Source of the DNA: Azolla caroliniana
Taxonomy: Eukaryota; Plantae; Polypodiophyta
Assembly (NCBI GenBank): GCA_043228905.1
Contig: JBHGNT010000010.1
Location: 9,052,001-9,116,000 of the forward strand
Length of the DNA stretch: 64,000 bases
Direction: 5' to 3'
Within the stretch, counting starts at the first letter, position 1, and every line of letters begins with the position of its first letter. This document shows positions 1 to 64,000 of this stretch, piece by piece. Below the pieces are notes generated by a model. That model had not been told where the DNA came from. It saw only the letters and a program-made list of their open reading frames with translations, and made no database searches. Both the position numbers and the translations under genes were made by a program.

Positions 1-1088
1 TCTCGTAGAGGCCCGACAGTTTCCTCCACATCTCATATGCGTTGGTGTCGTTCGCCACGTGTTGTAGAACGCTCACGTCGACGTATTGCCGAATGGTTGC
101 AACGGCTTTCCGGTTCAGAAGCCTCCACTCCGTCTCAAGTACCCCCTTGGGTATTTCCGACCTGTCGATCGGTTCATACAGGTCCCGAACAATGAGCAGA
201 TCCTCCATCTTTATCTTCCAGTCGGCGTAGTTCTGCGCATTCAGCACCATCATCCCCGGCTGCCCGCTGCTGCCGCCTTCCATTTTCTGTGTTACCGTTG
301 CTCTGATACCAGTTTGAGAGGATTTGACGCTATCAAATCTTTCGCCTCTCGGCCACAACCGAGACAACACGGATCAATGCAGCAGAAAATGGAAAAAAAA
401 AAAACACAGAGAGACGAATACACAGGGTATAACGTGGAAAACCCTAAACGGGAAAAACCACGGGAGTGCACAACTCCAACTATCACTATACACTGGAATA
501 TACAATGGCGAGCTGCAAGGCGACGACCTTGAGCTCGCTGTCCTCGCCACAGGCGGCGGTATTACACAGAGGCGTCGACCTCTTCGTTTCTCTCTCTAGC
601 GGCTGCTCTCACTTCGCTCCCTCTGAGTGAAAACAGAAAATAAGCAACAACATAAAACAGTTTGCCCTAAGTCATATTTATACATATATGTCTTTCGGGC
701 TATTTACAAATATAGCCTCAAGGGCTCTTGGCAAACATATTCACAAATATGTCCCCGCATCCGGATCTCCCTCCGGGTACATTCGTCATCCGGCTCCGTA
801 ACCGGGGTCTTCATCATCCGGCTCCGTAGCCGGGGTCTTCATCATCCGGCACCGTAGCCAGGGTCTTCGTCATCCGGCTCCGTAGCCGGGTATTCACCAT
901 CCGGCTCCGTAGCCGGGGTCTTCATCATCCGGCTCCGTAGCCAGGGTCTTCGTCATCCGGCTCCGTAGCCAGGGTCTTCATCATCCGGCTCCATAGCCAG
1001 GGTCTTCGTCATCCGGCTCCGTAACCGCAACCGGGCTTGCCGTCATTCATCTCCGGACATCCCATCCGGAGGGACCGAAATCCCAACA
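1..1088 (-). mobile_element. Ty1/Copia element A0 (same family as A): 5' LTR 315-1088, tRNA-Met PBS 300-311, gag start; runs off the window's left edge
   Basis: GCTCTGATACCA (reverse-complement Met PBS) lies next to a TG..CA-bounded LTR homologous to the A LTRs. Bases 1-285 are nearly identical to the A gag N-terminus at ~16710-16995. Confidence 0.9.
786..1030. repeat. 28-bp tandem repeat (~9 copies) inside the A0 LTR
   Basis: The unit TCATCCGGCTCCGTAGCCGGGGTCTTCA starts at 786, 814, 842, 870, 897, 925, 953, 981 and 1009. Confidence 0.95.
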
Positions 1089-1134
1089 CATAATAGAAGA
1101 AATCGAGTCAACCGCTTCACTTGCACTCCTTTGA

Positions 1135-2041
1135 CCATTCGTGTTCCAGTTCTTGGTGAGGGCCGCATGGTCGCTCACGTTCGTTCGTGTTCTAGTTCTC
1201 GGTGAGGGCCGCATGGTCGCTCACGCTCGTTCGTATTCCAGTTTTCGGTGAGGGCTGCATGGTCACTCACGTTCGTTCGTGTTCCAGTTCTCGGTGAGGT
1301 CGGTGAGGGCCACATGGTCACTCACGTCCGTTCGTGTTCCAGTTCTCGGTGAGGGCCACATGGTTGCTCACGCCCGTTGGTGTTCATGTTCCAACTCTCA
1401 GCGAGGACCAACATGGTCTCTCATGCCCGTTGGTGTTCGTGTTCCCAGTGAGGACCGCATGCCCATTGGTATTTGTGTTCCAGTCTCTGGTGAGGACCGC
1501 ACATGGTCGCTCACTCCAACTATTGTTTGTGTCCAGATCCCGGCGAGGACCGACATGGTTGTTCATGTCTGCTGGTGTTCATGTTCCAGTTCCCGGTGAG
1601 GACCACACATGGTCGCTCATATCCGTTCGTGTTCCAGTTCTCGGTGAGGGCCGCATGGTCGCTCAGGCCCGTTGTTCCAACTCTCGGTGAGGACCAACAT
1701 GGTCTCTTATGCATGTTGGTGTTCATGTTCCCAGTGAGGACCACACATGGTCACTCACGCCCGTTGGTATTCGTGTTCCAGTCTCCAGTGAGGACTGCAC
1801 ATGGTCGCTCACTCTAACTATTGTTTGTGTTGCAGATCCCGACGAGGACCGACATGGTCACTAATGCATGTTGTTGTTCATGTTCCCGTTCCCGGTGAGG
1901 ACCACACATGGTCGCTCATGCCCATTGGTATTCGTGTTTCAGTTCCCAACAAGGACCGCACATGGCCGCTCACGCCTGTTGGTATTCATGTTCTAGTCCT
2001 GGGCGAGGACCGCACATGGTTGCTCATGCCCGTTGGTGTTC
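1135..2041. repeat. Minisatellite array of ~18 units (46-58 bp) with a palindromic core and a ~290-300 bp higher-order period
   Basis: GTGTTCCAGTTCTCGGTGAGG(G/A)CCGCA(CA)TGGTCGCTCAC recurs throughout. Variant blocks near 1391/1677 and 1500/1798 repeat. Confidence 0.9.
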
Positions 2042-2393
2042 AATACCTCGACTTCTGGAAGGGTTACTCCTTGTCTAGGATTGTTGAGATACAAGCTCAA
2101 CATTGGCCGGATCGGCTGTGCAAGCCAAGAATCAGATCGGTTGGGATCGATCGGTTAGGCCGGACCGGTGCGTAAACCGGTGCACAACGAGAAGCAGTAG
2201 CGGTGCGTAAACAGCGAGGCCGTTGGAAAGATATTCCGAGTAGGAATATATTTTGGGAGTTAGTGTAGAGCTCACTTATGAGCATTGAAGTACGTGTCAG
2301 TACTTCTGTCAGTCCGTATGGACTTGTATAAAAGTGTTCGCTGAGCACATCCTATGTACAGACTGAGTATTATTTTTGAATTGAGTTTGTGTG

Positions 2394-2440
<47 letters not shown>

Positions 2441-5400
2441 GCGTACTGTGTATATTCAAGCTCTCCATTAAACCTGCGTTTCTGTGTTTGGTTTTCTATT
2501 GCTTCTGCACGCTATTCTTTTCACATGGTATCAGAGCGCGAGGGTCGAGAACCTCTGCAACCGACCTTACTCAAAGAAGAAAATCTAACCTTCGTAAAGA
2601 ACAGGAAAAACAAAATGGATAGAGGCATGGCTAGCTCGCTTCCAACAGACAAGCTCGACAGAAACAACTACGCGTCTTAGTCTTACAAGATGCACCAGTA
2701 CCTACTCAGGCACGGTTACTGGAGATATGTCGACGGAGCAAATGACACAGTACCCGATTCGACACACAAATACTTCCCGGCTTGGGAACAGTCAGCGAGC
2801 AGATTCCTCTATTGCTTTGCGTCTTGTGTGGGCGAACAACTTCTAAGCTACATTCGGGATGCAAAAACGCCGAAAGATGCTTGGGGAAATCTGAAGAAGA
2901 TTTTCACTGCAAGCACTACAGCCAGGAAGCTTCAACTCCGATAGGAGCTGAGCAACTTACGACAACGTGACTTGTTTGTGGCTGATTACACCTCGAAGAT
3001 CAAAGAGATATGTGACTCCTTAGCCTCTATCGATGTGAACGTCGAGGAAGGCGAGATGGTGCAGATCTGTCTCGGGGGACTGGCGTCGAAGTTCGGAGCG
3101 TTCTGAACTGCTGTGTGTACACGGGAGAATACACCATCCTTTTTCGACCTACAGTCGATGCTCCTCATAGAGGAGAACCACGCGGGTACGTCAACGAGCA
3201 CGCACACCCACAACAAGATGATGTACACGGAGGGAGATAGGCCCCATAGACGTGGCGAATGATGGAAAATATCGACACTTTCCAAACTCCACTTCTCGGC
3301 CACAACCAAGGAAACACACGAATCGTTGTTGCAGAAAATGGGAAATGCAAAAGTAAATGAGTGGACACACGATTTAACGTGGAAAACCCTGTACGGGAAA
3401 AACCACGAGAGTACAAAACTCCGAACCAAAGCTATGCACAGAGAAATATACAATGGCGAGCTGCAAGGCGACGACCTTGAGCTCGCTGTCCTCGCCACAG
3501 GCGGCGGAATTACACAGAGGCGTCGACCTCTTCCTCTCTCTCGTTCTATCTCTCTCACGGCTGCTCTCTCACTCTCTCTCACGACTGCTCTCTCTCTCTT
3601 CACTCTTCTTGAGTGGAAAAACAGAAAAATGAGTAGCAACATAAAAACTGTTTGCCCTAAGTCATATTTATACACATATGACTTTAGGGCTATTTACAAT
3701 TATAGCCTCAAGGGCCCTTGGCAAACATATTCACAGATATGTCCCCGCATCCGGATCTCTCTCCGGGTACATTCGTCATCCGGCTCCGAAGCCGGGGTCT
3801 TCATCATCCGGTTCCGAAACCGCAACCGGGCTTGTCGTCATTCATCTCCGACATCCGACCATCCCATCCGAAAGGGACCGTAAACCCAACAAACTCCCCC
3901 TTCACTTCGGCATGGGATGTCTCTCCAATCCGATCCTCTTCCGGCATGCTTCCAGCTTGTCGGGTGTGAGCACCTTGGTCAGCATATCCGACCCGTTCTC
4001 GTCCGTGTGGACCTTCGTCAGCACGAACTCCTTGTCTTCTATCCTTTCCCGGATCCAGTGGTATCTTCGCTGGATGTGCTTCGTCCGGGAATGATAGGCC
4101 GCGTTCTTCGCAAGGTGGATTGCACTCTGACTGTCGCAGTAGAGTCGGTACTCCTCCTGCCGGATACCGAGCTCTCTAATGAAGTCCTTCATCCATATTA
4201 TTTCCTTGCCGGCTTCAACAGCCGCCATGTACTCCGCCTCCGTAGTTGACAACGCAACCGTCTTCTGCAGCCTCGACTGCCATGAAACAGCTCCCCCTGC
4301 ATACGTCATCACATACCCTGATGTGGACCGGCTGGTATCCGCATCAGCCGACATATCCGAATCGGTAAAGCCGTCGAGTTCGGGCTTACCGGAACCGAAT
4401 CGGAGGCACACGTTTGCCGTGCCCTTCAGGTATCGGAGTATCCACTTAGCCGCGTTCCAATGCTCTTTGCCGGGATTGCTCATGTACCGGCTCACCACTC
4501 CGACTGCGTATCCAATGTCCGGTCTTGTACACACCATTGCGTACATCAAGCTTCCGACGGCAGAGGCATATGGCACTTTCATCATGTCCTCCTTCTCAGC
4601 CTTTGTCTTGAGGCTTTGCTTGCTGGACAGCTTGCAGTTTGCCGGGAGGGTCGATCCGACCGGTCTTGCTTCCGACATGTTGAACCGTTTAAGCACCTTT
4701 GTCACGTACTTCTCCTGTGACAGCCACAACTGCTTCTTGCTCCGGTCTCGGATGATGTGCATCCCTAGTATTTGTCTCGCCGGACCCAAGTCCTTCATTG
4801 AGAAGGTTCGGTGAAGAGCCTTCTTCAGCATCCGTATCTTGACCTGGTCCCGTCCGACGATCAACATGTCGTCCACGTACAGGAGGAGTATTAGAAAGTC
4901 TCCTCCTTCGAACTTCTTCACAAACACGCAGTGGTCGGACTGCGTTTTGAGGTACCCTTCGTCGGTCATGAAAGAGTCGAACTTCCGGTACCATTGCCGG
5001 GGAGCCTGCTTCAGACCGTAAAGGCTCTTCTTCAACCGGCATACCAGGTGCTCCTTCCCTTTCTTCTCGAATCCTTCCGGTTGCTGCATGTAGATCTCTT
5101 CTTCGAGGTCACCGTGAAGGAATGCCGTCTTCACGTCCATCTGTTCTACCTCGAGGTCCATGCTTGCCGCTATGCTCAGCACCGTCCGGATGGAGGTCAT
5201 CTTCACTACCGGGGCAAATATCTCGTCGAAGTCGACGCCCTTCTTCTGCTGAAACCCCTTCACCACGATCCTGGCTTTGTATCTCGGGGGGTTTCCAGCA
5301 TCTCCCGGTTTCAGCTTGAACACCCACTTGTTTCGAAGTGCCCGCTTTCCTTTCGGCAACTCCACAAGTTCATATGTGTGGTTCTCATGCAGGGAATCCA

Positions 5401-6071
5401 TCTCGTCCTGCATGGCACTCAACCACCTGCGGCTCTGGGTGTCATGCTTTGCTTCTTCAAAGCTCTCCGGCTCCCCCTCGTCGGTTAGCAGCACGTGCTC
5501 TGGTTCCGGAAATCTCCGGGGGGCCCTTCTCTCTCTTAGAGGATATCTCCGTTCCGGAGCTTCGGTAACCGGCTCCTCCGTTTCTTCTTCATCCGAATCC
5601 ATTTCGGGATCGGGGCCGGTTCCGGTATCATTTTCATCTTCCTCGGCCGGTTCTGTTTCTTCACCGTCTTCGGCTGGATCTTCGAGTGTTAACCGGTCCC
5701 TTGCCGGTCGGGACTGCTCCTCGTAGAGTTTATCCTCACCGGTCGACTTGGAGCTCTTCATCTTCTTCTCCGACTCCCAGTCGGCGAGTGTCTTGTTCTC
5801 CATGAAGATGATATCGCGACTCCGGAATATCTTCTTGTCGACCGGGTCCCATACTCGGTAGCCGAACTCGTCATCGCCGTAACCGAGGAATATGCATGGC
5901 CGGGTCTTTGGATCTAGCTTTCCTCTCCGGTCCTTAGCCACATGCACATATGCGAGACACCCGAACACCTTCAGATGCCGGTAGGATACTTCCCTACCGG
6001 TCCACACTCTCTGCGGCGTGTCTCCGTCCAAAGGTACTGAGGGTGATCTGTTTATCACGTATGTCGCCGTC

Positions 6072-9000
6072 TGTTGGCCGGTCAGAGAAGGCAAATGGGA
6101 AAGCAAGGTCGGATCGGATAAATATAGAAATAGGAATAGAATTATTAGGAGGGACGGATCCGGTAGTTGTAACCGATCCGGATCCGAACCGATTCGGTTT
6201 CGGTTAACGGTTGCCTATCGAGCACCGATTGTAATCTGGCCGGATGCCTATAAAAGGATCCGATGTTTTGTAATGAAGGGGCGAAGAATTAATATAGTTT
6301 TGCTTATGCTGATTAATCTTGTCTTCGTCTGTGCTTAAGTGTAATTATCATACGCGTGTATTAACATCCTATCCCTACCACCCCTTTGGAGAAGTGTCGG
6401 ATAGACACCTGTGTTGCGGCTAGTCCAGCCATACATACAACACTATTTTGGACTTAAGACAATAGAGCTACCCTCGAGCCAAATATTCTTCGAGTATTTC
6501 GGCGAATATTCCCTCAGCAGCAAGGCGTATCGCACACAGGGCGGAGCGAACCTGCTGTTCGGAGAGGTGGCCCGCGCCCTGATGGAGTATGGGTTCGTGA
6601 ACCCTCGTCCGGCAGCCATAGCCAAATACCGAGCAGCGATCGTCATCGCGACATTCGAAGGCCTGCAGGTGGACTGGCTCCACTTCATCACCGAAGGACT
6701 GAAAGAGGCGATAAAGCACTTGGTGGAAGGGAAGAAGCCATGGGCCGGAATATCCCAATGGTTAACAGTGTTGGTCCCACCGGTGTCCCCCATCAAGCAC
6801 AAGCAAAGAAGTCGGCAGGAGACTACCCCGAAGCAAACCATGAAGCGCCGACGAATCCTAGAGAAACACACTCCAGGATGGACACAGGAAGAAGAAGCGC
6901 CGCCAGAAGAGGGATCATCCCGACAGCCGCGGAAAGAAGGCTCATCTCGACAACCGAGGGAAGAAGACTCCTCCCGACAGCAACGGGAGGAAGGCTCATC
7001 ACGGCAGCCACAGAAACAGCAACAGCAACCGACAATGAAGAAGAAAAAGGCGGAAAAAGGCAAGGAGAAGGTGGCAAAGAAGACCAGCAAGAGGCAAACC
7101 GACACCGAACCAGTAACGCTCGAATCGGAACCGGTACCAGTAAAGGAACCAATAGTGGCACCGACGGAGGACGCTGAAACAGAGGAAGACTCATCCGAAC
7201 CGATGTTAATACTACCACCCAGGCAAGGAAAGGAGAAACGAGCGACAAGACCGACCCCAACAGCGGACGGAACTCAGCAACGGGCAAAAGAACCGCCGCC
7301 AGTAACCGGAACAGAAGCGACACAGGATGAAGGTTCGTCTGCACCAAAGACGGCAGTACCGGAACCGACGGCGGCGGAGTTCGAAGAACAAAGAAAGGAA
7401 CAAGCGCCGGAACAAGAGAAGAGGCCGGAGAAACAGCCGGAAAAACAGCCGGAGCTAGGCACGCCTGCTGACACCAACGAAGGCAGAACAAAGGCACAAT
7501 GGCTAAGGTGGTTGTCAGGGCAGTTGTCGGGAGTAGCAGACCAGATGGAGAAAGAGGAGGAGCAAAGAGAAGAAGTGACTAGGACGACGACTAAGGATAT
7601 GGTCATGCTCCGGGCACAATTACATGAGCTGCAAGAAGAGCTAGCACAGGCAAAAGAAGGCAGCCGACAAGCACAAGATGGCACCGAGCCGGTCGGGACA
7701 TCAGAAAAGCAAGCCGAACCAGAAACGGAGAAGGCCTTGCAAACCGGCCCTGAGACCGAGAAGTTAATAGCAACTTTGAAAGAAGAATTACAGGCTCAGG
7801 AGGCATTGAGAGATAACGAAAGAGAGCAGCGGAAGTTGGTAGAAGACGACAGACGGCGAATGGAGGAAGGCCTTCGCCGAAGCAAAGCCACCAATGACCG
7901 ACTACAAGAAGAAAACGGGACATTGCAAAAGGAAAAAGATAGGCTGCGCCGACGAATGGAGCAGGAAATTGAGCAGTTGCGAGAGGAACTCCGACAACAA
8001 AAGGACCGGGATGATCAGTTGCGAGCTCAGGCGAACCGACGCCTAAAACAGAAGACGGAGGAATTCGACCGACTATGTAAGGATTATAAACAGGCCACGT
8101 CGGACATCAAGAATCAGGCAGCAACGTACGACCGACAGATAGAGAAGCTGAAAGAGCAGCTCAAGGAAAACCGCTTGGAATTGTCCAAAGCAAGGGAGGA
8201 AGTATCGGCGGAGAAGACCTTGACGTCGGAACAAAGAAAGGAGATGGAAGTACTTCGGCAGAAAGTAGGGGAACTGACAAAGAGCCGGAACGAGGAAAAA
8301 GTGAAGTCGACTTTCGAAATCAACAAATGGCGGAGTACCTGTGACAAGCAAAAAGCCGACTCTGAAGCTCAAGCTCAGTTAATGGCCGACATCATCAAAC
8401 GGATAAGGAAGGAAAAACAAGCAGCTTCGGAACAGGCTAAAGCAGGGGTTGACCGAATTAAGTTCATCATGTCAAGCTGGAGTACCCGAGCTCAGGCCAG
8501 CATAAATGAAAGCACGGAGAAACTCTGGAGGGAATGGGCACAACAGGCAGCTGAACTGCAGACACTCCGAGCTGATGCAGAAAATCGGAAGAAAACCGGA
8601 GATGGGTTCTATAAAATGGACGAAGAAAGTATCGTCAACATCCGGGAAGAATTGTCGGAGGATTTCTATGCTCTAGCAGAAGAGCATCTCAAGGAAATCC
8701 GAGGGTTAGTAGAGAGGTTGGATGACGGGCAGCTCGAAACCCAACTAGAATTGGAAGGGTACGAGAAGGACCGACTGCGACAGGAAGCCGAGGGACACAC
8801 AACGCCGATCTCCATTAGTGAGGGCGAGCGACCGGCTGAAGAGGACCCAACCAACAATGCACCCCGACAAGAATTACCCGAGGAAGAACTTCCGGAGCAA
8901 GAGCAGGTTGATGCCGGGGACGATGCAGAGTGGAGACAGAGAAGTACCGAATCCGGGGAGGAAAGGACACAACCAGTGGAAACCGGAGAGAGCGATACCG

Positions 9001-9615
9001 GGAACGGAACGGAGGTAGAGCAGGACAGACCCGGACAGGATACAGAAGAAACACCGGTACTACCGGTAGAAGCAGAGTCGGAGCAGCAAGATGCGAAAAG
9101 GCAGCCAATCCAATCGGAAGTCGGAGACGGCACAGGCAAAACAACACTTGAAACCTCTGAGCGGAGTTTGCTGGATAATTTGGAGGAAGACTGAAGCCGG
9201 CTGTGGGTTCGAAGTGCAATGCACTTTCCCACGGGCGTGCCATGTGTTGGCCGGTCAGAGAAGGCAAATGGGAAAGCAAGGTCGGATCGGATAAATATAG
9301 AAATAGGAATAGAATTATTAGGAGGGACGGATCCGGTAGTTGTAACCGATCCGGATCCGAACCGATTCGGTTTCGGTTAACGGTTGCCTATCGAGCACCG
9401 ATTGTAATCTGGCCGGATGCCTATAAAAGGATCCGATGTTTTGTAATGAAGGGGCGATGAATTAATATAGTTTTGCTTATGCTGATTAATCTTGTCTTCG
9501 TCTGTGCTTAAGTGTAATTATTATACGCGTGTATTAACATCCTATCCCTACCACCCCTTTGGAGAAGTGTCGGATAGACACCTGTGTTGCGGCTAGTCCA
9601 GCCATACATACAACA
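6072..9615 (-). mobile_element. Element E: non-autonomous LTR element, LTRs 6072-6442 and 9245-9615 (371 bp), tRNA-Arg-type PBS on the minus strand beside the right LTR, no gag/pol
   Basis: TSD CCGTC at 6067-6071 and 9616-9620. TG..CA LTRs differ at 2 positions that I found. The minus strand reads CA-TGGCACGCCCGTGGGA after the right LTR. Strand is assigned from the PBS only. Confidence 0.88.
6411..9194 (+). CDS. 927-codon ORF of element E: N-terminal globular-looking region, basic NLS-like patches, EEGSSRQPR repeats, long coiled coil, acidic tail; function unknown
   Basis: The ORF is uninterrupted and fills the whole internal region. It opens at a GTG inside the LTR, and the first ATG is at 6582. 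No gag, PR, RT, RH or INT motifs are visible. Confidence 0.7.
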   Translation: MLRLVQPYIQHYFGLKTIELPSSQIFFEYFGEYSLSSKAYRTQGGANLLFGEVARALMEYGFVNPRPAAIAKYRAAIVIATFEGLQVDWLHFITEGLKEAIKHLVEGKKPWAGISQWLTVLVPPVSPIKHKQRSRQETTPKQTMKRRRILEKHTPGWTQEEEAPPEEGSSRQPRKEGSSRQPREEDSSRQQREEGSSRQPQKQQQQPTMKKKKAEKGKEKVAKKTSKRQTDTEPVTLESEPVPVKEPIVAPTEDAETEEDSSEPMLILPPRQGKEKRATRPTPTADGTQQRAKEPPPVTGTEATQDEGSSAPKTAVPEPTAAEFEEQRKEQAPEQEKRPEKQPEKQPELGTPADTNEGRTKAQWLRWLSGQLSGVADQMEKEEEQREEVTRTTTKDMVMLRAQLHELQEELAQAKEGSRQAQDGTEPVGTSEKQAEPETEKALQTGPETEKLIATLKEELQAQEALRDNEREQRKLVEDDRRRMEEGLRRSKATNDRLQEENGTLQKEKDRLRRRMEQEIEQLREELRQQKDRDDQLRAQANRRLKQKTEEFDRLCKDYKQATSDIKNQAATYDRQIEKLKEQLKENRLELSKAREEVSAEKTLTSEQRKEMEVLRQKVGELTKSRNEEKVKSTFEINKWRSTCDKQKADSEAQAQLMADIIKRIRKEKQAASEQAKAGVDRIKFIMSSWSTRAQASINESTEKLWREWAQQAAELQTLRADAENRKKTGDGFYKMDEESIVNIREELSEDFYALAEEHLKEIRGLVERLDDGQLETQLELEGYEKDRLRQEAEGHTTPISISEGERPAEEDPTNNAPRQELPEEELPEQEQVDAGDDAEWRQRSTESGEERTQPVETGESDTGNGTEVEQDRPGQDTEETPVLPVEAESEQQDAKRQPIQSEVGDGTGKTTLETSERSLLDNLEED

Positions 9616-10677
9616 CCGTCGACATCGCCTCAGCCCAAAACCCCTTGGGTAATTCCGCATGCGCCAGCATACTCCGGACCCTCTCCATTATGGTCCGGTT
9701 CATCCTCTCGGCCAGCCCGTTCAGTTCCGGCGTCTTCGGCACAGTAAACTCGAGCCAGATTCCCTTCGAGCGACAGTACTCCGCGAACTGCCCCCGGTAT
9801 TCCCCTCCGTTATCCGCTCGTATCGCTTTCAGCTTCTTGCCGGATTCCCTTTCCACTCTCGCGTGGAGTTCTTTGAAGACGCACAACACTTGGTCCTTTG
9901 TCTTCAGCGGTGCCGTCCACAGTTTTCGGCTATGATCATCTATGAATGTTACGAAGTACTGGGCTCCGCCATGTGACTTCGTTTCTACCTGACACACATC
10001 AGTGTGCACCAACTCCAATGGTGCGCTACGTCTCGTCGGTGGCCTTGAGTGGAAGGAGGTTCGGTTCTGCTTACCGGCCAGGCAATCGGTGCACTTCTCC
10101 AGGTGCACATGCTTCACTGGAATAAGGTTGTCTTCTGCAAGCCTCTTCATCCCCTTCTCACTCATGTGGCACAGTCTCTTGTGCCACAGCTCACCGGCAA
10201 TGTCGGCTGCCACGTTTAACTCTTCCGGACACAACCAGGCATTCATAAGGTACAGTGTGTTGACTTTCCGGGCCCGAGCCACTATCAGGCTCCCCTTGCT
10301 GAACTTCATTACGCCGTTCCGGATGCTACCTGTGTAGCCTTCATCGTCTAGCCTCCCGGCCGACATCAGGTTCAATCGAACCTCCGGAACGTGTCGGACA
10401 TCCTTCAGCAGCATTTTGCATCCGGTCGAGGTTGTCAACCACACGTCTCCTATGCCGACGATCCGGCACGTACCTTCATTTCCCATCCGAACACAGCCAT
10501 GCTCACCGGCTGTGTAGGATGAGAAGTATCTTCTCTCCGGGGTCAGGTGGAACGATGCTCCGGAATCGACCACCCAGGTCGTCTCATCGCCGGCAATGTT
10601 TAGTTCACCTTCTTCGGTGATGAGCATGATTTCTTCCTCACTTGCCGCGAGTGCCGTCGTTCCTTTCCGGTCCTGCC

Positions 10678-10848
10678 TGTCGAATACATGTGTATAATGT
10701 ACGTATTCATACTATCCCGTTTTGGCCATTTATGTAATTAGCATAAAGGGTAGTTGCCCTAAGTCGGTCACTATATATAGTGACCTTGTAACCTTTTTGT
10801 AAGGTTGGATGTTGTATTATTGCTTTATGAAATAAGAACTTCTTTTGT

Positions 10849-10882
<34 letters not shown>

Positions 10883-13800
10883 AACGACAGACAAACTGTC
10901 ACACAGCAGGTATTCTTGACAGCAATCGAATGCTACTTGATCTTCCGCATTGACGACATAAGTCCCAACATCTGGTATCAGAGCCTGCACAGTACTCGGT
11001 CCTTAATCCCGCTGTCGGCCGTCGTCTCAGCCTGCACAGCATTCGGTTCCTTGCGTCATTCGAAGAAGAGAGAAGAAGAAGAAAAACCAGGTTTGTATCT
11101 CATCGCGTTAGATCATCTTCGCTTGGAGTAAGCCAGCAGGTTGTACTCTGTTCTCCGTGATCGTAACCGCTCGAGGTGAAATCTCCTTGTGCAACATTGA
11201 CACGATCGTGCTCCATTCGGTTAAACGGCATCCGAAGAGGTCATCAAACGCCGCTCATTGTAACCACTCGGTGCAGATCGGTCTCAAGACAACAACCCCA
11301 ATTCGTGCTTCATCCGGCTGATCGACATTCGAGAGGATCAGTTGGATCCATCTCTCTCGTCGTTGCAGTCACCCGAAGCCGAATCGGTCCAGATAATCGG
11401 TTTCAATAATCGGCATTCGGCATATATATCCGAAGCGAACCGGGCTCACTCCGACTCGGCAACATTCGGGAAGACCAGTCGGTTCTGTCCCTCAAGCTAC
11501 CGGAGTCAATTCGAGCAAGTTCCGAAGCCGAACCGACTCGGGTTCAAATCCGACTAGAACGATATCGGGTGAGCCAACCGGCTGCACTCCAACGAGGTTC
11601 GTAGTCAACTCCGAACCGAGCTTCGTCAACCAAAACCGAATTTGATGGCATCAACATCCGGCTCATCAGAAATGAGTCTACGAAAGTTCGATGGATCGAA
11701 CTTCAACTTCTGGAAGGAACAAATGCAGGACTATCTCATAGTCAAGGGGCAAATCGATCCCATCGAAAATGAAGAACCTCCAGAAGGATACAAACCAATT
11801 GAGTGGCAGAAGCTGGACAGAATTGTCCGCGCCACGATTCGGATGCACCTATCGGAATCGGTATACTTTACGGTGCAATCGTGTACGACAGCATTCGAAC
11901 TGTGGAAAACACTGTCGGACACTTACGAAAAGAAGGTCGCCGCAACGAAGATGTTTCTGATCCGGCGCCTCTACAACTTGCGGATGAAAGAATCCGATTC
12001 GGTTCAAGCACACCTCAATGAGTACGAAAGCATAAGCTCCCAAATCTCGTCACAGGGGACGGCAATCGAGGATGAACTCAGAGCAATGATACTCATGAGC
12101 AGCCTTCCCCCATCATGGGAAACTTTCGTCACAACCGTGTGCAACGCGTCAACCACGGCTGTTAAATACTCCGAAGTCACGAGCGCAATCCTGACCGAAG
12201 CAGCTCGGAGAAAGTCTTTCGCCAAAGACTCAACAGACGATGCTTACGTAGTACAAGGTTCGACAGACCGATCGAACATACGAGGAAGAGATTCCTCACG
12301 GCCGCCGAACAATCAGCGAAGACGGAGCCAGTCACGGGATAACCGAATCTGCAACTATTGCAAGAAACCCGGACACATCAAAGCCGACTGCCGCGCACTC
12401 AAGAACAAGAACAACAAGAAGAGTGGCCGGTATGAGGAGATCAATTACGTCAGCTCCTCAGCTGATGTACTACCGGACGACCCGAATATACTATCAATCG
12501 AAAATCCAGTCGGATCAGAAGTTCTACTCACGACTGAAGAATCGAGCACATGGCTCTTAGATTCGGGCGCGTCATTTCACGTGACTCCTCATCGATCCCA
12601 ATTTCGGCAATATACGATCCGTCACTCCGACTCAGTTCGAGTCGGCAACTCACAACACTGTGACATCATCGGAATCGGCACAGTAGAGCTCAACCTTGCA
12701 GGTGGCTCTACACTTGTACTTCACAATGTCCGACATGTACCCGAGCTCTCAAGGCCATTGATCTCAGTCGGACAACTAGATGAAGACGGCATTCGTGCCG
12801 GCTTTTCTTCGGGAGGGTGGACACTCCACAGGGGGAACCTCCTGCTTGCTAGAGGACCCAAGATACACTCACTGTATCCGTTACATGTTACGCTCAGAGA
12901 GGGTAACCTGTTTTTGGTGGATATTCCTGTGTCATCACTATGGCACCGAAGATTAGGACACCTCAGCAAGGCCGGCATCACGCACCTATCTAGAGCCGGA
13001 TACATCCCCAAACTCTCCTTCTCGGACCATCAATTCTGCGAGCATTGCCAGTATGGCAAACAAGCAGCCGCATCACACCCGACATCAGCACCAAGAGAAA
13101 CGAGACCTCTCGATTTAGTCCATTCGGACGTCTGTGGCCCAATGCCGCATCAGTCTCTAGGCGGTGCATCTTACTTCGTCACTTTTATTGACGATTCGAC
13201 TCGAAAGGTGTGGGCTTATCCAATTCGCACCAAAGATCGGGTCTTCTCGATCTTCACCGATTGGCTCGCTACGGTAGAAAATCAAACCGACCGAAAACTG
13301 AAATGCTTTCGGACAGACAATGGGGGAGAGTTTAAATCCGAAGAATTCGTCAAATTCTGCCGACAACGCGGCATCCGACGTGAATTTACGGCACCACACA
13401 GTCCGGAGCAAAACGGGATTGCCGAACGCATGAATCGGACAATCCAAGAACGGACAGTTTCCATGCTCCAACACTCCGGACTGTCGGATGGCTTCTGGGC
13501 AGAGGCTCTACTCACGGCAGTACACATAATCAATATGTCGCCAAGTAGACCTCTAGGACTTCAAATTCCTCAGGAACTATGGATCGGCAGCAAGCCGAAT
13601 TACGACAAGCTGAGGATCTTCGGATGCGAGGCGTACGCCCTTATTCCGAAAGATGATCGCCGAAAACTTGCACCTCGGTCCAGGAAATGCATTTTCCTCG
13701 GATATGGATCCGACGGCGAAATGGGATACCGACTCTGGGATCCCGAACGCAGACAAATCGTCCGAAGTTCGGACGTTGTGTTCAACGAGTCGGCTATGAA

Positions 13801-16140
13801 TCCATCAGTCGAAAAACCGATCGAAGTCCGAAGGGTAACATTTTCCGATGTGCCGACCCTTCAAGAAGGCCCCGCTCTTAACACACGGTCAGCTTCACGG
13901 GTAGCTGAACCTTACACTACCGACTCGGACAACCCCGACTCGGCACAGCAGAACAATCCGCTTTCGGACCATCCGACCTTGATACCCGATGCGACCAGTC
14001 CAATCTTACCTCGACGATCCGAGAGACTGTCGCAACCTCCGGAGAGGTATTCTCCTGCAATTTTCTTCACCGACGCCGGCGAACCGACGTCTTACGAAGA
14101 AGCATCGACTTCTATCGATTCAGCCACCTGGCATCTGGCGATGGAGTCGGAAATGCACTCCATTCGGGCAAACAAGACTTGGGATCTGGTAGAATTACCT
14201 AGGAACCGACGTGCTCTTCCTTGCAAGTGGGTTTATCGACTAAAAGAGACGTCTGATTCGACCACCCCAAAGTACAAGGCCAGATTAGTCGCGAAGGGCT
14301 TCCGACAGGAATATGGCGTCGACTTCGACGAGATTTTTTCACCAGTGGTGAAAATGACAACCCTTCGTTTTCTACTCGGCGTAGTGGCAGCCGACAACTT
14401 GGAGCTGATTCAGCTAGATGTCAAAACAACATTCCTCCATGGTGATCTTGAAGAGGAAATTTATATGGAGCAGCCAAAAGGCTTCGTGACAACTGGCCAA
14501 GAACATCTAGTCTGCCGACTCAGGAAGAGTCTATACGGCCTCAAACAGGCACCGCGACAATGGTACAAGAAGTTCGACGACTTCATCCAATCGATCGGCT
14601 TCTCAAAAAGCGATGAGGACCATTGTCTCTTTACCAACACAGCTCAAGATGGATCACCCATCTTCCTCATCATTTACGTGGACGACATGCTAATTTCTGG
14701 ACGCCACGCGGGCGAACTTGCCGATCTCATTCGGCAACTGCGGTTGAAGTTTGCCATGAAGGACCTCGGTCCGGCACGACACATCCTTGGCATGAAGATT
14801 AGTCGGCATCGCGATAAACGACATCTTTTTTTGTCCCAGACCGACTATATCCGACGTGTCTTAGAACGCTTCAACATGCAATCAGCCAAATCTGCTTCAA
14901 CCCCGCTCCCCATGAATCTTCGGCTCTCTCAGCGAGACTGCCCGACATCCGGTCCGGAGGGGGAAGATATGAAGTCGGTACCATATGCACCGGCAGTCGG
15001 CTCCCTTATGTACCTGATGGTCGCGACACGGCCTGATATTTCTCACGCCGTAGGAGTCGTCAGCAGATTTATGCACAACCCTGGCCGATCGCATTGGAAC
15101 GCAGTCAAGCATGTGTTCAGATATCTGGCTGGCACAAAAGACCACGACATTCTTTTCGGTCCGAACCGAACCTCAGGCGTAGTCGGTTACACCGACTCGG
15201 ACTTCGCCGGCTGTATAGACAGTCGGAAATCAACAACCGGATACTGCTTCAAATTCGGCAATGGAGCAATCTCGTGGAAGTCGAAACTTCAGGAGTGCAC
15301 AGCGACCTCAACGACCGAAGCAGAATATGTAGCTGCGTCCGACGCAGCAAAAGAAGCTTTGTGGCTCGGTCGGCTGGCGCACACGTTTCGACAAGTCGAC
15401 CATGACTCGGCTCCAGTTGTCTACAGCGACAGTCAAGGTGCTGTTGCCTTGTCGAAAAATCCGGTTCACCACAACGCCTCCAAACATATCGACGTTCGAT
15501 ATCACTTCGTTCGGGACTGCGTCATTTCAGGGAAAATCGGTCTAGAGAAAATATCCACAACCGACAATGTCGCAGATGGAATGACCAAGTGTCTTTCGAC
15601 AGACCGTTTTCGGTCTCTTCGGCATCAGATGGGCGTAACGACAAACCAGTCCGGTTAGAGCCGGACACAGAGCAGGATGGTTCCCGACAACCGACATCAG
15701 TTCCTTAATGATCGGCTTCAACTGTTCCGACCCGACCAGTTCGGTCTTCTGCCTTCGGACCCTGCCGACCCGAACAAAGCTGTTATGTCCGAGAACCTAA
15801 GTCTATACCTGTAATCCTAGATAACCCATGTATACGCCCATTACGGGGGAGTGTCGAATACATGTGTATAATGTACGTATTCATACTATCCCGTTTTGGC
15901 CATTTATGTAATTAGCATAAAGGGTAGTTGCCCTAAGTCGGTCACTATATATAGTGACCTTGTAACCTTTTTGTAAGGTTGGATGTTGTATTATTGCTTT
16001 ATGAAATAAGAACTTCTTTTGTGCCTCTCTCTCTCTCTCTCTCTCTCTGTGCAACGACAGACAAACTGTCACACAGCAGGTATTCTTGACAGCAATCGAA
16101 TGCTACTTGATCTTCCGCATTGACGACATAATTCCCAACA
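10678..16140 (+). mobile_element. Intact Ty1/Copia element D: LTRs 10678-10970 and 15852-16140, Met PBS 10973-10984, PPT ending at 15851
   Basis: TSD CTGCC at 10673-10677 and 16141-16145. The LTRs differ by a (CT)n length change and about one substitution. Confidence 0.96.
11645..15658 (+). CDS. Copia gag-pol polyprotein of element D (uninterrupted, 1337 aa from ATG)
   Basis: Motifs in Copia order: CNYCKKPGHIKADC, LLDSGAS, VHSDVCG/RTDNGGEF, IYVDD and TEAEY. Confidence 0.95.
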   Translation: MASTSGSSEMSLRKFDGSNFNFWKEQMQDYLIVKGQIDPIENEEPPEGYKPIEWQKLDRIVRATIRMHLSESVYFTVQSCTTAFELWKTLSDTYEKKVAATKMFLIRRLYNLRMKESDSVQAHLNEYESISSQISSQGTAIEDELRAMILMSSLPPSWETFVTTVCNASTTAVKYSEVTSAILTEAARRKSFAKDSTDDAYVVQGSTDRSNIRGRDSSRPPNNQRRRSQSRDNRICNYCKKPGHIKADCRALKNKNNKKSGRYEEINYVSSSADVLPDDPNILSIENPVGSEVLLTTEESSTWLLDSGASFHVTPHRSQFRQYTIRHSDSVRVGNSQHCDIIGIGTVELNLAGGSTLVLHNVRHVPELSRPLISVGQLDEDGIRAGFSSGGWTLHRGNLLLARGPKIHSLYPLHVTLREGNLFLVDIPVSSLWHRRLGHLSKAGITHLSRAGYIPKLSFSDHQFCEHCQYGKQAAASHPTSAPRETRPLDLVHSDVCGPMPHQSLGGASYFVTFIDDSTRKVWAYPIRTKDRVFSIFTDWLATVENQTDRKLKCFRTDNGGEFKSEEFVKFCRQRGIRREFTAPHSPEQNGIAERMNRTIQERTVSMLQHSGLSDGFWAEALLTAVHIINMSPSRPLGLQIPQELWIGSKPNYDKLRIFGCEAYALIPKDDRRKLAPRSRKCIFLGYGSDGEMGYRLWDPERRQIVRSSDVVFNESAMNPSVEKPIEVRRVTFSDVPTLQEGPALNTRSASRVAEPYTTDSDNPDSAQQNNPLSDHPTLIPDATSPILPRRSERLSQPPERYSPAIFFTDAGEPTSYEEASTSIDSATWHLAMESEMHSIRANKTWDLVELPRNRRALPCKWVYRLKETSDSTTPKYKARLVAKGFRQEYGVDFDEIFSPVVKMTTLRFLLGVVAADNLELIQLDVKTTFLHGDLEEEIYMEQPKGFVTTGQEHLVCRLRKSLYGLKQAPRQWYKKFDDFIQSIGFSKSDEDHCLFTNTAQDGSPIFLIIYVDDMLISGRHAGELADLIRQLRLKFAMKDLGPARHILGMKISRHRDKRHLFLSQTDYIRRVLERFNMQSAKSASTPLPMNLRLSQRDCPTSGPEGEDMKSVPYAPAVGSLMYLMVATRPDISHAVGVVSRFMHNPGRSHWNAVKHVFRYLAGTKDHDILFGPNRTSGVVGYTDSDFAGCIDSRKSTTGYCFKFGNGAISWKSKLQECTATSTTEAEYVAASDAAKEALWLGRLAHTFRQVDHDSAPVVYSDSQGAVALSKNPVHHNASKHIDVRYHFVRDCVISGKIGLEKISTTDNVADGMTKCLSTDRFRSLRHQMGVTTNQSG

Positions 16141-18062
16141 CTGCCCTCGCCGATCCGGACCTCTCCGGTCCGTGGCTCCCCGGTATGCACCGTTTCTCTC
16201 CGGTGACTTCTTCGAATCGGTGTCGTCGGCTCCGTTGTCCTTTCGGTAATGCCGACAATTCTTCCGGAAGTGCCCCGGCTTCCCACAGTGGAAGCATGTG
16301 GGTCTTCCTCTTGACTGCGACCGAGTCCCCGACTTCTCCCGTCTTTGCGGACTCCGGTTCAATTGTCTTCCCCGTTCCGATTCGGTAAGCAGCGCCTTCG
16401 AGTCGGAGGCCGGTTCTTTATCTCTCCGACGCGCTTCTTCGTTCAAAATACTTGTCTTTACCGTTTGTAGGGACAAGTTATCTTCCGTGCAGGAGGTGCT
16501 GAGAGTCACCACCAAGTTCTCCCAGCTTTCCGGCAATGTACACATCAGAATGATGGCTTGCATTGCATCCTCCAGCGGGAACTTGATCGCCGCAAGCTGG
16601 TTCACGAATCCCATGAACGTGCTTACGTGTTCCACCATACTCTCGCCGTCCCGGTACTTGAGGTTCACTATCTTCCTCATCAGGGAGGTCCGGTTCAACG
16701 CATTCTTCCTCTCGTAGAGGCCCGACAGCTTCCGCCACATCTCATATGCGTTGATGTCGTTCGCCACATGTTGTAGAACGCTCACGTCGACGTATTGCCG
16801 AATGGTTGCAACGGCTTTCCGGTTCAGAAGCCTCCATTCCGACTCAAGTACCCCCTTCGGTATTTCCGACCTGTCAATCGGTTCGTACAGGTCCCGAACA
16901 ATCAGAAGATCCTCCATCTTGATCTTCCAATCGGCGTAATTCTGCGCATTCAGCACCATCATCCCCGGCTGCCCGCTGCCGCCGCCTTCCATTTTCTGCA
17001 GCAGCCCGCTCTGATACCAAATTGATGGAAAATATCGACACTTTCCAAACTCCACTTCTCGGCCACAACCAAGGAAACACACGAATCGTTGTTGCAGAAA
17101 ATGGGAAATGCAAAAGTAAATGAGTGGACACACGATTTAACGTGGAAAACCCTGTACGGGAAAAACCACGGGAGTACAAGACTCCGAACCAAAGCTATGC
17201 ACAGAGAAATATACAATGGCGAGCTGCAAGGCGACGACCTTGAGCTCGCTGTCCTCGCCACAGGCGGCGGAATTACACAGAGGCGTCGACCTCTTCCTCT
17301 CTCTCGTTCTATCTCTCTCACGGCTGCTCTCTCACTCTCTCTCACGACTGCTCTCTCTCTCTTCACTCTTCTTGAGTGGAAAAACAGAAAAATGAGTAGC
17401 AACATAAAAACTGTTTGCCCTAAGTCATATTTATACACATATGACTTTAGGGCTATTTACAATTATAGCCTCAAGGGCCCTTGGCAAACATATTCACAGA
17501 TATGTCCCCGCATCCGGATCTCTCTCCGGGTACATTCGTCATCCGGCTCCGAAGCCGGGGTCTTCATCATCCGGTTCCGAAACCGCAACCGGGCTTGTCG
17601 TCATTCATCTCCGACATCCGACCATCCCATCCGAAAGGGACCGTAAACCCAACAGCGAATGAGGCGAGTTGGTGCGCAATGGAGGCAGCCGACGGGACCA
17701 AGGAAGAAGGCACCGAAGTGATGCCAACAATAATTCCGGACCCTCCGGAAACATGGGGAGTCGAGGCGATGAGAACCGGCAAGGGAAATCCGCTGCAGAA
17801 TGCTGGTATTGTGGCAAGAAAGGCCACAGGGAGAGTGAGTGCTGGAAAAAGTGTGCCGATTCGGAGAGAACCGGGTCCGGATCAAGTTCCGGACAGACCG
17901 ACAAAGGAAATTGACAACGATTGCACTACGCCGAAGGATCCCGAAAAGTCGGAAAAGGATTAGCCTTCGTGACAAGACACGAAGCAAACTCGATGAAGAA
18001 GATCACCCCGAAGTCGGACGAGGTGTGGTACGTTGACTCCAGCACGTCAAACCACATGACGT

Positions 18063-18761
18063 TGTCGCGTTGTTACGCGCGTGCGTGGAGAAGGGCGGGA
18101 CCACGGGGGTCTTGGACTAAGGAGAAGGGGAGAAGGAATAGGACTTCGGAATGGAGCTTAACACAAGAAGAGAAAGAATGAACAAGAGGAAGATGGAGGC
18201 CAAATGCTCAACAAGATATATTAGAACCGAAAACCGATTACAAAATGGCGGCCGCGTAGGCCGCACCAAACGACTAAGATAAACCCGAAACCCTAATCCG
18301 ACGAAGAAGAAAAGAAACCCTAACTAAGGAACCCTAAACGAAACCCTAACCCTAAAACGAAATGGTATACCTCACTCACACTCAAAAATAAGGCAACCCC
18401 CACAATGGCGCTCTTCCTCTCCCTTTATAGCACAAGGAGGGAAGACCGTTACATAAAAGGGTGCTACAAAATATCCCCTTTCAATCAATGGGGATATTTC
18501 CCTTGATTTTAGGGGAGGTGGGAAGGATGGGTCTTAACTCCCACCTCTACACGAACTACTATGTACCTATCTCTCTCTCTCACGTGGATGTGCGCGCAAA
18601 AGCACATCACCTCTACACTTTACAATCCTAAGGTGCATTTCTAGCACCATACTTATCACTATCGATAAATAGAAATACAACATGGTGATGTGCAACGTTG
18701 CACATCGCGGGTTTGCTTGCTTCGCTCGGTTTTCCGCCTATGGACGAAAATCTTCACGACA
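18063..18761 (-). mobile_element. Solo LTR of a Gypsy C-related family inserted in the protease region of B
   Basis: Termini TGTCG...CTTCACGACA and the motif GGACCACGGGGGTCTT are shared with the C LTRs. There is a 4-bp TSD ACGT at 18059-18062 and 18762-18765, and the B reading frame (NHMT/CHKEW) rejoins across it. Confidence 0.88.
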
Positions 18762-21700
18762 ACGTGCCACAAGGAGTGGTTCTCGTACCTGGAAAAACCG
18801 ATGCAACCAGGAGTAGTTGCAACCGGAGACGACACTCCGCATCCGATCGCGAATGTTGGTGAAGTTCCCCTTAGCCATGTCGGGCAAAAAGGGAAACTCA
18901 TGAACGTGTAACACGTTCCAACAATCACGAGAACCTGGTGTCGGTCGGACAGATCGTCGACCAGGGGATGCAGGTTCGGTTTACGCATCTCAGGTGCTTC
19001 ATCGAGGAAGAAGGCTGAGTTATTGCGCAAGGGCATAGAGATGGGAGGATGTTTATCCTCGACTCTAGTGACGGTGGCACCGCAATGTTCACAAAGGGAC
19101 AAAAAATCAAGTTGGATATCGACTTGTGGCACAAGCGGATAGGCCACGTCAACTATCAACGGCTTCAAGACCTGCAATCGAAACAAGTGGTGTTCGGATT
19201 GCCCAAATTTAGTGGCCGGAGGGCACAAATTTGTGAAGCCTGCTAGTTAGGGAAGCAACACCGACTTCCTTTCCCAAACGAGTGTAACCGGAGTCGGAAA
19301 AAGCTCGACTTGATACATTCCGATGTATGGGGACCAACACAAAACGTTAGTCTTGGCGGGAGCCGATATTTTGTCTCCTTCATCGAAGACTATACGCGGC
19401 ACACGTGGATCTACCACATCGAGAAGAAGAGTGAAGTCTTCGACTGTTTCCGGGACCTCAAAGGGTTCGTGGAAATGGAAACATGAAGAAAGGTCAAATG
19501 CTTGCAGTCGAATGGCGGAAAAGAGTACTTTTCCGGTCAATTCAACGACTATCTGCAACAGATGGGAATTCGGCACAAATTTAGTTGTAGATACATGCCG
19601 GAGCAAAACGGCGTGGCCGAGAGGAAGAACCGGTCAATTGTAGAAGTGGCACGGGCAATGCTGGAGGAGAAGAGCTTGCCCAAGTTCTACTGGGCCGAAG
19701 CAGTTCGGACCGCGGTTTACATCCAGAACCGGATCGGAGAAAAAGTGTCGGCGCATGAGCTATACTTCGGAACGAAGCCGAATTTGCGACACTTAAGAGT
19801 TTTCGGTAGCATTGCATATGTGCATGTACCGAAGGAGAAGCGGAGGAAGCTGGATGCAAAAGCCGAGAAGTGTATCTTGGTCGGCTATTCAGACGAGCAG
19901 AAGGGTTATAAGTGTTATAACCCTCGCACCAAACAAGCGCGTGTGAGCCGCGACGTTGTATTTGACAAGTCCGCGTCCTGGTACCTGCCTCTGACTCCAG
20001 ACCTCACCTCCAATCCGAGTTTTGACGATGAGGTCAGCGAGGCCGAGATGCCTCCGGATGAGCCTGAAATTGGGACCCGCAAAGAGATTCAAATTTCGTT
20101 TCGATTAAGCAGACCAAATGGACAACTGAGTCGGTTCGACCAGTTTGATGAAGAGCCGCCACTACATTCCCCGCACAAGAAGCCGAGGAGACGACTTACG
20201 TGCAAGGAAAAAGGGAAGAAGAAGGTGTCGAATTACGACCACGGATAGGAACGAGTCGGATCGACGTGAGTCCGACTCTGAGGGAAGTGATGACGGGTCT
20301 CCTCAACATCGGCTAATGAACAATTACGCCGATCTACCCGCTAGAAGAACCCTGTTGTGTGGTTCGGATACAACGAGTACATGGCGCATTACTATGTGTA
20401 CATGATCCATGTAGCGGAAGTGCGTGAGCCGGAGAGCTACGTAGAAGCGGCGAAGGACGTGAATTGGCATGCTGCAATGGAGGAAGAGATGCACACATTG
20501 GCGGAGAATGAAACCTGGGACCTAGTTGACGCACCGAAAGGTGTGAAGTCGATCGGATGTAGGTGGGTGTACAAGGTCAAGTACAACACTGACGGCTCAG
20601 TCAACCGATACAAGGCCCAATTAGTAGCGAAAGGCTACGCGTAGCAACACAACATCGACTACGATGAGACGTTTGCACCGGTCGCGAAGATGACGATCGT
20701 CCGTGTTTTGCTCACGGTAGCTGTGGCAAAGGGGTGGCACTTACATCAGATGGATGTAAAGAATGTGTTCCTGCAAGGTGAGCTTGAGGAACAGGTATAC
20801 ATGGTATAGCCCCCCGGATTTCACTTCGGACCGAACACCTCAGCGGTGTGCCGGTTGAAGAAGTCCCTTTACGGACTAAAGCAAGCCCCGCGTGCCTGGA
20901 ATGCGAAAATCACGCATCGTTTGCGTCGGATGGGTTTGGCGACGTCCAAATCGGACCCCTCAATGTTCATCCGGAAAGGTCGATTCGGGCCAGTTAGCAT
21001 TTTACTTTATGTTGATGACTTGGTCATCACCGGCGCCGATCTAGGTGAGATTGACCGCATGAAGCTCCAGCTTGCGACATCATTTGACATGAAGGACCTG
21101 GGGGACCTTCATTACTTCCTCGGGATCGAAGTGATCCGCACCCCCGAAGGCATACTGATCAGCCAACGGCATTATGTGCTGAGTATGCTCTTCAAATTCG
21201 GGATGGCCGACGGTAAGTCTATCTCGACTCCTCTGGATAGAACCGGCAAGCTTCGCCCCGATTCTGGAAAGGTATGTGACCCGACGAGGTTCCGCCAGAT
21301 CGTCGGAAGCCTTATATACTTGACCATCACCCGACCAGATCTCAGCTACCCGGTCAAGGTGATTAGTCAGTTCATGGCGCGACATACCTAGGAGTACCTT
21401 ACGTGCGCAACGCGTACTACGGTACATAATTGGCACTAAGGACCGGGGGCTACTATACCGGACCGGTACAGCCCCGCAGTTGGTCGGCTACACCGATGCC
21501 AATTGGGCCGGCAACGTCGCTGATCGCCAATCGTCGATCCACGTCCGGTTTCATGCTCTCTCTTGGGAGTGCCATGATTGCGTGGAGTAGCAAGAAGTAG
21601 CCAACAGTTGCGTTGTCGAGCACCGAAGCCGAGTATAGAGGAGCGACTGTCACGACATGCGAAGCCATATGGTTGAAGCGGCTACTTAAGGATTTGCAAG

Positions 21701-23485
21701 TGGTGGTATCCGATCCAACGACAATCTACTGCGACAACCTTAGCAGCATCCAGCTAGCAAAGAACCTCGTCTTCCACACTCGGACTAAGCACATTGAGGT
21801 GCACTACCATTTCGTCCGTGAGCGTGTCCTCTCCGGTGAAGTCAAACTTCAGTATGTTCTGACGGATCGGCAGACCGCTGACATCTTCACCAAGCCTCTT
21901 GGTTTGGACAAGTTGTGGCAATTCTCGGGTGCGCTTGGGTTGCGTCACCTCGACGTGCCGGACTTGAGGGGGAGAGACCATGGAAGGGGGAGAGAAGTTC
22001 CAGAAAACCGCGATGCCAAGTTGGATGACGAATTCGATTTCGGATTGGCTGAAGAAGCCGAGGGCAGATCCACGGAAGATTCCGAAAGTGGACATAAGGG
22101 GGGTAGTCAAAAGAAAGAGCCAAAGCCAACCAAGCGTGGGGGAGATGAAGCCATCAAGGGTGGGAAGACCGAAGATGAGTTGGAGACAGCCAACTCGGAC
22201 GAGAGCGAAAACCGATCAGAGGAAGCCGAGTCGGTTCAGATGTTTGATTCGGATACTCTGAATCAACCAAGGGCCAAGCGGAAGAGAAGGCAGCAGAAGA
22301 GGCGCCAACACCGCAACAACAATGAAGCTAAGAAGGGCCGTGTGAGCAGACAAGCCCACCGGAAGGGTCGAAGCGCGCGGAATCGAACAGGTCGAGGGGC
22401 GCGAGCAAGGTGTGAAGCTAGAAGCAATCGGAGCGTAGATCCGGAAGAGCAAATAGAACCTCAAGTTGAGCTTAAGGGGGAGTGTTGAGATACAAGCTCA
22501 ACATTGGCCGGATTGGCTGTGCAAGCCAAGAACCGAATCGGTTGGGATCGATTGGTTAGGCCGGACTGATGCGTAAACCAGTGCGCAACGAGAAGCCATA
22601 GTGATGCGTAAACCGCGAGGCCGTTGGAAAGATATTCCGAGTAGGAATATATTTTGGGAGTTAGTGTAGAGCTCACTTATGAGCATTGAAGTACGTTGTC
22701 GGGGTTGCTACGCCCTTGCGTGTAGAAAGGAGGAGGGACCACGGGGGTCTTGAACCGAAGAACAAGAGAGAGAGAGATAAGAGAGAGAGACCCCGATTAC
22801 ACAGAACCGAAGTTCCGATTGCGCAGAACCGACGATTACACAGGGACACGGCCCAACAAACAGAGAACACAAATAAACGCCGACGCAGATGGACGCAACA
22901 ACGAAAGATATGTACTTATGAATGCAAGAAAATAACAGACTAAAGTACTACAACCCTCAGTGGGGCACGAAATAGATACTAACGAAAACGAACAGGGCGG
23001 CGAACAGATGCCGACCCCTGTATGTCGCGACGCACAGAAAGGGGAAACAGGTCGGAGGTGCTGCAGGACGCACTCGGGCGTTCCACGGAACAGCGCAAGC
23101 CTCCTCGAAACCTGCACAGGTACGCGATGGAGCAGAAGACAGAGAGAGCAGGAGTGAGAGAGAGGCTCCGAAATCGGTTCGGCAGCACTTCGTCCTCTCC
23201 GCGGGAGATGTCCGACTTCTATTCTTCCTCTTCCTTTTATAGCCCGTCAAGAGGCCGTTTGGCATTAACTGCATACCAACCGAATCTGCCCACCTAGGAT
23301 CCTCGTATGTACCTACTTCGTCCTTAGGTACTTCTTGGCGCGCGTGTGTGTGTAGAGCCGTTTCCCACGCCTTGTTCCTCCGATTCCTCTTGTGGGCGGT
23401 TTTCTTCACGACATCCGCCCCCACCTAACCGCGCATCCGCCGGCATGCGCCAAATTGAGTTGGCACGGAGAAAACCGGCCCGCCT

Positions 23486-26400
23486 TTACTCTTCGCCTGC
23501 CGGCCCTTCCTCGGCCTCGGATCGGTCGTCGCTGCTATCCAGGAGAATCGGGTCAGGTTCGTCGTCGTGCCGCTTCTTGAAAGCTTTGATCCTCTTCCCG
23601 GCCACGGGTATCGCTATTCTCGTTCCGTCGAGTTCCGCCAGATGATACGTCCCGTTGTCGTTGGCGCTCTGTACCGTGTACGGCCCGAACCATCTCCGTG
23701 CGAACTTCCGCGTTGCTCGGTGCTGGTTGTCGAGGCTGCTGTCGTAGACGAGCACCCAGTCACCTTCGTCGATTTTCTTCGGTCGTAGCCGGTGCGTTCG
23801 GTCGAACCGGGCTTTGTTCTTTGTCCTCGCCACCCGGAGCTTCTCCGTAGCCAGTGCCACGTCCTCCGGTCTCCGCTCGAGCTGTCGTATACGTGCGGCC
23901 AACAACTCCTCCCGGCTCATCTCGTCCCTCCAGTCGACCGTTGCCCACGAGGAGATCGTCCGTTCAATCGGCATGATCGGCTTCTGGCCGAACATGAGCT
24001 CCGTCGGCATGTACCCGGTTACCGAACTGTGCGTGGTCCGGTCTGCCCACAAAGCATAAGGTAGCAACCGCGGCCAGTTACCGACTCGGCCCCCGCATGC
24101 CCGAATCAACGCCTTGACGATCGGTCCGTGTCCGCGCTCCACCTTGCCATTCGCCTCCGGATTGTACGCAGTGGTGAGCGAGAGCTTGACTCCAAGCCGG
24201 TCGAACAGCTCCGCGGCCTCTTCGGCGTCCAACTCCCCTCGGTCAGCCACGATCTTCCCGACGCACCCGTACCGGCATATCACGTCCTCGACTAGGAACC
24301 GACACACGGCCGCGGTCGTCTTGTTTTGAAGGGCTCGGCCTTCCACCTGGTTCGTCAGGTCTTCCCGCGCTAGGACCAGATACCGCATCTGTCCTACCCC
24401 CATCGGCATCGTCACCAGATCTACCATCCATTTGAAGTGGATAGTCGGAGGGTACGTAGGGTGAAGCCCGTCCCGGTGTCGGACTATCGAGTGCATCTGA
24501 CAACTCTCGCAAGTTGACACGAACCGATGCACGTCCCGGTACAATCCCGGCCACCAGTACTTCCCCTTCAGCTTCTCAAACGTCGCCCACGTTCCACGGT
24601 GTCCAGCCCAAGGGCTGTCGTGGTAGGCCGCCAGTAGCTCCTCCTGTTCTTCCTTCATCGCCACCACCCGGAGCGGGACGCCGTTCCTCTTCTTCGGGTG
24701 CTTCCACAAATGCCCATCTCGGAGAAGGAATCGATATGCTTTCTTCCGGATCCGGTTGGCCTCGTCCTTCGTCCATGACGCATCGGGCGTCATTGTCTTC
24801 AAAAACCCGCCGATCTGCAGCCACTCCCCGTCGTACTTGCTCGCGTCGAACTCGTTAAGCGCCGGAGTGCTCATCCCGTCGGTCGTTATGTATGCCGCCT
24901 CGAAGAAATCCACGCCGACTTCTTCGTCTTCCGAAACCATGCCGCCCTCGTCGTCGAACCTCGCCCTCGAAAGCATGTCGGCCATGGCGTTGTCTTTCCC
25001 GGAAAGGTGTCGTATTTCCGGGTCCAGGGACTTGATGTACGCTATCCACCTGAGCATCGCCAGGTCCGGAGTCGCGCATCCGGAAACCATTCCGAGAATC
25101 GGCAGGCAATCCGTCTCGATGATCACTTCTGTCCCTATCAGGTAGTCTTTGTCGGCCTTAACCGCCGAAACAATACCCCAGAGTTCGCGTTTAACCTGGG
25201 CGTATCCTCGCTGCCGTTCACTGAGGACCTTCGCGCCGAATCGGATCGGAAACCGATTGCCGTCCTCGTCTTCCTGGTTCACGACCCATCCGATCCCGGT
25301 CGGACTGGTATCCACCGTTATGAATACCGGGGTACCCTTCCCGTATACCGCCTTCCGGAGTGCCGGTGCCGCTGCAAGGGCCTCTTTCAGCTTCCGGACC
25401 GATTCCGCGTGCTCGTCTAGCCATTCGAACCTTCGCCCCTTTTTCAGCAACCCGTACAGTGGCTCCGCGACGTGTGCGTAATGCGGGATCCATATGTGAT
25501 AGAACGCGCATGCCCCCAGGAATCTCCGTACTTCCGTGACCGAGCTGCAGTCGGGCTTCATCGCGGAGATGGCTTCTACCTTTGCCGGAGACGGTTTCCG
25601 GCCATATGGTCCGCACAGGTGTCCGACCACCATGATTTCTGACTGCCCGAAGGCCGACTTCTCCCCGGAGAAGGTGAGTCTCGCATCCTCTAGCCTTTGC
25701 AGTACCTTCTCGCAGTCGTCGATGTGCGTCGCCACGAATCGCCGGCATCCGTCCGGCCCGATCGTCTCGCCCTTTTCTTCCACCGGGCATCCCTTGATCG
25801 GGATGTCGTCCAGAAATGGCATGGTGATGTCCGGGATGCAGTCCCTCAGAACCTTGTTCATCGCATTCACCATGTGGGCCACCGAGTTGGTCCCTCCTTG
25901 CGGCAGTGTACACATCCGAACTAGGCCGAGGGGAGTTCGCATCGTCGTAATGTCTCTGCTCTCCACGGCAAGCTGGAACTGGTCGTACCCTGAGTATAGA
26001 TCCCCGACCGAGTAAATTGACCTTCCGGCGAAGGCCTCCGCGAACTCGTCTATGGTCGGCCCGATCCCTGCGTTCCGAATGGTCACTCGATTGACCGGCT
26101 GCAGGTCCTGGATGAAGCGCAACGAACCGTTTTTCTTCGGTACGGTAAACCATCGATTCGAATATGGGGCGCTCGACGGCTCGAGAATTCCCATATCAAC
26201 TTTCTGCCTCAGCAGCTCCATCAACTTCGGGATGTGAGCTCTCGGAACCGGGATTGGCTTGAGATTCCATGGTACATGCGGTACCGTGAAAATCACCATC
26301 GGCTCCACGATCGTCGGGTCAACGCACCCGATTTCCTCCGGCGAGAATGCGAAGGCTTTCCCGTGCCTTCCGAGCATTCTCCGAAACCGGTCTTCCTCCG

Positions 26401-26983
26401 CCGGCAGTAGGAACCCGCCCCCACCGATTTTGAGCTCTCGGAGCGTCTCGTCGGTGAAGGTGTGCCCTATGCAGGCCGGATCTCGTAGACTAGGGTCCGA
26501 TGCAACCCCTTTGATTCTCGACGCACTGTCCTCCGGTAAGGGTGCCGCGACTGGCCTTACCTTCCGGTCCACAGTCTTGTACTTGGTGCTTACGTGGGCC
26601 GTCCGAACTGACCCGAGCCCTCGACCGAAGTCCGCGATGACTTCGTACATCTCCTCGGAACACACCGGTATCGTCCGGTCTTCGTTAAGGCCTTCTTCGA
26701 CTACCTTTCCCAGCATTCCCAAGGTGTCGTCGAATGAGACCGCCTCCACGGCTCCGTTGATTTCCTCGTCAGGGCCGAGAACTCCGCACGCTCGAAGTCT
26801 CCCCTCCGCCTTTGTCTTCTCTCGGCCGCCGATGCCGACTATCGTACACGCTCCGCTGTCGGAGAACAAAAATTCCCTACCTATGGTACAAGGTTTCTTC
26901 GGTTTTATCGTACAGGTGTGGGGTTTTCCCGGGGTGTCCGGACTGTCGCGGCCCCACGCCTTGGCAGCCCTCTCTAAAAATCC
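23486..26983 (-). CDS. Gypsy C pol (RT-RNase H-integrase), probably reached by a -1 frameshift at 26977-26983
   Basis: 1127-codon ORF (PFLDD, VDTS, ADRGE, GPY) whose frame stays open back to the gag stop region in the -1 frame. Confidence 0.88.
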   Translation of the reverse strand, partial: GFLERAAKAWGRDSPDTPGKPHTCTIKPKKPCTIGREFLFSDSGACTIVGIGGREKTKAEGRLRACGVLGPDEEINGAVEAVSFDDTLGMLGKVVEEGLNEDRTIPVCSEEMYEVIADFGRGLGSVRTAHVSTKYKTVDRKVRPVAAPLPEDSASRIKGVASDPSLRDPACIGHTFTDETLRELKIGGGGFLLPAEEDRFRRMLGRHGKAFAFSPEEIGCVDPTIVEPMVIFTVPHVPWNLKPIPVPRAHIPKLMELLRQKVDMGILEPSSAPYSNRWFTVPKKNGSLRFIQDLQPVNRVTIRNAGIGPTIDEFAEAFAGRSIYSVGDLYSGYDQFQLAVESRDITTMRTPLGLVRMCTLPQGGTNSVAHMVNAMNKVLRDCIPDITMPFLDDIPIKGCPVEEKGETIGPDGCRRFVATHIDDCEKVLQRLEDARLTFSGEKSAFGQSEIMVVGHLCGPYGRKPSPAKVEAISAMKPDCSSVTEVRRFLGACAFYHIWIPHYAHVAEPLYGLLKKGRRFEWLDEHAESVRKLKEALAAAPALRKAVYGKGTPVFITVDTSPTGIGWVVNQEDEDGNRFPIRFGAKVLSERQRGYAQVKRELWGIVSAVKADKDYLIGTEVIIETDCLPILGMVSGCATPDLAMLRWIAYIKSLDPEIRHLSGKDNAMADMLSRARFDDEGGMVSEDEEVGVDFFEAAYITTDGMSTPALNEFDASKYDGEWLQIGGFLKTMTPDASWTKDEANRIRKKAYRFLLRDGHLWKHPKKRNGVPLRVVAMKEEQEELLAAYHDSPWAGHRGTWATFEKLKGKYWWPGLYRDVHRFVSTCESCQMHSIVRHRDGLHPTYPPTIHFKWMVDLVTMPMGVGQMRYLVLAREDLTNQVEGRALQNKTTAAVCRFLVEDVICRYGCVGKIVADRGELDAEEAAELFDRLGVKLSLTTAYNPEANGKVERGHGPIVKALIRACGGRVGNWPRLLPYALWADRTTHSSVTGYMPTELMFGQKPIMPIERTISSWATVDWRDEMSREELLAARIRQLERRPEDVALATEKLRVARTKNKARFDRTHRLRPKKIDEGDWVLVYDSSLDNQHRATRKFARRWFGPYTVQSANDNGTYHLAELDGTRIAIPVAGKRIKAFKKRHDDEPDPILLDSSDDRSEAEEGPAGEE

Positions 26984-29127
26984 TCTCGGTTATCGGAACC
27001 GAGGGAGTCGCGGTTACGCTCGTGGTTCGGCCTAACCGTCAAAAACTGGACCGAATGGCGCCCGTCCTGGCTCTTGACCCGCGCATAGGCCGAACCGTTG
27101 TCCAGCACCTTGGTCTCCATTCGAGCCGCCGTGATGTACGGCTCTCCCAGTATGACGGGGTGCGATGACGACTCCTGCACGAAGAAGTGCTGGTCTATCT
27201 CGACATCGCCGATCTTGACCCGTACATTCGGGCAGGCCCCGTGAAGTTCCTCGGTGGCGCGCGTCGCCGCCCTTATCTTCCACCCGTGCTTGGTGTTGAT
27301 CGGCCATTTGCCCTTCTTATAGAAGTCCATGGACATCAGGTTGATTTCCGATCCGTGGTCCACCAAAGCTACTACCGGTTCCTGGACATCGCCGATCTTT
27401 ACCGGGGTTTCCGTGGTCGCTCGGGCCCAGTGTGGCCGCGAATAGTGGCTCTCCACCCACTCGTCTTTCAGCGCCATGTCGTCCAGGTGCGTCGTCCGCA
27501 CCTCTACCGGTCTTTCCGGTTCTGTCTCCGTTGACAGCCTCTTCCGTTTCACCAAGTCCACGATGGAGTCGTGGAACTCCTTCTTGGCGATTCCCAGCAC
27601 CTCCCGTAGCGACAACTCCACCTTGCTGTCGAGGATCCGTTCCTCCAGGACCTTTCGTAAGTCCGTGGTTCTTTCTATCTCCGTCCCCAGACGGTACCCG
27701 CCCTTCTGGGGTTTATCTTGCGTACCGGCCCCGCCGGCTTCGTCCCGTCGTGGCCCGGACCGGGTCTCGTATCGTTGTGAGGGCCCGGTCGTCCCGGGTT
27801 TCCCCACCCGCTTCTCTTCTACCAGAGCCTCGTAGTTCCGGCAAGCGGCTTCCACGAAGCCCGTCTTTTCCTCGACCGGGTCGCTCCACCCGGTCATCTC
27901 CCGTACCCGTTTCTCCGCACGGTCCGATTCCTCCCTTTTAAGCCCTGCACCGGCAAGGCCTTCCAGCATCGTCGGCCAGAATCCGGCTTTGCTTTCCTTT
28001 CGGGCCTCGCCGCCCCCGACTCGAATGCCGGCCGACGCCGAGTAGTGGACGGTTTCCGCGTGTCGGGCCGCCGCCTCTTCCATCAACCTTTTCATACCAC
28101 CCTTTCCGTCGTTTCGGCTCAGGGCCCTTCGGGTGTCGCTGGCATGCACCCGTCCTTCCCACAGGTACACCACCCGGTCCCTCAGCGCCTCCGCGAAGTC
28201 GCCGCAGTCCTTCCGAACGTGGCCGACTTCATCGCACCACATGCACCTGTTTCCTGCCGCCGGCCGTCGGTCACGAGCCGGTTCGCCTCCTTCCCTTCGG
28301 GCCTGCGCGATTTGGAGGTCCTTTATCGCCTTCGTCAATTCCTCCAGCGCCGCTCCTCCGGTTGAGCCTCTGACTACGCCGGTCGAAGCCGAACCGGTTT
28401 CCAACCACTCCCGGGTCTCTTCCTTGCGCACCTGTGGCGCTGGTTCGAGCTTCCTTGCTGCGACCGAGCCCGACCCAGTCGGTCCGTTATCCGCCCATTC
28501 TCGCCGTTTGTCGAAACGGCCACAGACCTTCCTGACAGCCGCCCAGTCGGTAGTGAGCCCGTCTTCGGTTTCCAGCAAGAGGCCCACTTGCTCCCGATCC
28601 CGCTCGTCGACCGACTTGACAAACAGCAAGACCCGGCTCGTGTCCAGGATGGTTCGGTCGAGCGCCGAAAGGCGCGCAAAGTTTTCCTCGAACTCCCAGA
28701 GGAGTGCCGACGCGTTTCTTCCCTTCCCCGGGGACTCCACCCATTCCATGAACCTTCGCTTCGAAAGCCGGAGCGCGTCGTCCAGCCCGTATTTCTCTAG
28801 GAGCCGACCTTCGAACTCCTCCCAGGTACGGCTCTCCGCCCGCACCTCGAGCACCTCCGCATGGATGCTCGGTATTGCCACTCGGGGAAAACCGGCAAGA
28901 CGCCTTTCTTCCGGAATGTCCCGCATCAACATTTCTGCACCGTAGGACGCCAGATACTTCGTGGCATCCCTCCCATCGAACCGGCCGATCGTGCCGACGA
29001 CCGCCTCAATAGCTCTGTCGAGGGCACCGGTACCCTCGCGCGCGTTTACGATCCGATCCACGGCCGAAGCCATGGCCTCTGCGAGATCCGACCCCCTCAT
29101 CTTCTGCTCTTCTGCCGCCTCTTTCAC
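26974..29127 (-). CDS. Gypsy C gag-protease ORF (first ATG at 29100)
   Basis: 717-codon ORF with a CMWCDEVGHVRKDC knuckle and an LVDHGSEINL...VILGEPY aspartic protease. Confidence 0.9.
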   Translation of the reverse strand: MKEAAEEQKMRGSDLAEAMASAVDRIVNAREGTGALDRAIEAVVGTIGRFDGRDATKYLASYGAEMLMRDIPEERRLAGFPRVAIPSIHAEVLEVRAESRTWEEFEGRLLEKYGLDDALRLSKRRFMEWVESPGKGRNASALLWEFEENFARLSALDRTILDTSRVLLFVKSVDERDREQVGLLLETEDGLTTDWAAVRKVCGRFDKRREWADNGPTGSGSVAARKLEPAPQVRKEETREWLETGSASTGVVRGSTGGAALEELTKAIKDLQIAQARREGGEPARDRRPAAGNRCMWCDEVGHVRKDCGDFAEALRDRVVYLWEGRVHASDTRRALSRNDGKGGMKRLMEEAAARHAETVHYSASAGIRVGGGEARKESKAGFWPTMLEGLAGAGLKREESDRAEKRVREMTGWSDPVEEKTGFVEAACRNYEALVEEKRVGKPGTTGPSQRYETRSGPRRDEAGGAGTQDKPQKGGYRLGTEIERTTDLRKVLEERILDSKVELSLREVLGIAKKEFHDSIVDLVKRKRLSTETEPERPVEVRTTHLDDMALKDEWVESHYSRPHWARATTETPVKIGDVQEPVVALVDHGSEINLMSMDFYKKGKWPINTKHGWKIRAATRATEELHGACPNVRVKIGDVEIDQHFFVQESSSHPVILGEPYITAARMETKVLDNGSAYARVKSQDGRHSVQFLTVRPNHERNRDSLGSDNREDF

Positions 29128-30649
29128 GTCGGGTTCACCAAGATGTCGGGGTTGCTACGCCCTTGCGTGTAGAAAGGAGGAGGGACCACGGGGGTCTTGA
29201 ACCGAAGAACAAGAGAGAGAGAGATAAGAGAGAGAGACCCCGATTACACAGAACCGAAGTTCCGATTGCGCAGAACCGACGATTACACAGGGACACGGCC
29301 CAACAAACAGAGAACACAAATAAACGCCGACGCAGATGGACGCAACAACGAAAGATATGTACTTATGAATGCAAGAAAATAACAGACTAAAGTACTACAA
29401 CCCTCAGTGGGGCACGAAATAGATACTAACGAAAACGAACAGGGCGGCGAACAGATGCCGACCCCTGTATGTCGCGACGCACAGAAAGGGGAAACAGGTC
29501 GGAGGTGCTGCAGGACGCACTCGGGCGTTCCACGGAACAGCGCAAGCCTCCTCGAAACCTGCACAGGTACGCGATGGAGCAGAAGACAGAGAGAGCAGGA
29601 GTGAGAGAGAGGCTCCGAAATCGGTTCGGCAGCACTTCGTCCTCTCCGCGGGAGATGTCCGACTTCTATTCTTCCTCTTCCTTTTATAGCCCGTCAAGAG
29701 GCCGTTTGGCATTAACTGCATACCAACCGAATCTGCCCACCTAGGATCCTCGTATGTACCTACTTCGTCCTTAGGTACTTCTTGGCGCGCGTGTGTGTGT
29801 AGAGCCGTTTCCCACGCCTTGTTCCTCCGATTCCTCTTGTGGGCGGTTTTCTTCACGACAACGTGTCAATACTTTTGTTAGTCCATATGGACTTGTATAA
29901 AAGTGCTCACTGAGCACATCCTATGTACGAACTGAGTATTATTTTTGAATTGAGTTTGTGTGCATTCTCTCTCTCTCTCTCTCTCTCCCGCGTACTGTGT
30001 ATATTCAAGCTCTCCATTAAACCTGTGTTTTTGTATTCGGTTTTCTATTGCTTCCGCACCCTATTCTTTTCACAAGGATTTACAAAATACTTTGGAGATG
30101 GTCTAAGATTTCCATTGACAATATCCCCTTAAGCCAAGGGGCGGTTTGGGAAGGCGGCGTAAGAGGGGGGATAATGTCACACTCTAAACTCGAACCTCTG
30201 ACTTTTAACACACATAGTACATTGTGTTGTGTTAACAATCATATGGAAACTCTTGTGAATTGTCCACATTCGATTGTGAACTTGTATATATTGTAGAATC
30301 TACTATATAGTACATTCGAGAATATTCTAGTTATTTGTATATTCTTGAATTATTCTGTGGTATATTCTCGAGTATATTCTAGAGATATTCATTCTCAGAA
30401 ATTGTATAAATACTTGTAACATCCTTGGTCCCTTTCAAGGGATTCAACACCAATCATTGACACATCAATCTAGTATTCTCGTTTTGCCTCATCTTTGTCT
30501 CCTTGATCTTTATTTCTGTCTTCATGCCCTCATGTTGCTCACAACATCTAGAGTTCCTAGCCTCATCACATCTAGCACCAAGTTCATTCGCCGTTCGTAG
30601 CCCCATCATCTCTGCTCTGTCCTAGTCCGCACTTGGTGTGTCTGTGACA

Positions 30650-31495
30650 ACCTCGTCCTCCAAGCCCATGGGGCCGATCTGCCTCCACGTCAACTGAAGA
30701 AGTCGACACATCTGATAAAGTCGAAACAAGCTGCAACGTTGGCAGAGTCAAGAAGGACAAAGCCGACTGGAAGAAGAAGGCCAAGACCTGGACATGTTCT
30801 GATGTGGTAAAGGGCCTGAAGGTTGAAGACGAATTGGAGACAACCAATTCAGACAAGAGTTGGAAATCGGAGGCACTTGATTCGGATGAGCCGGATCAAC
30901 TCAAGTCCAAATGGACAAGGAGGCAGCGGAAGTCGACACCAACATGGAGGGACCAACGGGTCGAGGAGCACCGAAGTTGCAACATCGAAGGAGTTGAGAA
31001 GGCCCTTATGAGCAGACAAGCCGACCGAGAAGGTCGAGATGTGCGGAGGTTCGAGCAGTTGTTGGCAATAGAGGTTCTCAACCCTCTCACTTTGATACCA
31101 TGTTAAAGATATTGTGTGGAAGCTTGTAGACAAACCGGCTCATCCGTATAACAAGATGGATGGATGTATGTATTAACAAGAAGTGGAGAACAATTAGAAC
31201 GATATGAGCATTACAAAGGAGATTAACCAACTCCTTATAAAGTAGGAGGGTGCTTTATATAAGGTCACTCTCTCTCTACACACACTCTCTCTAGAACCTT
31301 GGGGAACGTGGAGACTCATTAGTTATAGGGAATATGGAACTCATTAGTTATGTGTCATACAATATGATTTTATGACACATAGTTAATGTGTCGAAAGTAA
31401 TGGTGACTTTTGACCTTTGAGTGCTCATAGATTCTCAAAAGGTATGTTCACACACTAGACTAGGTTGATCTTGATTCCCAACACTTCCCTTCAAG
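30650..31495 (-). mobile_element. Copia fragment related to B: LTR 31101-31483 with a PBS on its left (31089-31100) and a PPT on its right
   Basis: The minus strand reads CTTGAAGGGAAG-TGTTGGGA...TTTAACA-TGGTATCAAAGTGAGAGGGTTGAGAACCTC, similar to the post-PBS sequence of B. Confidence 0.65.
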
Positions 31496-33294
31496 ACTCA
31501 AAATTGCTTCTACACCAAGAAAATTGTACATATATTTTCCCTAATTCACGACTTAATCCTAGTTTACATAATGATAGGTCCAATGTGGTCCCACAACATG
31601 TATAGGGGCTTTGTGGTGCAGAAGACCGATTTTGAACAAGAAGGGGTTCTTTGAAGAACATATTAGGGTTGCTCTAGGTTTCATAGGATTTTGCGATGGC
31701 AAAAGGGGCCAAAATACAATTCAATACCCTAATTGTCGTTTCCTTATACAAGGGAATTGAGTGAGCCAATACTTATGCAAGTTGGATAATCCTATCCAAG
31801 GCATGTTTGAAGAGCAATGTGTGGAGTACCACATATATAGGGGACATGTTGCACAACAAGGGACATGGCAAAGTACGGGCCAAAATACAATTCAATAACC
31901 GAGTTGTCATTTCCTCATACAAGGCAATTGGGTGGGGCACTACTTATGCAACTTGGATAATCCTATCCAAGGATAAATTGAGGAGCCGTTCATGAAGTTG
32001 AGCATATAGATGAGACATGTTGCACAAGTCAAACAAGAAGGGACAAATATCCATGTAGTGCCCAAAGCACTTGAAGAAATACATGAGAAGGATTTACAAG
32101 GGGAGAGGAAGAATACATGAGTTGGTATTAAGGCCATGATATGGTACAAGTAGCCGAAGGAGAAAACATAGGTAGTGGGAAGGAACCATGATGGTGCGAT
32201 ACTTTGTAGACTTCAACTCATAGTTGGAAGTCGTGCAATGGAGTGGGATTTTGTATTTTGTATAGTTGCACTTCATATATATGTGTGTGTGTGTGTGTGT
32301 GTAGAATATGCATATATATGAATAATGAGACTATCCATGACAACATTTTCCGCCTACAAATTGCCTTTACCCACAACCAAAGTTTTGAAACAATGACATT
32401 GTGATGAATAAGATTTAGATCATGCATACCAATCTTTTTAGAACAACTTTTGCACAAGCCAAGAATCAAACCACTATGGTTGTGACAAGTAACTTAAAAA
32501 ATGACTTGATCCAATTCTATTAATGGTTGCACTACTTTTGGGAATCCAATTCTATTATAAGAAATGAAACATAAGAGTGCCTAAGTGCAATCGGAGCAAA
32601 AAGTAGTGATCCTTAAAATTGAGAATTAAAATCAAATACATTGATGAGATCATGCACATGAATGATGTGGCTTTATTATTCATGAAAGGTTTCGAAATAA
32701 TAATATTCATTGAATATCTTGTAGGGTTTACGGTTATTGTGTGAAGACATACTAGGCAATTGAAAGGTAGGTTTCTTTGCCACTTTGTGGAATGTTATCA
32801 CTTGAGATCCAAGTATGTGAGTTGGTAAGGCATCATATTCGTTCACGTTTTCAATTGGGGCATTTTCTGTCACACGACTTCTCAACGACTATAGTATCTT
32901 AAGATTTGAACATCATCTATCAACGACTTATATGCAATGTTTTTTCTTCTTCTTGTAAATAGTACGGTTCTCATTCATGGACGAAAACTTTTAAAAGAAC
33001 TCTACCCGTAAACTATTGGAAACATATCATTTCCTCAAGTCGCAATATAATAAGGGTTGCGTGAGCCTTGCTTAATTTCAAGAGTATGCAAGGCGGTTGG
33101 ACAAGAAGGGAGTACAATGTACATACTCATCCTTAAGAGATGAAGGGTGTTCCCCCTCAATGTATTACAACAATGTCCATATTTAGTTGGATTGAAGGCG
33201 ATAAGAATTGAGATTGAATTAGCCGATATTGGTGATCCTACATTAGATCGGGCGATGCATGCACAATTGGGAGTATATGGCTAATCACACAGAT

Positions 33295-33388
33295 GCACAC
33301 CCACACATGTACACACACACACATGTACACACACGCACACGCACACGCACACGCACATGCACACGCACGCACGCGCACACACACACAC

Positions 33389-33424
<36 letters not shown>
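33295..33424. repeat. Compound (CA)n/(CACGCA)n microsatellite
   Basis: Directly visible in the sequence. Confidence 0.95.
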
Positions 33425-33426
<2 letters not shown>

Positions 33427-33454
33427 GAGGAAGCTTTAATTGGGTATGCCGGCC

Positions 33455-33556
33455 CGAAAAAAAACGATTTATTTCTATCGACAAACCATCTAACAACCCA
33501 AACCATATAGTAGCAATGACGGGGACTGTAGAGAGATAAATCTTCACATATTGCAT
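33455..33556 (-). pseudogene. psaJ: Plastid-derived psaJ copy in a NUPT, 3' end disrupted
   Basis: [33 protein letters not shown] matches PsaJ. It is divergent from trnP-UGG, as in land-plant plastomes. Confidence 0.88.
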
Positions 33557-33848
33557 CAGAAATTCTTCTTGTTGTTCTTTTTTTATCTCCCCCTCTTCCC
33601 TCTTCCCTCTCCTACCAAATCCTTTGCATCCTACCAAAAAGAAAAGAAAAGCCTCCTTGTCGATCCTTTCCTCCCGAAAAGTTAGGAAATTACTTTTAGA
33701 TTCAAGGATTTGGAATCGTACAATACAACTTCTTTTCACTCTGCCGGTGGCGAGTACATCTAATACACCGGCCAGTACATCTAATAATCGGTTATAATCG
33801 AACCGGATCGACTAATTTCATATAAGTGATGCCAATCGCGATGAATAT

Positions 33849-33922
33849 AGGGATGTAGCGCAGTTCGGTACGGCGTTTGTTTTGGGTACAAGATGCCACA
33901 GGTTCAAATCCCATCATCCCTA
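33849..33922 (+). tRNA. trnP-UGG: Plastid-type tRNA-Pro(UGG) in a NUPT, probably non-functional
   Basis: 74 nt AGGGATGTAGCGCAG...TTTGGGTACAA...GGTTCAAATCC..CATCCCTA, with some stem mismatches. Confidence 0.88.
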
Positions 33923-33968
33923 TTTTCTTATCAATGGGCACAAATCATGGAGGTTAGGGGGTGGTATA

Positions 33969-34270
33969 AAAAGAAAGTCAGATGGGTGAGCCTACGCTCT
34001 CGTCATCAGGTGACGTCATAATCCATTGAAGGGTCAACCGTGGGGGGGGGGGGGGGGGGGCGTCCCACACTTGTGCACACATGCGGACAACACATACATA
34101 TATATACATATGCAGTGTACACACACACAAGCTTTAACAGGGTAATGCCGGCCATTGGAAAGAACGTCAGAGAATGAGGCCATGCTCTCGTCATCAGGCG
34201 ACGTCATTAAGCGTTGAATAGTCAACCGCCCACTCCCCCGCCGCAGCCGTACCTTTAAAACCTACCAAGA
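33969..34270 (+). promoter_or_regulatory. Putative C4H promoter: duplicated module with TGACGTCA/CGACGTCA and GTCAA (W-box core), plus AC element ACCTACC at 34260-34266
   Basis: The motifs are visible ~220-520 bp upstream of the ATG. AC elements are established MYB sites of phenylpropanoid genes. Function here is untested. Confidence 0.5.
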
Positions 34271-34293
34271 CTCTCACCTCTTCTCCTCAATTT

Positions 34294-34325
<32 letters not shown>

Positions 34326-34486
34326 CCAGGGCCATCTCCCCTCTGAAAGCAAGAATCACATCACCATTTAGTACATACATACATACATAGTTAGTTAGTT
34401 ATTTAAAGTAGCAAGCAAAAGGAAAGAGAGCAGAGAGCAATCGACAATAAGAATAATCAATCAATCAATCATAAAAGTGGGAAGAA

Positions 34487-36415
34487 ATGGCGACGGCGGC
34501 AGCGCTGCTGCAGCTCCTCTCTCCATTTGGGGGAGGCGGAAGCCTCTCTCTCGACACCCTCCTCATCTCCCTCCTCCTCCTGGTCGTCGCTGGCCTCGCC
34601 CTCTTCCAGCTGTCCAAGCCCAAGCTCCGGCTCCCCCCGGGCCCCTTGGCCCTCCCCATCTTCGGCAACTGGCTCCAGGTCGGCGATGACCTCAACCACC
34701 GCAACCTCTCGGACATGGCCTGCAAGTACGGCGACGTCTTCCTCCTCCGCATGGGCCAGCGCAACCTCGTCGTCGTCTCCTCCCCGGACCTCGCCAAGGA
34801 GGTCCTCCACACCCAGGGCGTCGAGTTCGGCTCCCGCACCCGCAACGTCGTCTTCGACATCTTCACCGGCAACGGCCAGGACATGGTCTTCACCGTCTAC
34901 GGCGACCACTGGCGCAAGATGCGCCGCATCATGACCGTCCCCTTCTTCACCAACAAGGTCGTCCAGCAGTCCAGGGTCTTCTGGGAAGAGGAGGTGGACC
35001 TCGCCATCGCTGACCTCAAGGCCAATCCCGATGCCGCCACCTCTGGGGTTGTCATCCGCCGCCGCCTCCAGATGCTCATGTACAACAACATGTACCGCAT
35101 GATGTTCGGACGCAGGTTCGAGCGCGAGGATGACCCCCTCTTCGTCGAGCTCAAGCGCCTCAATGGCGAGCGCAGCCGCCTCGCCCAGAGCTTCGAGTAC
35201 AATTATGGCGACTTCATCCCCATCCTCCGTCCTTTCCTCAAGAAATACCTCCACCTCTGCCAGAAGGTCAAAGACGAACGCCTCAAGCTCTTCAAGGACT
35301 ACTTCCTCGATGAACGCAAGTAAGTTCTGTTCTCTTTCTTCTCCCCCCTCCCCTTTGAATTTCTCATCTTCAACCCTAATGCTCCTCCTTAGATCTGATC
35401 TGATCTCATCCGATCTGGCCCCGATCTAATCCTTTGACGATCTGGCAGGAAGCTGAACAGCATCAGACCTCCATCAAACGACGAGAAGGTTGCCATCGAT
35501 CACATCCTTGATGCTCAGAAGAACGGCGAAATCAACGAAGACAACGTCCTATACATCATCGAGAACATCAACGTTGCAGGTAAACCCTCCTTCCCCCCCA
35601 TAAAAACACTTCCTCCCTAAAATCTCAATACACATGCTCAATTCTCTGCGTGAAGAGATCTGTATGTAGCAAAATATAGATATCCTGTCCTGACATGACA
35701 TGAAATGACAACATTTCTAGCTTATCATCATCTCTGTTAACTTAACATCTGTTTCTTTCTTACTACCTATATGCTTGCTCTGTGGTGGCTTCTCATGATG
35801 AATGTTGAATGGGTTCCTACAGCCATCGAAACGACCCTTTGGTCTGTGGAGTGGGGACTAGCAGAGCTGGTGAACAACCCCGACATCCAGAAGAAGGTGC
35901 GGGACGAGCTGAACACTGTGCTTGGCCATGGAAAGCTCATAACGGAACCAGATATCCCCAATTTGCCCTACTTCCACGCAGTGATCAAGGAGACATTGAG
36001 GAAGCACATGGCCATTCCCCTGCTGGTGCCTCACATGAACTTGAAGCAGGCTAAGCTGGCTGGGTATGACATCCCTGCAGAGAGCAAGATCCTGGTGAAT
36101 GCTTGGTACCTCGCCAACAACCCTGACTGGTGGGACAAGCCCGAGGAGTTCCGGCCCGAGAGGTTCTTGGGCGCCGAGAAGATCGAAGCGAATGGGAATG
36201 ACTTCAGATTTCTGCCATTCGGAGTAGGCAGGAGAAGCTGCCCCGGCATCATTCTAGCCATCCCTATCCTCTCCATCGTGCTTGGCCGCCTCGTTCAATC
36301 ATTCGAGCTTCTGCCACCACCTGGCCAGAGCAAGATCGACATGACAGGGAGGGCCGGACAATTCAGCTTAAACATCAAAACACATTCCACTGTGGTATGC
36401 AAGCCACTTCTCTAA
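34487..36415 (+). CDS. C4H: Trans-cinnamate 4-monooxygenase (CYP73A), exons 34487-35319, 35449-35579, 35823-36415; 518 aa
   Basis: Motifs [38 protein letters not shown] and heme motif [10 protein letters not shown]. Two GT-AG introns join in frame (1557 nt). Confidence 0.97.
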
Positions 36416-37694
36416 GTTGGAGCATCCTGGCATTCACAGGGTTTAAATACATGATAATGATGCTTAACAACCACTCAATTATTGTATCACCTCAAAATGC
36501 TTTTTGTTCTCTTGTTTCTTGAACATATATATATATTGAAGATGGAGCATATATATCTAAGCAGTATAGTGTTTTTGAGTCACTAGTTTTCCCTAAGATT
36601 TGATCCTCGGACACGTTGAGCATCGAAATCACATAGTAATTCTCGTGCATCAATTGTGGGCACATGTAATGTATGTATGGAAGTACTTTGAATAATCATA
36701 TAGTATTTCTGGTTGATCAATCTTCCCGTGCAAATGTGTGTATCTACAAGCGGAACATATGCATTTGGAGTGATTTGGAAATGATCATGTATTAATTCTT
36801 CCTTGTCATTGGGCAAATGTATGTGTTTACAAGAGCTTTGGAAATCATATGCAACTTCTCATCACTCGTGGGTAAATGGGTCTACAAGTAGTTTTCGGAA
36901 ATCGCGGGGATCCTCTCCTCCACAATGTGGCATAATAAGTTGTAGTTAGGGCATTGTGAATTATCTATCCATTTCCAAGACATCTTTAGTATCAATGATG
37001 GCCCTCTCCATGTAAGTCAAAACATTCAAGGTGATCTTGAGTTTTGTGGTAGTCAATTTTCATGTTCTCTGACTCAATTCTCACGAGTACAAAGCCCATG
37101 TCATGACTCCTAAAAGTAATGAGGTATCTATCATTCACATCAGTTGTACAAAGGAAGTGTGGCTGTTTTGAGTAAACAGGTATCAATATGGTAAGTAGAT
37201 GCAATCGAACTGAAGAATTTAATGAATTTGTCCTATCTCTACTTTCCATTCTGTTTAATACGATGTAAGAATTTTCACTCCTATTAGATACTCCAAGTTT
37301 TTGGAAAGACTTTGGAGAGGCCTGTTGTTGAGGTCCATGTCGTTGCATTTTGTTGAATATTATAACAAATGATAGGTTATTTCTCATTTTCAATGGGAAT
37401 TTTTTAATGGATTTCTCACCATTGTCAATAACAAAATTCTTTTCCCATTAGAAGTGTATTTATTTGATTGACATTGATCCCTCAATGAAATCTAGTGGTA
37501 CAAAGGCGTACATTATCCCTTATCAAAATAATCTCAAATTCTACCATAACCTCAAGTTGACTGGTCATTATATGTGTTATCATCTGTAACATGCCAATAA
37601 TTGAAAACCATGCTTTAACTTTTGACTTTTCAATGCCACATAGAAACAAAATAAAATTGTAATGTTGATTAAATATAAATATGTTGAAGCTAAA

Positions 37695-37778
37695 GTAAGG
37701 CACCATAAGATAAGATGGACCGGTCATCACATGTGAAGCAAGGCACCATAAGCTAAGATGGACCGGTCATCATATGTG
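37695..37778. repeat. Two-copy tandem duplication of about 43 bp
   Basis: AAGGCACCATAAG(AT/CT)AAGATGGACCGGTCATCA occurs twice in a row. Confidence 0.85.
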
Positions 37779-39738
37779 TTGTTACCCATGTCATATCCCA
37801 TTTTGAATGAAATTTGTTGATCAGATTCCTCAATCTTCTTAAGATACATAAAAAAACATCTCAATTTGTATATCAACAATGATCAAAAATTGGGTAACTT
37901 TTGATTTTTTGTTTGACTTAGAAGTGACCTAGAACAAAGATGTTTCACTTTAAACTAAACAATATTGGAAGCATTAAAAGAAAGCCCCATAAGTTTAAGT
38001 GGATTAATCACTACATCTAATGCCCCACGCTCCCCTATCTCTCTCACTTTCAATGGAAATCTTTTATCAATTTTTTTACCATTCTGAATATGATTCAATC
38101 TTGTCCCTCAAGCAGATTTGACCCTCAATTATGAAAAGAAATCAAATTGATTCGACAATTCTTATTGCCCCTTTCGTAAAATACCTTCAATTTAAAAAAT
38201 GCCAAAGGATTCACTATTTTGTAAATTTTGACTTTTTGTGTAGCTTAGAAGCAACACATGACAATGTTGGTTCACCTTAAATCAAAAAATATTGGAAGCT
38301 AAAGAAAGCTCAATAAGTTCAAGTAGATCAGTCATTGTATGTGATGGTACCACGGTCCTATCTCATTTTCAATGCAAACCTTTCCCTAAATTTCACATAT
38401 TATAATACCATAAATCTTATTCCATTAGAGATGTGATTTGAAGTCCTCAATTATTAAAAATCTTATGGCACATCACTTTATACTATTCACAAAAAGTACC
38501 CCAAACTTGGTAATGCCAAATATTGGAAATTTGGTTACCTTTATTTATTTTTATATAACTCATAGAAATCAACATACCATGATAATTCATGTTAAATTGA
38601 AAGACATTGGAAGGTGAAGAAATCTCCTTAAGTTCAAGTACATCTATGGCCTAAGCAAAATAAAATACTAAAATTGGCAAAGGAATTCTATATAGACAAG
38701 AAGAACAAGAGCTACAAATTACTTTGAAGAATAACAATGAGTATAATGAGATTACTTTGAAGAATAACAATGAGTATAATGACTTGATAACATTGAGAAA
38801 GGTTCAAATGGAATGCCACACCATTGATTTGGTAAGATATTAGGTTTCTTTGGTGAAGAGTTGAGGTGATTATAATCCACATTTGACTTTTGTGTACCTT
38901 GAAATTGTGAGAAAGTTTGACTTGAACATTGTGTCTACAACTTGAGCACTTTTGATGTTCAGAAACAATATTCATAGGGACTTCTCTATGTTCAAGCATA
39001 GTTCAACATGGACGAAAGTTTTATTTCAAAGAAAGGAGTATTCTAATAGAAGAATAAACAAAATTTTCTTGCAAAATGTAATGAAGCAACCTAATCATGT
39101 TGTTGGTAGTTGATGATGCAAATAATGTTACTACTTTAAATCTCATTTATGTTTGATTTGGTTGTCACTATATGAATGATAGATTGAAGACTTTGAGACA
39201 AATTGAGGCCCATAGTGATAATGTCATTTGGGAAAGCCTAATGCTCAAATGCGTCTTCATAACTCCATCTATTATCTTTGAACTATTGAATAGTCTTGGG
39301 GAATGGAAGTAAATGTATCATCTTAGTGAGATATGTGATGAAATCCAAAGAAATGGATTTCTATGTACTAATGAAAATTTGTTATTTGTTTGTCTAACTC
39401 ATATAGACGATGTTGAAACATTTTAGATCGGCAATACACATCACAATATACCTCAATGAAATTACATTTGGTTATTAGTTCTGAAGTCTCATGGACTCCA
39501 AAACACCCAACCATGACCATAAAAATTCATCAAAACTTGAATTTGAAAAAAGAAACAGAACGCGATGAAGATAGTCGTGCAGCCTGTCACCGCTTTGCTT
39601 TCTGCCGCCTAGCTTGCCGCTACAACCCGCTCACCTCCTATCGGGTATGGCTTAGCCGATGGCCACCTCCCTTCAACGGTTGTTGTTGGCTGTTCAACCT
39701 CTGTTGTTGCGTCTGTCACAGTAGTTGCAAGCAAAACG

Positions 39739-40150
39739 GTGGCCCCTAGCAGTCTGCCTGCTAAAATCAAGACAACAACTGTGACCAATCTCTCTGAATC
39801 TTCCATTGCCTCAATCTTCATCACCACATCCGCAAATCAGGAGCAATTGCCATGCCATCATGAACAATTTAACCGAGGCTCCTGTGCAACTCACTTGGAT
39901 AACCCACCCAGTTCAAATAGTGCAATAGAGCTCATGTTGTCGGAAGAGGATCGAACATGGATTGTGCAAGAGATTCAACGTTTGGAGAAGAAGACTATCA
40001 TTGCGCATGTGTTGGGCCTTCGTCCTACACGCGCTGATCTCCGTTTATTGCTTCAAACCGCTTTGAAACAGGATCTTCACAACATTACAGATGTACAAAT
40101 ACTTGGCAGAAACTACTATAAACTAGAGTTCGAGCTGGAATGCGTGTTAC
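39739..40150 (+). mobile_element. LINE ORF1 (DUF4283-like) fragment truncated by an LTR
   Basis: LEKKTIIAHVLGLRPTRADL...VQILGRNYYKLEFE resembles the N-terminal domain of plant L1 ORF1. Confidence 0.55.
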
Positions 40151-40154
40151 CAAT

Positions 40155-41350
40155 TGTTAAGAATTAGGCAATTAACTATGGGTTAATTAGTACCTAATTA
40201 TGTGATTAAGTAGTGGAAGATTATGTGATGTGTGTGTATGTACATGGGAGTGTGAGAGGAAGAGAGAAAGAACACTTATGAACAACGAGACAAGATTGGG
40301 GATGATTAACAATATTAAAAAGCATCATCAAATACAAAAATACCCACAATGAAGTATATATATACATCTCATGTGCAAAGGTGCACATGTGTGTGTAGAA
40401 TATAGATACAAATGTGTAAGTCCTATTTTAAATGATGATGGGAGTGGGGGATCTACAATGTATCCCACTCATGTACAAAATCCTATTTAAGGCTTTACGG
40501 TTAACACACTAACTAGATTCTATCTAGGTAATTACTAAGTTACGTGTGTTGACTAGCTAACTAAATCTAGTTGACCTTGATATCTCAACACGCCCCCTCA
40601 AGCTCAAGTGTGAGGCGTCTGACGTTCGCTTTGGCTTTTGTAGGCTTACGTCCGGCCTTCGATGTCGGCTTCTGTTTGGCTTTCGACGTCGGCATTTTCG
40701 TGTCAGTTTCGGTTCCTCCCCCTCAAGCCTCTCATGAAGGCTTGGGCTGACCGCTTTCACCCATCGTGGGTCATGAGCCACTTCTATAGAGCTCTCGGGC
40801 TCTTGTTCGGTCACTACCTTCATCGTGAAGGCATAATGATGGGCCATATACTCATTGTAGCCAAACCGAGTGACAGGTTCTTTTCTCTAGATGAGTGTCA
40901 AAGTTTTTCGCTCGCCGATGTGAGCACCTTCTTTACTCTGGGTGTCCGCATGATGGGTACACCAAACTCTCTATCTCGTGAGTGAGCCGGCAATCCGAAT
41001 CAGTGTTGTCGGGTGGTCGACCTCGTATTCGAGCATCTTACCTTTGAGTTGAGACACACTTGGAAGGCTTGAAGGCTCGTGTGGTCCATTTAGCTCGGTA
41101 GAGCTTGGATGGTCCTTTGGTGAAGGGTTTGGCCGAATATCGTCCTTCGAGTTGACGTTCAACTCTTCCTCGGTTGAGTCGGGTGGAACCAAATCGGGCT
41201 CATACCATGATGCCGATTCGTCGAAGACTACGTCTCGACTCACCCGAACTGCTCGGGTTGAAGGGTTATAGCAATTGTATGCCTTCTTCTCGGACGAGTA
41301 TCCTACGAGGATACATTTCTCCGACTTCACGTTGGGCTTCTGTCGGTTTT
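40155..41350 (-). mobile_element. Truncated Copia: 3' LTR 40155-40590, PPT, internally deleted pol fragment
   Basis: TG..CA LTR followed by CGCCCCCTCAAG (reverse-complement PPT). KCILVGYS...VSRDVVFDE is present on the minus strand. Confidence 0.8.
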
Positions 41351-41351
41351 T

Positions 41352-42911
41352 TGTAAGAAATATTAGAACATAATGGAATAGATTGACAACAGAGAAAGAG
41401 AGAGATTTTGGAGAAGTGTAGAACAAGGTAGATATTATATTAAGACAAGTGTATTACAATGTAAGAACCTATAGTAACAACTCCAAATGTAGTATCACAC
41501 ACTCTAGGCTAAACAATACTTCATACATACATACATACATACATACATACATACATACATACATACATACACATATATACATATATACATATATATACAC
41601 ATAAAAGTAATGACTAGCTGTTACTTCTTTGTGAGTGTTGTTTTGTCTTTTTCTTATTGTTTTTGTAACGGTTATTTTGTCTTTATCCTCATAAGTAATG
41701 TTTTATCATTTGTGGTGGAAGCAGGTAATCTTAACACCCCCCCCTTAGTTGTGACACCACCAACTCATCTATTTGGATGAATACTTCTAATATGGTGGTA
41801 GCAACTCCGATGTTTTGCATTGGGTACTGGGTTGGTAAGAAAATCTGACCACATAGCTTGTGTTGAAGTATGTCCAATAGAAAGGTTATATTCTTCAAGA
41901 AGTTCTGAGATGAAGTGATGCCATGCTCAGATATGCTTGTTTTGCTCTGTGATCTTGGGGTCCTTAGTGATTTTGATGCAAGATTGGTTGTCACACCATA
42001 ACTTGAATTCAGAGATTTTGAGGATGGCTAGTTCATCAATGATGGACTTAAACCATAATCCCTCCTTGGTAGTGAGAGTAGCTGCTATGTATTCTACTTC
42101 AGCGGAAGAGAGGGCGACGATAGCTTATTTCTTTGTTCGCCATGAAATGGCACCACCTGCAAATAGGAATACATAGCCATAGGTGGATCGAGAGGTATCC
42201 TTGTCCTTAGTGATTTTGATGCAAGATTGGTTGTCACACCATAACTTGAATTCAGAGATTTTGAGGATGGCTAGTTCATCAATGATGGACTTAAACCATA
42301 ATCCCTCCTTGGTAGTGAGAGTAGCTGCTATGTATTCTGCTTCAGTGGAAGAGAGGGTGACAATAGCTTGTTTCTTTGTTCGCCATGAAATGGCACCACC
42401 TACAAATAGGAATACATAGCCAGAGGTGGATCGAGAGGTATCCTTGTCCCCCCCCCCCCCCCCCCCCCCCAATCTGCATCCGTCTAACCATTTAGTGGTG
42501 TAGATAGCCAAGCTTGGATATTTGAATGTTGGGCTTTAGAGTATGATGTGTAAGTAAGTGTCATATCCCTTGTGTACTTTAGATACCGTAATACTCTTTT
42601 AAGTGCTTTCCAATGGTTAACTCCCGGATTCTCCATGAATCTCGATAGATATCCAATGGCAAAAGACAAGTCGGGTCGAGTGCAGCTGACGAGGTATCGA
42701 ATGCTCCCCAACACTTGGCGATACAGGATATTCTTCATAAAGTAAGTTTCTTCAGTTATATGTGGTGAATGTTCGGATGATAATTTGCATGGTACTGTGA
42801 GGGGAGTGGAGATTGGAGAACACTCAGACATATCAAACTTGGTTAGTATATTATCGACAAAGTGTTCTTGTGATAGGGAAAGTGTACCTAGAGTTTGATT
42901 CCTTTTTACAT
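41352..42911 (-). mobile_element. Truncated Copia: 3' LTR 41352-41736, PPT, RT/RNase H fragment with a 243-bp tandem duplication
   Basis: TRPDLSFA, STSGYVF and STEAEY motifs. The block at 41960-42202 repeats from 42203. Confidence 0.8.
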
Positions 42912-44395
42912 TGTTAAGAAATGGAGTCTGTGGTGATTGCAATGCAGCGGAAAATGAGAGACTATGTGTGTGTGTGTGTGTAGCAACAGAGAGAGAGAGT
43001 GAGAGCTCAAGATAGAGATAATCAAAACTGTATATTACATAAGGCTTCTAACGATAACTAAGTTACAGTGAGTTGGTTTATATACCAACTAAGCTAGGGC
43101 AAGCGCCCTTTCTACTATTTACAAAATTAGCATGGTATGTCCATGGGCTAGTGTGAACCTATTCCTATGGGAAGTTGAGTTTGATTCTCAACACGCCCCT
43201 TTGAACACAACTTCCATCTGTTCGGTTTGAAGTTTGGCGTACATATTTGCGTATCAATGCGTACACTGCGTACTCCCCCTCAAGCTCGGCAATGTAGGCA
43301 GCATGAGACCAAGATCTGATGCGAATTGCCCGAGCTTGTCTACTCCTAACGCCTTTGTAAATATATCAACAACTTGGAGGTGCGTGCTGATATGTTGGAG
43401 ATCGATTTCTCCGGCCTATACGCGCTCGTGGATGAAGTGGTAGTGCACTTCGATGTGTTTAGTTCGTGCGTGAAATACGGGGTTGTGCGCAAAGTAGATA
43501 CTGCTCATGTTGTCGCAGTACAGGCGTATTAGATCTTTGATGGGAATGCCCCTATCCTTCAGTACACGCTTGAGCCATACGGCTTGACGTGCGGCGACTG
43601 CTGCACCCCTGTATTCGGCTTTTGTGCTCGACAGTGCGACTGTCAGTTGTTTCTTGCTGCTCCAAGAGATCTCTCCGCTGCCGAGGGAGAAGACAAATCC
43701 GGATGTGGATTGTCTATCTGCTTTGTATCCAGCCTAATCCGCGTCTGTGTACCCTCCGAGTCGAACAGTTGTATTCAACTTATATAAGATGCCGTGATCC
43801 ATTGTCGTACTGACATATCGTAGTATCCTCTTAGCACAATCGAGATGAAGGTTACGCGGATTCTGCATGAATTGGCTAAGTAGGCCGACTGAATAACTTA
43901 GGTCGGGTCGCGTAATGGTGAGATAGATCAAGCTACTGATCAGTTGGCGATATTGAGTCGGTTCAATCTCGGCCATGCCGAAACTGGCATCAATCTTGAT
44001 ATTGCGATCAAGAGGGGTAGTGACAGGTTTGCACTCTGTCATTTCGAATTTGTACAATAAGTTGAGGACATAATGTTGTTGTGAGATCATTATCCCGATT
44101 GGTGTGTCCGAATTACTTCAATACCTAGGAAGTAATGAAGTTCGTGCAGGTCTTTCATTTCGAACCTGCCGGAAAGAAGTGATTTAACTTTGTTAATCTC
44201 GGTGAGATCCTTTCTTCCGATGACCAAATCATCCACGTACAAGATGATGATGATCGGGCTATCCGACTTGTTTCGGATGTACAGGGAAGTGTCAGATTTG
44301 ACATCCGAAATTCGACTTGATGAAGATATTGCGTGATCTTTGAATGCCAAGCACGCGGTGCTTGTTTGAGGCCGTAAAGTGGCTTCTTGAGTCTA
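42912..44395 (-). mobile_element. Truncated Copia: 3' LTR 42912-43193, PPT-like tracts, degenerate RT/RNase H
   Basis: LYVDDLVI, YLTITRPDLSY and KHIEVHYHF motifs with frameshifts. Confidence 0.8.
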
Positions 44396-44661
44396 ACTTT
44401 TATGTTTGTTTGGATTATTAACCATTTGTCAATCTAGAAGATAATGTTGTGTACTTCAAATCCAAGTTGTATTTGGTAATAGTGGAAAAGATTTTTTTGG
44501 CTTGATGCTAATGATTTTACATTTAGAAAACACTGTGGAAATAGTGTAATTTAGTATGTGATACTTTTTGAACCTATCTTGGATTACATACACAATTAGT
44601 TCTCACTTGGTGAATGGGCATCAAAATCCGGTCATCAAACAACATGTATTAACCTCAAATC

Positions 44662-45212
44662 TAGCTATGTGCCCAATTTCGGCTCAAACCGATCTGAACC
44701 ATTAAGCCATAGTTTAACGGTTTATTGGTTCCAAAAACATATAATGGTTTGGTTTGGTTTGAATTTTTAATAAATTGTTTGGTTTTTGTTCGGTTTGGTT
44801 CTATAGCTTGGGTTTATCGGTTTATAGGTTTAAATGGTTTGGTTTCAAGGTTTTTTATTAACTTTTTTTCCCCTTAATAATTTATTAATTTAATGGTTTA
44901 ATTAATTGTTTTTTACTGATTTAATTAATTTAACTTTGGTTTAATTAAAGTTTTTTTATTGATTTAATTAATTTAATTTAATGTATTTTTTCTTATTTAG
45001 ATTTTTAAAATTAGTTTGATTTAAATGATTAGGTTTAAATTTTTTATTAAATGGGTCGGTTTGGTTTCAACTTTTCCCTAAATAGTTTGGATTTAAATGG
45101 TTTGGTTTAAATGGCTGAGAGTTCATAAACATTTTGGTTTGGTTTTTGTTTATATAAATAGTTTGGTTTGGTTTGGTTTCAAGGCAAAGAAACCGAATCG
45201 AACCCATTGCTA
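44662..45212. mobile_element. AT-rich MITE, possibly hAT-like, with GGTTT/AAACC subterminal repeats
   Basis: Imperfect TIRs TAGCTATGTG / CCCATTGCTA. The flanking 8-mers CTCAAATC and GTCAGATC match at 6/8, consistent with a decayed TSD. Confidence 0.55.
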
Positions 45213-46039
45213 GTCAGATCTATGGAAAGGTTTGAGTATGAGAATATCATTGAAAATATCAAACAACCATATTTTAAAGTAAACCTTAAAGGAACACCTA
45301 TGCAATCAATGATGGTTGAGGATATATTACAAATGATATAGTGCAACAATAGAATGCAAGTGGGAACCTTTTGAGAAATTCATTTTCTCACACACAAACC
45401 AATGTCATTTAGCCAAGATATACCTTGCAAAAGCATCAAGAACTATAGCTCAAAGGACAGAATGGTTTGATAGCAATGTCATATGAAAGTATCTTATGAC
45501 TTTAGAAATAGTCAAGGATAAAGAAAATCATGAAAGGCATTTGCTTGAATATAAAGACATAGTCAAAGAAAGAGAAGAATGTGGGGAGATACTCAACCTT
45601 TTCTCCAAACACAAGAGAGAGCACATGTGAAACCTAGAAGGGAATAAGTTGCAATGAATTAACTCTTATCAACTTGTCGATTGTAAGAGCTTACATGGGC
45701 AACCAAATGCAAGAAAGATGATTTGGTTCTCTTTCACATATACCATCCTTCTTTACGATTGAGGATCTATGCATAGTCATTAGAAATTAGCCTCTCAAAA
45801 TCCAGAAGATCTTCAAGGTTTAAAGGTTGAAAATGAATCGCATGCATGGATAAAGAAGATGGACAAGAAAATGAATCACATACATGGATAAGTAATATAT
45901 TTAATTATGTGTTGCATAATGATATGCCTTAGGATTGGAGTATAAATTAAATAAAACCATTAAGTAAAGATGGATATGTGAATATTGTAAACAACGATTG
46001 AACAATTGTGGTCGAAAACTATTTGGATATATAATGGAA

Positions 46040-46500
46040 TTAATGGTAAGCGCATGGGTTCGAGAACATGGTTAGAGAGCTTACTAACAATGTGGCTTTG
46101 AAAACACCATAACAATCACCCTACACCTTGAATTGTTAATGGAAGAAAATGTTGGAGAAGAAAGGATGTATATTATTGCTTCATAGACTTCAAGAATGCT
46201 TTTGGGGTGGTACCGCATAAGCATTTTTTGGATGCTCATTGAATAACTTAGGGACAACCAAATATATGTTTGTGACTATTTTGTTCTATGCATAAATGAA
46301 TCGGAAGAAATAGTTGTCAAATTCTAAAGGAAGAAGGTATTGAAGAACTTGACATTAGGAATGTAGACATCATGCTTCTATTATACACAAATGATGTGGT
46401 ACTTTGTGCAAATACTTTAGAAGATACACAAAAGCTTATGAGGTTATAGAAGATTTTCAGATGCGTACTAAGTTGATTGCTAATTCTAAATCAAAGATAG
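46040..46500 (+). mobile_element. Highly decayed LINE RT fragment
   Basis: Remnant motifs YYCFIDFKNAF and LLLYTNDVVL. Confidence 0.55.
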
Positions 46501-47385
46501 CGTGGGGAAAGCTAGCACAGATAGGGCTCCATGGTGGCTCCAAGAGGAGCACAAGAGTGTTGGCATAAAAGGCCGACTCCTTCCACTTTGTAACCGTAGT
46601 TTGAACACTTCATCTAGTTAGGGCTTGAGTATAAGCTCAACCCTAACATTGTAACGAGAATCTTCTTGTATCTTGAGTCTTGGAGCGTAAGAGTTAGAGA
46701 GAGAGAAATAACAGAGCTTCTATAAGAGCTTCAAAATGTGTCTACGCTTCCGTTTCTTCTTCTGTCATATTTGCTATGTTGTTTGCTGAGCATAATACGA
46801 TAGGTCCTCATACACGCTTCCGCATATCTGTTTACATAATTGTTCACAACTGGTAGCAGAGCAACTTGTTGTTCAACGACAACAAAAAAGCAGAAAAAGC
46901 TGAAAGAAAAGACTAGGTCAGTAAAATTTCATTTTCAAAAGAGAACATGGCTTCAACATCCGGTACAGGGGTTGAAATTAGAAAGTTCGACAACAAAAAG
47001 TTTGCTCTATGGAAGGAGATGATGCAGGATGTATTGATCATCCGACGTCAAATCAAGGCAATACGACACACCAACAAGCCAACCTCGATGATAGAAAAAG
47101 AATGACGCTCATTGGACGAAATAGCCAGGTTGACCATTTGTATACATCTGGCCAAAAATGTCTATTTCAGTATGGCAAAGGAGACGACAACATTCTCATT
47201 ATGGGAGAAGTTACAGGCTGTGTACGAGAAGAAATCCTCCTCATCGAAACTCATTTTCATTTGACAATTGTGCAATATGAAGATGAGAGAGTCGGACCTA
47301 GCGACCTCCCACATCAACACCTTCAACCTGGTGTTGTTTGAACTCTCCTCCCAAGGGATCAACTTTGAGGAAGAAGTGAAAGCTT
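46501..47385 (+). mobile_element. Copia 5' fragment: LTR ending 46848, Met PBS at 46851, gag from 46947
   Basis: TGGTAGCAGAGC PBS followed by MASTSGTGVEIRKFDNKKFALWKEMMQD, similar to the D gag start. The LTR's left end is approximate. Confidence 0.7.
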
Positions 47386-49161
47386 CCTCTTGGAGACGAA
47401 CGAAGGGTTCACGATCACTGGGTTGTGGTCAAAGGAGTATGCGGTCGGATTGACAAACAACGAGAATGGAAAGAGGAGGGGTCCTCAATAGTCGGTCTGA
47501 CGCCAGAGAGAAGGGTTGAGTTGGCGCCGACCTGAACAGAAGAAATGAGGAAGTGGCTCGAGTTGGGCCAAGCCCCGACCAACGTAGCCGTGGGACCATC
47601 CGGGGGCGTGGATCTAGAGGAGCTGACGAAAATGGTGTGCGATCTCCAAATATCTTAGGCCCGAAGGGGCGACGGAGGCTAACCGCACGACTAACAGCCG
47701 CTGGTTTACCAAAGGTGCTTATGGTGTGATGCCATCGGCCATGCCCGGAGAGACTGTGCCGACTTTGGCGAAGCACTCAGAAACGACGTGGTGTACCTTT
47801 GGAATGGCAGGGTGCACGTGAGTGACACGCGCAAAATGCTCGAAGTAAACACCGGACGAGGCAGCATGAAGAGGTTGATAGAGGAGGCTGCGGCATGGCA
47901 CGTCGAGGCTATCCACTACTCGGCCTCGGCTGGCATCCGCGTGGGTGGAAAGGTCACTAGCTCTTATGGAAACCCCGGATTTTGGCCGGTGGTACTGGAG
48001 ACCTTCTCCAAAAGGAAGCTGAAAAAGGGGGAAGCAAACCGCGTGGAAAGACGTGTATGCGAGGTCACTGGATGGAGCGACCCGGTTGAGGAGAAATCTG
48101 GCTTTGTAGAAACCGCGTGCTAGAACTACGAGGTTTTGGTCGACGACAAGCGGGCCGGAAAGACCGGAGGAGCATTCCCTTCGGGGAGGTATGATACCCG
48201 GAGCGGACCTAAGAAGAACGATGTCGCTCCGGCTGGATCTCAAGAAAGAGAAAAGGGCAAGGTTCTGAGCTTCCGGTTAAGCTCGGAAATCGAGAAAACA
48301 ACGGGCCTATGAAAGGTCCTAGAAGAGAGAATCCTCGATAGTCGTGTAGAACTCACACTAAGAGAAGTGCTAGGCATAGCAATGAGAGAGTTCCATGATG
48401 GCATTGTGGATCTCGTAAATAGGAAGCGGCTCTCGACAGAGCCAGAATTGGAGAAGCCGGTCGAGGTAAGGGCAACATTGCTCGACAAGGTGGCCGTAGA
48501 GGACGAGCTTGTGGAAAGCAACAACACAAGGCCGCACTAAGCCAGAGCAACGACAGAAACCCCGGTTCGGATCGGGGATGTAAAGGAGCCAGTGGTGGCG
48601 TTGATTGACCATGGGTCAGAAATTAACCTAATGTCCGTGGACTTCTACAAAAAGGGGAAATGGCCAATCAACACCAAGCACGGGTGGAAGATATGCGCGG
48701 CTACGCAGGCCACGGAGGAGCTACACGGGGCTTGCCTGAATGTCTGAGTAAGGGTCGGTGACGTCGAGATAGACCAACACTTTTTCGTGCAAGAGACATC
48801 CTCTCATCCGGTCATCCTCGGTGAACCATATATCACAACGGCGCGAATGGAAACCAAAGTGTTGGACAATGGTTTAGCCTATGCAAGGGTGAAGAGTCAG
48901 GACGGCCGTCACTCCGTTCAGTTCCTGACAGTACGACAGAACCATGAGCGGAATAGAGACACTCTCGACAATGACGGCCAAGAGGATTTTTAAAAAGGGC
49001 TATCAAGGTGTGGGGCCGCGATAGTCCGGACGACCAAAACAAACCCCACACATGTACTATAGGTAGGAAAATTTTGTTCTCCGACAACGGAGGTTGTACC
49101 ATAACCGGCATTAGTGGCTGGAACAAGAAACGAGTCGAAGGGCGGTTGAAGGCGTGCGGAG

Positions 49162-52100
49162 TGTAGGGATTGAACAAAGCCGTCAGTGCGGAAGAGATCA
49201 CACAATATGAATCTGTGATGAAGAAATACCTGCATTTGAGAGAGGCAAGAACAAATTACGTACAGGGAGAGAGAGAGAGAGAGGCACAAAGCATATATCT
49301 ATATTCATAAAAGGGCAACAGTTACAACAATGAACAACCAACCTTTACAAAAGGTTACAAAGTCACTTTATATAGTGACTCACTTAGGGCAACTGCCCTT
49401 TATGTTATTTACAAAAATAGCCCGAACTTGGGCTCTCTAAGAGGATAGTGTGAATACGTCCATTATACATTTGTATTCGACACTCCCCTGTAATGGGCGT
49501 ATACATGGGTTATCTAAAAAATACGGGTATAGGCATAGGTTCTCGGACAAGTCTGTTTTGTTCGAATCGGCATGATCCGTAGACAGAAGACCGAACTGGT
49601 CGGGTCGGAAAAGCTGAAGTCGGTCGTCAGTGAACCGATGTCTGTTGTCCGAAACTGTCCTGCACTATGTCCGGCTTCAACCGGACCGATATGTTGTTAC
49701 GCCCATCTGTTGCCGAAGAGACCGGAACCGGTCTGCCGAAAGACACCTGGTCATTCCATCTGCGACATTGTTGGTTGTGGATATCTTCTCTAAACCGATT
49801 TTCCTGGAAATGACGCAGTCCCGAACGAAGTGATATCGAACTTCGATATGCTTGGAGGCGTTGTGATGAACCGGATTTTTCGATAAAGCAACAACACTCT
49901 GACTGTCGCTGTAGACAACTGGAGCCGAGTCGGAGTCGACTTGCCGAAACGTGTGCGCCAGCCGACCGAGCCATAAAGCTTCTTTCGCTGCGTCGGAGGC
50001 AGCAACATATTCTGCTTCGGTCGTTGAGGTGGTTGTGCACTCCTGAAGTTTCGACTTCCACGAGATTGCTCCATTGCCGAATTTAAAGCAATATCTGGTT
50101 GTTGACTTGCGATTGTCCACACAGCCGGCGAAGTCCGAGTCGGTGTAACCGGCTACGCCTGAAGTTGAGTTCGGACCGAAAAGGATGCCGTGGTCTTTTG
50201 TGCTAGCTAAATATCTGAACACATGCTTGACTGCGTTCCAGTGCGATCGGCCGGGATTGTGCATAAATCTGCTGATGACTCCTACGACGTGGGAAATATC
50301 AGGCCGTGTTGCGACCATCGTGTACATCAGAGAGCCTACTGCCGGTGCATACGGTACCGACTTCATGTCTTCCCCCTCCGGACCGGATGTCGGGCAGTCT
50401 CACTGAGAAAGCCGAAGATGAATGGGGAGCGGGGTTGAAGCAGACTTGGCCGATTGCATGTTGAAGCATTCCAAGACATGTCCGATGTAGTCGGTTTGAG
50501 ACAGAAAAAGCTGTCTTTTGGCGCGATTCCGACTAATTTGCATTCCGAGTATGTGTCTTGCCGGACCGAGGTCCTTCATGGCAAACTTCAATCGCAGTTT
50601 CTGAACGAGTTCAGTGAGCTCTCCGGTATGCCGACCGGAGAGTAGCATGTCGTCCACGTAGATGATGAGGGACGGGAGAACCGTCTTGAGCTGTTTTGGT
50701 GAAGAGGCAGTGGTCCTCATCGCTCTTGGAGAAGCCGACCGACTGGATGAAATCGTCGAACTTCTTGTACCACTGTCAGGGTGCCTGTTTTAGGCCGTAA
50801 AGACTCTTCCTGAGTCGGCAGACTAGATGTTCCTGACCGGTGGCCACAAAGCCTTTCGGCTGCTCCATGTAGATTTCCTCCTTTAGATCACCGTGGAGGA
50901 ATGCCGTTTTCACATCTAGCTGAATCAGCTCCAAATTGTCGGCAGCCACAACACCGAGCATGAAACGAAGGGTTGTCATTTTCACCACTGGTGAAAAGAT
51001 TTCGTCGAAGTCGACGCCATATTCCTGTCAAAATCCCTTCGCAACTAATCTGGCCTTGTACTTTGGGGTGGTCGAGTTAGACGTCTCCTTTAGTCTATAG
51101 ACCCACTTGCAAGGAAGAGCACGTCGACTCTTCGGTAAGTCGACCAGATCCCAAGTCTGGTTGGCGCGGATGGAGTGCATTTCCGACTCCATTTCCAGAT
51201 GCCAGGTGACTGAATCGGCAGCTGCCGATGCTTCTTCGTAGGACGTCGGTTCGCCGGTGTCGGTGAAGAAAATTCCGGGAGAGTACCTCTCTGGAGGTTG
51301 CGATAGTCTCTCGGTTCTTCGAGGTATGACTGGACTGGTCGCACCGGGTGTCGATGTCGGATGGTCAGAAGCCGAGCCATTCGGCTATGCCGAATCTGTG
51401 GATTCGGTGCGAGAGAAGTCGGTTACCCGGGAAACTGGTCTCGTGTTGTGTGCGGGGCCGTCATGAAGGGTGGGCACTTCGGAAAATATTACCCTTCGGA
51501 CTTCAATAGGCCTTTCGGCCGTTTTGTGCATAGTCGACTCGTTGAACACGACGTCCGAACTTCAGACGATTTGCCTGTGCTCGGGGTCCCAGAGTCGGTA
51601 TCCGATCTCATCGTCGGGTCCATACCCGAGGAAAACGCATTTCCTTGATCTCGGTTCGAGTTTTCAGCGGTCATCTTTCGGTATGAGGGCGTATGCCTCG
51701 CAACCGAAAATCCTCAGCTTATCATAATTCGGCTTTCTCCCGGTCCATATTTCCTGAGGTATCCTAAGTCCTAGAGGTCTACTTGGCGACATATTGATTA
51801 TGTGTATTGCCGTGAGTAGAGCCTCTACCCAGAAGCCATCCGACAGTCCGGAGTGTTGGAGCATGGATACAACGCGTTCTTGAATTGTCCGATTCATGCG
51901 TTCTGTGATTCCATTTTTCTCCGGACTATATGGTGCCGTATATTCACGTCTAATGCCGCGTTCTCGGCAAAATTTGACGAATTCATCAGATTTGAACTCA
52001 CCTCCATTGTCGGTTCGGAGACAATTCAGTTTCTGACCGGTCTGGTTTTCGACCATTGCGAGCCAATCTGAGAAGATCGAGAACACCCGATCTTTGGTTC

Positions 52101-54541
52101 TGATGGGGTAAGCCCACACCTTCCGAGTCGAGTTGTCAATGAAACTGACGAAGTACGAGGCACCACCGAGTGACTGATGTGGCATCGGGCCACAGACGTC
52201 CGAGTGGACCAAATCGAGCGGGCTCGACTCTCTTGGTGTTGATGTCGGGTGTGATGCGGCTACCTGTTTGCCGTACTGGCAATGCTCGCAAAACTGATGG
52301 TTCGAGAAGGAGAGTTTCGGGATGTATCCGGCTCTGGATAGGTGCGTGATGCCGGCCTTGCTGAGGTGTCCAAGTCATCCATGCCATAAGGATGACACAG
52401 GGATATCTACCAGAAATAAGTCACCCTCTCTGAGTGTGACATACAAAGGGTACAATGAGTGTACCTTTGGTCCTCTAGCAAGCAGGAGGTTCCCTCTGTG
52501 GAGTGTCCACCCTCCTGATGAGAAACCAGCACGGATGCCAGCTTCATCAAGTTGTCCGACGGAGATCAGGGGTCGTGAGAGCTCAGGAACGTGTCGGACG
52601 TTGTGTAGTATGAGTGTAGAACCACCCGGAAGGTTGAGCTCTACGGTGCCGATTCCGATGATAGCACAGTGCCGGTCCAAATATTGCCGAAACTGTGATC
52701 GGTGAGGTGTCACGTGATACGACGCGCCCAAGTCCAGAAGCCATGTGCTTGATTCCTCAGTCGTAAGCAGAACTTTTGATTCGACTGGATTCTCTATGGA
52801 CAATATGTTCGGGTCGGTCGTCAATATCTCGGCTGAAGAGCCGATGTAGTTGACTTCCTCATGCCGGTTACTCCTCTGATCAGCTCTCTAAGCTTTGTCT
52901 GTCCTTGACTTGAGTACCCGACAGTCGGCCTTGATGTGTCCCGGTTTCTTGCAGTAGTTGCAAATTCGGGTTTCTCGGGACTTGCTGCGGCTTCGCTGAT
53001 TTGTCGGTGGTCGGGAAGAGCTTCTTCCCCGGTTGTTCGATCGGTCGGTCGAACCTTGTACTACATAGGCTTCTTCTGCCGAGTCTTTGGTGAAAGACTT
53101 TCTCCGAGCTGCTTCAGTCAGGATTGCACTTGTGACTTCGGAGTACTTGATGGCAGTCGTAGAAGCGTTGCACACAGTTGTAACGAAGGTTTCCCAAGAG
53201 GAGGGGAGACTGCTCATGAGTATCATTGCTCTGAGTTCATCCTCGATTGTCGTCCCCTGTGACGAGATTTGGGAGCTCAAACTTTCGTACTCATTAAGGT
53301 GTGCCTGAACCGAATCAGAGTCTTTCATCCGCAAGTTGTAGAGGCGCCGGATCAAATACATCTTCGTTGAGGCGACCTTCTTTTCGTAGGTTTCCGACAG
53401 CTTCTTCCAAAGTTCGAAGGCTGTTGTGCACGATTGCACTGCGAAGTACACTGACTCCGACAGGTGCATCTGAATTGTGGCGCGGACGATTCTGTCCAGC
53501 TTCTGCCACTCATTTGCCTTGTATATTTCTGGAGCAGTTTCATTCGGAGTTGACTACGAACCTTGTTGGAGTCCAGCCGGTCGGCTCACCCGATATCGTT
53601 CTAGTCGGATTTGAACCCAAGTCGGTTCGGCTTCGGATATATGTATTGTTGAACTTGCTCGAATTGACTCCGGTAACTTGAGGGACAGAACCGACTGGTC
53701 TTCCCGAATGTTGCCGAGTCGGAGTGAGCCCGGTTCGCTTCCGAATATATATGCCAAATACCGATTATTGAAACCGATTGTCTGGACCGATTCTGCTTCG
53801 GGTGACTGCAACGACGAGAGAGACGGATCCAATTGATCCTCCCGAATGTCGATCAGCCGGATGAAGCAGGAATTGGGGTTGTTGTCTTGAGACCGATCTG
53901 CACCGAGTGGTTACAACGGGCGGCGAGCAACGCTCGATGACCTGTTCGGATGCCGTTTAACTGAGTGGAGCACGATCGTGTCAATGTTGCACAAGGGGAT
54001 TTCACCTCGAGCGGTTACGATCACAAGGAACAGAGTACAACCGGCTGGCTTACTCCAAGTGAAGATGATCTAACGCGATGAGATGCAAGCCTCGTTTTTC
54101 TTCTTCTTCTCTCTTCTCTATTTCTTCAAATACAAAACAGAAAAAAACATAATGTTGTGATCCAAAGATTCGAATGGCGGCCGGCAGCGGGATGAAGGAC
54201 ATCCAAGCTCTGATACCAAATGTAGGGATTGAACAAAGCCGTCAGTGTGGAAGAGATCACACAGTATGAATCTGTGATGAAGAAATACCTGCATTTGAGA
54301 GAGGCAAGAACAAATTACGTACAGGGAGAGAGAGAGAGAGAGGCACACAACATATATCTATATTCATAAAAGGGCAACAGTTACAAAAATGAACAACCAA
54401 CCTTTACAAAAGGTTACAAAGTCACTTTATATAGTGACTCACTTAGGGCAACTGCCCTTTATGTTATTTACAGAAATAGCCCGAACTTGGGCTCTCTAAG
54501 AGGATAGTGTGAATACGTCCATTATACATTTGTATTCGACA
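49162..54541 (-). mobile_element. Copia G (D family), full length but mutated: LTRs 49162-49482 and 54221-54541, Met PBS 54207-54218
   Basis: TSD CGGAG at 49157-49161 and 54542-54546. The 321-bp LTRs match. The polyprotein carries stops, frameshifts and a deletion of the gag start near 53550. Confidence 0.93.
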
Positions 54542-57500
54542 CGGAGCCTTGGGCCCGGACGAGGAGATTAGCGACGCTGTGGAGGCGGTCTCATTCGATG
54601 ACACCCTTGGGGAGATTGAGAGGGTAGTCGAAAGGGGTCTAAGTGAAGACCGGGCCATACTGGTTAATTCAGTCGAGATGTGCAAAGTCATCGCGAACTT
54701 CGAGAGGGAAATCGGGGCGCATCGGACCGCCCACGTGGACACAAAGTACAAGACTATGGACTGGAAGGTGAAACCAATCGCGGCTCCCTTGTCGGAGGGC
54801 AGCTGGGAACGAATAAAGGGGGTTGCTACTGACCCAAGCTTGCGAGATCTGGCTGGCATAGGACACTGGTTCACCGACAAGACGCTACGAGAGCTGAAGA
54901 TCGGTGGGGGTGGCTTCCTACTGCCGGTGGAAGAGGATCAGTTCAGGGGGATGCTCGAGAAGCACGGGAAAGCCTTCGCATTCTCATCGAGAGAGATCAG
55001 GCACATCGACCCGACCACTGTCGAACCGATGGTAATCTTCACTGTACCGCATGTGTATTGGAGTCTCAAGCCGATTTAGGTACCAAGAGCTCACCTCCCG
55101 AAGTTGACGGAGCTTCTTAAGCAGAAATTGGAGTTGGGCATCCTCGAGCCGTCGAGTGCCCCTTACTCAAATTGGTGGTTTACAGTACCAAAGAAGAACG
55201 GCTCACTGCGCTTCATTCAAGACTTGCAGCCGGTCAATAAAGTGACCATTCGCAATACGAGAGTCGGGCCGTAAATCGACGAATTCATGGAGGCCTTTGT
55301 CGGAAGGTCCATATACTCGGTCGAAGACTTATACTCGGGGTACGACCAATTCCAACTACCCTTCGAAAGCAAGGACATCACGACGATGCGAACTCCTCTT
55401 TGCCTAGTTCGGATGTGTACCCTACCGCAAGGAGGGACCAGTTCGGTGGCGCACATGGTGAATGGGATGAACAAAGTATTGAGGGACTGCATCCTGGACA
55501 TCACCAAGCCATTCCTGGACGACATTCCTATCAAGGGGTGTCCGAAGGACACAAAGGACGAGTCGATCAGAGAAAACGAATGCAGAAGGTTTGTCACAGA
55601 CCACATCTCCGACTGTGAGAAGATACTGCAGAGTCTTGAGGGTGCTTGGCTTACCTTCTCCGAGGAGAAGTCGGCTTTCGGGCAACCGGAGATCTTAGTG
55701 GTCGGCCACCTATGCGAACCATATGGCCGAAAACCGTCCCCAACGAAGGTAGAGGCCATCTCGGCCATGAAAGAAGAGTGCGGATCCATCATAGAGGTCC
55801 GGTGGTTTTTGGGAGCATGCGCCTTCTACCATATCTGGATTCCACACTATGTGTGTGCCTTCTACCATATCTGGATTCCGCACTATGCGTGCGCCTTCTA
55901 CCATATCTGGATTTTGCACTATGCGCATATCGCCGAGCCACTCTACGGCTTGCTAAAGAAAGGCATGAAATATGAATGGGGCGAAGAACACATGGAGGCG
56001 GTCCAGAGACTAAAGGAAATGTTGACAACTGCATCGGCTCTACGGAAAGTTGTATACAAACCGGACACTCCAGTTTACATCACAGTGGACACCAGCCCGA
56101 CCGGAATCGGATGGGTCGTAAATAAGGAAGATGAGAACGACGCGCGTTTTCTCATCCGGTTCAGTGCGAAGGTGTTGAGCGAGTGGTAGCGAGGATACGC
56201 CCAAGTCAAATGCGAACTATGGGGTATCGTTTTGGCGGTTAAGGTCAACAAGGACTACTTAATCGAGACAGAAGTGATTATAGAGACAGACTGCCTACCG
56301 ATTGTCGGTATGGTTTCCAGATGCGCAACCCCAGATTTGGCGATGCTTAGATGGATTGCATACATCAAATCCCTGAACCCGGAAATACGACATATTTCTG
56401 GAAAGGACAATGCCATGGCCGACATGCTTTCAAGAGCGAGGTTCGAGAACGAGGATAGCATGGTGTCGGAAAACAAATAAGTGGGTGTGGACTTCTTCAA
56501 ACCGGCCCGGATGAAGGTAAACAGGCGAAGCACTTCGCCCCTGAACGAGTTCGACGTGAACGACTACGATGGGGAGTGGCTTCTAATCGGAAGATTCCTA
56601 AGCGCGATGACATCGGACGTGTCATGGACAAAGGAAGAAGCGAATCGACTCCGAAAGAAGGTGTATAAATTCTTCCTACGAAGCGTGAAAATCTGGTGAC
56701 ATCCAAAGAAGTGGAACAACGCGCCACTCTGGGTAGTGATGCAAATTGAAGACCAAACAACGTTGATGATGGAGTTCCACGAGAGCCCTTGGTCCGGACA
56801 TCGGGGTACATGGGCCACGTTTGAGAAGCTAAAGGAGAAGTACTGGTGGTTGGGAATGTAGAAGGACGCGCACCACTTTGTGTCGATGTGCGAAAGCTGC
56901 CAGATGCACTCGGTGGTTCGACACCGCGACGAGCTGCACCTGACCTACCCGCCAACCATACACTTCAAGTGGATGGTCGACTTGGTGACGATGTTGATGG
57001 GAGTAGGATAGATGCAATACCTGGTGCTAGTGACGGAAGATCTGACGAACCAGGTGGAAGGTCCGGCATTGACGAACAAGACCACTGCGGCCGTATGCAA
57101 GTTTCTAATCGAAGATGTCATCTACTGATACGGGTGTGTGGGGAAAATTGTGGCCGACCGCGGAGAGCTGGATGCGGAGGAGGCCGAGGAGCTATTTGAC
57201 TGGCTAGAGGTCAAGGTGTCCCTTACAACGACATACAACCCGGAGGCAAATGGGAAGGTTGAGCGGGGTAATGGGCCGATCGTAAAGGCCATAGTATGCG
57301 CATGTGAAGGGCGAGTCGGCAACTGGCCAAGGCTCCTACCTTATGCGCTGTGGGCGAACCGAACTACGCACAGTTCGGTGACCGGATGCATGCATGTAGA
57401 GCTCATGTTCGGGTAGAAACCCATCATGCCGGTGGAGCGAACAATTACCTCCTGGATGGCAGTCGACTGGGCCGACGAAATGATTCGGGAGGAGTTGCTA

Positions 57501-58164
57501 TCGGCTTGCATCCGACAACTTGAGCGGAGGCTGGAAGACGTGGAGCGGGCAACAACGAGAACGGAAGAAGCGCGGACCAGGAGCAAAGCTCGGTTCGACA
57601 AGATGCATCGACTTTGACCGAGGAAGATCGAGGAAGGCGATTGGGTGCTGGTATATGATAGCGGTCTCAACAACCGACACCGGTCCACGTGTAAGTTCGC
57701 AAAGCGGTGGTTCGGGCCATACGTAGTGTCCAGCGCAAATGACAACGCGACATACCACCTCACGGAGCTCGACGGGACTAGAATAGCGACACCGGTAGCA
57801 GGGAAGCGAATAAAGGCCTTCAAAAAGAGGCACGAAGCAGAACCAGACCCGATGTTGGGAACTGAAGGCGACGTTTTGGATGAGGAGTAAAAGATAGCCC
57901 GGAAATCATCCGTGACTAAACTCACTACTTGGCAATACCGGAGGATGTGTGGTTTGGTGGGGGTGGATGTCGTGATGATTTCAGGCCATAAGGGGAAACA
58001 TAGCCAAATACGTGTGAACGCGGGTGTGCACAAGTGCACCCCCTTTTGTACTAACATGTGTAAATACTAAGTAATGATAGGGTTTTGGTGATTACTAGGA
58101 AGTTAGACTTTAATAGGTGCTTTAATATCACGCAAGTGGAGGAGAATAAAGGGGGGTTAATGGG

Positions 58165-59590
58165 AATTAGAATTAGAATTAGAATTTTTATCGTCCATAA
58201 AGAGGCCAATTTTGACCTATGGGACTAGAGTATACATGTGTTCTTGATATATGTCTCCTTCCTAAGAAGGGGTATTCATATGTTGAAGCACAAAGTCTCT
58301 ATGTGTTAATAAAGCATACACATATGAGCTCAACCTTCTAGGTGGTGTCTTAAGTATGGATCTTAAGTTATCACTCCCTCTTAGTATGTCAACATATCTT
58401 GAACGAATTGCACTATATGTCGAGCATGTGAAGAGCAAGTGACATTCATCCTCTACCATGCCTTCATTGCATACTTTACATGTCTTCAAATTCGTTACAT
58501 TTTGATACCATGATGCAACTTCAATACCTAACTTGTGAGATTGAGTGCGAAGTAGTGTAAGGGCTCTACGAGCATTGCTACTCATATTGGTAATGAGATA
58601 AGGTTGGATACGATCAATAGACATTCTTGCTTTATATTGAGACCAACATTCAGGGTTGACATTTGCAATGTAGTATTCTAGCTTTGTCCTCTTAGTATCC
58701 TCCCACTTCATCCTTAATGATTCCACCAACCTTTCCTCAATCATTACATATTGCATAACATTGCCTGAAAGCTCTAAAAGATCATCCACACCCCATCTTC
58801 TAAACCATTTCTTTATGTCAACAACCCAACCAGATGAGAGAATCTTACTTTTATGATTCTTTTGTAGCTTACATCCAACATTCCAAGAAAGATGTGGTAA
58901 TCGATGATTCGGCATATTCTTGTCTTTTGTAATGTATTTATATACTCTTTGGAGTGCCAATAGTTCTATGGGTTGGACACCCGTTTCCAAGACCATAACC
59001 TGGTAAGAGGTAGTGCATTTAACTCTTAATTGCCTCCTTAAAAACATCTTTTGAATTTTCTCAATCTCGTTCCATACATTAAGAGAGATGGTGTCACCCC
59101 ATACTTCTACTCCATAAAGCAATACTTGAGTTACCACGACATTGAACAACATTAATTTTACTTCCCATCCACAAGTATCACTTTGGTTGCATTGGTTCTC
59201 CAAAAGGTAATATGATTTCCAACCGGCTTGGAGTCTAGAATCAAAGCATGCACTCCATTTATTTGTGGTGGGTACATCAATACCACGATATTTAAAGCTT
59301 TGAACAAATTGTATATGTTCACCTTTATACGTGAGCATAGGGTAATGATGAGGTTGGATGGTTTGCACTACCATCATTTTTGTTTTCTCCACATTCACTA
59401 CTAGTCCACTACTATGGCAAAATTCTTCTAATACCCCAAGTAAATGTTGCATACTATCAACATCATATGAGAAGAGTACCACATCATCTGCATATAGAAG
59501 CAATAAGATAACATGTTGCATCAAATTGGGGCCATTCAATCCTTCTTCTCTTCCAACCTTATTCACCACTTCTTCTAATTTATCAAAAAA
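58165..59590 (-). mobile_element. 5'-truncated LINE (RTE/RTEX-like): RT C-terminal ORF 58262-59569, CCHC motif, (TTCTAA)n tail
   Basis: LLLYADD, FKYRG and CKVC...EDECHLLFTC motifs. (TTAGAA)3 lies on the + strand near 58168-58187. Confidence 0.82.
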
Positions 59591-60539
59591 TCAAGAAGAG
59601 AATCTAGAGGGACAATGAAAGGTCATTAAACCCTAATGTAACGGTCGTCCCTTACGCTATAAATGGGGTGGCCCCAAATTGTTTTAGGATTGATGTTTTT
59701 AAGGGGGGGGGAAAGAAAACTCTGTCGTTGAGGGTACTGAAGCTCTCTCTTGATCTCTCGATCTCTCTGATTACGACCCACGACTGAACTTCGGAAGGTG
59801 CATCCTCTGCTCGCGTCAGACGCCCGCGTGCTCCCGACCAAAGGGTCATCACTTTGCGTGTGTTTATTGTAGAGCTCGAAGCTCTGGTCCTGGCTCAGAC
59901 CGGTTGTACTCTCCACGCATCACGCGCATGTTCTAACTAATACTGTTATTCTATTATGTTGTCTTGTGTTGCAATTCCATCATATCGCGTTGTAACGGTG
60001 ACCTACGACCGCCTCCCTCTTGTCCCTCTTTATTCTGTCTATGGTCTGTGTGTACGCAACGCGAGGGATATTCCTCCTCTTTGCTCGATTCCTTGGCTCA
60101 AGACCCCCGTGGTCCTGCCCCATTTCTACGCATCTGCGTAGAATTCTACGAAAACGCTGATGGTGACACAAGGAGGAAACAACCCAAGGTGGGACTACTA
60201 GCCCTCATGTTGGTTGTTTCCTACTCATCTCCCACCCTCCCTTTGTTGTAGGCCACATGATCCGGCTCTTAGTAGCCGATGATGAAGGGCACTAGTTTAT
60301 AGCTATAGGTACCTACTTACATTAAGTAGTTAGTTTGAAAGGATGTGCGTAGTCTCATATTCTTGAACTCGATCGGAGGGTGATTCCTCGATTTATGTAT
60401 AAGCCACCTTGTATAGTATTTCTGTAATAATCTCTCCTAACTAATGGGGAAGTAACTTCTTTTCGGAAAGAAAAAAAAAAAGATTGCTTGTGAAGAGTTG
60501 AATTAAGAGTAGATCATGCATTATATACAATAATGAGCC

Positions 60540-60880
60540 ATTTGAAACCATGGAAATCTTTAAATACCTTATCTCTTGTAAATTTCCTTCGAATCATAAA
60601 TGGAATGAATATGTTACATGTTGCGTAGAGGTGGGAAAGAGATTTTATTATGCATTTCAGAACACATGCAATGGTGGAGAAATTAAATGTTTGGTTTTTA
60701 AGAATTACCTTTTTGAAACTTTGGTGACAATGGTGCTTCCCCGTAAGGTGGAGGCATAGGATAATAACATCCTCAAATTCGTTAACAGAAGTTGAGTATA
60801 TGCTTAAGGTTCAAAAATGTTCCTCACATGGTCTTCCTAGGCTCGCATAAAAAGCAAGAAAAAAGATTCAAAAGAAATAT
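60540..60880 (+). mobile_element. Decayed fragment of a related LINE
   Basis: IFKYL...VGKRFYYAFQNTC...LFETLVTMVL parallels the 58262-59569 protein. Confidence 0.55.
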
Positions 60881-61943
60881 AAGAGTGAAATTTTAGGTTC
60901 CAATTAGATACAAAATATAAACAAATGGTTTGGACGATGGGTTGCAACACACTTGCTTCATTATGCACCAATAGATTCCTTTATGAACAAGGCCCTTTTG
61001 TAATGCCAATGTAATGTATCATGATATGAGGAAGATGCGGAAACTCACACCACCATAAATTATATTGCATGTGTTGCATCAATTGCAAATCCCTTTTTCT
61101 TCACTAAACGAGGAAGATGCGCCCACTAATAAATGATACGATTCATCCCAATATCCACCATCCAACCCATCAGTTCACTCACTTTACATGAGACAATGTG
61201 TTGGGACAGAAATGATGAGACTTTCAACCATGCACAATATCCCCTTAACAAGTTCAAGAGTCTTGAGCATCAAGCTTTGATACAATGCTCTTAATCACAT
61301 TTCACTATGATTTCCAAACATCTTCGACCAAACCCAATCCTTGCATGGATTTCTCTCACAATCAAAGTGTGCAATCTCAAATGCAACATTCATAAGGTCT
61401 TTATCATCAAGAATTGCTATTGACTTTCGCGTGTTTTAAGTAAAAACGTTATACTTTTGGTCTATTGGGTCTCATTTGACCTCCAAAGACGATAATAAAA
61501 TCTCTCCTTTCCCCCCCTTTTGTATCAATATATGGTCCCATAAATTGCCTCTATCTCTCTGTCAAGAATTGCAACAGTAAAACACACAAAAGGAATTCAA
61601 TTATCAATATGCAGTCAATAGTTAAATTCCATACACGAGAAATGTGAATCTTCTCAATAAATTCCTTCAAATGGCTTAAACGAATCAATGTACAAAGCAC
61701 AAGAAAAATGTGCTTGCTACAAGATCAAGAGCTTACAGAAAACAGCTGCCTGATCTTGCATTTTATAAAAAAACAACTGCTGTTTATAATCCACAGCTAT
61801 TATAAACCATCATACAATATCGAAGTACAATATTGATGTGATCCTTACCATTTCATAACTTGAACAAGCAAACATACTAACATCAGTAGAAAATAATGTC
61901 AGATAGGTGCTCAAACATTCTGGCGTTCTCCTCTTTAACATTC

Positions 61944-64000
61944 TCATATTAAGATCTTATCTTTTTTTCCAGGATGACATGAACCCACACTGATGTTTAA
62001 GTCTTGATGGGGGAGAGACATCATCTTACAACACTGTCTTCTTGGAACCTACAAAACCAGAAAGATTTTTTCTCTTCTGTCGGATATAATCACATTGCTA
62101 ACACAACAATTCTTGTCTTGCGTCAATACAAACATATCGTACTAAATTCAGAAAAACAAATGAGCAGCTTCTACAAGTGCAATACAGATATTGTTTTCCT
62201 GGATGATTTGTATTCACTTTGTGTTTTGATTTGCATTGCAGTAAGCATCCTGTCAGCAAATATGAGGATCGCTCAAAAAGAATATGGAAACAAGCATCAT
62301 TAAAAATGTTTCATTAAGTCTTTCAAGGGGACACATTTTGTAGACTGTGAAGTGGAGGTTGGCTGGTATTCCACTAGGATGTAGTGCTATGTAGGACTTG
62401 GACCCTGGGCACATCCAATCGGTAGGCATTACTCACAAGGCTATCCAACGTTTGCGAAATATCCGAATTGTCTTGCTTTAATTTTGTTTCTGTTGAATAT
62501 GAACTGCCACTCAGGTTACATTAATAGCTGCCTTAACAGTTTCTAAAAGAGAACTGTGTTTGAATAGCGAGGATTTTTATTGGTTCCATGAATCATACTG
62601 AGGGGAGAAGGTTCAGGGGATGAAGTGTAGCCAAAATAAAAAGAAGGCTGATAGAAGTTGACTATGTGCAATGTACGTTCCTTCCATCATTCGAATAAAA
62701 AGTGGCACCCAATCTCAGGTTTGGTGACTGAACGGAAATATGTCGGTCTCACATGCTATCTCGGTTTATTCACTGAAATTTTTGGAATGTATAAATGAGT
62801 AATAGATCTCAAAAATTTGAGAGCTACAATACTCAAACATTTTAATGCTAGAATGTTTCATTATGTGCTTGGGACAGAGATAGGCTATATTTTGGCCCTA
62901 TGGACAGATTAATACGAAGTTATAGACAACAGCCAATAGCAGGATGACCACATATGCACACCATAGAAAGCGCATATGAGCATGCATTCATTGGGATTAG
63001 ATACATGATAAACTTTTATGTTCAAATGAGAAAAACAAGAGCAAAATGCAGCATCTCATAAAAATAAATGAAATGTAAAATGACATCTTAGGCTTGCTTA
63101 CCTTGAACCAGTGCTCATTCATGGGTTTACTTGTGACTCGAATAATATCCATACTAGGTGTATAAGAAAAGCAGAGAGACCACCTCCTCCTGCTATCACT
63201 GCTAGTATCACGCTTGTAAATACTCACCACATCTGATCCATCTTGGTACATATTGTCCAGAAAGAAGAGTGCCGGTTTATTGCAGACGGATCTAATGGCA
63301 GCACGAGTATCAAAATCAAACTCTCCTCCCCCAGATTTCTTGTTCCAAGCTTTAAAAGTAATTTCGGGCCTTTCCAATTCTCTGGGCAGCAGAACGTAAG
63401 AGTACACCTGCACCACATATCCTAACGAGATAGAGAATGTCAATTTCTTCTCACGATCATAACAAATGCATCTCTGTAAGAAGCTGCTAGGTTCCGTCTT
63501 CATAGCGTTTGTCAAATGATGCAATCCTTCAATTGCATTGTATTGCGGAAAGAATGGATCCACCTCTTCTAAATGATGCATAGATATGAAGGGTGTGATT
63601 GGGTGGCCTGCGAGCAGACCAAAGGCATTTCCATGGAGATCAAACTGCAGACAAAAGAGAAAAAGAAAGAGCCACATTTAGCACATACTGAAAGAAAGGG
63701 TGATGTATACTCTTAACAGATGCTTGTTTACCTGATGAAAGCCAGGCTCCTTTGTAAGAGGTACCCCGAGCTCAGAAATACAGGCATGTAGACGGTCATC
63801 ACTTCCAAACAGAAAGGGGTAGCGTTCCAAGCAGTCATCCAACATGGCTGAGAGGGCCTGAGCAAGTGGATAACTAATCGCAATTCCACCCCCTCCAAAT
63901 GCCATTCCATGACTGAAGTAGGTATTGGACGAATGGCTCTCTGATGGATTTCCTATGTAGTACAATTCCCTCCAATCATACTTCTTCAAAACGCGGAGAA
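61944..64000 (-). CDS. DUF604 / fringe-like glycosyltransferase, 3' exons (>64000-63732, 63644-63102, 62048-61944)
   Basis: Motifs YYIGNPSESH, MAFGGGG, GSDDRL, EPGFHQ|FDLHGN, SMHHL, SLGYVVQVY and VPRRQCC. GT-AG junctions are in frame. Confidence 0.92.

What the first reader, a model, noticed from the sequence alone, without database searches (positions are those of the whole stretch)
18059..29864. Two independent Gypsy C-family insertions both duplicate the 4-bp palindrome ACGT
Seen: element C and the diverged solo LTR each have TSD ACGT. The pre-insertion sites are gtACGTGTCa and tgACGTGCCa, sharing ACGTG-Y-C-A. The five other resolved insertions have five different 5-bp TSDs. Known: 5 bp is the usual plant LTR TSD, sequence-biased 4-bp TSDs occur in Drosophila errantiviruses, and ACGTGTC is an ABRE bZIP motif. 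Inference: a sequence-specific integrase, or tethering to G-box/ABRE-like sites. Sample size is only two.
Basis: partly seen in the sequence, partly recalled or inferred. Interest (0 to 1): 0.7.

Follow-up and report, generated by a model that had tools for sequence, protein, structure and literature searches.

The report
CG-centred insertion by Phygy-like retrotransposon
Both jumping-gene insertions, in what is likely a fern genome, duplicate ACGT, but related copies show that the rule is a four-base site centred on CG, already published for the moss Phygy group, so the element's own integrase likely picks CG steps and a transcription-factor motif is not needed.

Summary
Element C (22697-29860) and a distantly related solo LTR (18063-18761) each carry the 4-bp TSD ACGT, with empty sites confirmed. 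The five Copia insertions have five different 5-bp TSDs.

Of 84 unique 3' flanks of related LTRs from metagenome contigs, 71 start NCGN (background 4%) and 9 with a CpG-decay form. ACGT is the commonest word, but only 25 of 84. All 18 genuine 5' flanks are NCGN or decayed, which fixes a 4-bp stagger. Positions show no detectable coupling. The proposed ACGTG-Y-C-A extension occurs in 0 of 84 right and 3 of 18 left flanks, so ABRE tethering is not supported.

REXdb lists Phygy as 4-bp TSD (100%), NCGN, mostly tRNA-Trp PBS, and Phygy is reported in ferns. C fits these features; tree placement could not be tested. What this adds is a weighted motif (c-ACGT-g) and a clade-wide acidic residue at the integrase's target-contact position.

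The parts
18059..18062 (.). left TSD copy (ACGT) of the solo LTR, inside the protease region of host Copia A
   Evidence: empty-site joint skipping 703 bases in 3 of 4 runs
18063..18761 (-). solo LTR (699 bp) of a sister family of C
   Evidence: global score 269 vs shuffles 123 +/- 15; best relative 91% over the whole LTR in L015
18762..18765 (.). right TSD copy (ACGT) of the solo LTR
22693..22696 (.). TSD copy (ACGT) at the 3' end of element C, inside the 3' LTR of Copia A
22697..23413 (-). 3' LTR of element C (717 bp, identical to the 5' LTR)
23414..23430 (-). polypurine tract of C
   Evidence: sequence; the same tract precedes 21 LTR starts in related loci
23486..26989 (-). pol ORF: RT, RNase H, integrase (H2C2, DDE core, SH3-like C-terminal domain); no chromodomain or aRH hit
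26974..29154 (-). gag-protease ORF (DUF4100 hit), overlapping pol in the -1 frame
29124..29140 (-). primer-binding site, 3 nt after the 5' LTR; tRNA-Trp type (isotype recalled, not from a call)
   Evidence: same PBS type at 24 of 120 matches
29144..29860 (-). 5' LTR of element C
29861..29864 (.). TSD copy (ACGT) at the 5' end of element C
   Evidence: depth step after 29864 in four runs
2292..2295 (.). empty-site equivalent: single ACGT in the 5' LTR of host Copia A
   Evidence: 2078-2295 matches 22479-22696; 2292-2528 matches 29861-30077
2082..30074 (+). host Copia element A (TSD AGGAT) that received both insertions and nested elements B, D, E
47419..60153 (+). third, broken relative (G3): 5' truncated, interrupted by Copia F and an RT fragment; its 3' end is followed by ACGC
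   Evidence: pol 74% aa identity; only one flank, so TSD not resolvable

Best explanation
Element C and the solo LTR are independent insertions, each with a 4-bp ACGT duplication, of a likely Phygy-clade Ty3/gypsy lineage whose integrase likely selects CG-centred four-base sites by itself. Shown: a 4-bp stagger, a central CG in about 85% of related sites (95% with decayed forms), and a symmetric weighted motif c-[A>C>G]-C-G-[T>G>C]-g with no detectable coupling between positions; ACGT is simply its likeliest word. Inferred by analogy with the foamy-virus intasome: the two-fold symmetric integrase complex kinks the target at the central pyrimidine-purine step. Because TA, TG and CA steps are rarely used, it likely also reads the C:G pairs directly. 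Candidate readers (inferred, untested) are the conserved loop before the GPY motif for the core, and the acidic residue at the PFV Ala188-equivalent position for the outer bases.
For: Flanks: NCGN in 71 of 84 unique 3' flanks against 4.0% background (p about 1e-85), 9 CpG-decay forms, 4 other. Of 18 genuine 5' flanks, 14 are NCGN and 4 decayed; CG sits at +2/+3 on the right and -3/-2 on the left, which only a 4-bp TSD gives (6 spurious starts of 24 removed by eye). Position 1 and the complement of position 4 do not differ (p = 0.18). A1 x T4: 25 observed, 23.8 expected (p = 0.62). G outside the TSD: 12 of 25 ACGT and 21 of 46 other NCGN (p = 1.0). All three subgroups share the bias: 11 of 11, 50 of 60, 10 of 13 NCGN. 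In four runs holding this window's DNA, 14-20% of LTR-end depth continues through ACGT and then falls 9- to 12-fold. Targets are scattered: 26 of 84 flanks match the window's repeats, at different positions. Phygy is published as 4 bp (100%), NCGN, n = 186. PFV kink and Ala188/Arg329 contacts: PMC4422553 passages.
Against: None of the 9 metagenome contigs that show flank-LTR-flank has matching 4-mers on both sides. I read these as short-read chimeras: 6 contigs show the impossible PPT-LTR-PBS order, and L022 and L079 share a right flank but differ on the left. So two-sided TSDs rest on the window's two cases. All 116 family loci come from 13 assemblies with adjacent accession numbers, likely one campaign and a related host (best whole-LTR identity 86% to C, 91% to the solo LTR), and the scan stopped at 120 matches. 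The reading of TG/CA centres as decay was not confirmed (p = 0.10 and 0.22). No biochemical test exists here. The role of named residues is analogy only. Phygy placement on a tree is untested.
Confidence: 0.8

Rival explanations
1. The integrase, or a host partner, prefers methylated CG, so the motif is a route into methylated, repeat-rich chromatin that replaces a chromodomain.
For: The centre is nearly always CG. No chromodomain hit. Both window insertions and at least 26 of 84 related ones sit in other repeats. Phygy is among the families reported as enriched at liverwort centromeres (PMC12885004 passage).
Against: Nesting is expected in a repeat-rich genome, and repeats here are simply CG-richer (CpG observed/expected 1.06-1.18 against 0.45-0.63 outside). 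No methylation data were available. This refines the best explanation more than it replaces it.
Confidence: 0.12
2. A bZIP or bHLH factor bound to ABRE/G-box sites tethers the integrase.
For: The consensus spells the G-box CACGTG: G follows the TSD in 33 of 71 NCGN sites (p = 1e-5) and C precedes it in 11 of 18.
Against: 59 of 84 sites are not ACGT. The ABRE-like ACGTG[TG]C occurs in 1 of 25 ACGT sites. The outer G is as common at non-ACGT sites. The extension occurs in 0 of 84 right flanks; pooled 3 of 108 against 1.6 expected, p = 0.22, with the 6 spurious starts still in that pool. A bound factor would be expected to cover the bases that are cut (inference).
Confidence: 0.04
3. Two ACGT TSDs are a coincidence or a boundary artefact of an unbiased integrase.
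For: Only two two-sided cases; two-sided metagenome contigs do not match.
Against: Empty sites fix the 4-bp duplication. CG enrichment p about 1e-85 and ACGT p about 1e-46. The search pattern ended at the LTR terminus and did not constrain flank bases.
Confidence: 0.02

Closest known systems
Phygy clade, non-chromovirus Ty3/gypsy (Neumann et al. 2019, PMC6317226; passages, section 3 part 2 and supplement 3 read)
   Same: 4-bp TSD, NCGN motif, tRNA-Trp-type PBS (isotype recalled), short element almost filled by the polyprotein, no extra domain or extra ORF.
   Different: Defined from Physcomitrella; this host is likely a fern (ferns are reported to have Phygy, PMC13477047 passage). C is 7164 bp, below the listed 7656-9968. 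The passages and table I read give NCGN without outer-base weights; the per-element table was too large to read.
Ginger1 DNA transposons (Bao et al. 2010, PMC2836005; passages)
   Same: Gypsy-type integrase with a 4-bp CG-centred TSD: CCGG 75%, CCGT/ACGG 24%.
   Different: DNA transposons of animals with TIRs; the modal word is CCGG, here ACGT.
Drosophila errantiviruses (PMC5408687; passages)
   Same: Palindromic 4-base targets (TATA, CGCG, ATAT) chosen by gypsy-type integrases.
   Different: Different motifs and hosts; no close relationship tested here.
Prototype foamy virus intasome (PMC4422553 passages; best sequence and fold matches)
   Same: 4-bp stagger and a central pyrimidine-purine step; DDE core aligns with E = 3e-20.
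   Different: Retroviral 4-bp sites show about 63% enrichment of any YR step. Here one step, CG, dominates, and Glu replaces Ala188 with a one-residue-shorter segment after it.
TatI (REXdb supplement)
   Same: 4-bp TSD and tRNA-Trp PBS.
   Different: TatI carries an aRH domain (100% of 4 elements); none was detected in C, and no NCGN motif is listed for TatI.

Membership tests
Phygy | Ty3/gypsy order GAG-PROT-RT-RH-INT | tested here: met
   Pfam order RT, RH, INT; gag and protease assigned by inspection
Phygy | 4-bp TSD | tested here: met
   CG register on both flanks
Phygy | NCGN target motif | tested here: met
   2 of 2 in the window; 71 of 84 and 14 of 18 in relatives
Phygy | PBS complementary to tRNA-Trp | tested here: inconclusive
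   PBS seen at 29124-29140 and at 24 related junctions. The Trp isotype is recalled; only listed plant small-RNA papers holding the complement.
Phygy | no chromodomain, aRH or extra ORF; polyprotein fills the internal region | tested here: met
   no such Pfam hit at E 0.001; ORFs cover 23486-29154; the model shows a beta-rich C-terminal domain and a disordered tail
Phygy | size 7656-9968 bp (descriptive range) | tested here: not met
   C is 7164 bp against the range, which comes from one moss genome
Phygy | RT-RH-INT phylogeny within the Phygy clade (the formal criterion) | not testable with these tools
   REXdb sequence file too large to read. Named homologues listed were Riccia and Adiantum, none from Physcomitrium. 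No tree was built.
TatI | aRH domain | tested here: not met
   no second RNase H hit; short linker between RH and INT
Chromoviruses (e.g. Galadriel, partly 4-bp TSD) | C-terminal chromodomain | tested here: not met

The most novel reading that the evidence does not exclude
From liverworts to ferns this lineage uses an integrase that reads CpG directly, through a remodelled target-binding surface (Glu at the Ala188 position in a shortened segment, plus a conserved loop before the GPY motif), and senses CpG methylation. That would steer insertions into methylated repeats without a chromodomain or host tether.
Probability: 0.12. Interest if true: 0.65.

Novelty: new member of a known kind. Interest (0 to 1): 0.25.

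Why it matters
Most plant LTR integrases show little sequence choice, and the Phygy NCGN exception has no mechanism in the papers I read. This window supplies an element with two uninterrupted ORFs and identical LTRs, a quantified target motif and candidate residues, which makes the basis of CG specificity testable. The headline claim, a 4-bp CG-centred target, is already published, and the ABRE idea does not hold.

Tried and rejected
No whole genome is held, so the genome-wide logo was replaced by a metagenome scan and sequencing-run contigs.

IMG/VR held no relatives. The protein atlas gave no result. Cluster look-ups gave no informative names.

Two-sided TSDs from metagenome contigs: 0 of 9 matched; treated as chimeras.

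Rows dropped before counting, of 120 matches: 24 PBS junctions, 4 non-family chance matches and 8 duplicate flanks. Of 24 left flanks, 6 were removed by eye as non-LTR starts.

The test of TG/CA centres as older copies was inconclusive. No insertion hotspot was seen. Read-run loose ends gave only mixed consensus, so they were used for depth and positions only. CACGACA at 59135 and CGACAACGT at 2960 did not align to the LTR ends and were set aside.

Literature: a search for NCGN returned 93 papers; the 20 listed were unrelated. Searches showed no mechanistic study of Phygy targeting in the held library. PMC6911290 (passages) reports GC-rich centres for pooled 4-bp TSDs. PMC7466625 and PMC6839031 (passages) added nothing on this point. 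Supplements of PMC6317226 that could not be read (per-element TSD table, sequences) may already hold the outer-base weights.

Full report
Observation. Element C spans 22697-29860 on the minus strand with two identical 717-bp LTRs and ACGT on both sides; the solo LTR spans 18063-18761, also with ACGT on both sides. ACGT is outside the LTR, since the inner junctions carry a PBS and a polypurine tract. Both insertions lie in one host Copia (A, 2082-30074). Its 5' LTR shows C's empty site with a single ACGT at 2292-2295, and contigs from 3 of 4 sequencing runs skip exactly 703 bases at the solo site, that is 699 plus 4. The solo LTR is a sister family: global score 269 against 123 +/- 15 for shuffles, with similarity mainly at the ends. 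The other five insertions have five different 5-bp TSDs.

What C is. It encodes gag-protease (DUF4100 hit) and, in the -1 frame, RT, RNase H and integrase, with no chromodomain or aRH hit. Named homologues are from Riccia (up to 65% over 941 aa) and Adiantum (74% over part of RT). The DUF604 gene near 63 kb has its best named hits in ferns (61-66% for the top ones) ahead of gymnosperms and bryophytes, so the host is likely a fern.

Test on many copies. No genome was held. I scanned metagenome contigs with a motif shared by three LTR ends in the window, ending at the LTR terminus, so flank bases were unconstrained. The scan stopped at 120 matches. After removing 24 PBS junctions, 4 non-family matches and 8 duplicates, 84 unique 3' flanks remained: 71 NCGN, 9 with TG or CA in the centre, 4 other. 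Background NCGN is 4.0%. ACGT led with 25, followed by ACGG 13, ACGC 7 and CCGT 6. On the 5' side, 14 of 18 genuine flanks end in NCGN and 4 in a decayed form; CG at +2/+3 on one side and -3/-2 on the other fits only a 4-bp duplication. In four runs that hold this window's DNA, 14-20% of depth at C's LTR end continues through ACGT and then drops 9- to 12-fold, with mixed loose ends after it; contig depth is only a rough measure.

Word or weights. The motif is symmetric (p = 0.18 for a difference) and shows no coupling: ACGT is seen 25 times against 23.8 expected from its outer bases, and the G just outside is as common at other NCGN sites (21 of 46) as at ACGT (12 of 25). The consensus happens to spell CACGTG, but the ABRE-like word occurs in 1 of 25 ACGT sites. 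The left-side count is a weak hint of asymmetry that a larger set should check. Two ACGT in a row has probability 0.09 under this spectrum.

Results against. None of 9 contigs with a flank on both sides has matching 4-mers. Six other contigs show PPT-LTR-PBS, and two share one flank but not the other, so collapsed assembly is the likely cause, but two-sided proof rests on the window's two cases. All 116 family loci come from 13 assemblies with adjacent accession numbers and from a related host, not this genome. The decay reading of TG/CA centres was not confirmed.

Mechanism. Shown: 4-bp stagger and a symmetric CG-centred preference shared by three subgroups. From the literature: integrases with a 4-bp stagger kink the target at a central pyrimidine-purine step, and PFV Ala188 and Arg329 contact bases (PMC4422553 passages). 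PFV integrase is the best sequence and fold match. Inferred: bending alone would also admit TA, TG and CA, which are rare here (2, 4 and 5 of 84), so base reading is likely. The residue aligned to Ala188 is Glu in 57 of 59 aligned integrases and Asp in 2, in a segment one residue shorter than PFV's, and the loop before the GPY motif holds conserved His, Gln, Lys, Phe and Arg. These are candidates only. Sensitivity to methylation could not be tested.

Comparison. Neumann et al. 2019 state that Phygy elements prefer NCGN while other plant TSDs are highly variable, and tabulate Phygy as 186 elements, 4 bp (100%), NCGN, tRNA-Trp PBS 81%. Ferns are reported to contain Phygy. C meets the TSD length, motif and domain features, has a PBS I recall as Trp-type, is slightly shorter than the listed range, and could not be placed on a tree because the reference sequences were unreadable. 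Ginger1 transposons and Drosophila errantiviruses offer parallel palindromic 4-base targets.

Verdict. The feature is real and non-random, but it is a new member of a described kind. The sequence-biased integrase reading holds in the broader NCGN form; ABRE tethering does not. Interest 0.25.

Noticed in passing
window 26974-26983 (-) and about 48983-48992 (+): A slippery-like G GAT TTT heptamer sits directly before the gag-protease stop, with pol in the -1 frame and a predicted downstream hairpin, in both C and relic G3. The frameshift would fall between protease and RT; REXdb lists Phygy's ORF organisation as not determined.
   Followed up: partly
window 6072-9615: Element D: LTRs of about 370 bp, TSD CCGTC, a single 929-codon open frame rich in Glu/Lys/Gln with no Pfam hit, no RT or integrase, and no TGG-type PBS seen. 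Possibly a non-autonomous LTR element with an unexplained cargo.
   Followed up: no
window 47419-60153: Third, broken relative of C (pol 74% aa identity), 5' truncated next to a Copia gag fragment, interrupted by Copia F and an RT fragment; its 3' end is followed by ACGC.
   Followed up: partly
window 18687-18706: Perfect 20-bp palindrome with a central ACGT-containing core inside the solo LTR.
   Followed up: no
window 2082-30074: Six LTR insertions nested in one cluster with CpG observed/expected about 1.1, against 0.45-0.63 in the neighbouring non-repeat DNA.
   Followed up: partly
L024, L029, L031, L062, L076, L098, L102: Several related insertions landed inside elements of the same lineage.
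   Followed up: no
window 62997-63677 (-) and 33848-33923 (+): DUF604 gene exon with best named hits in ferns; a tRNA-Pro(TGG) gene.
   Followed up: partly
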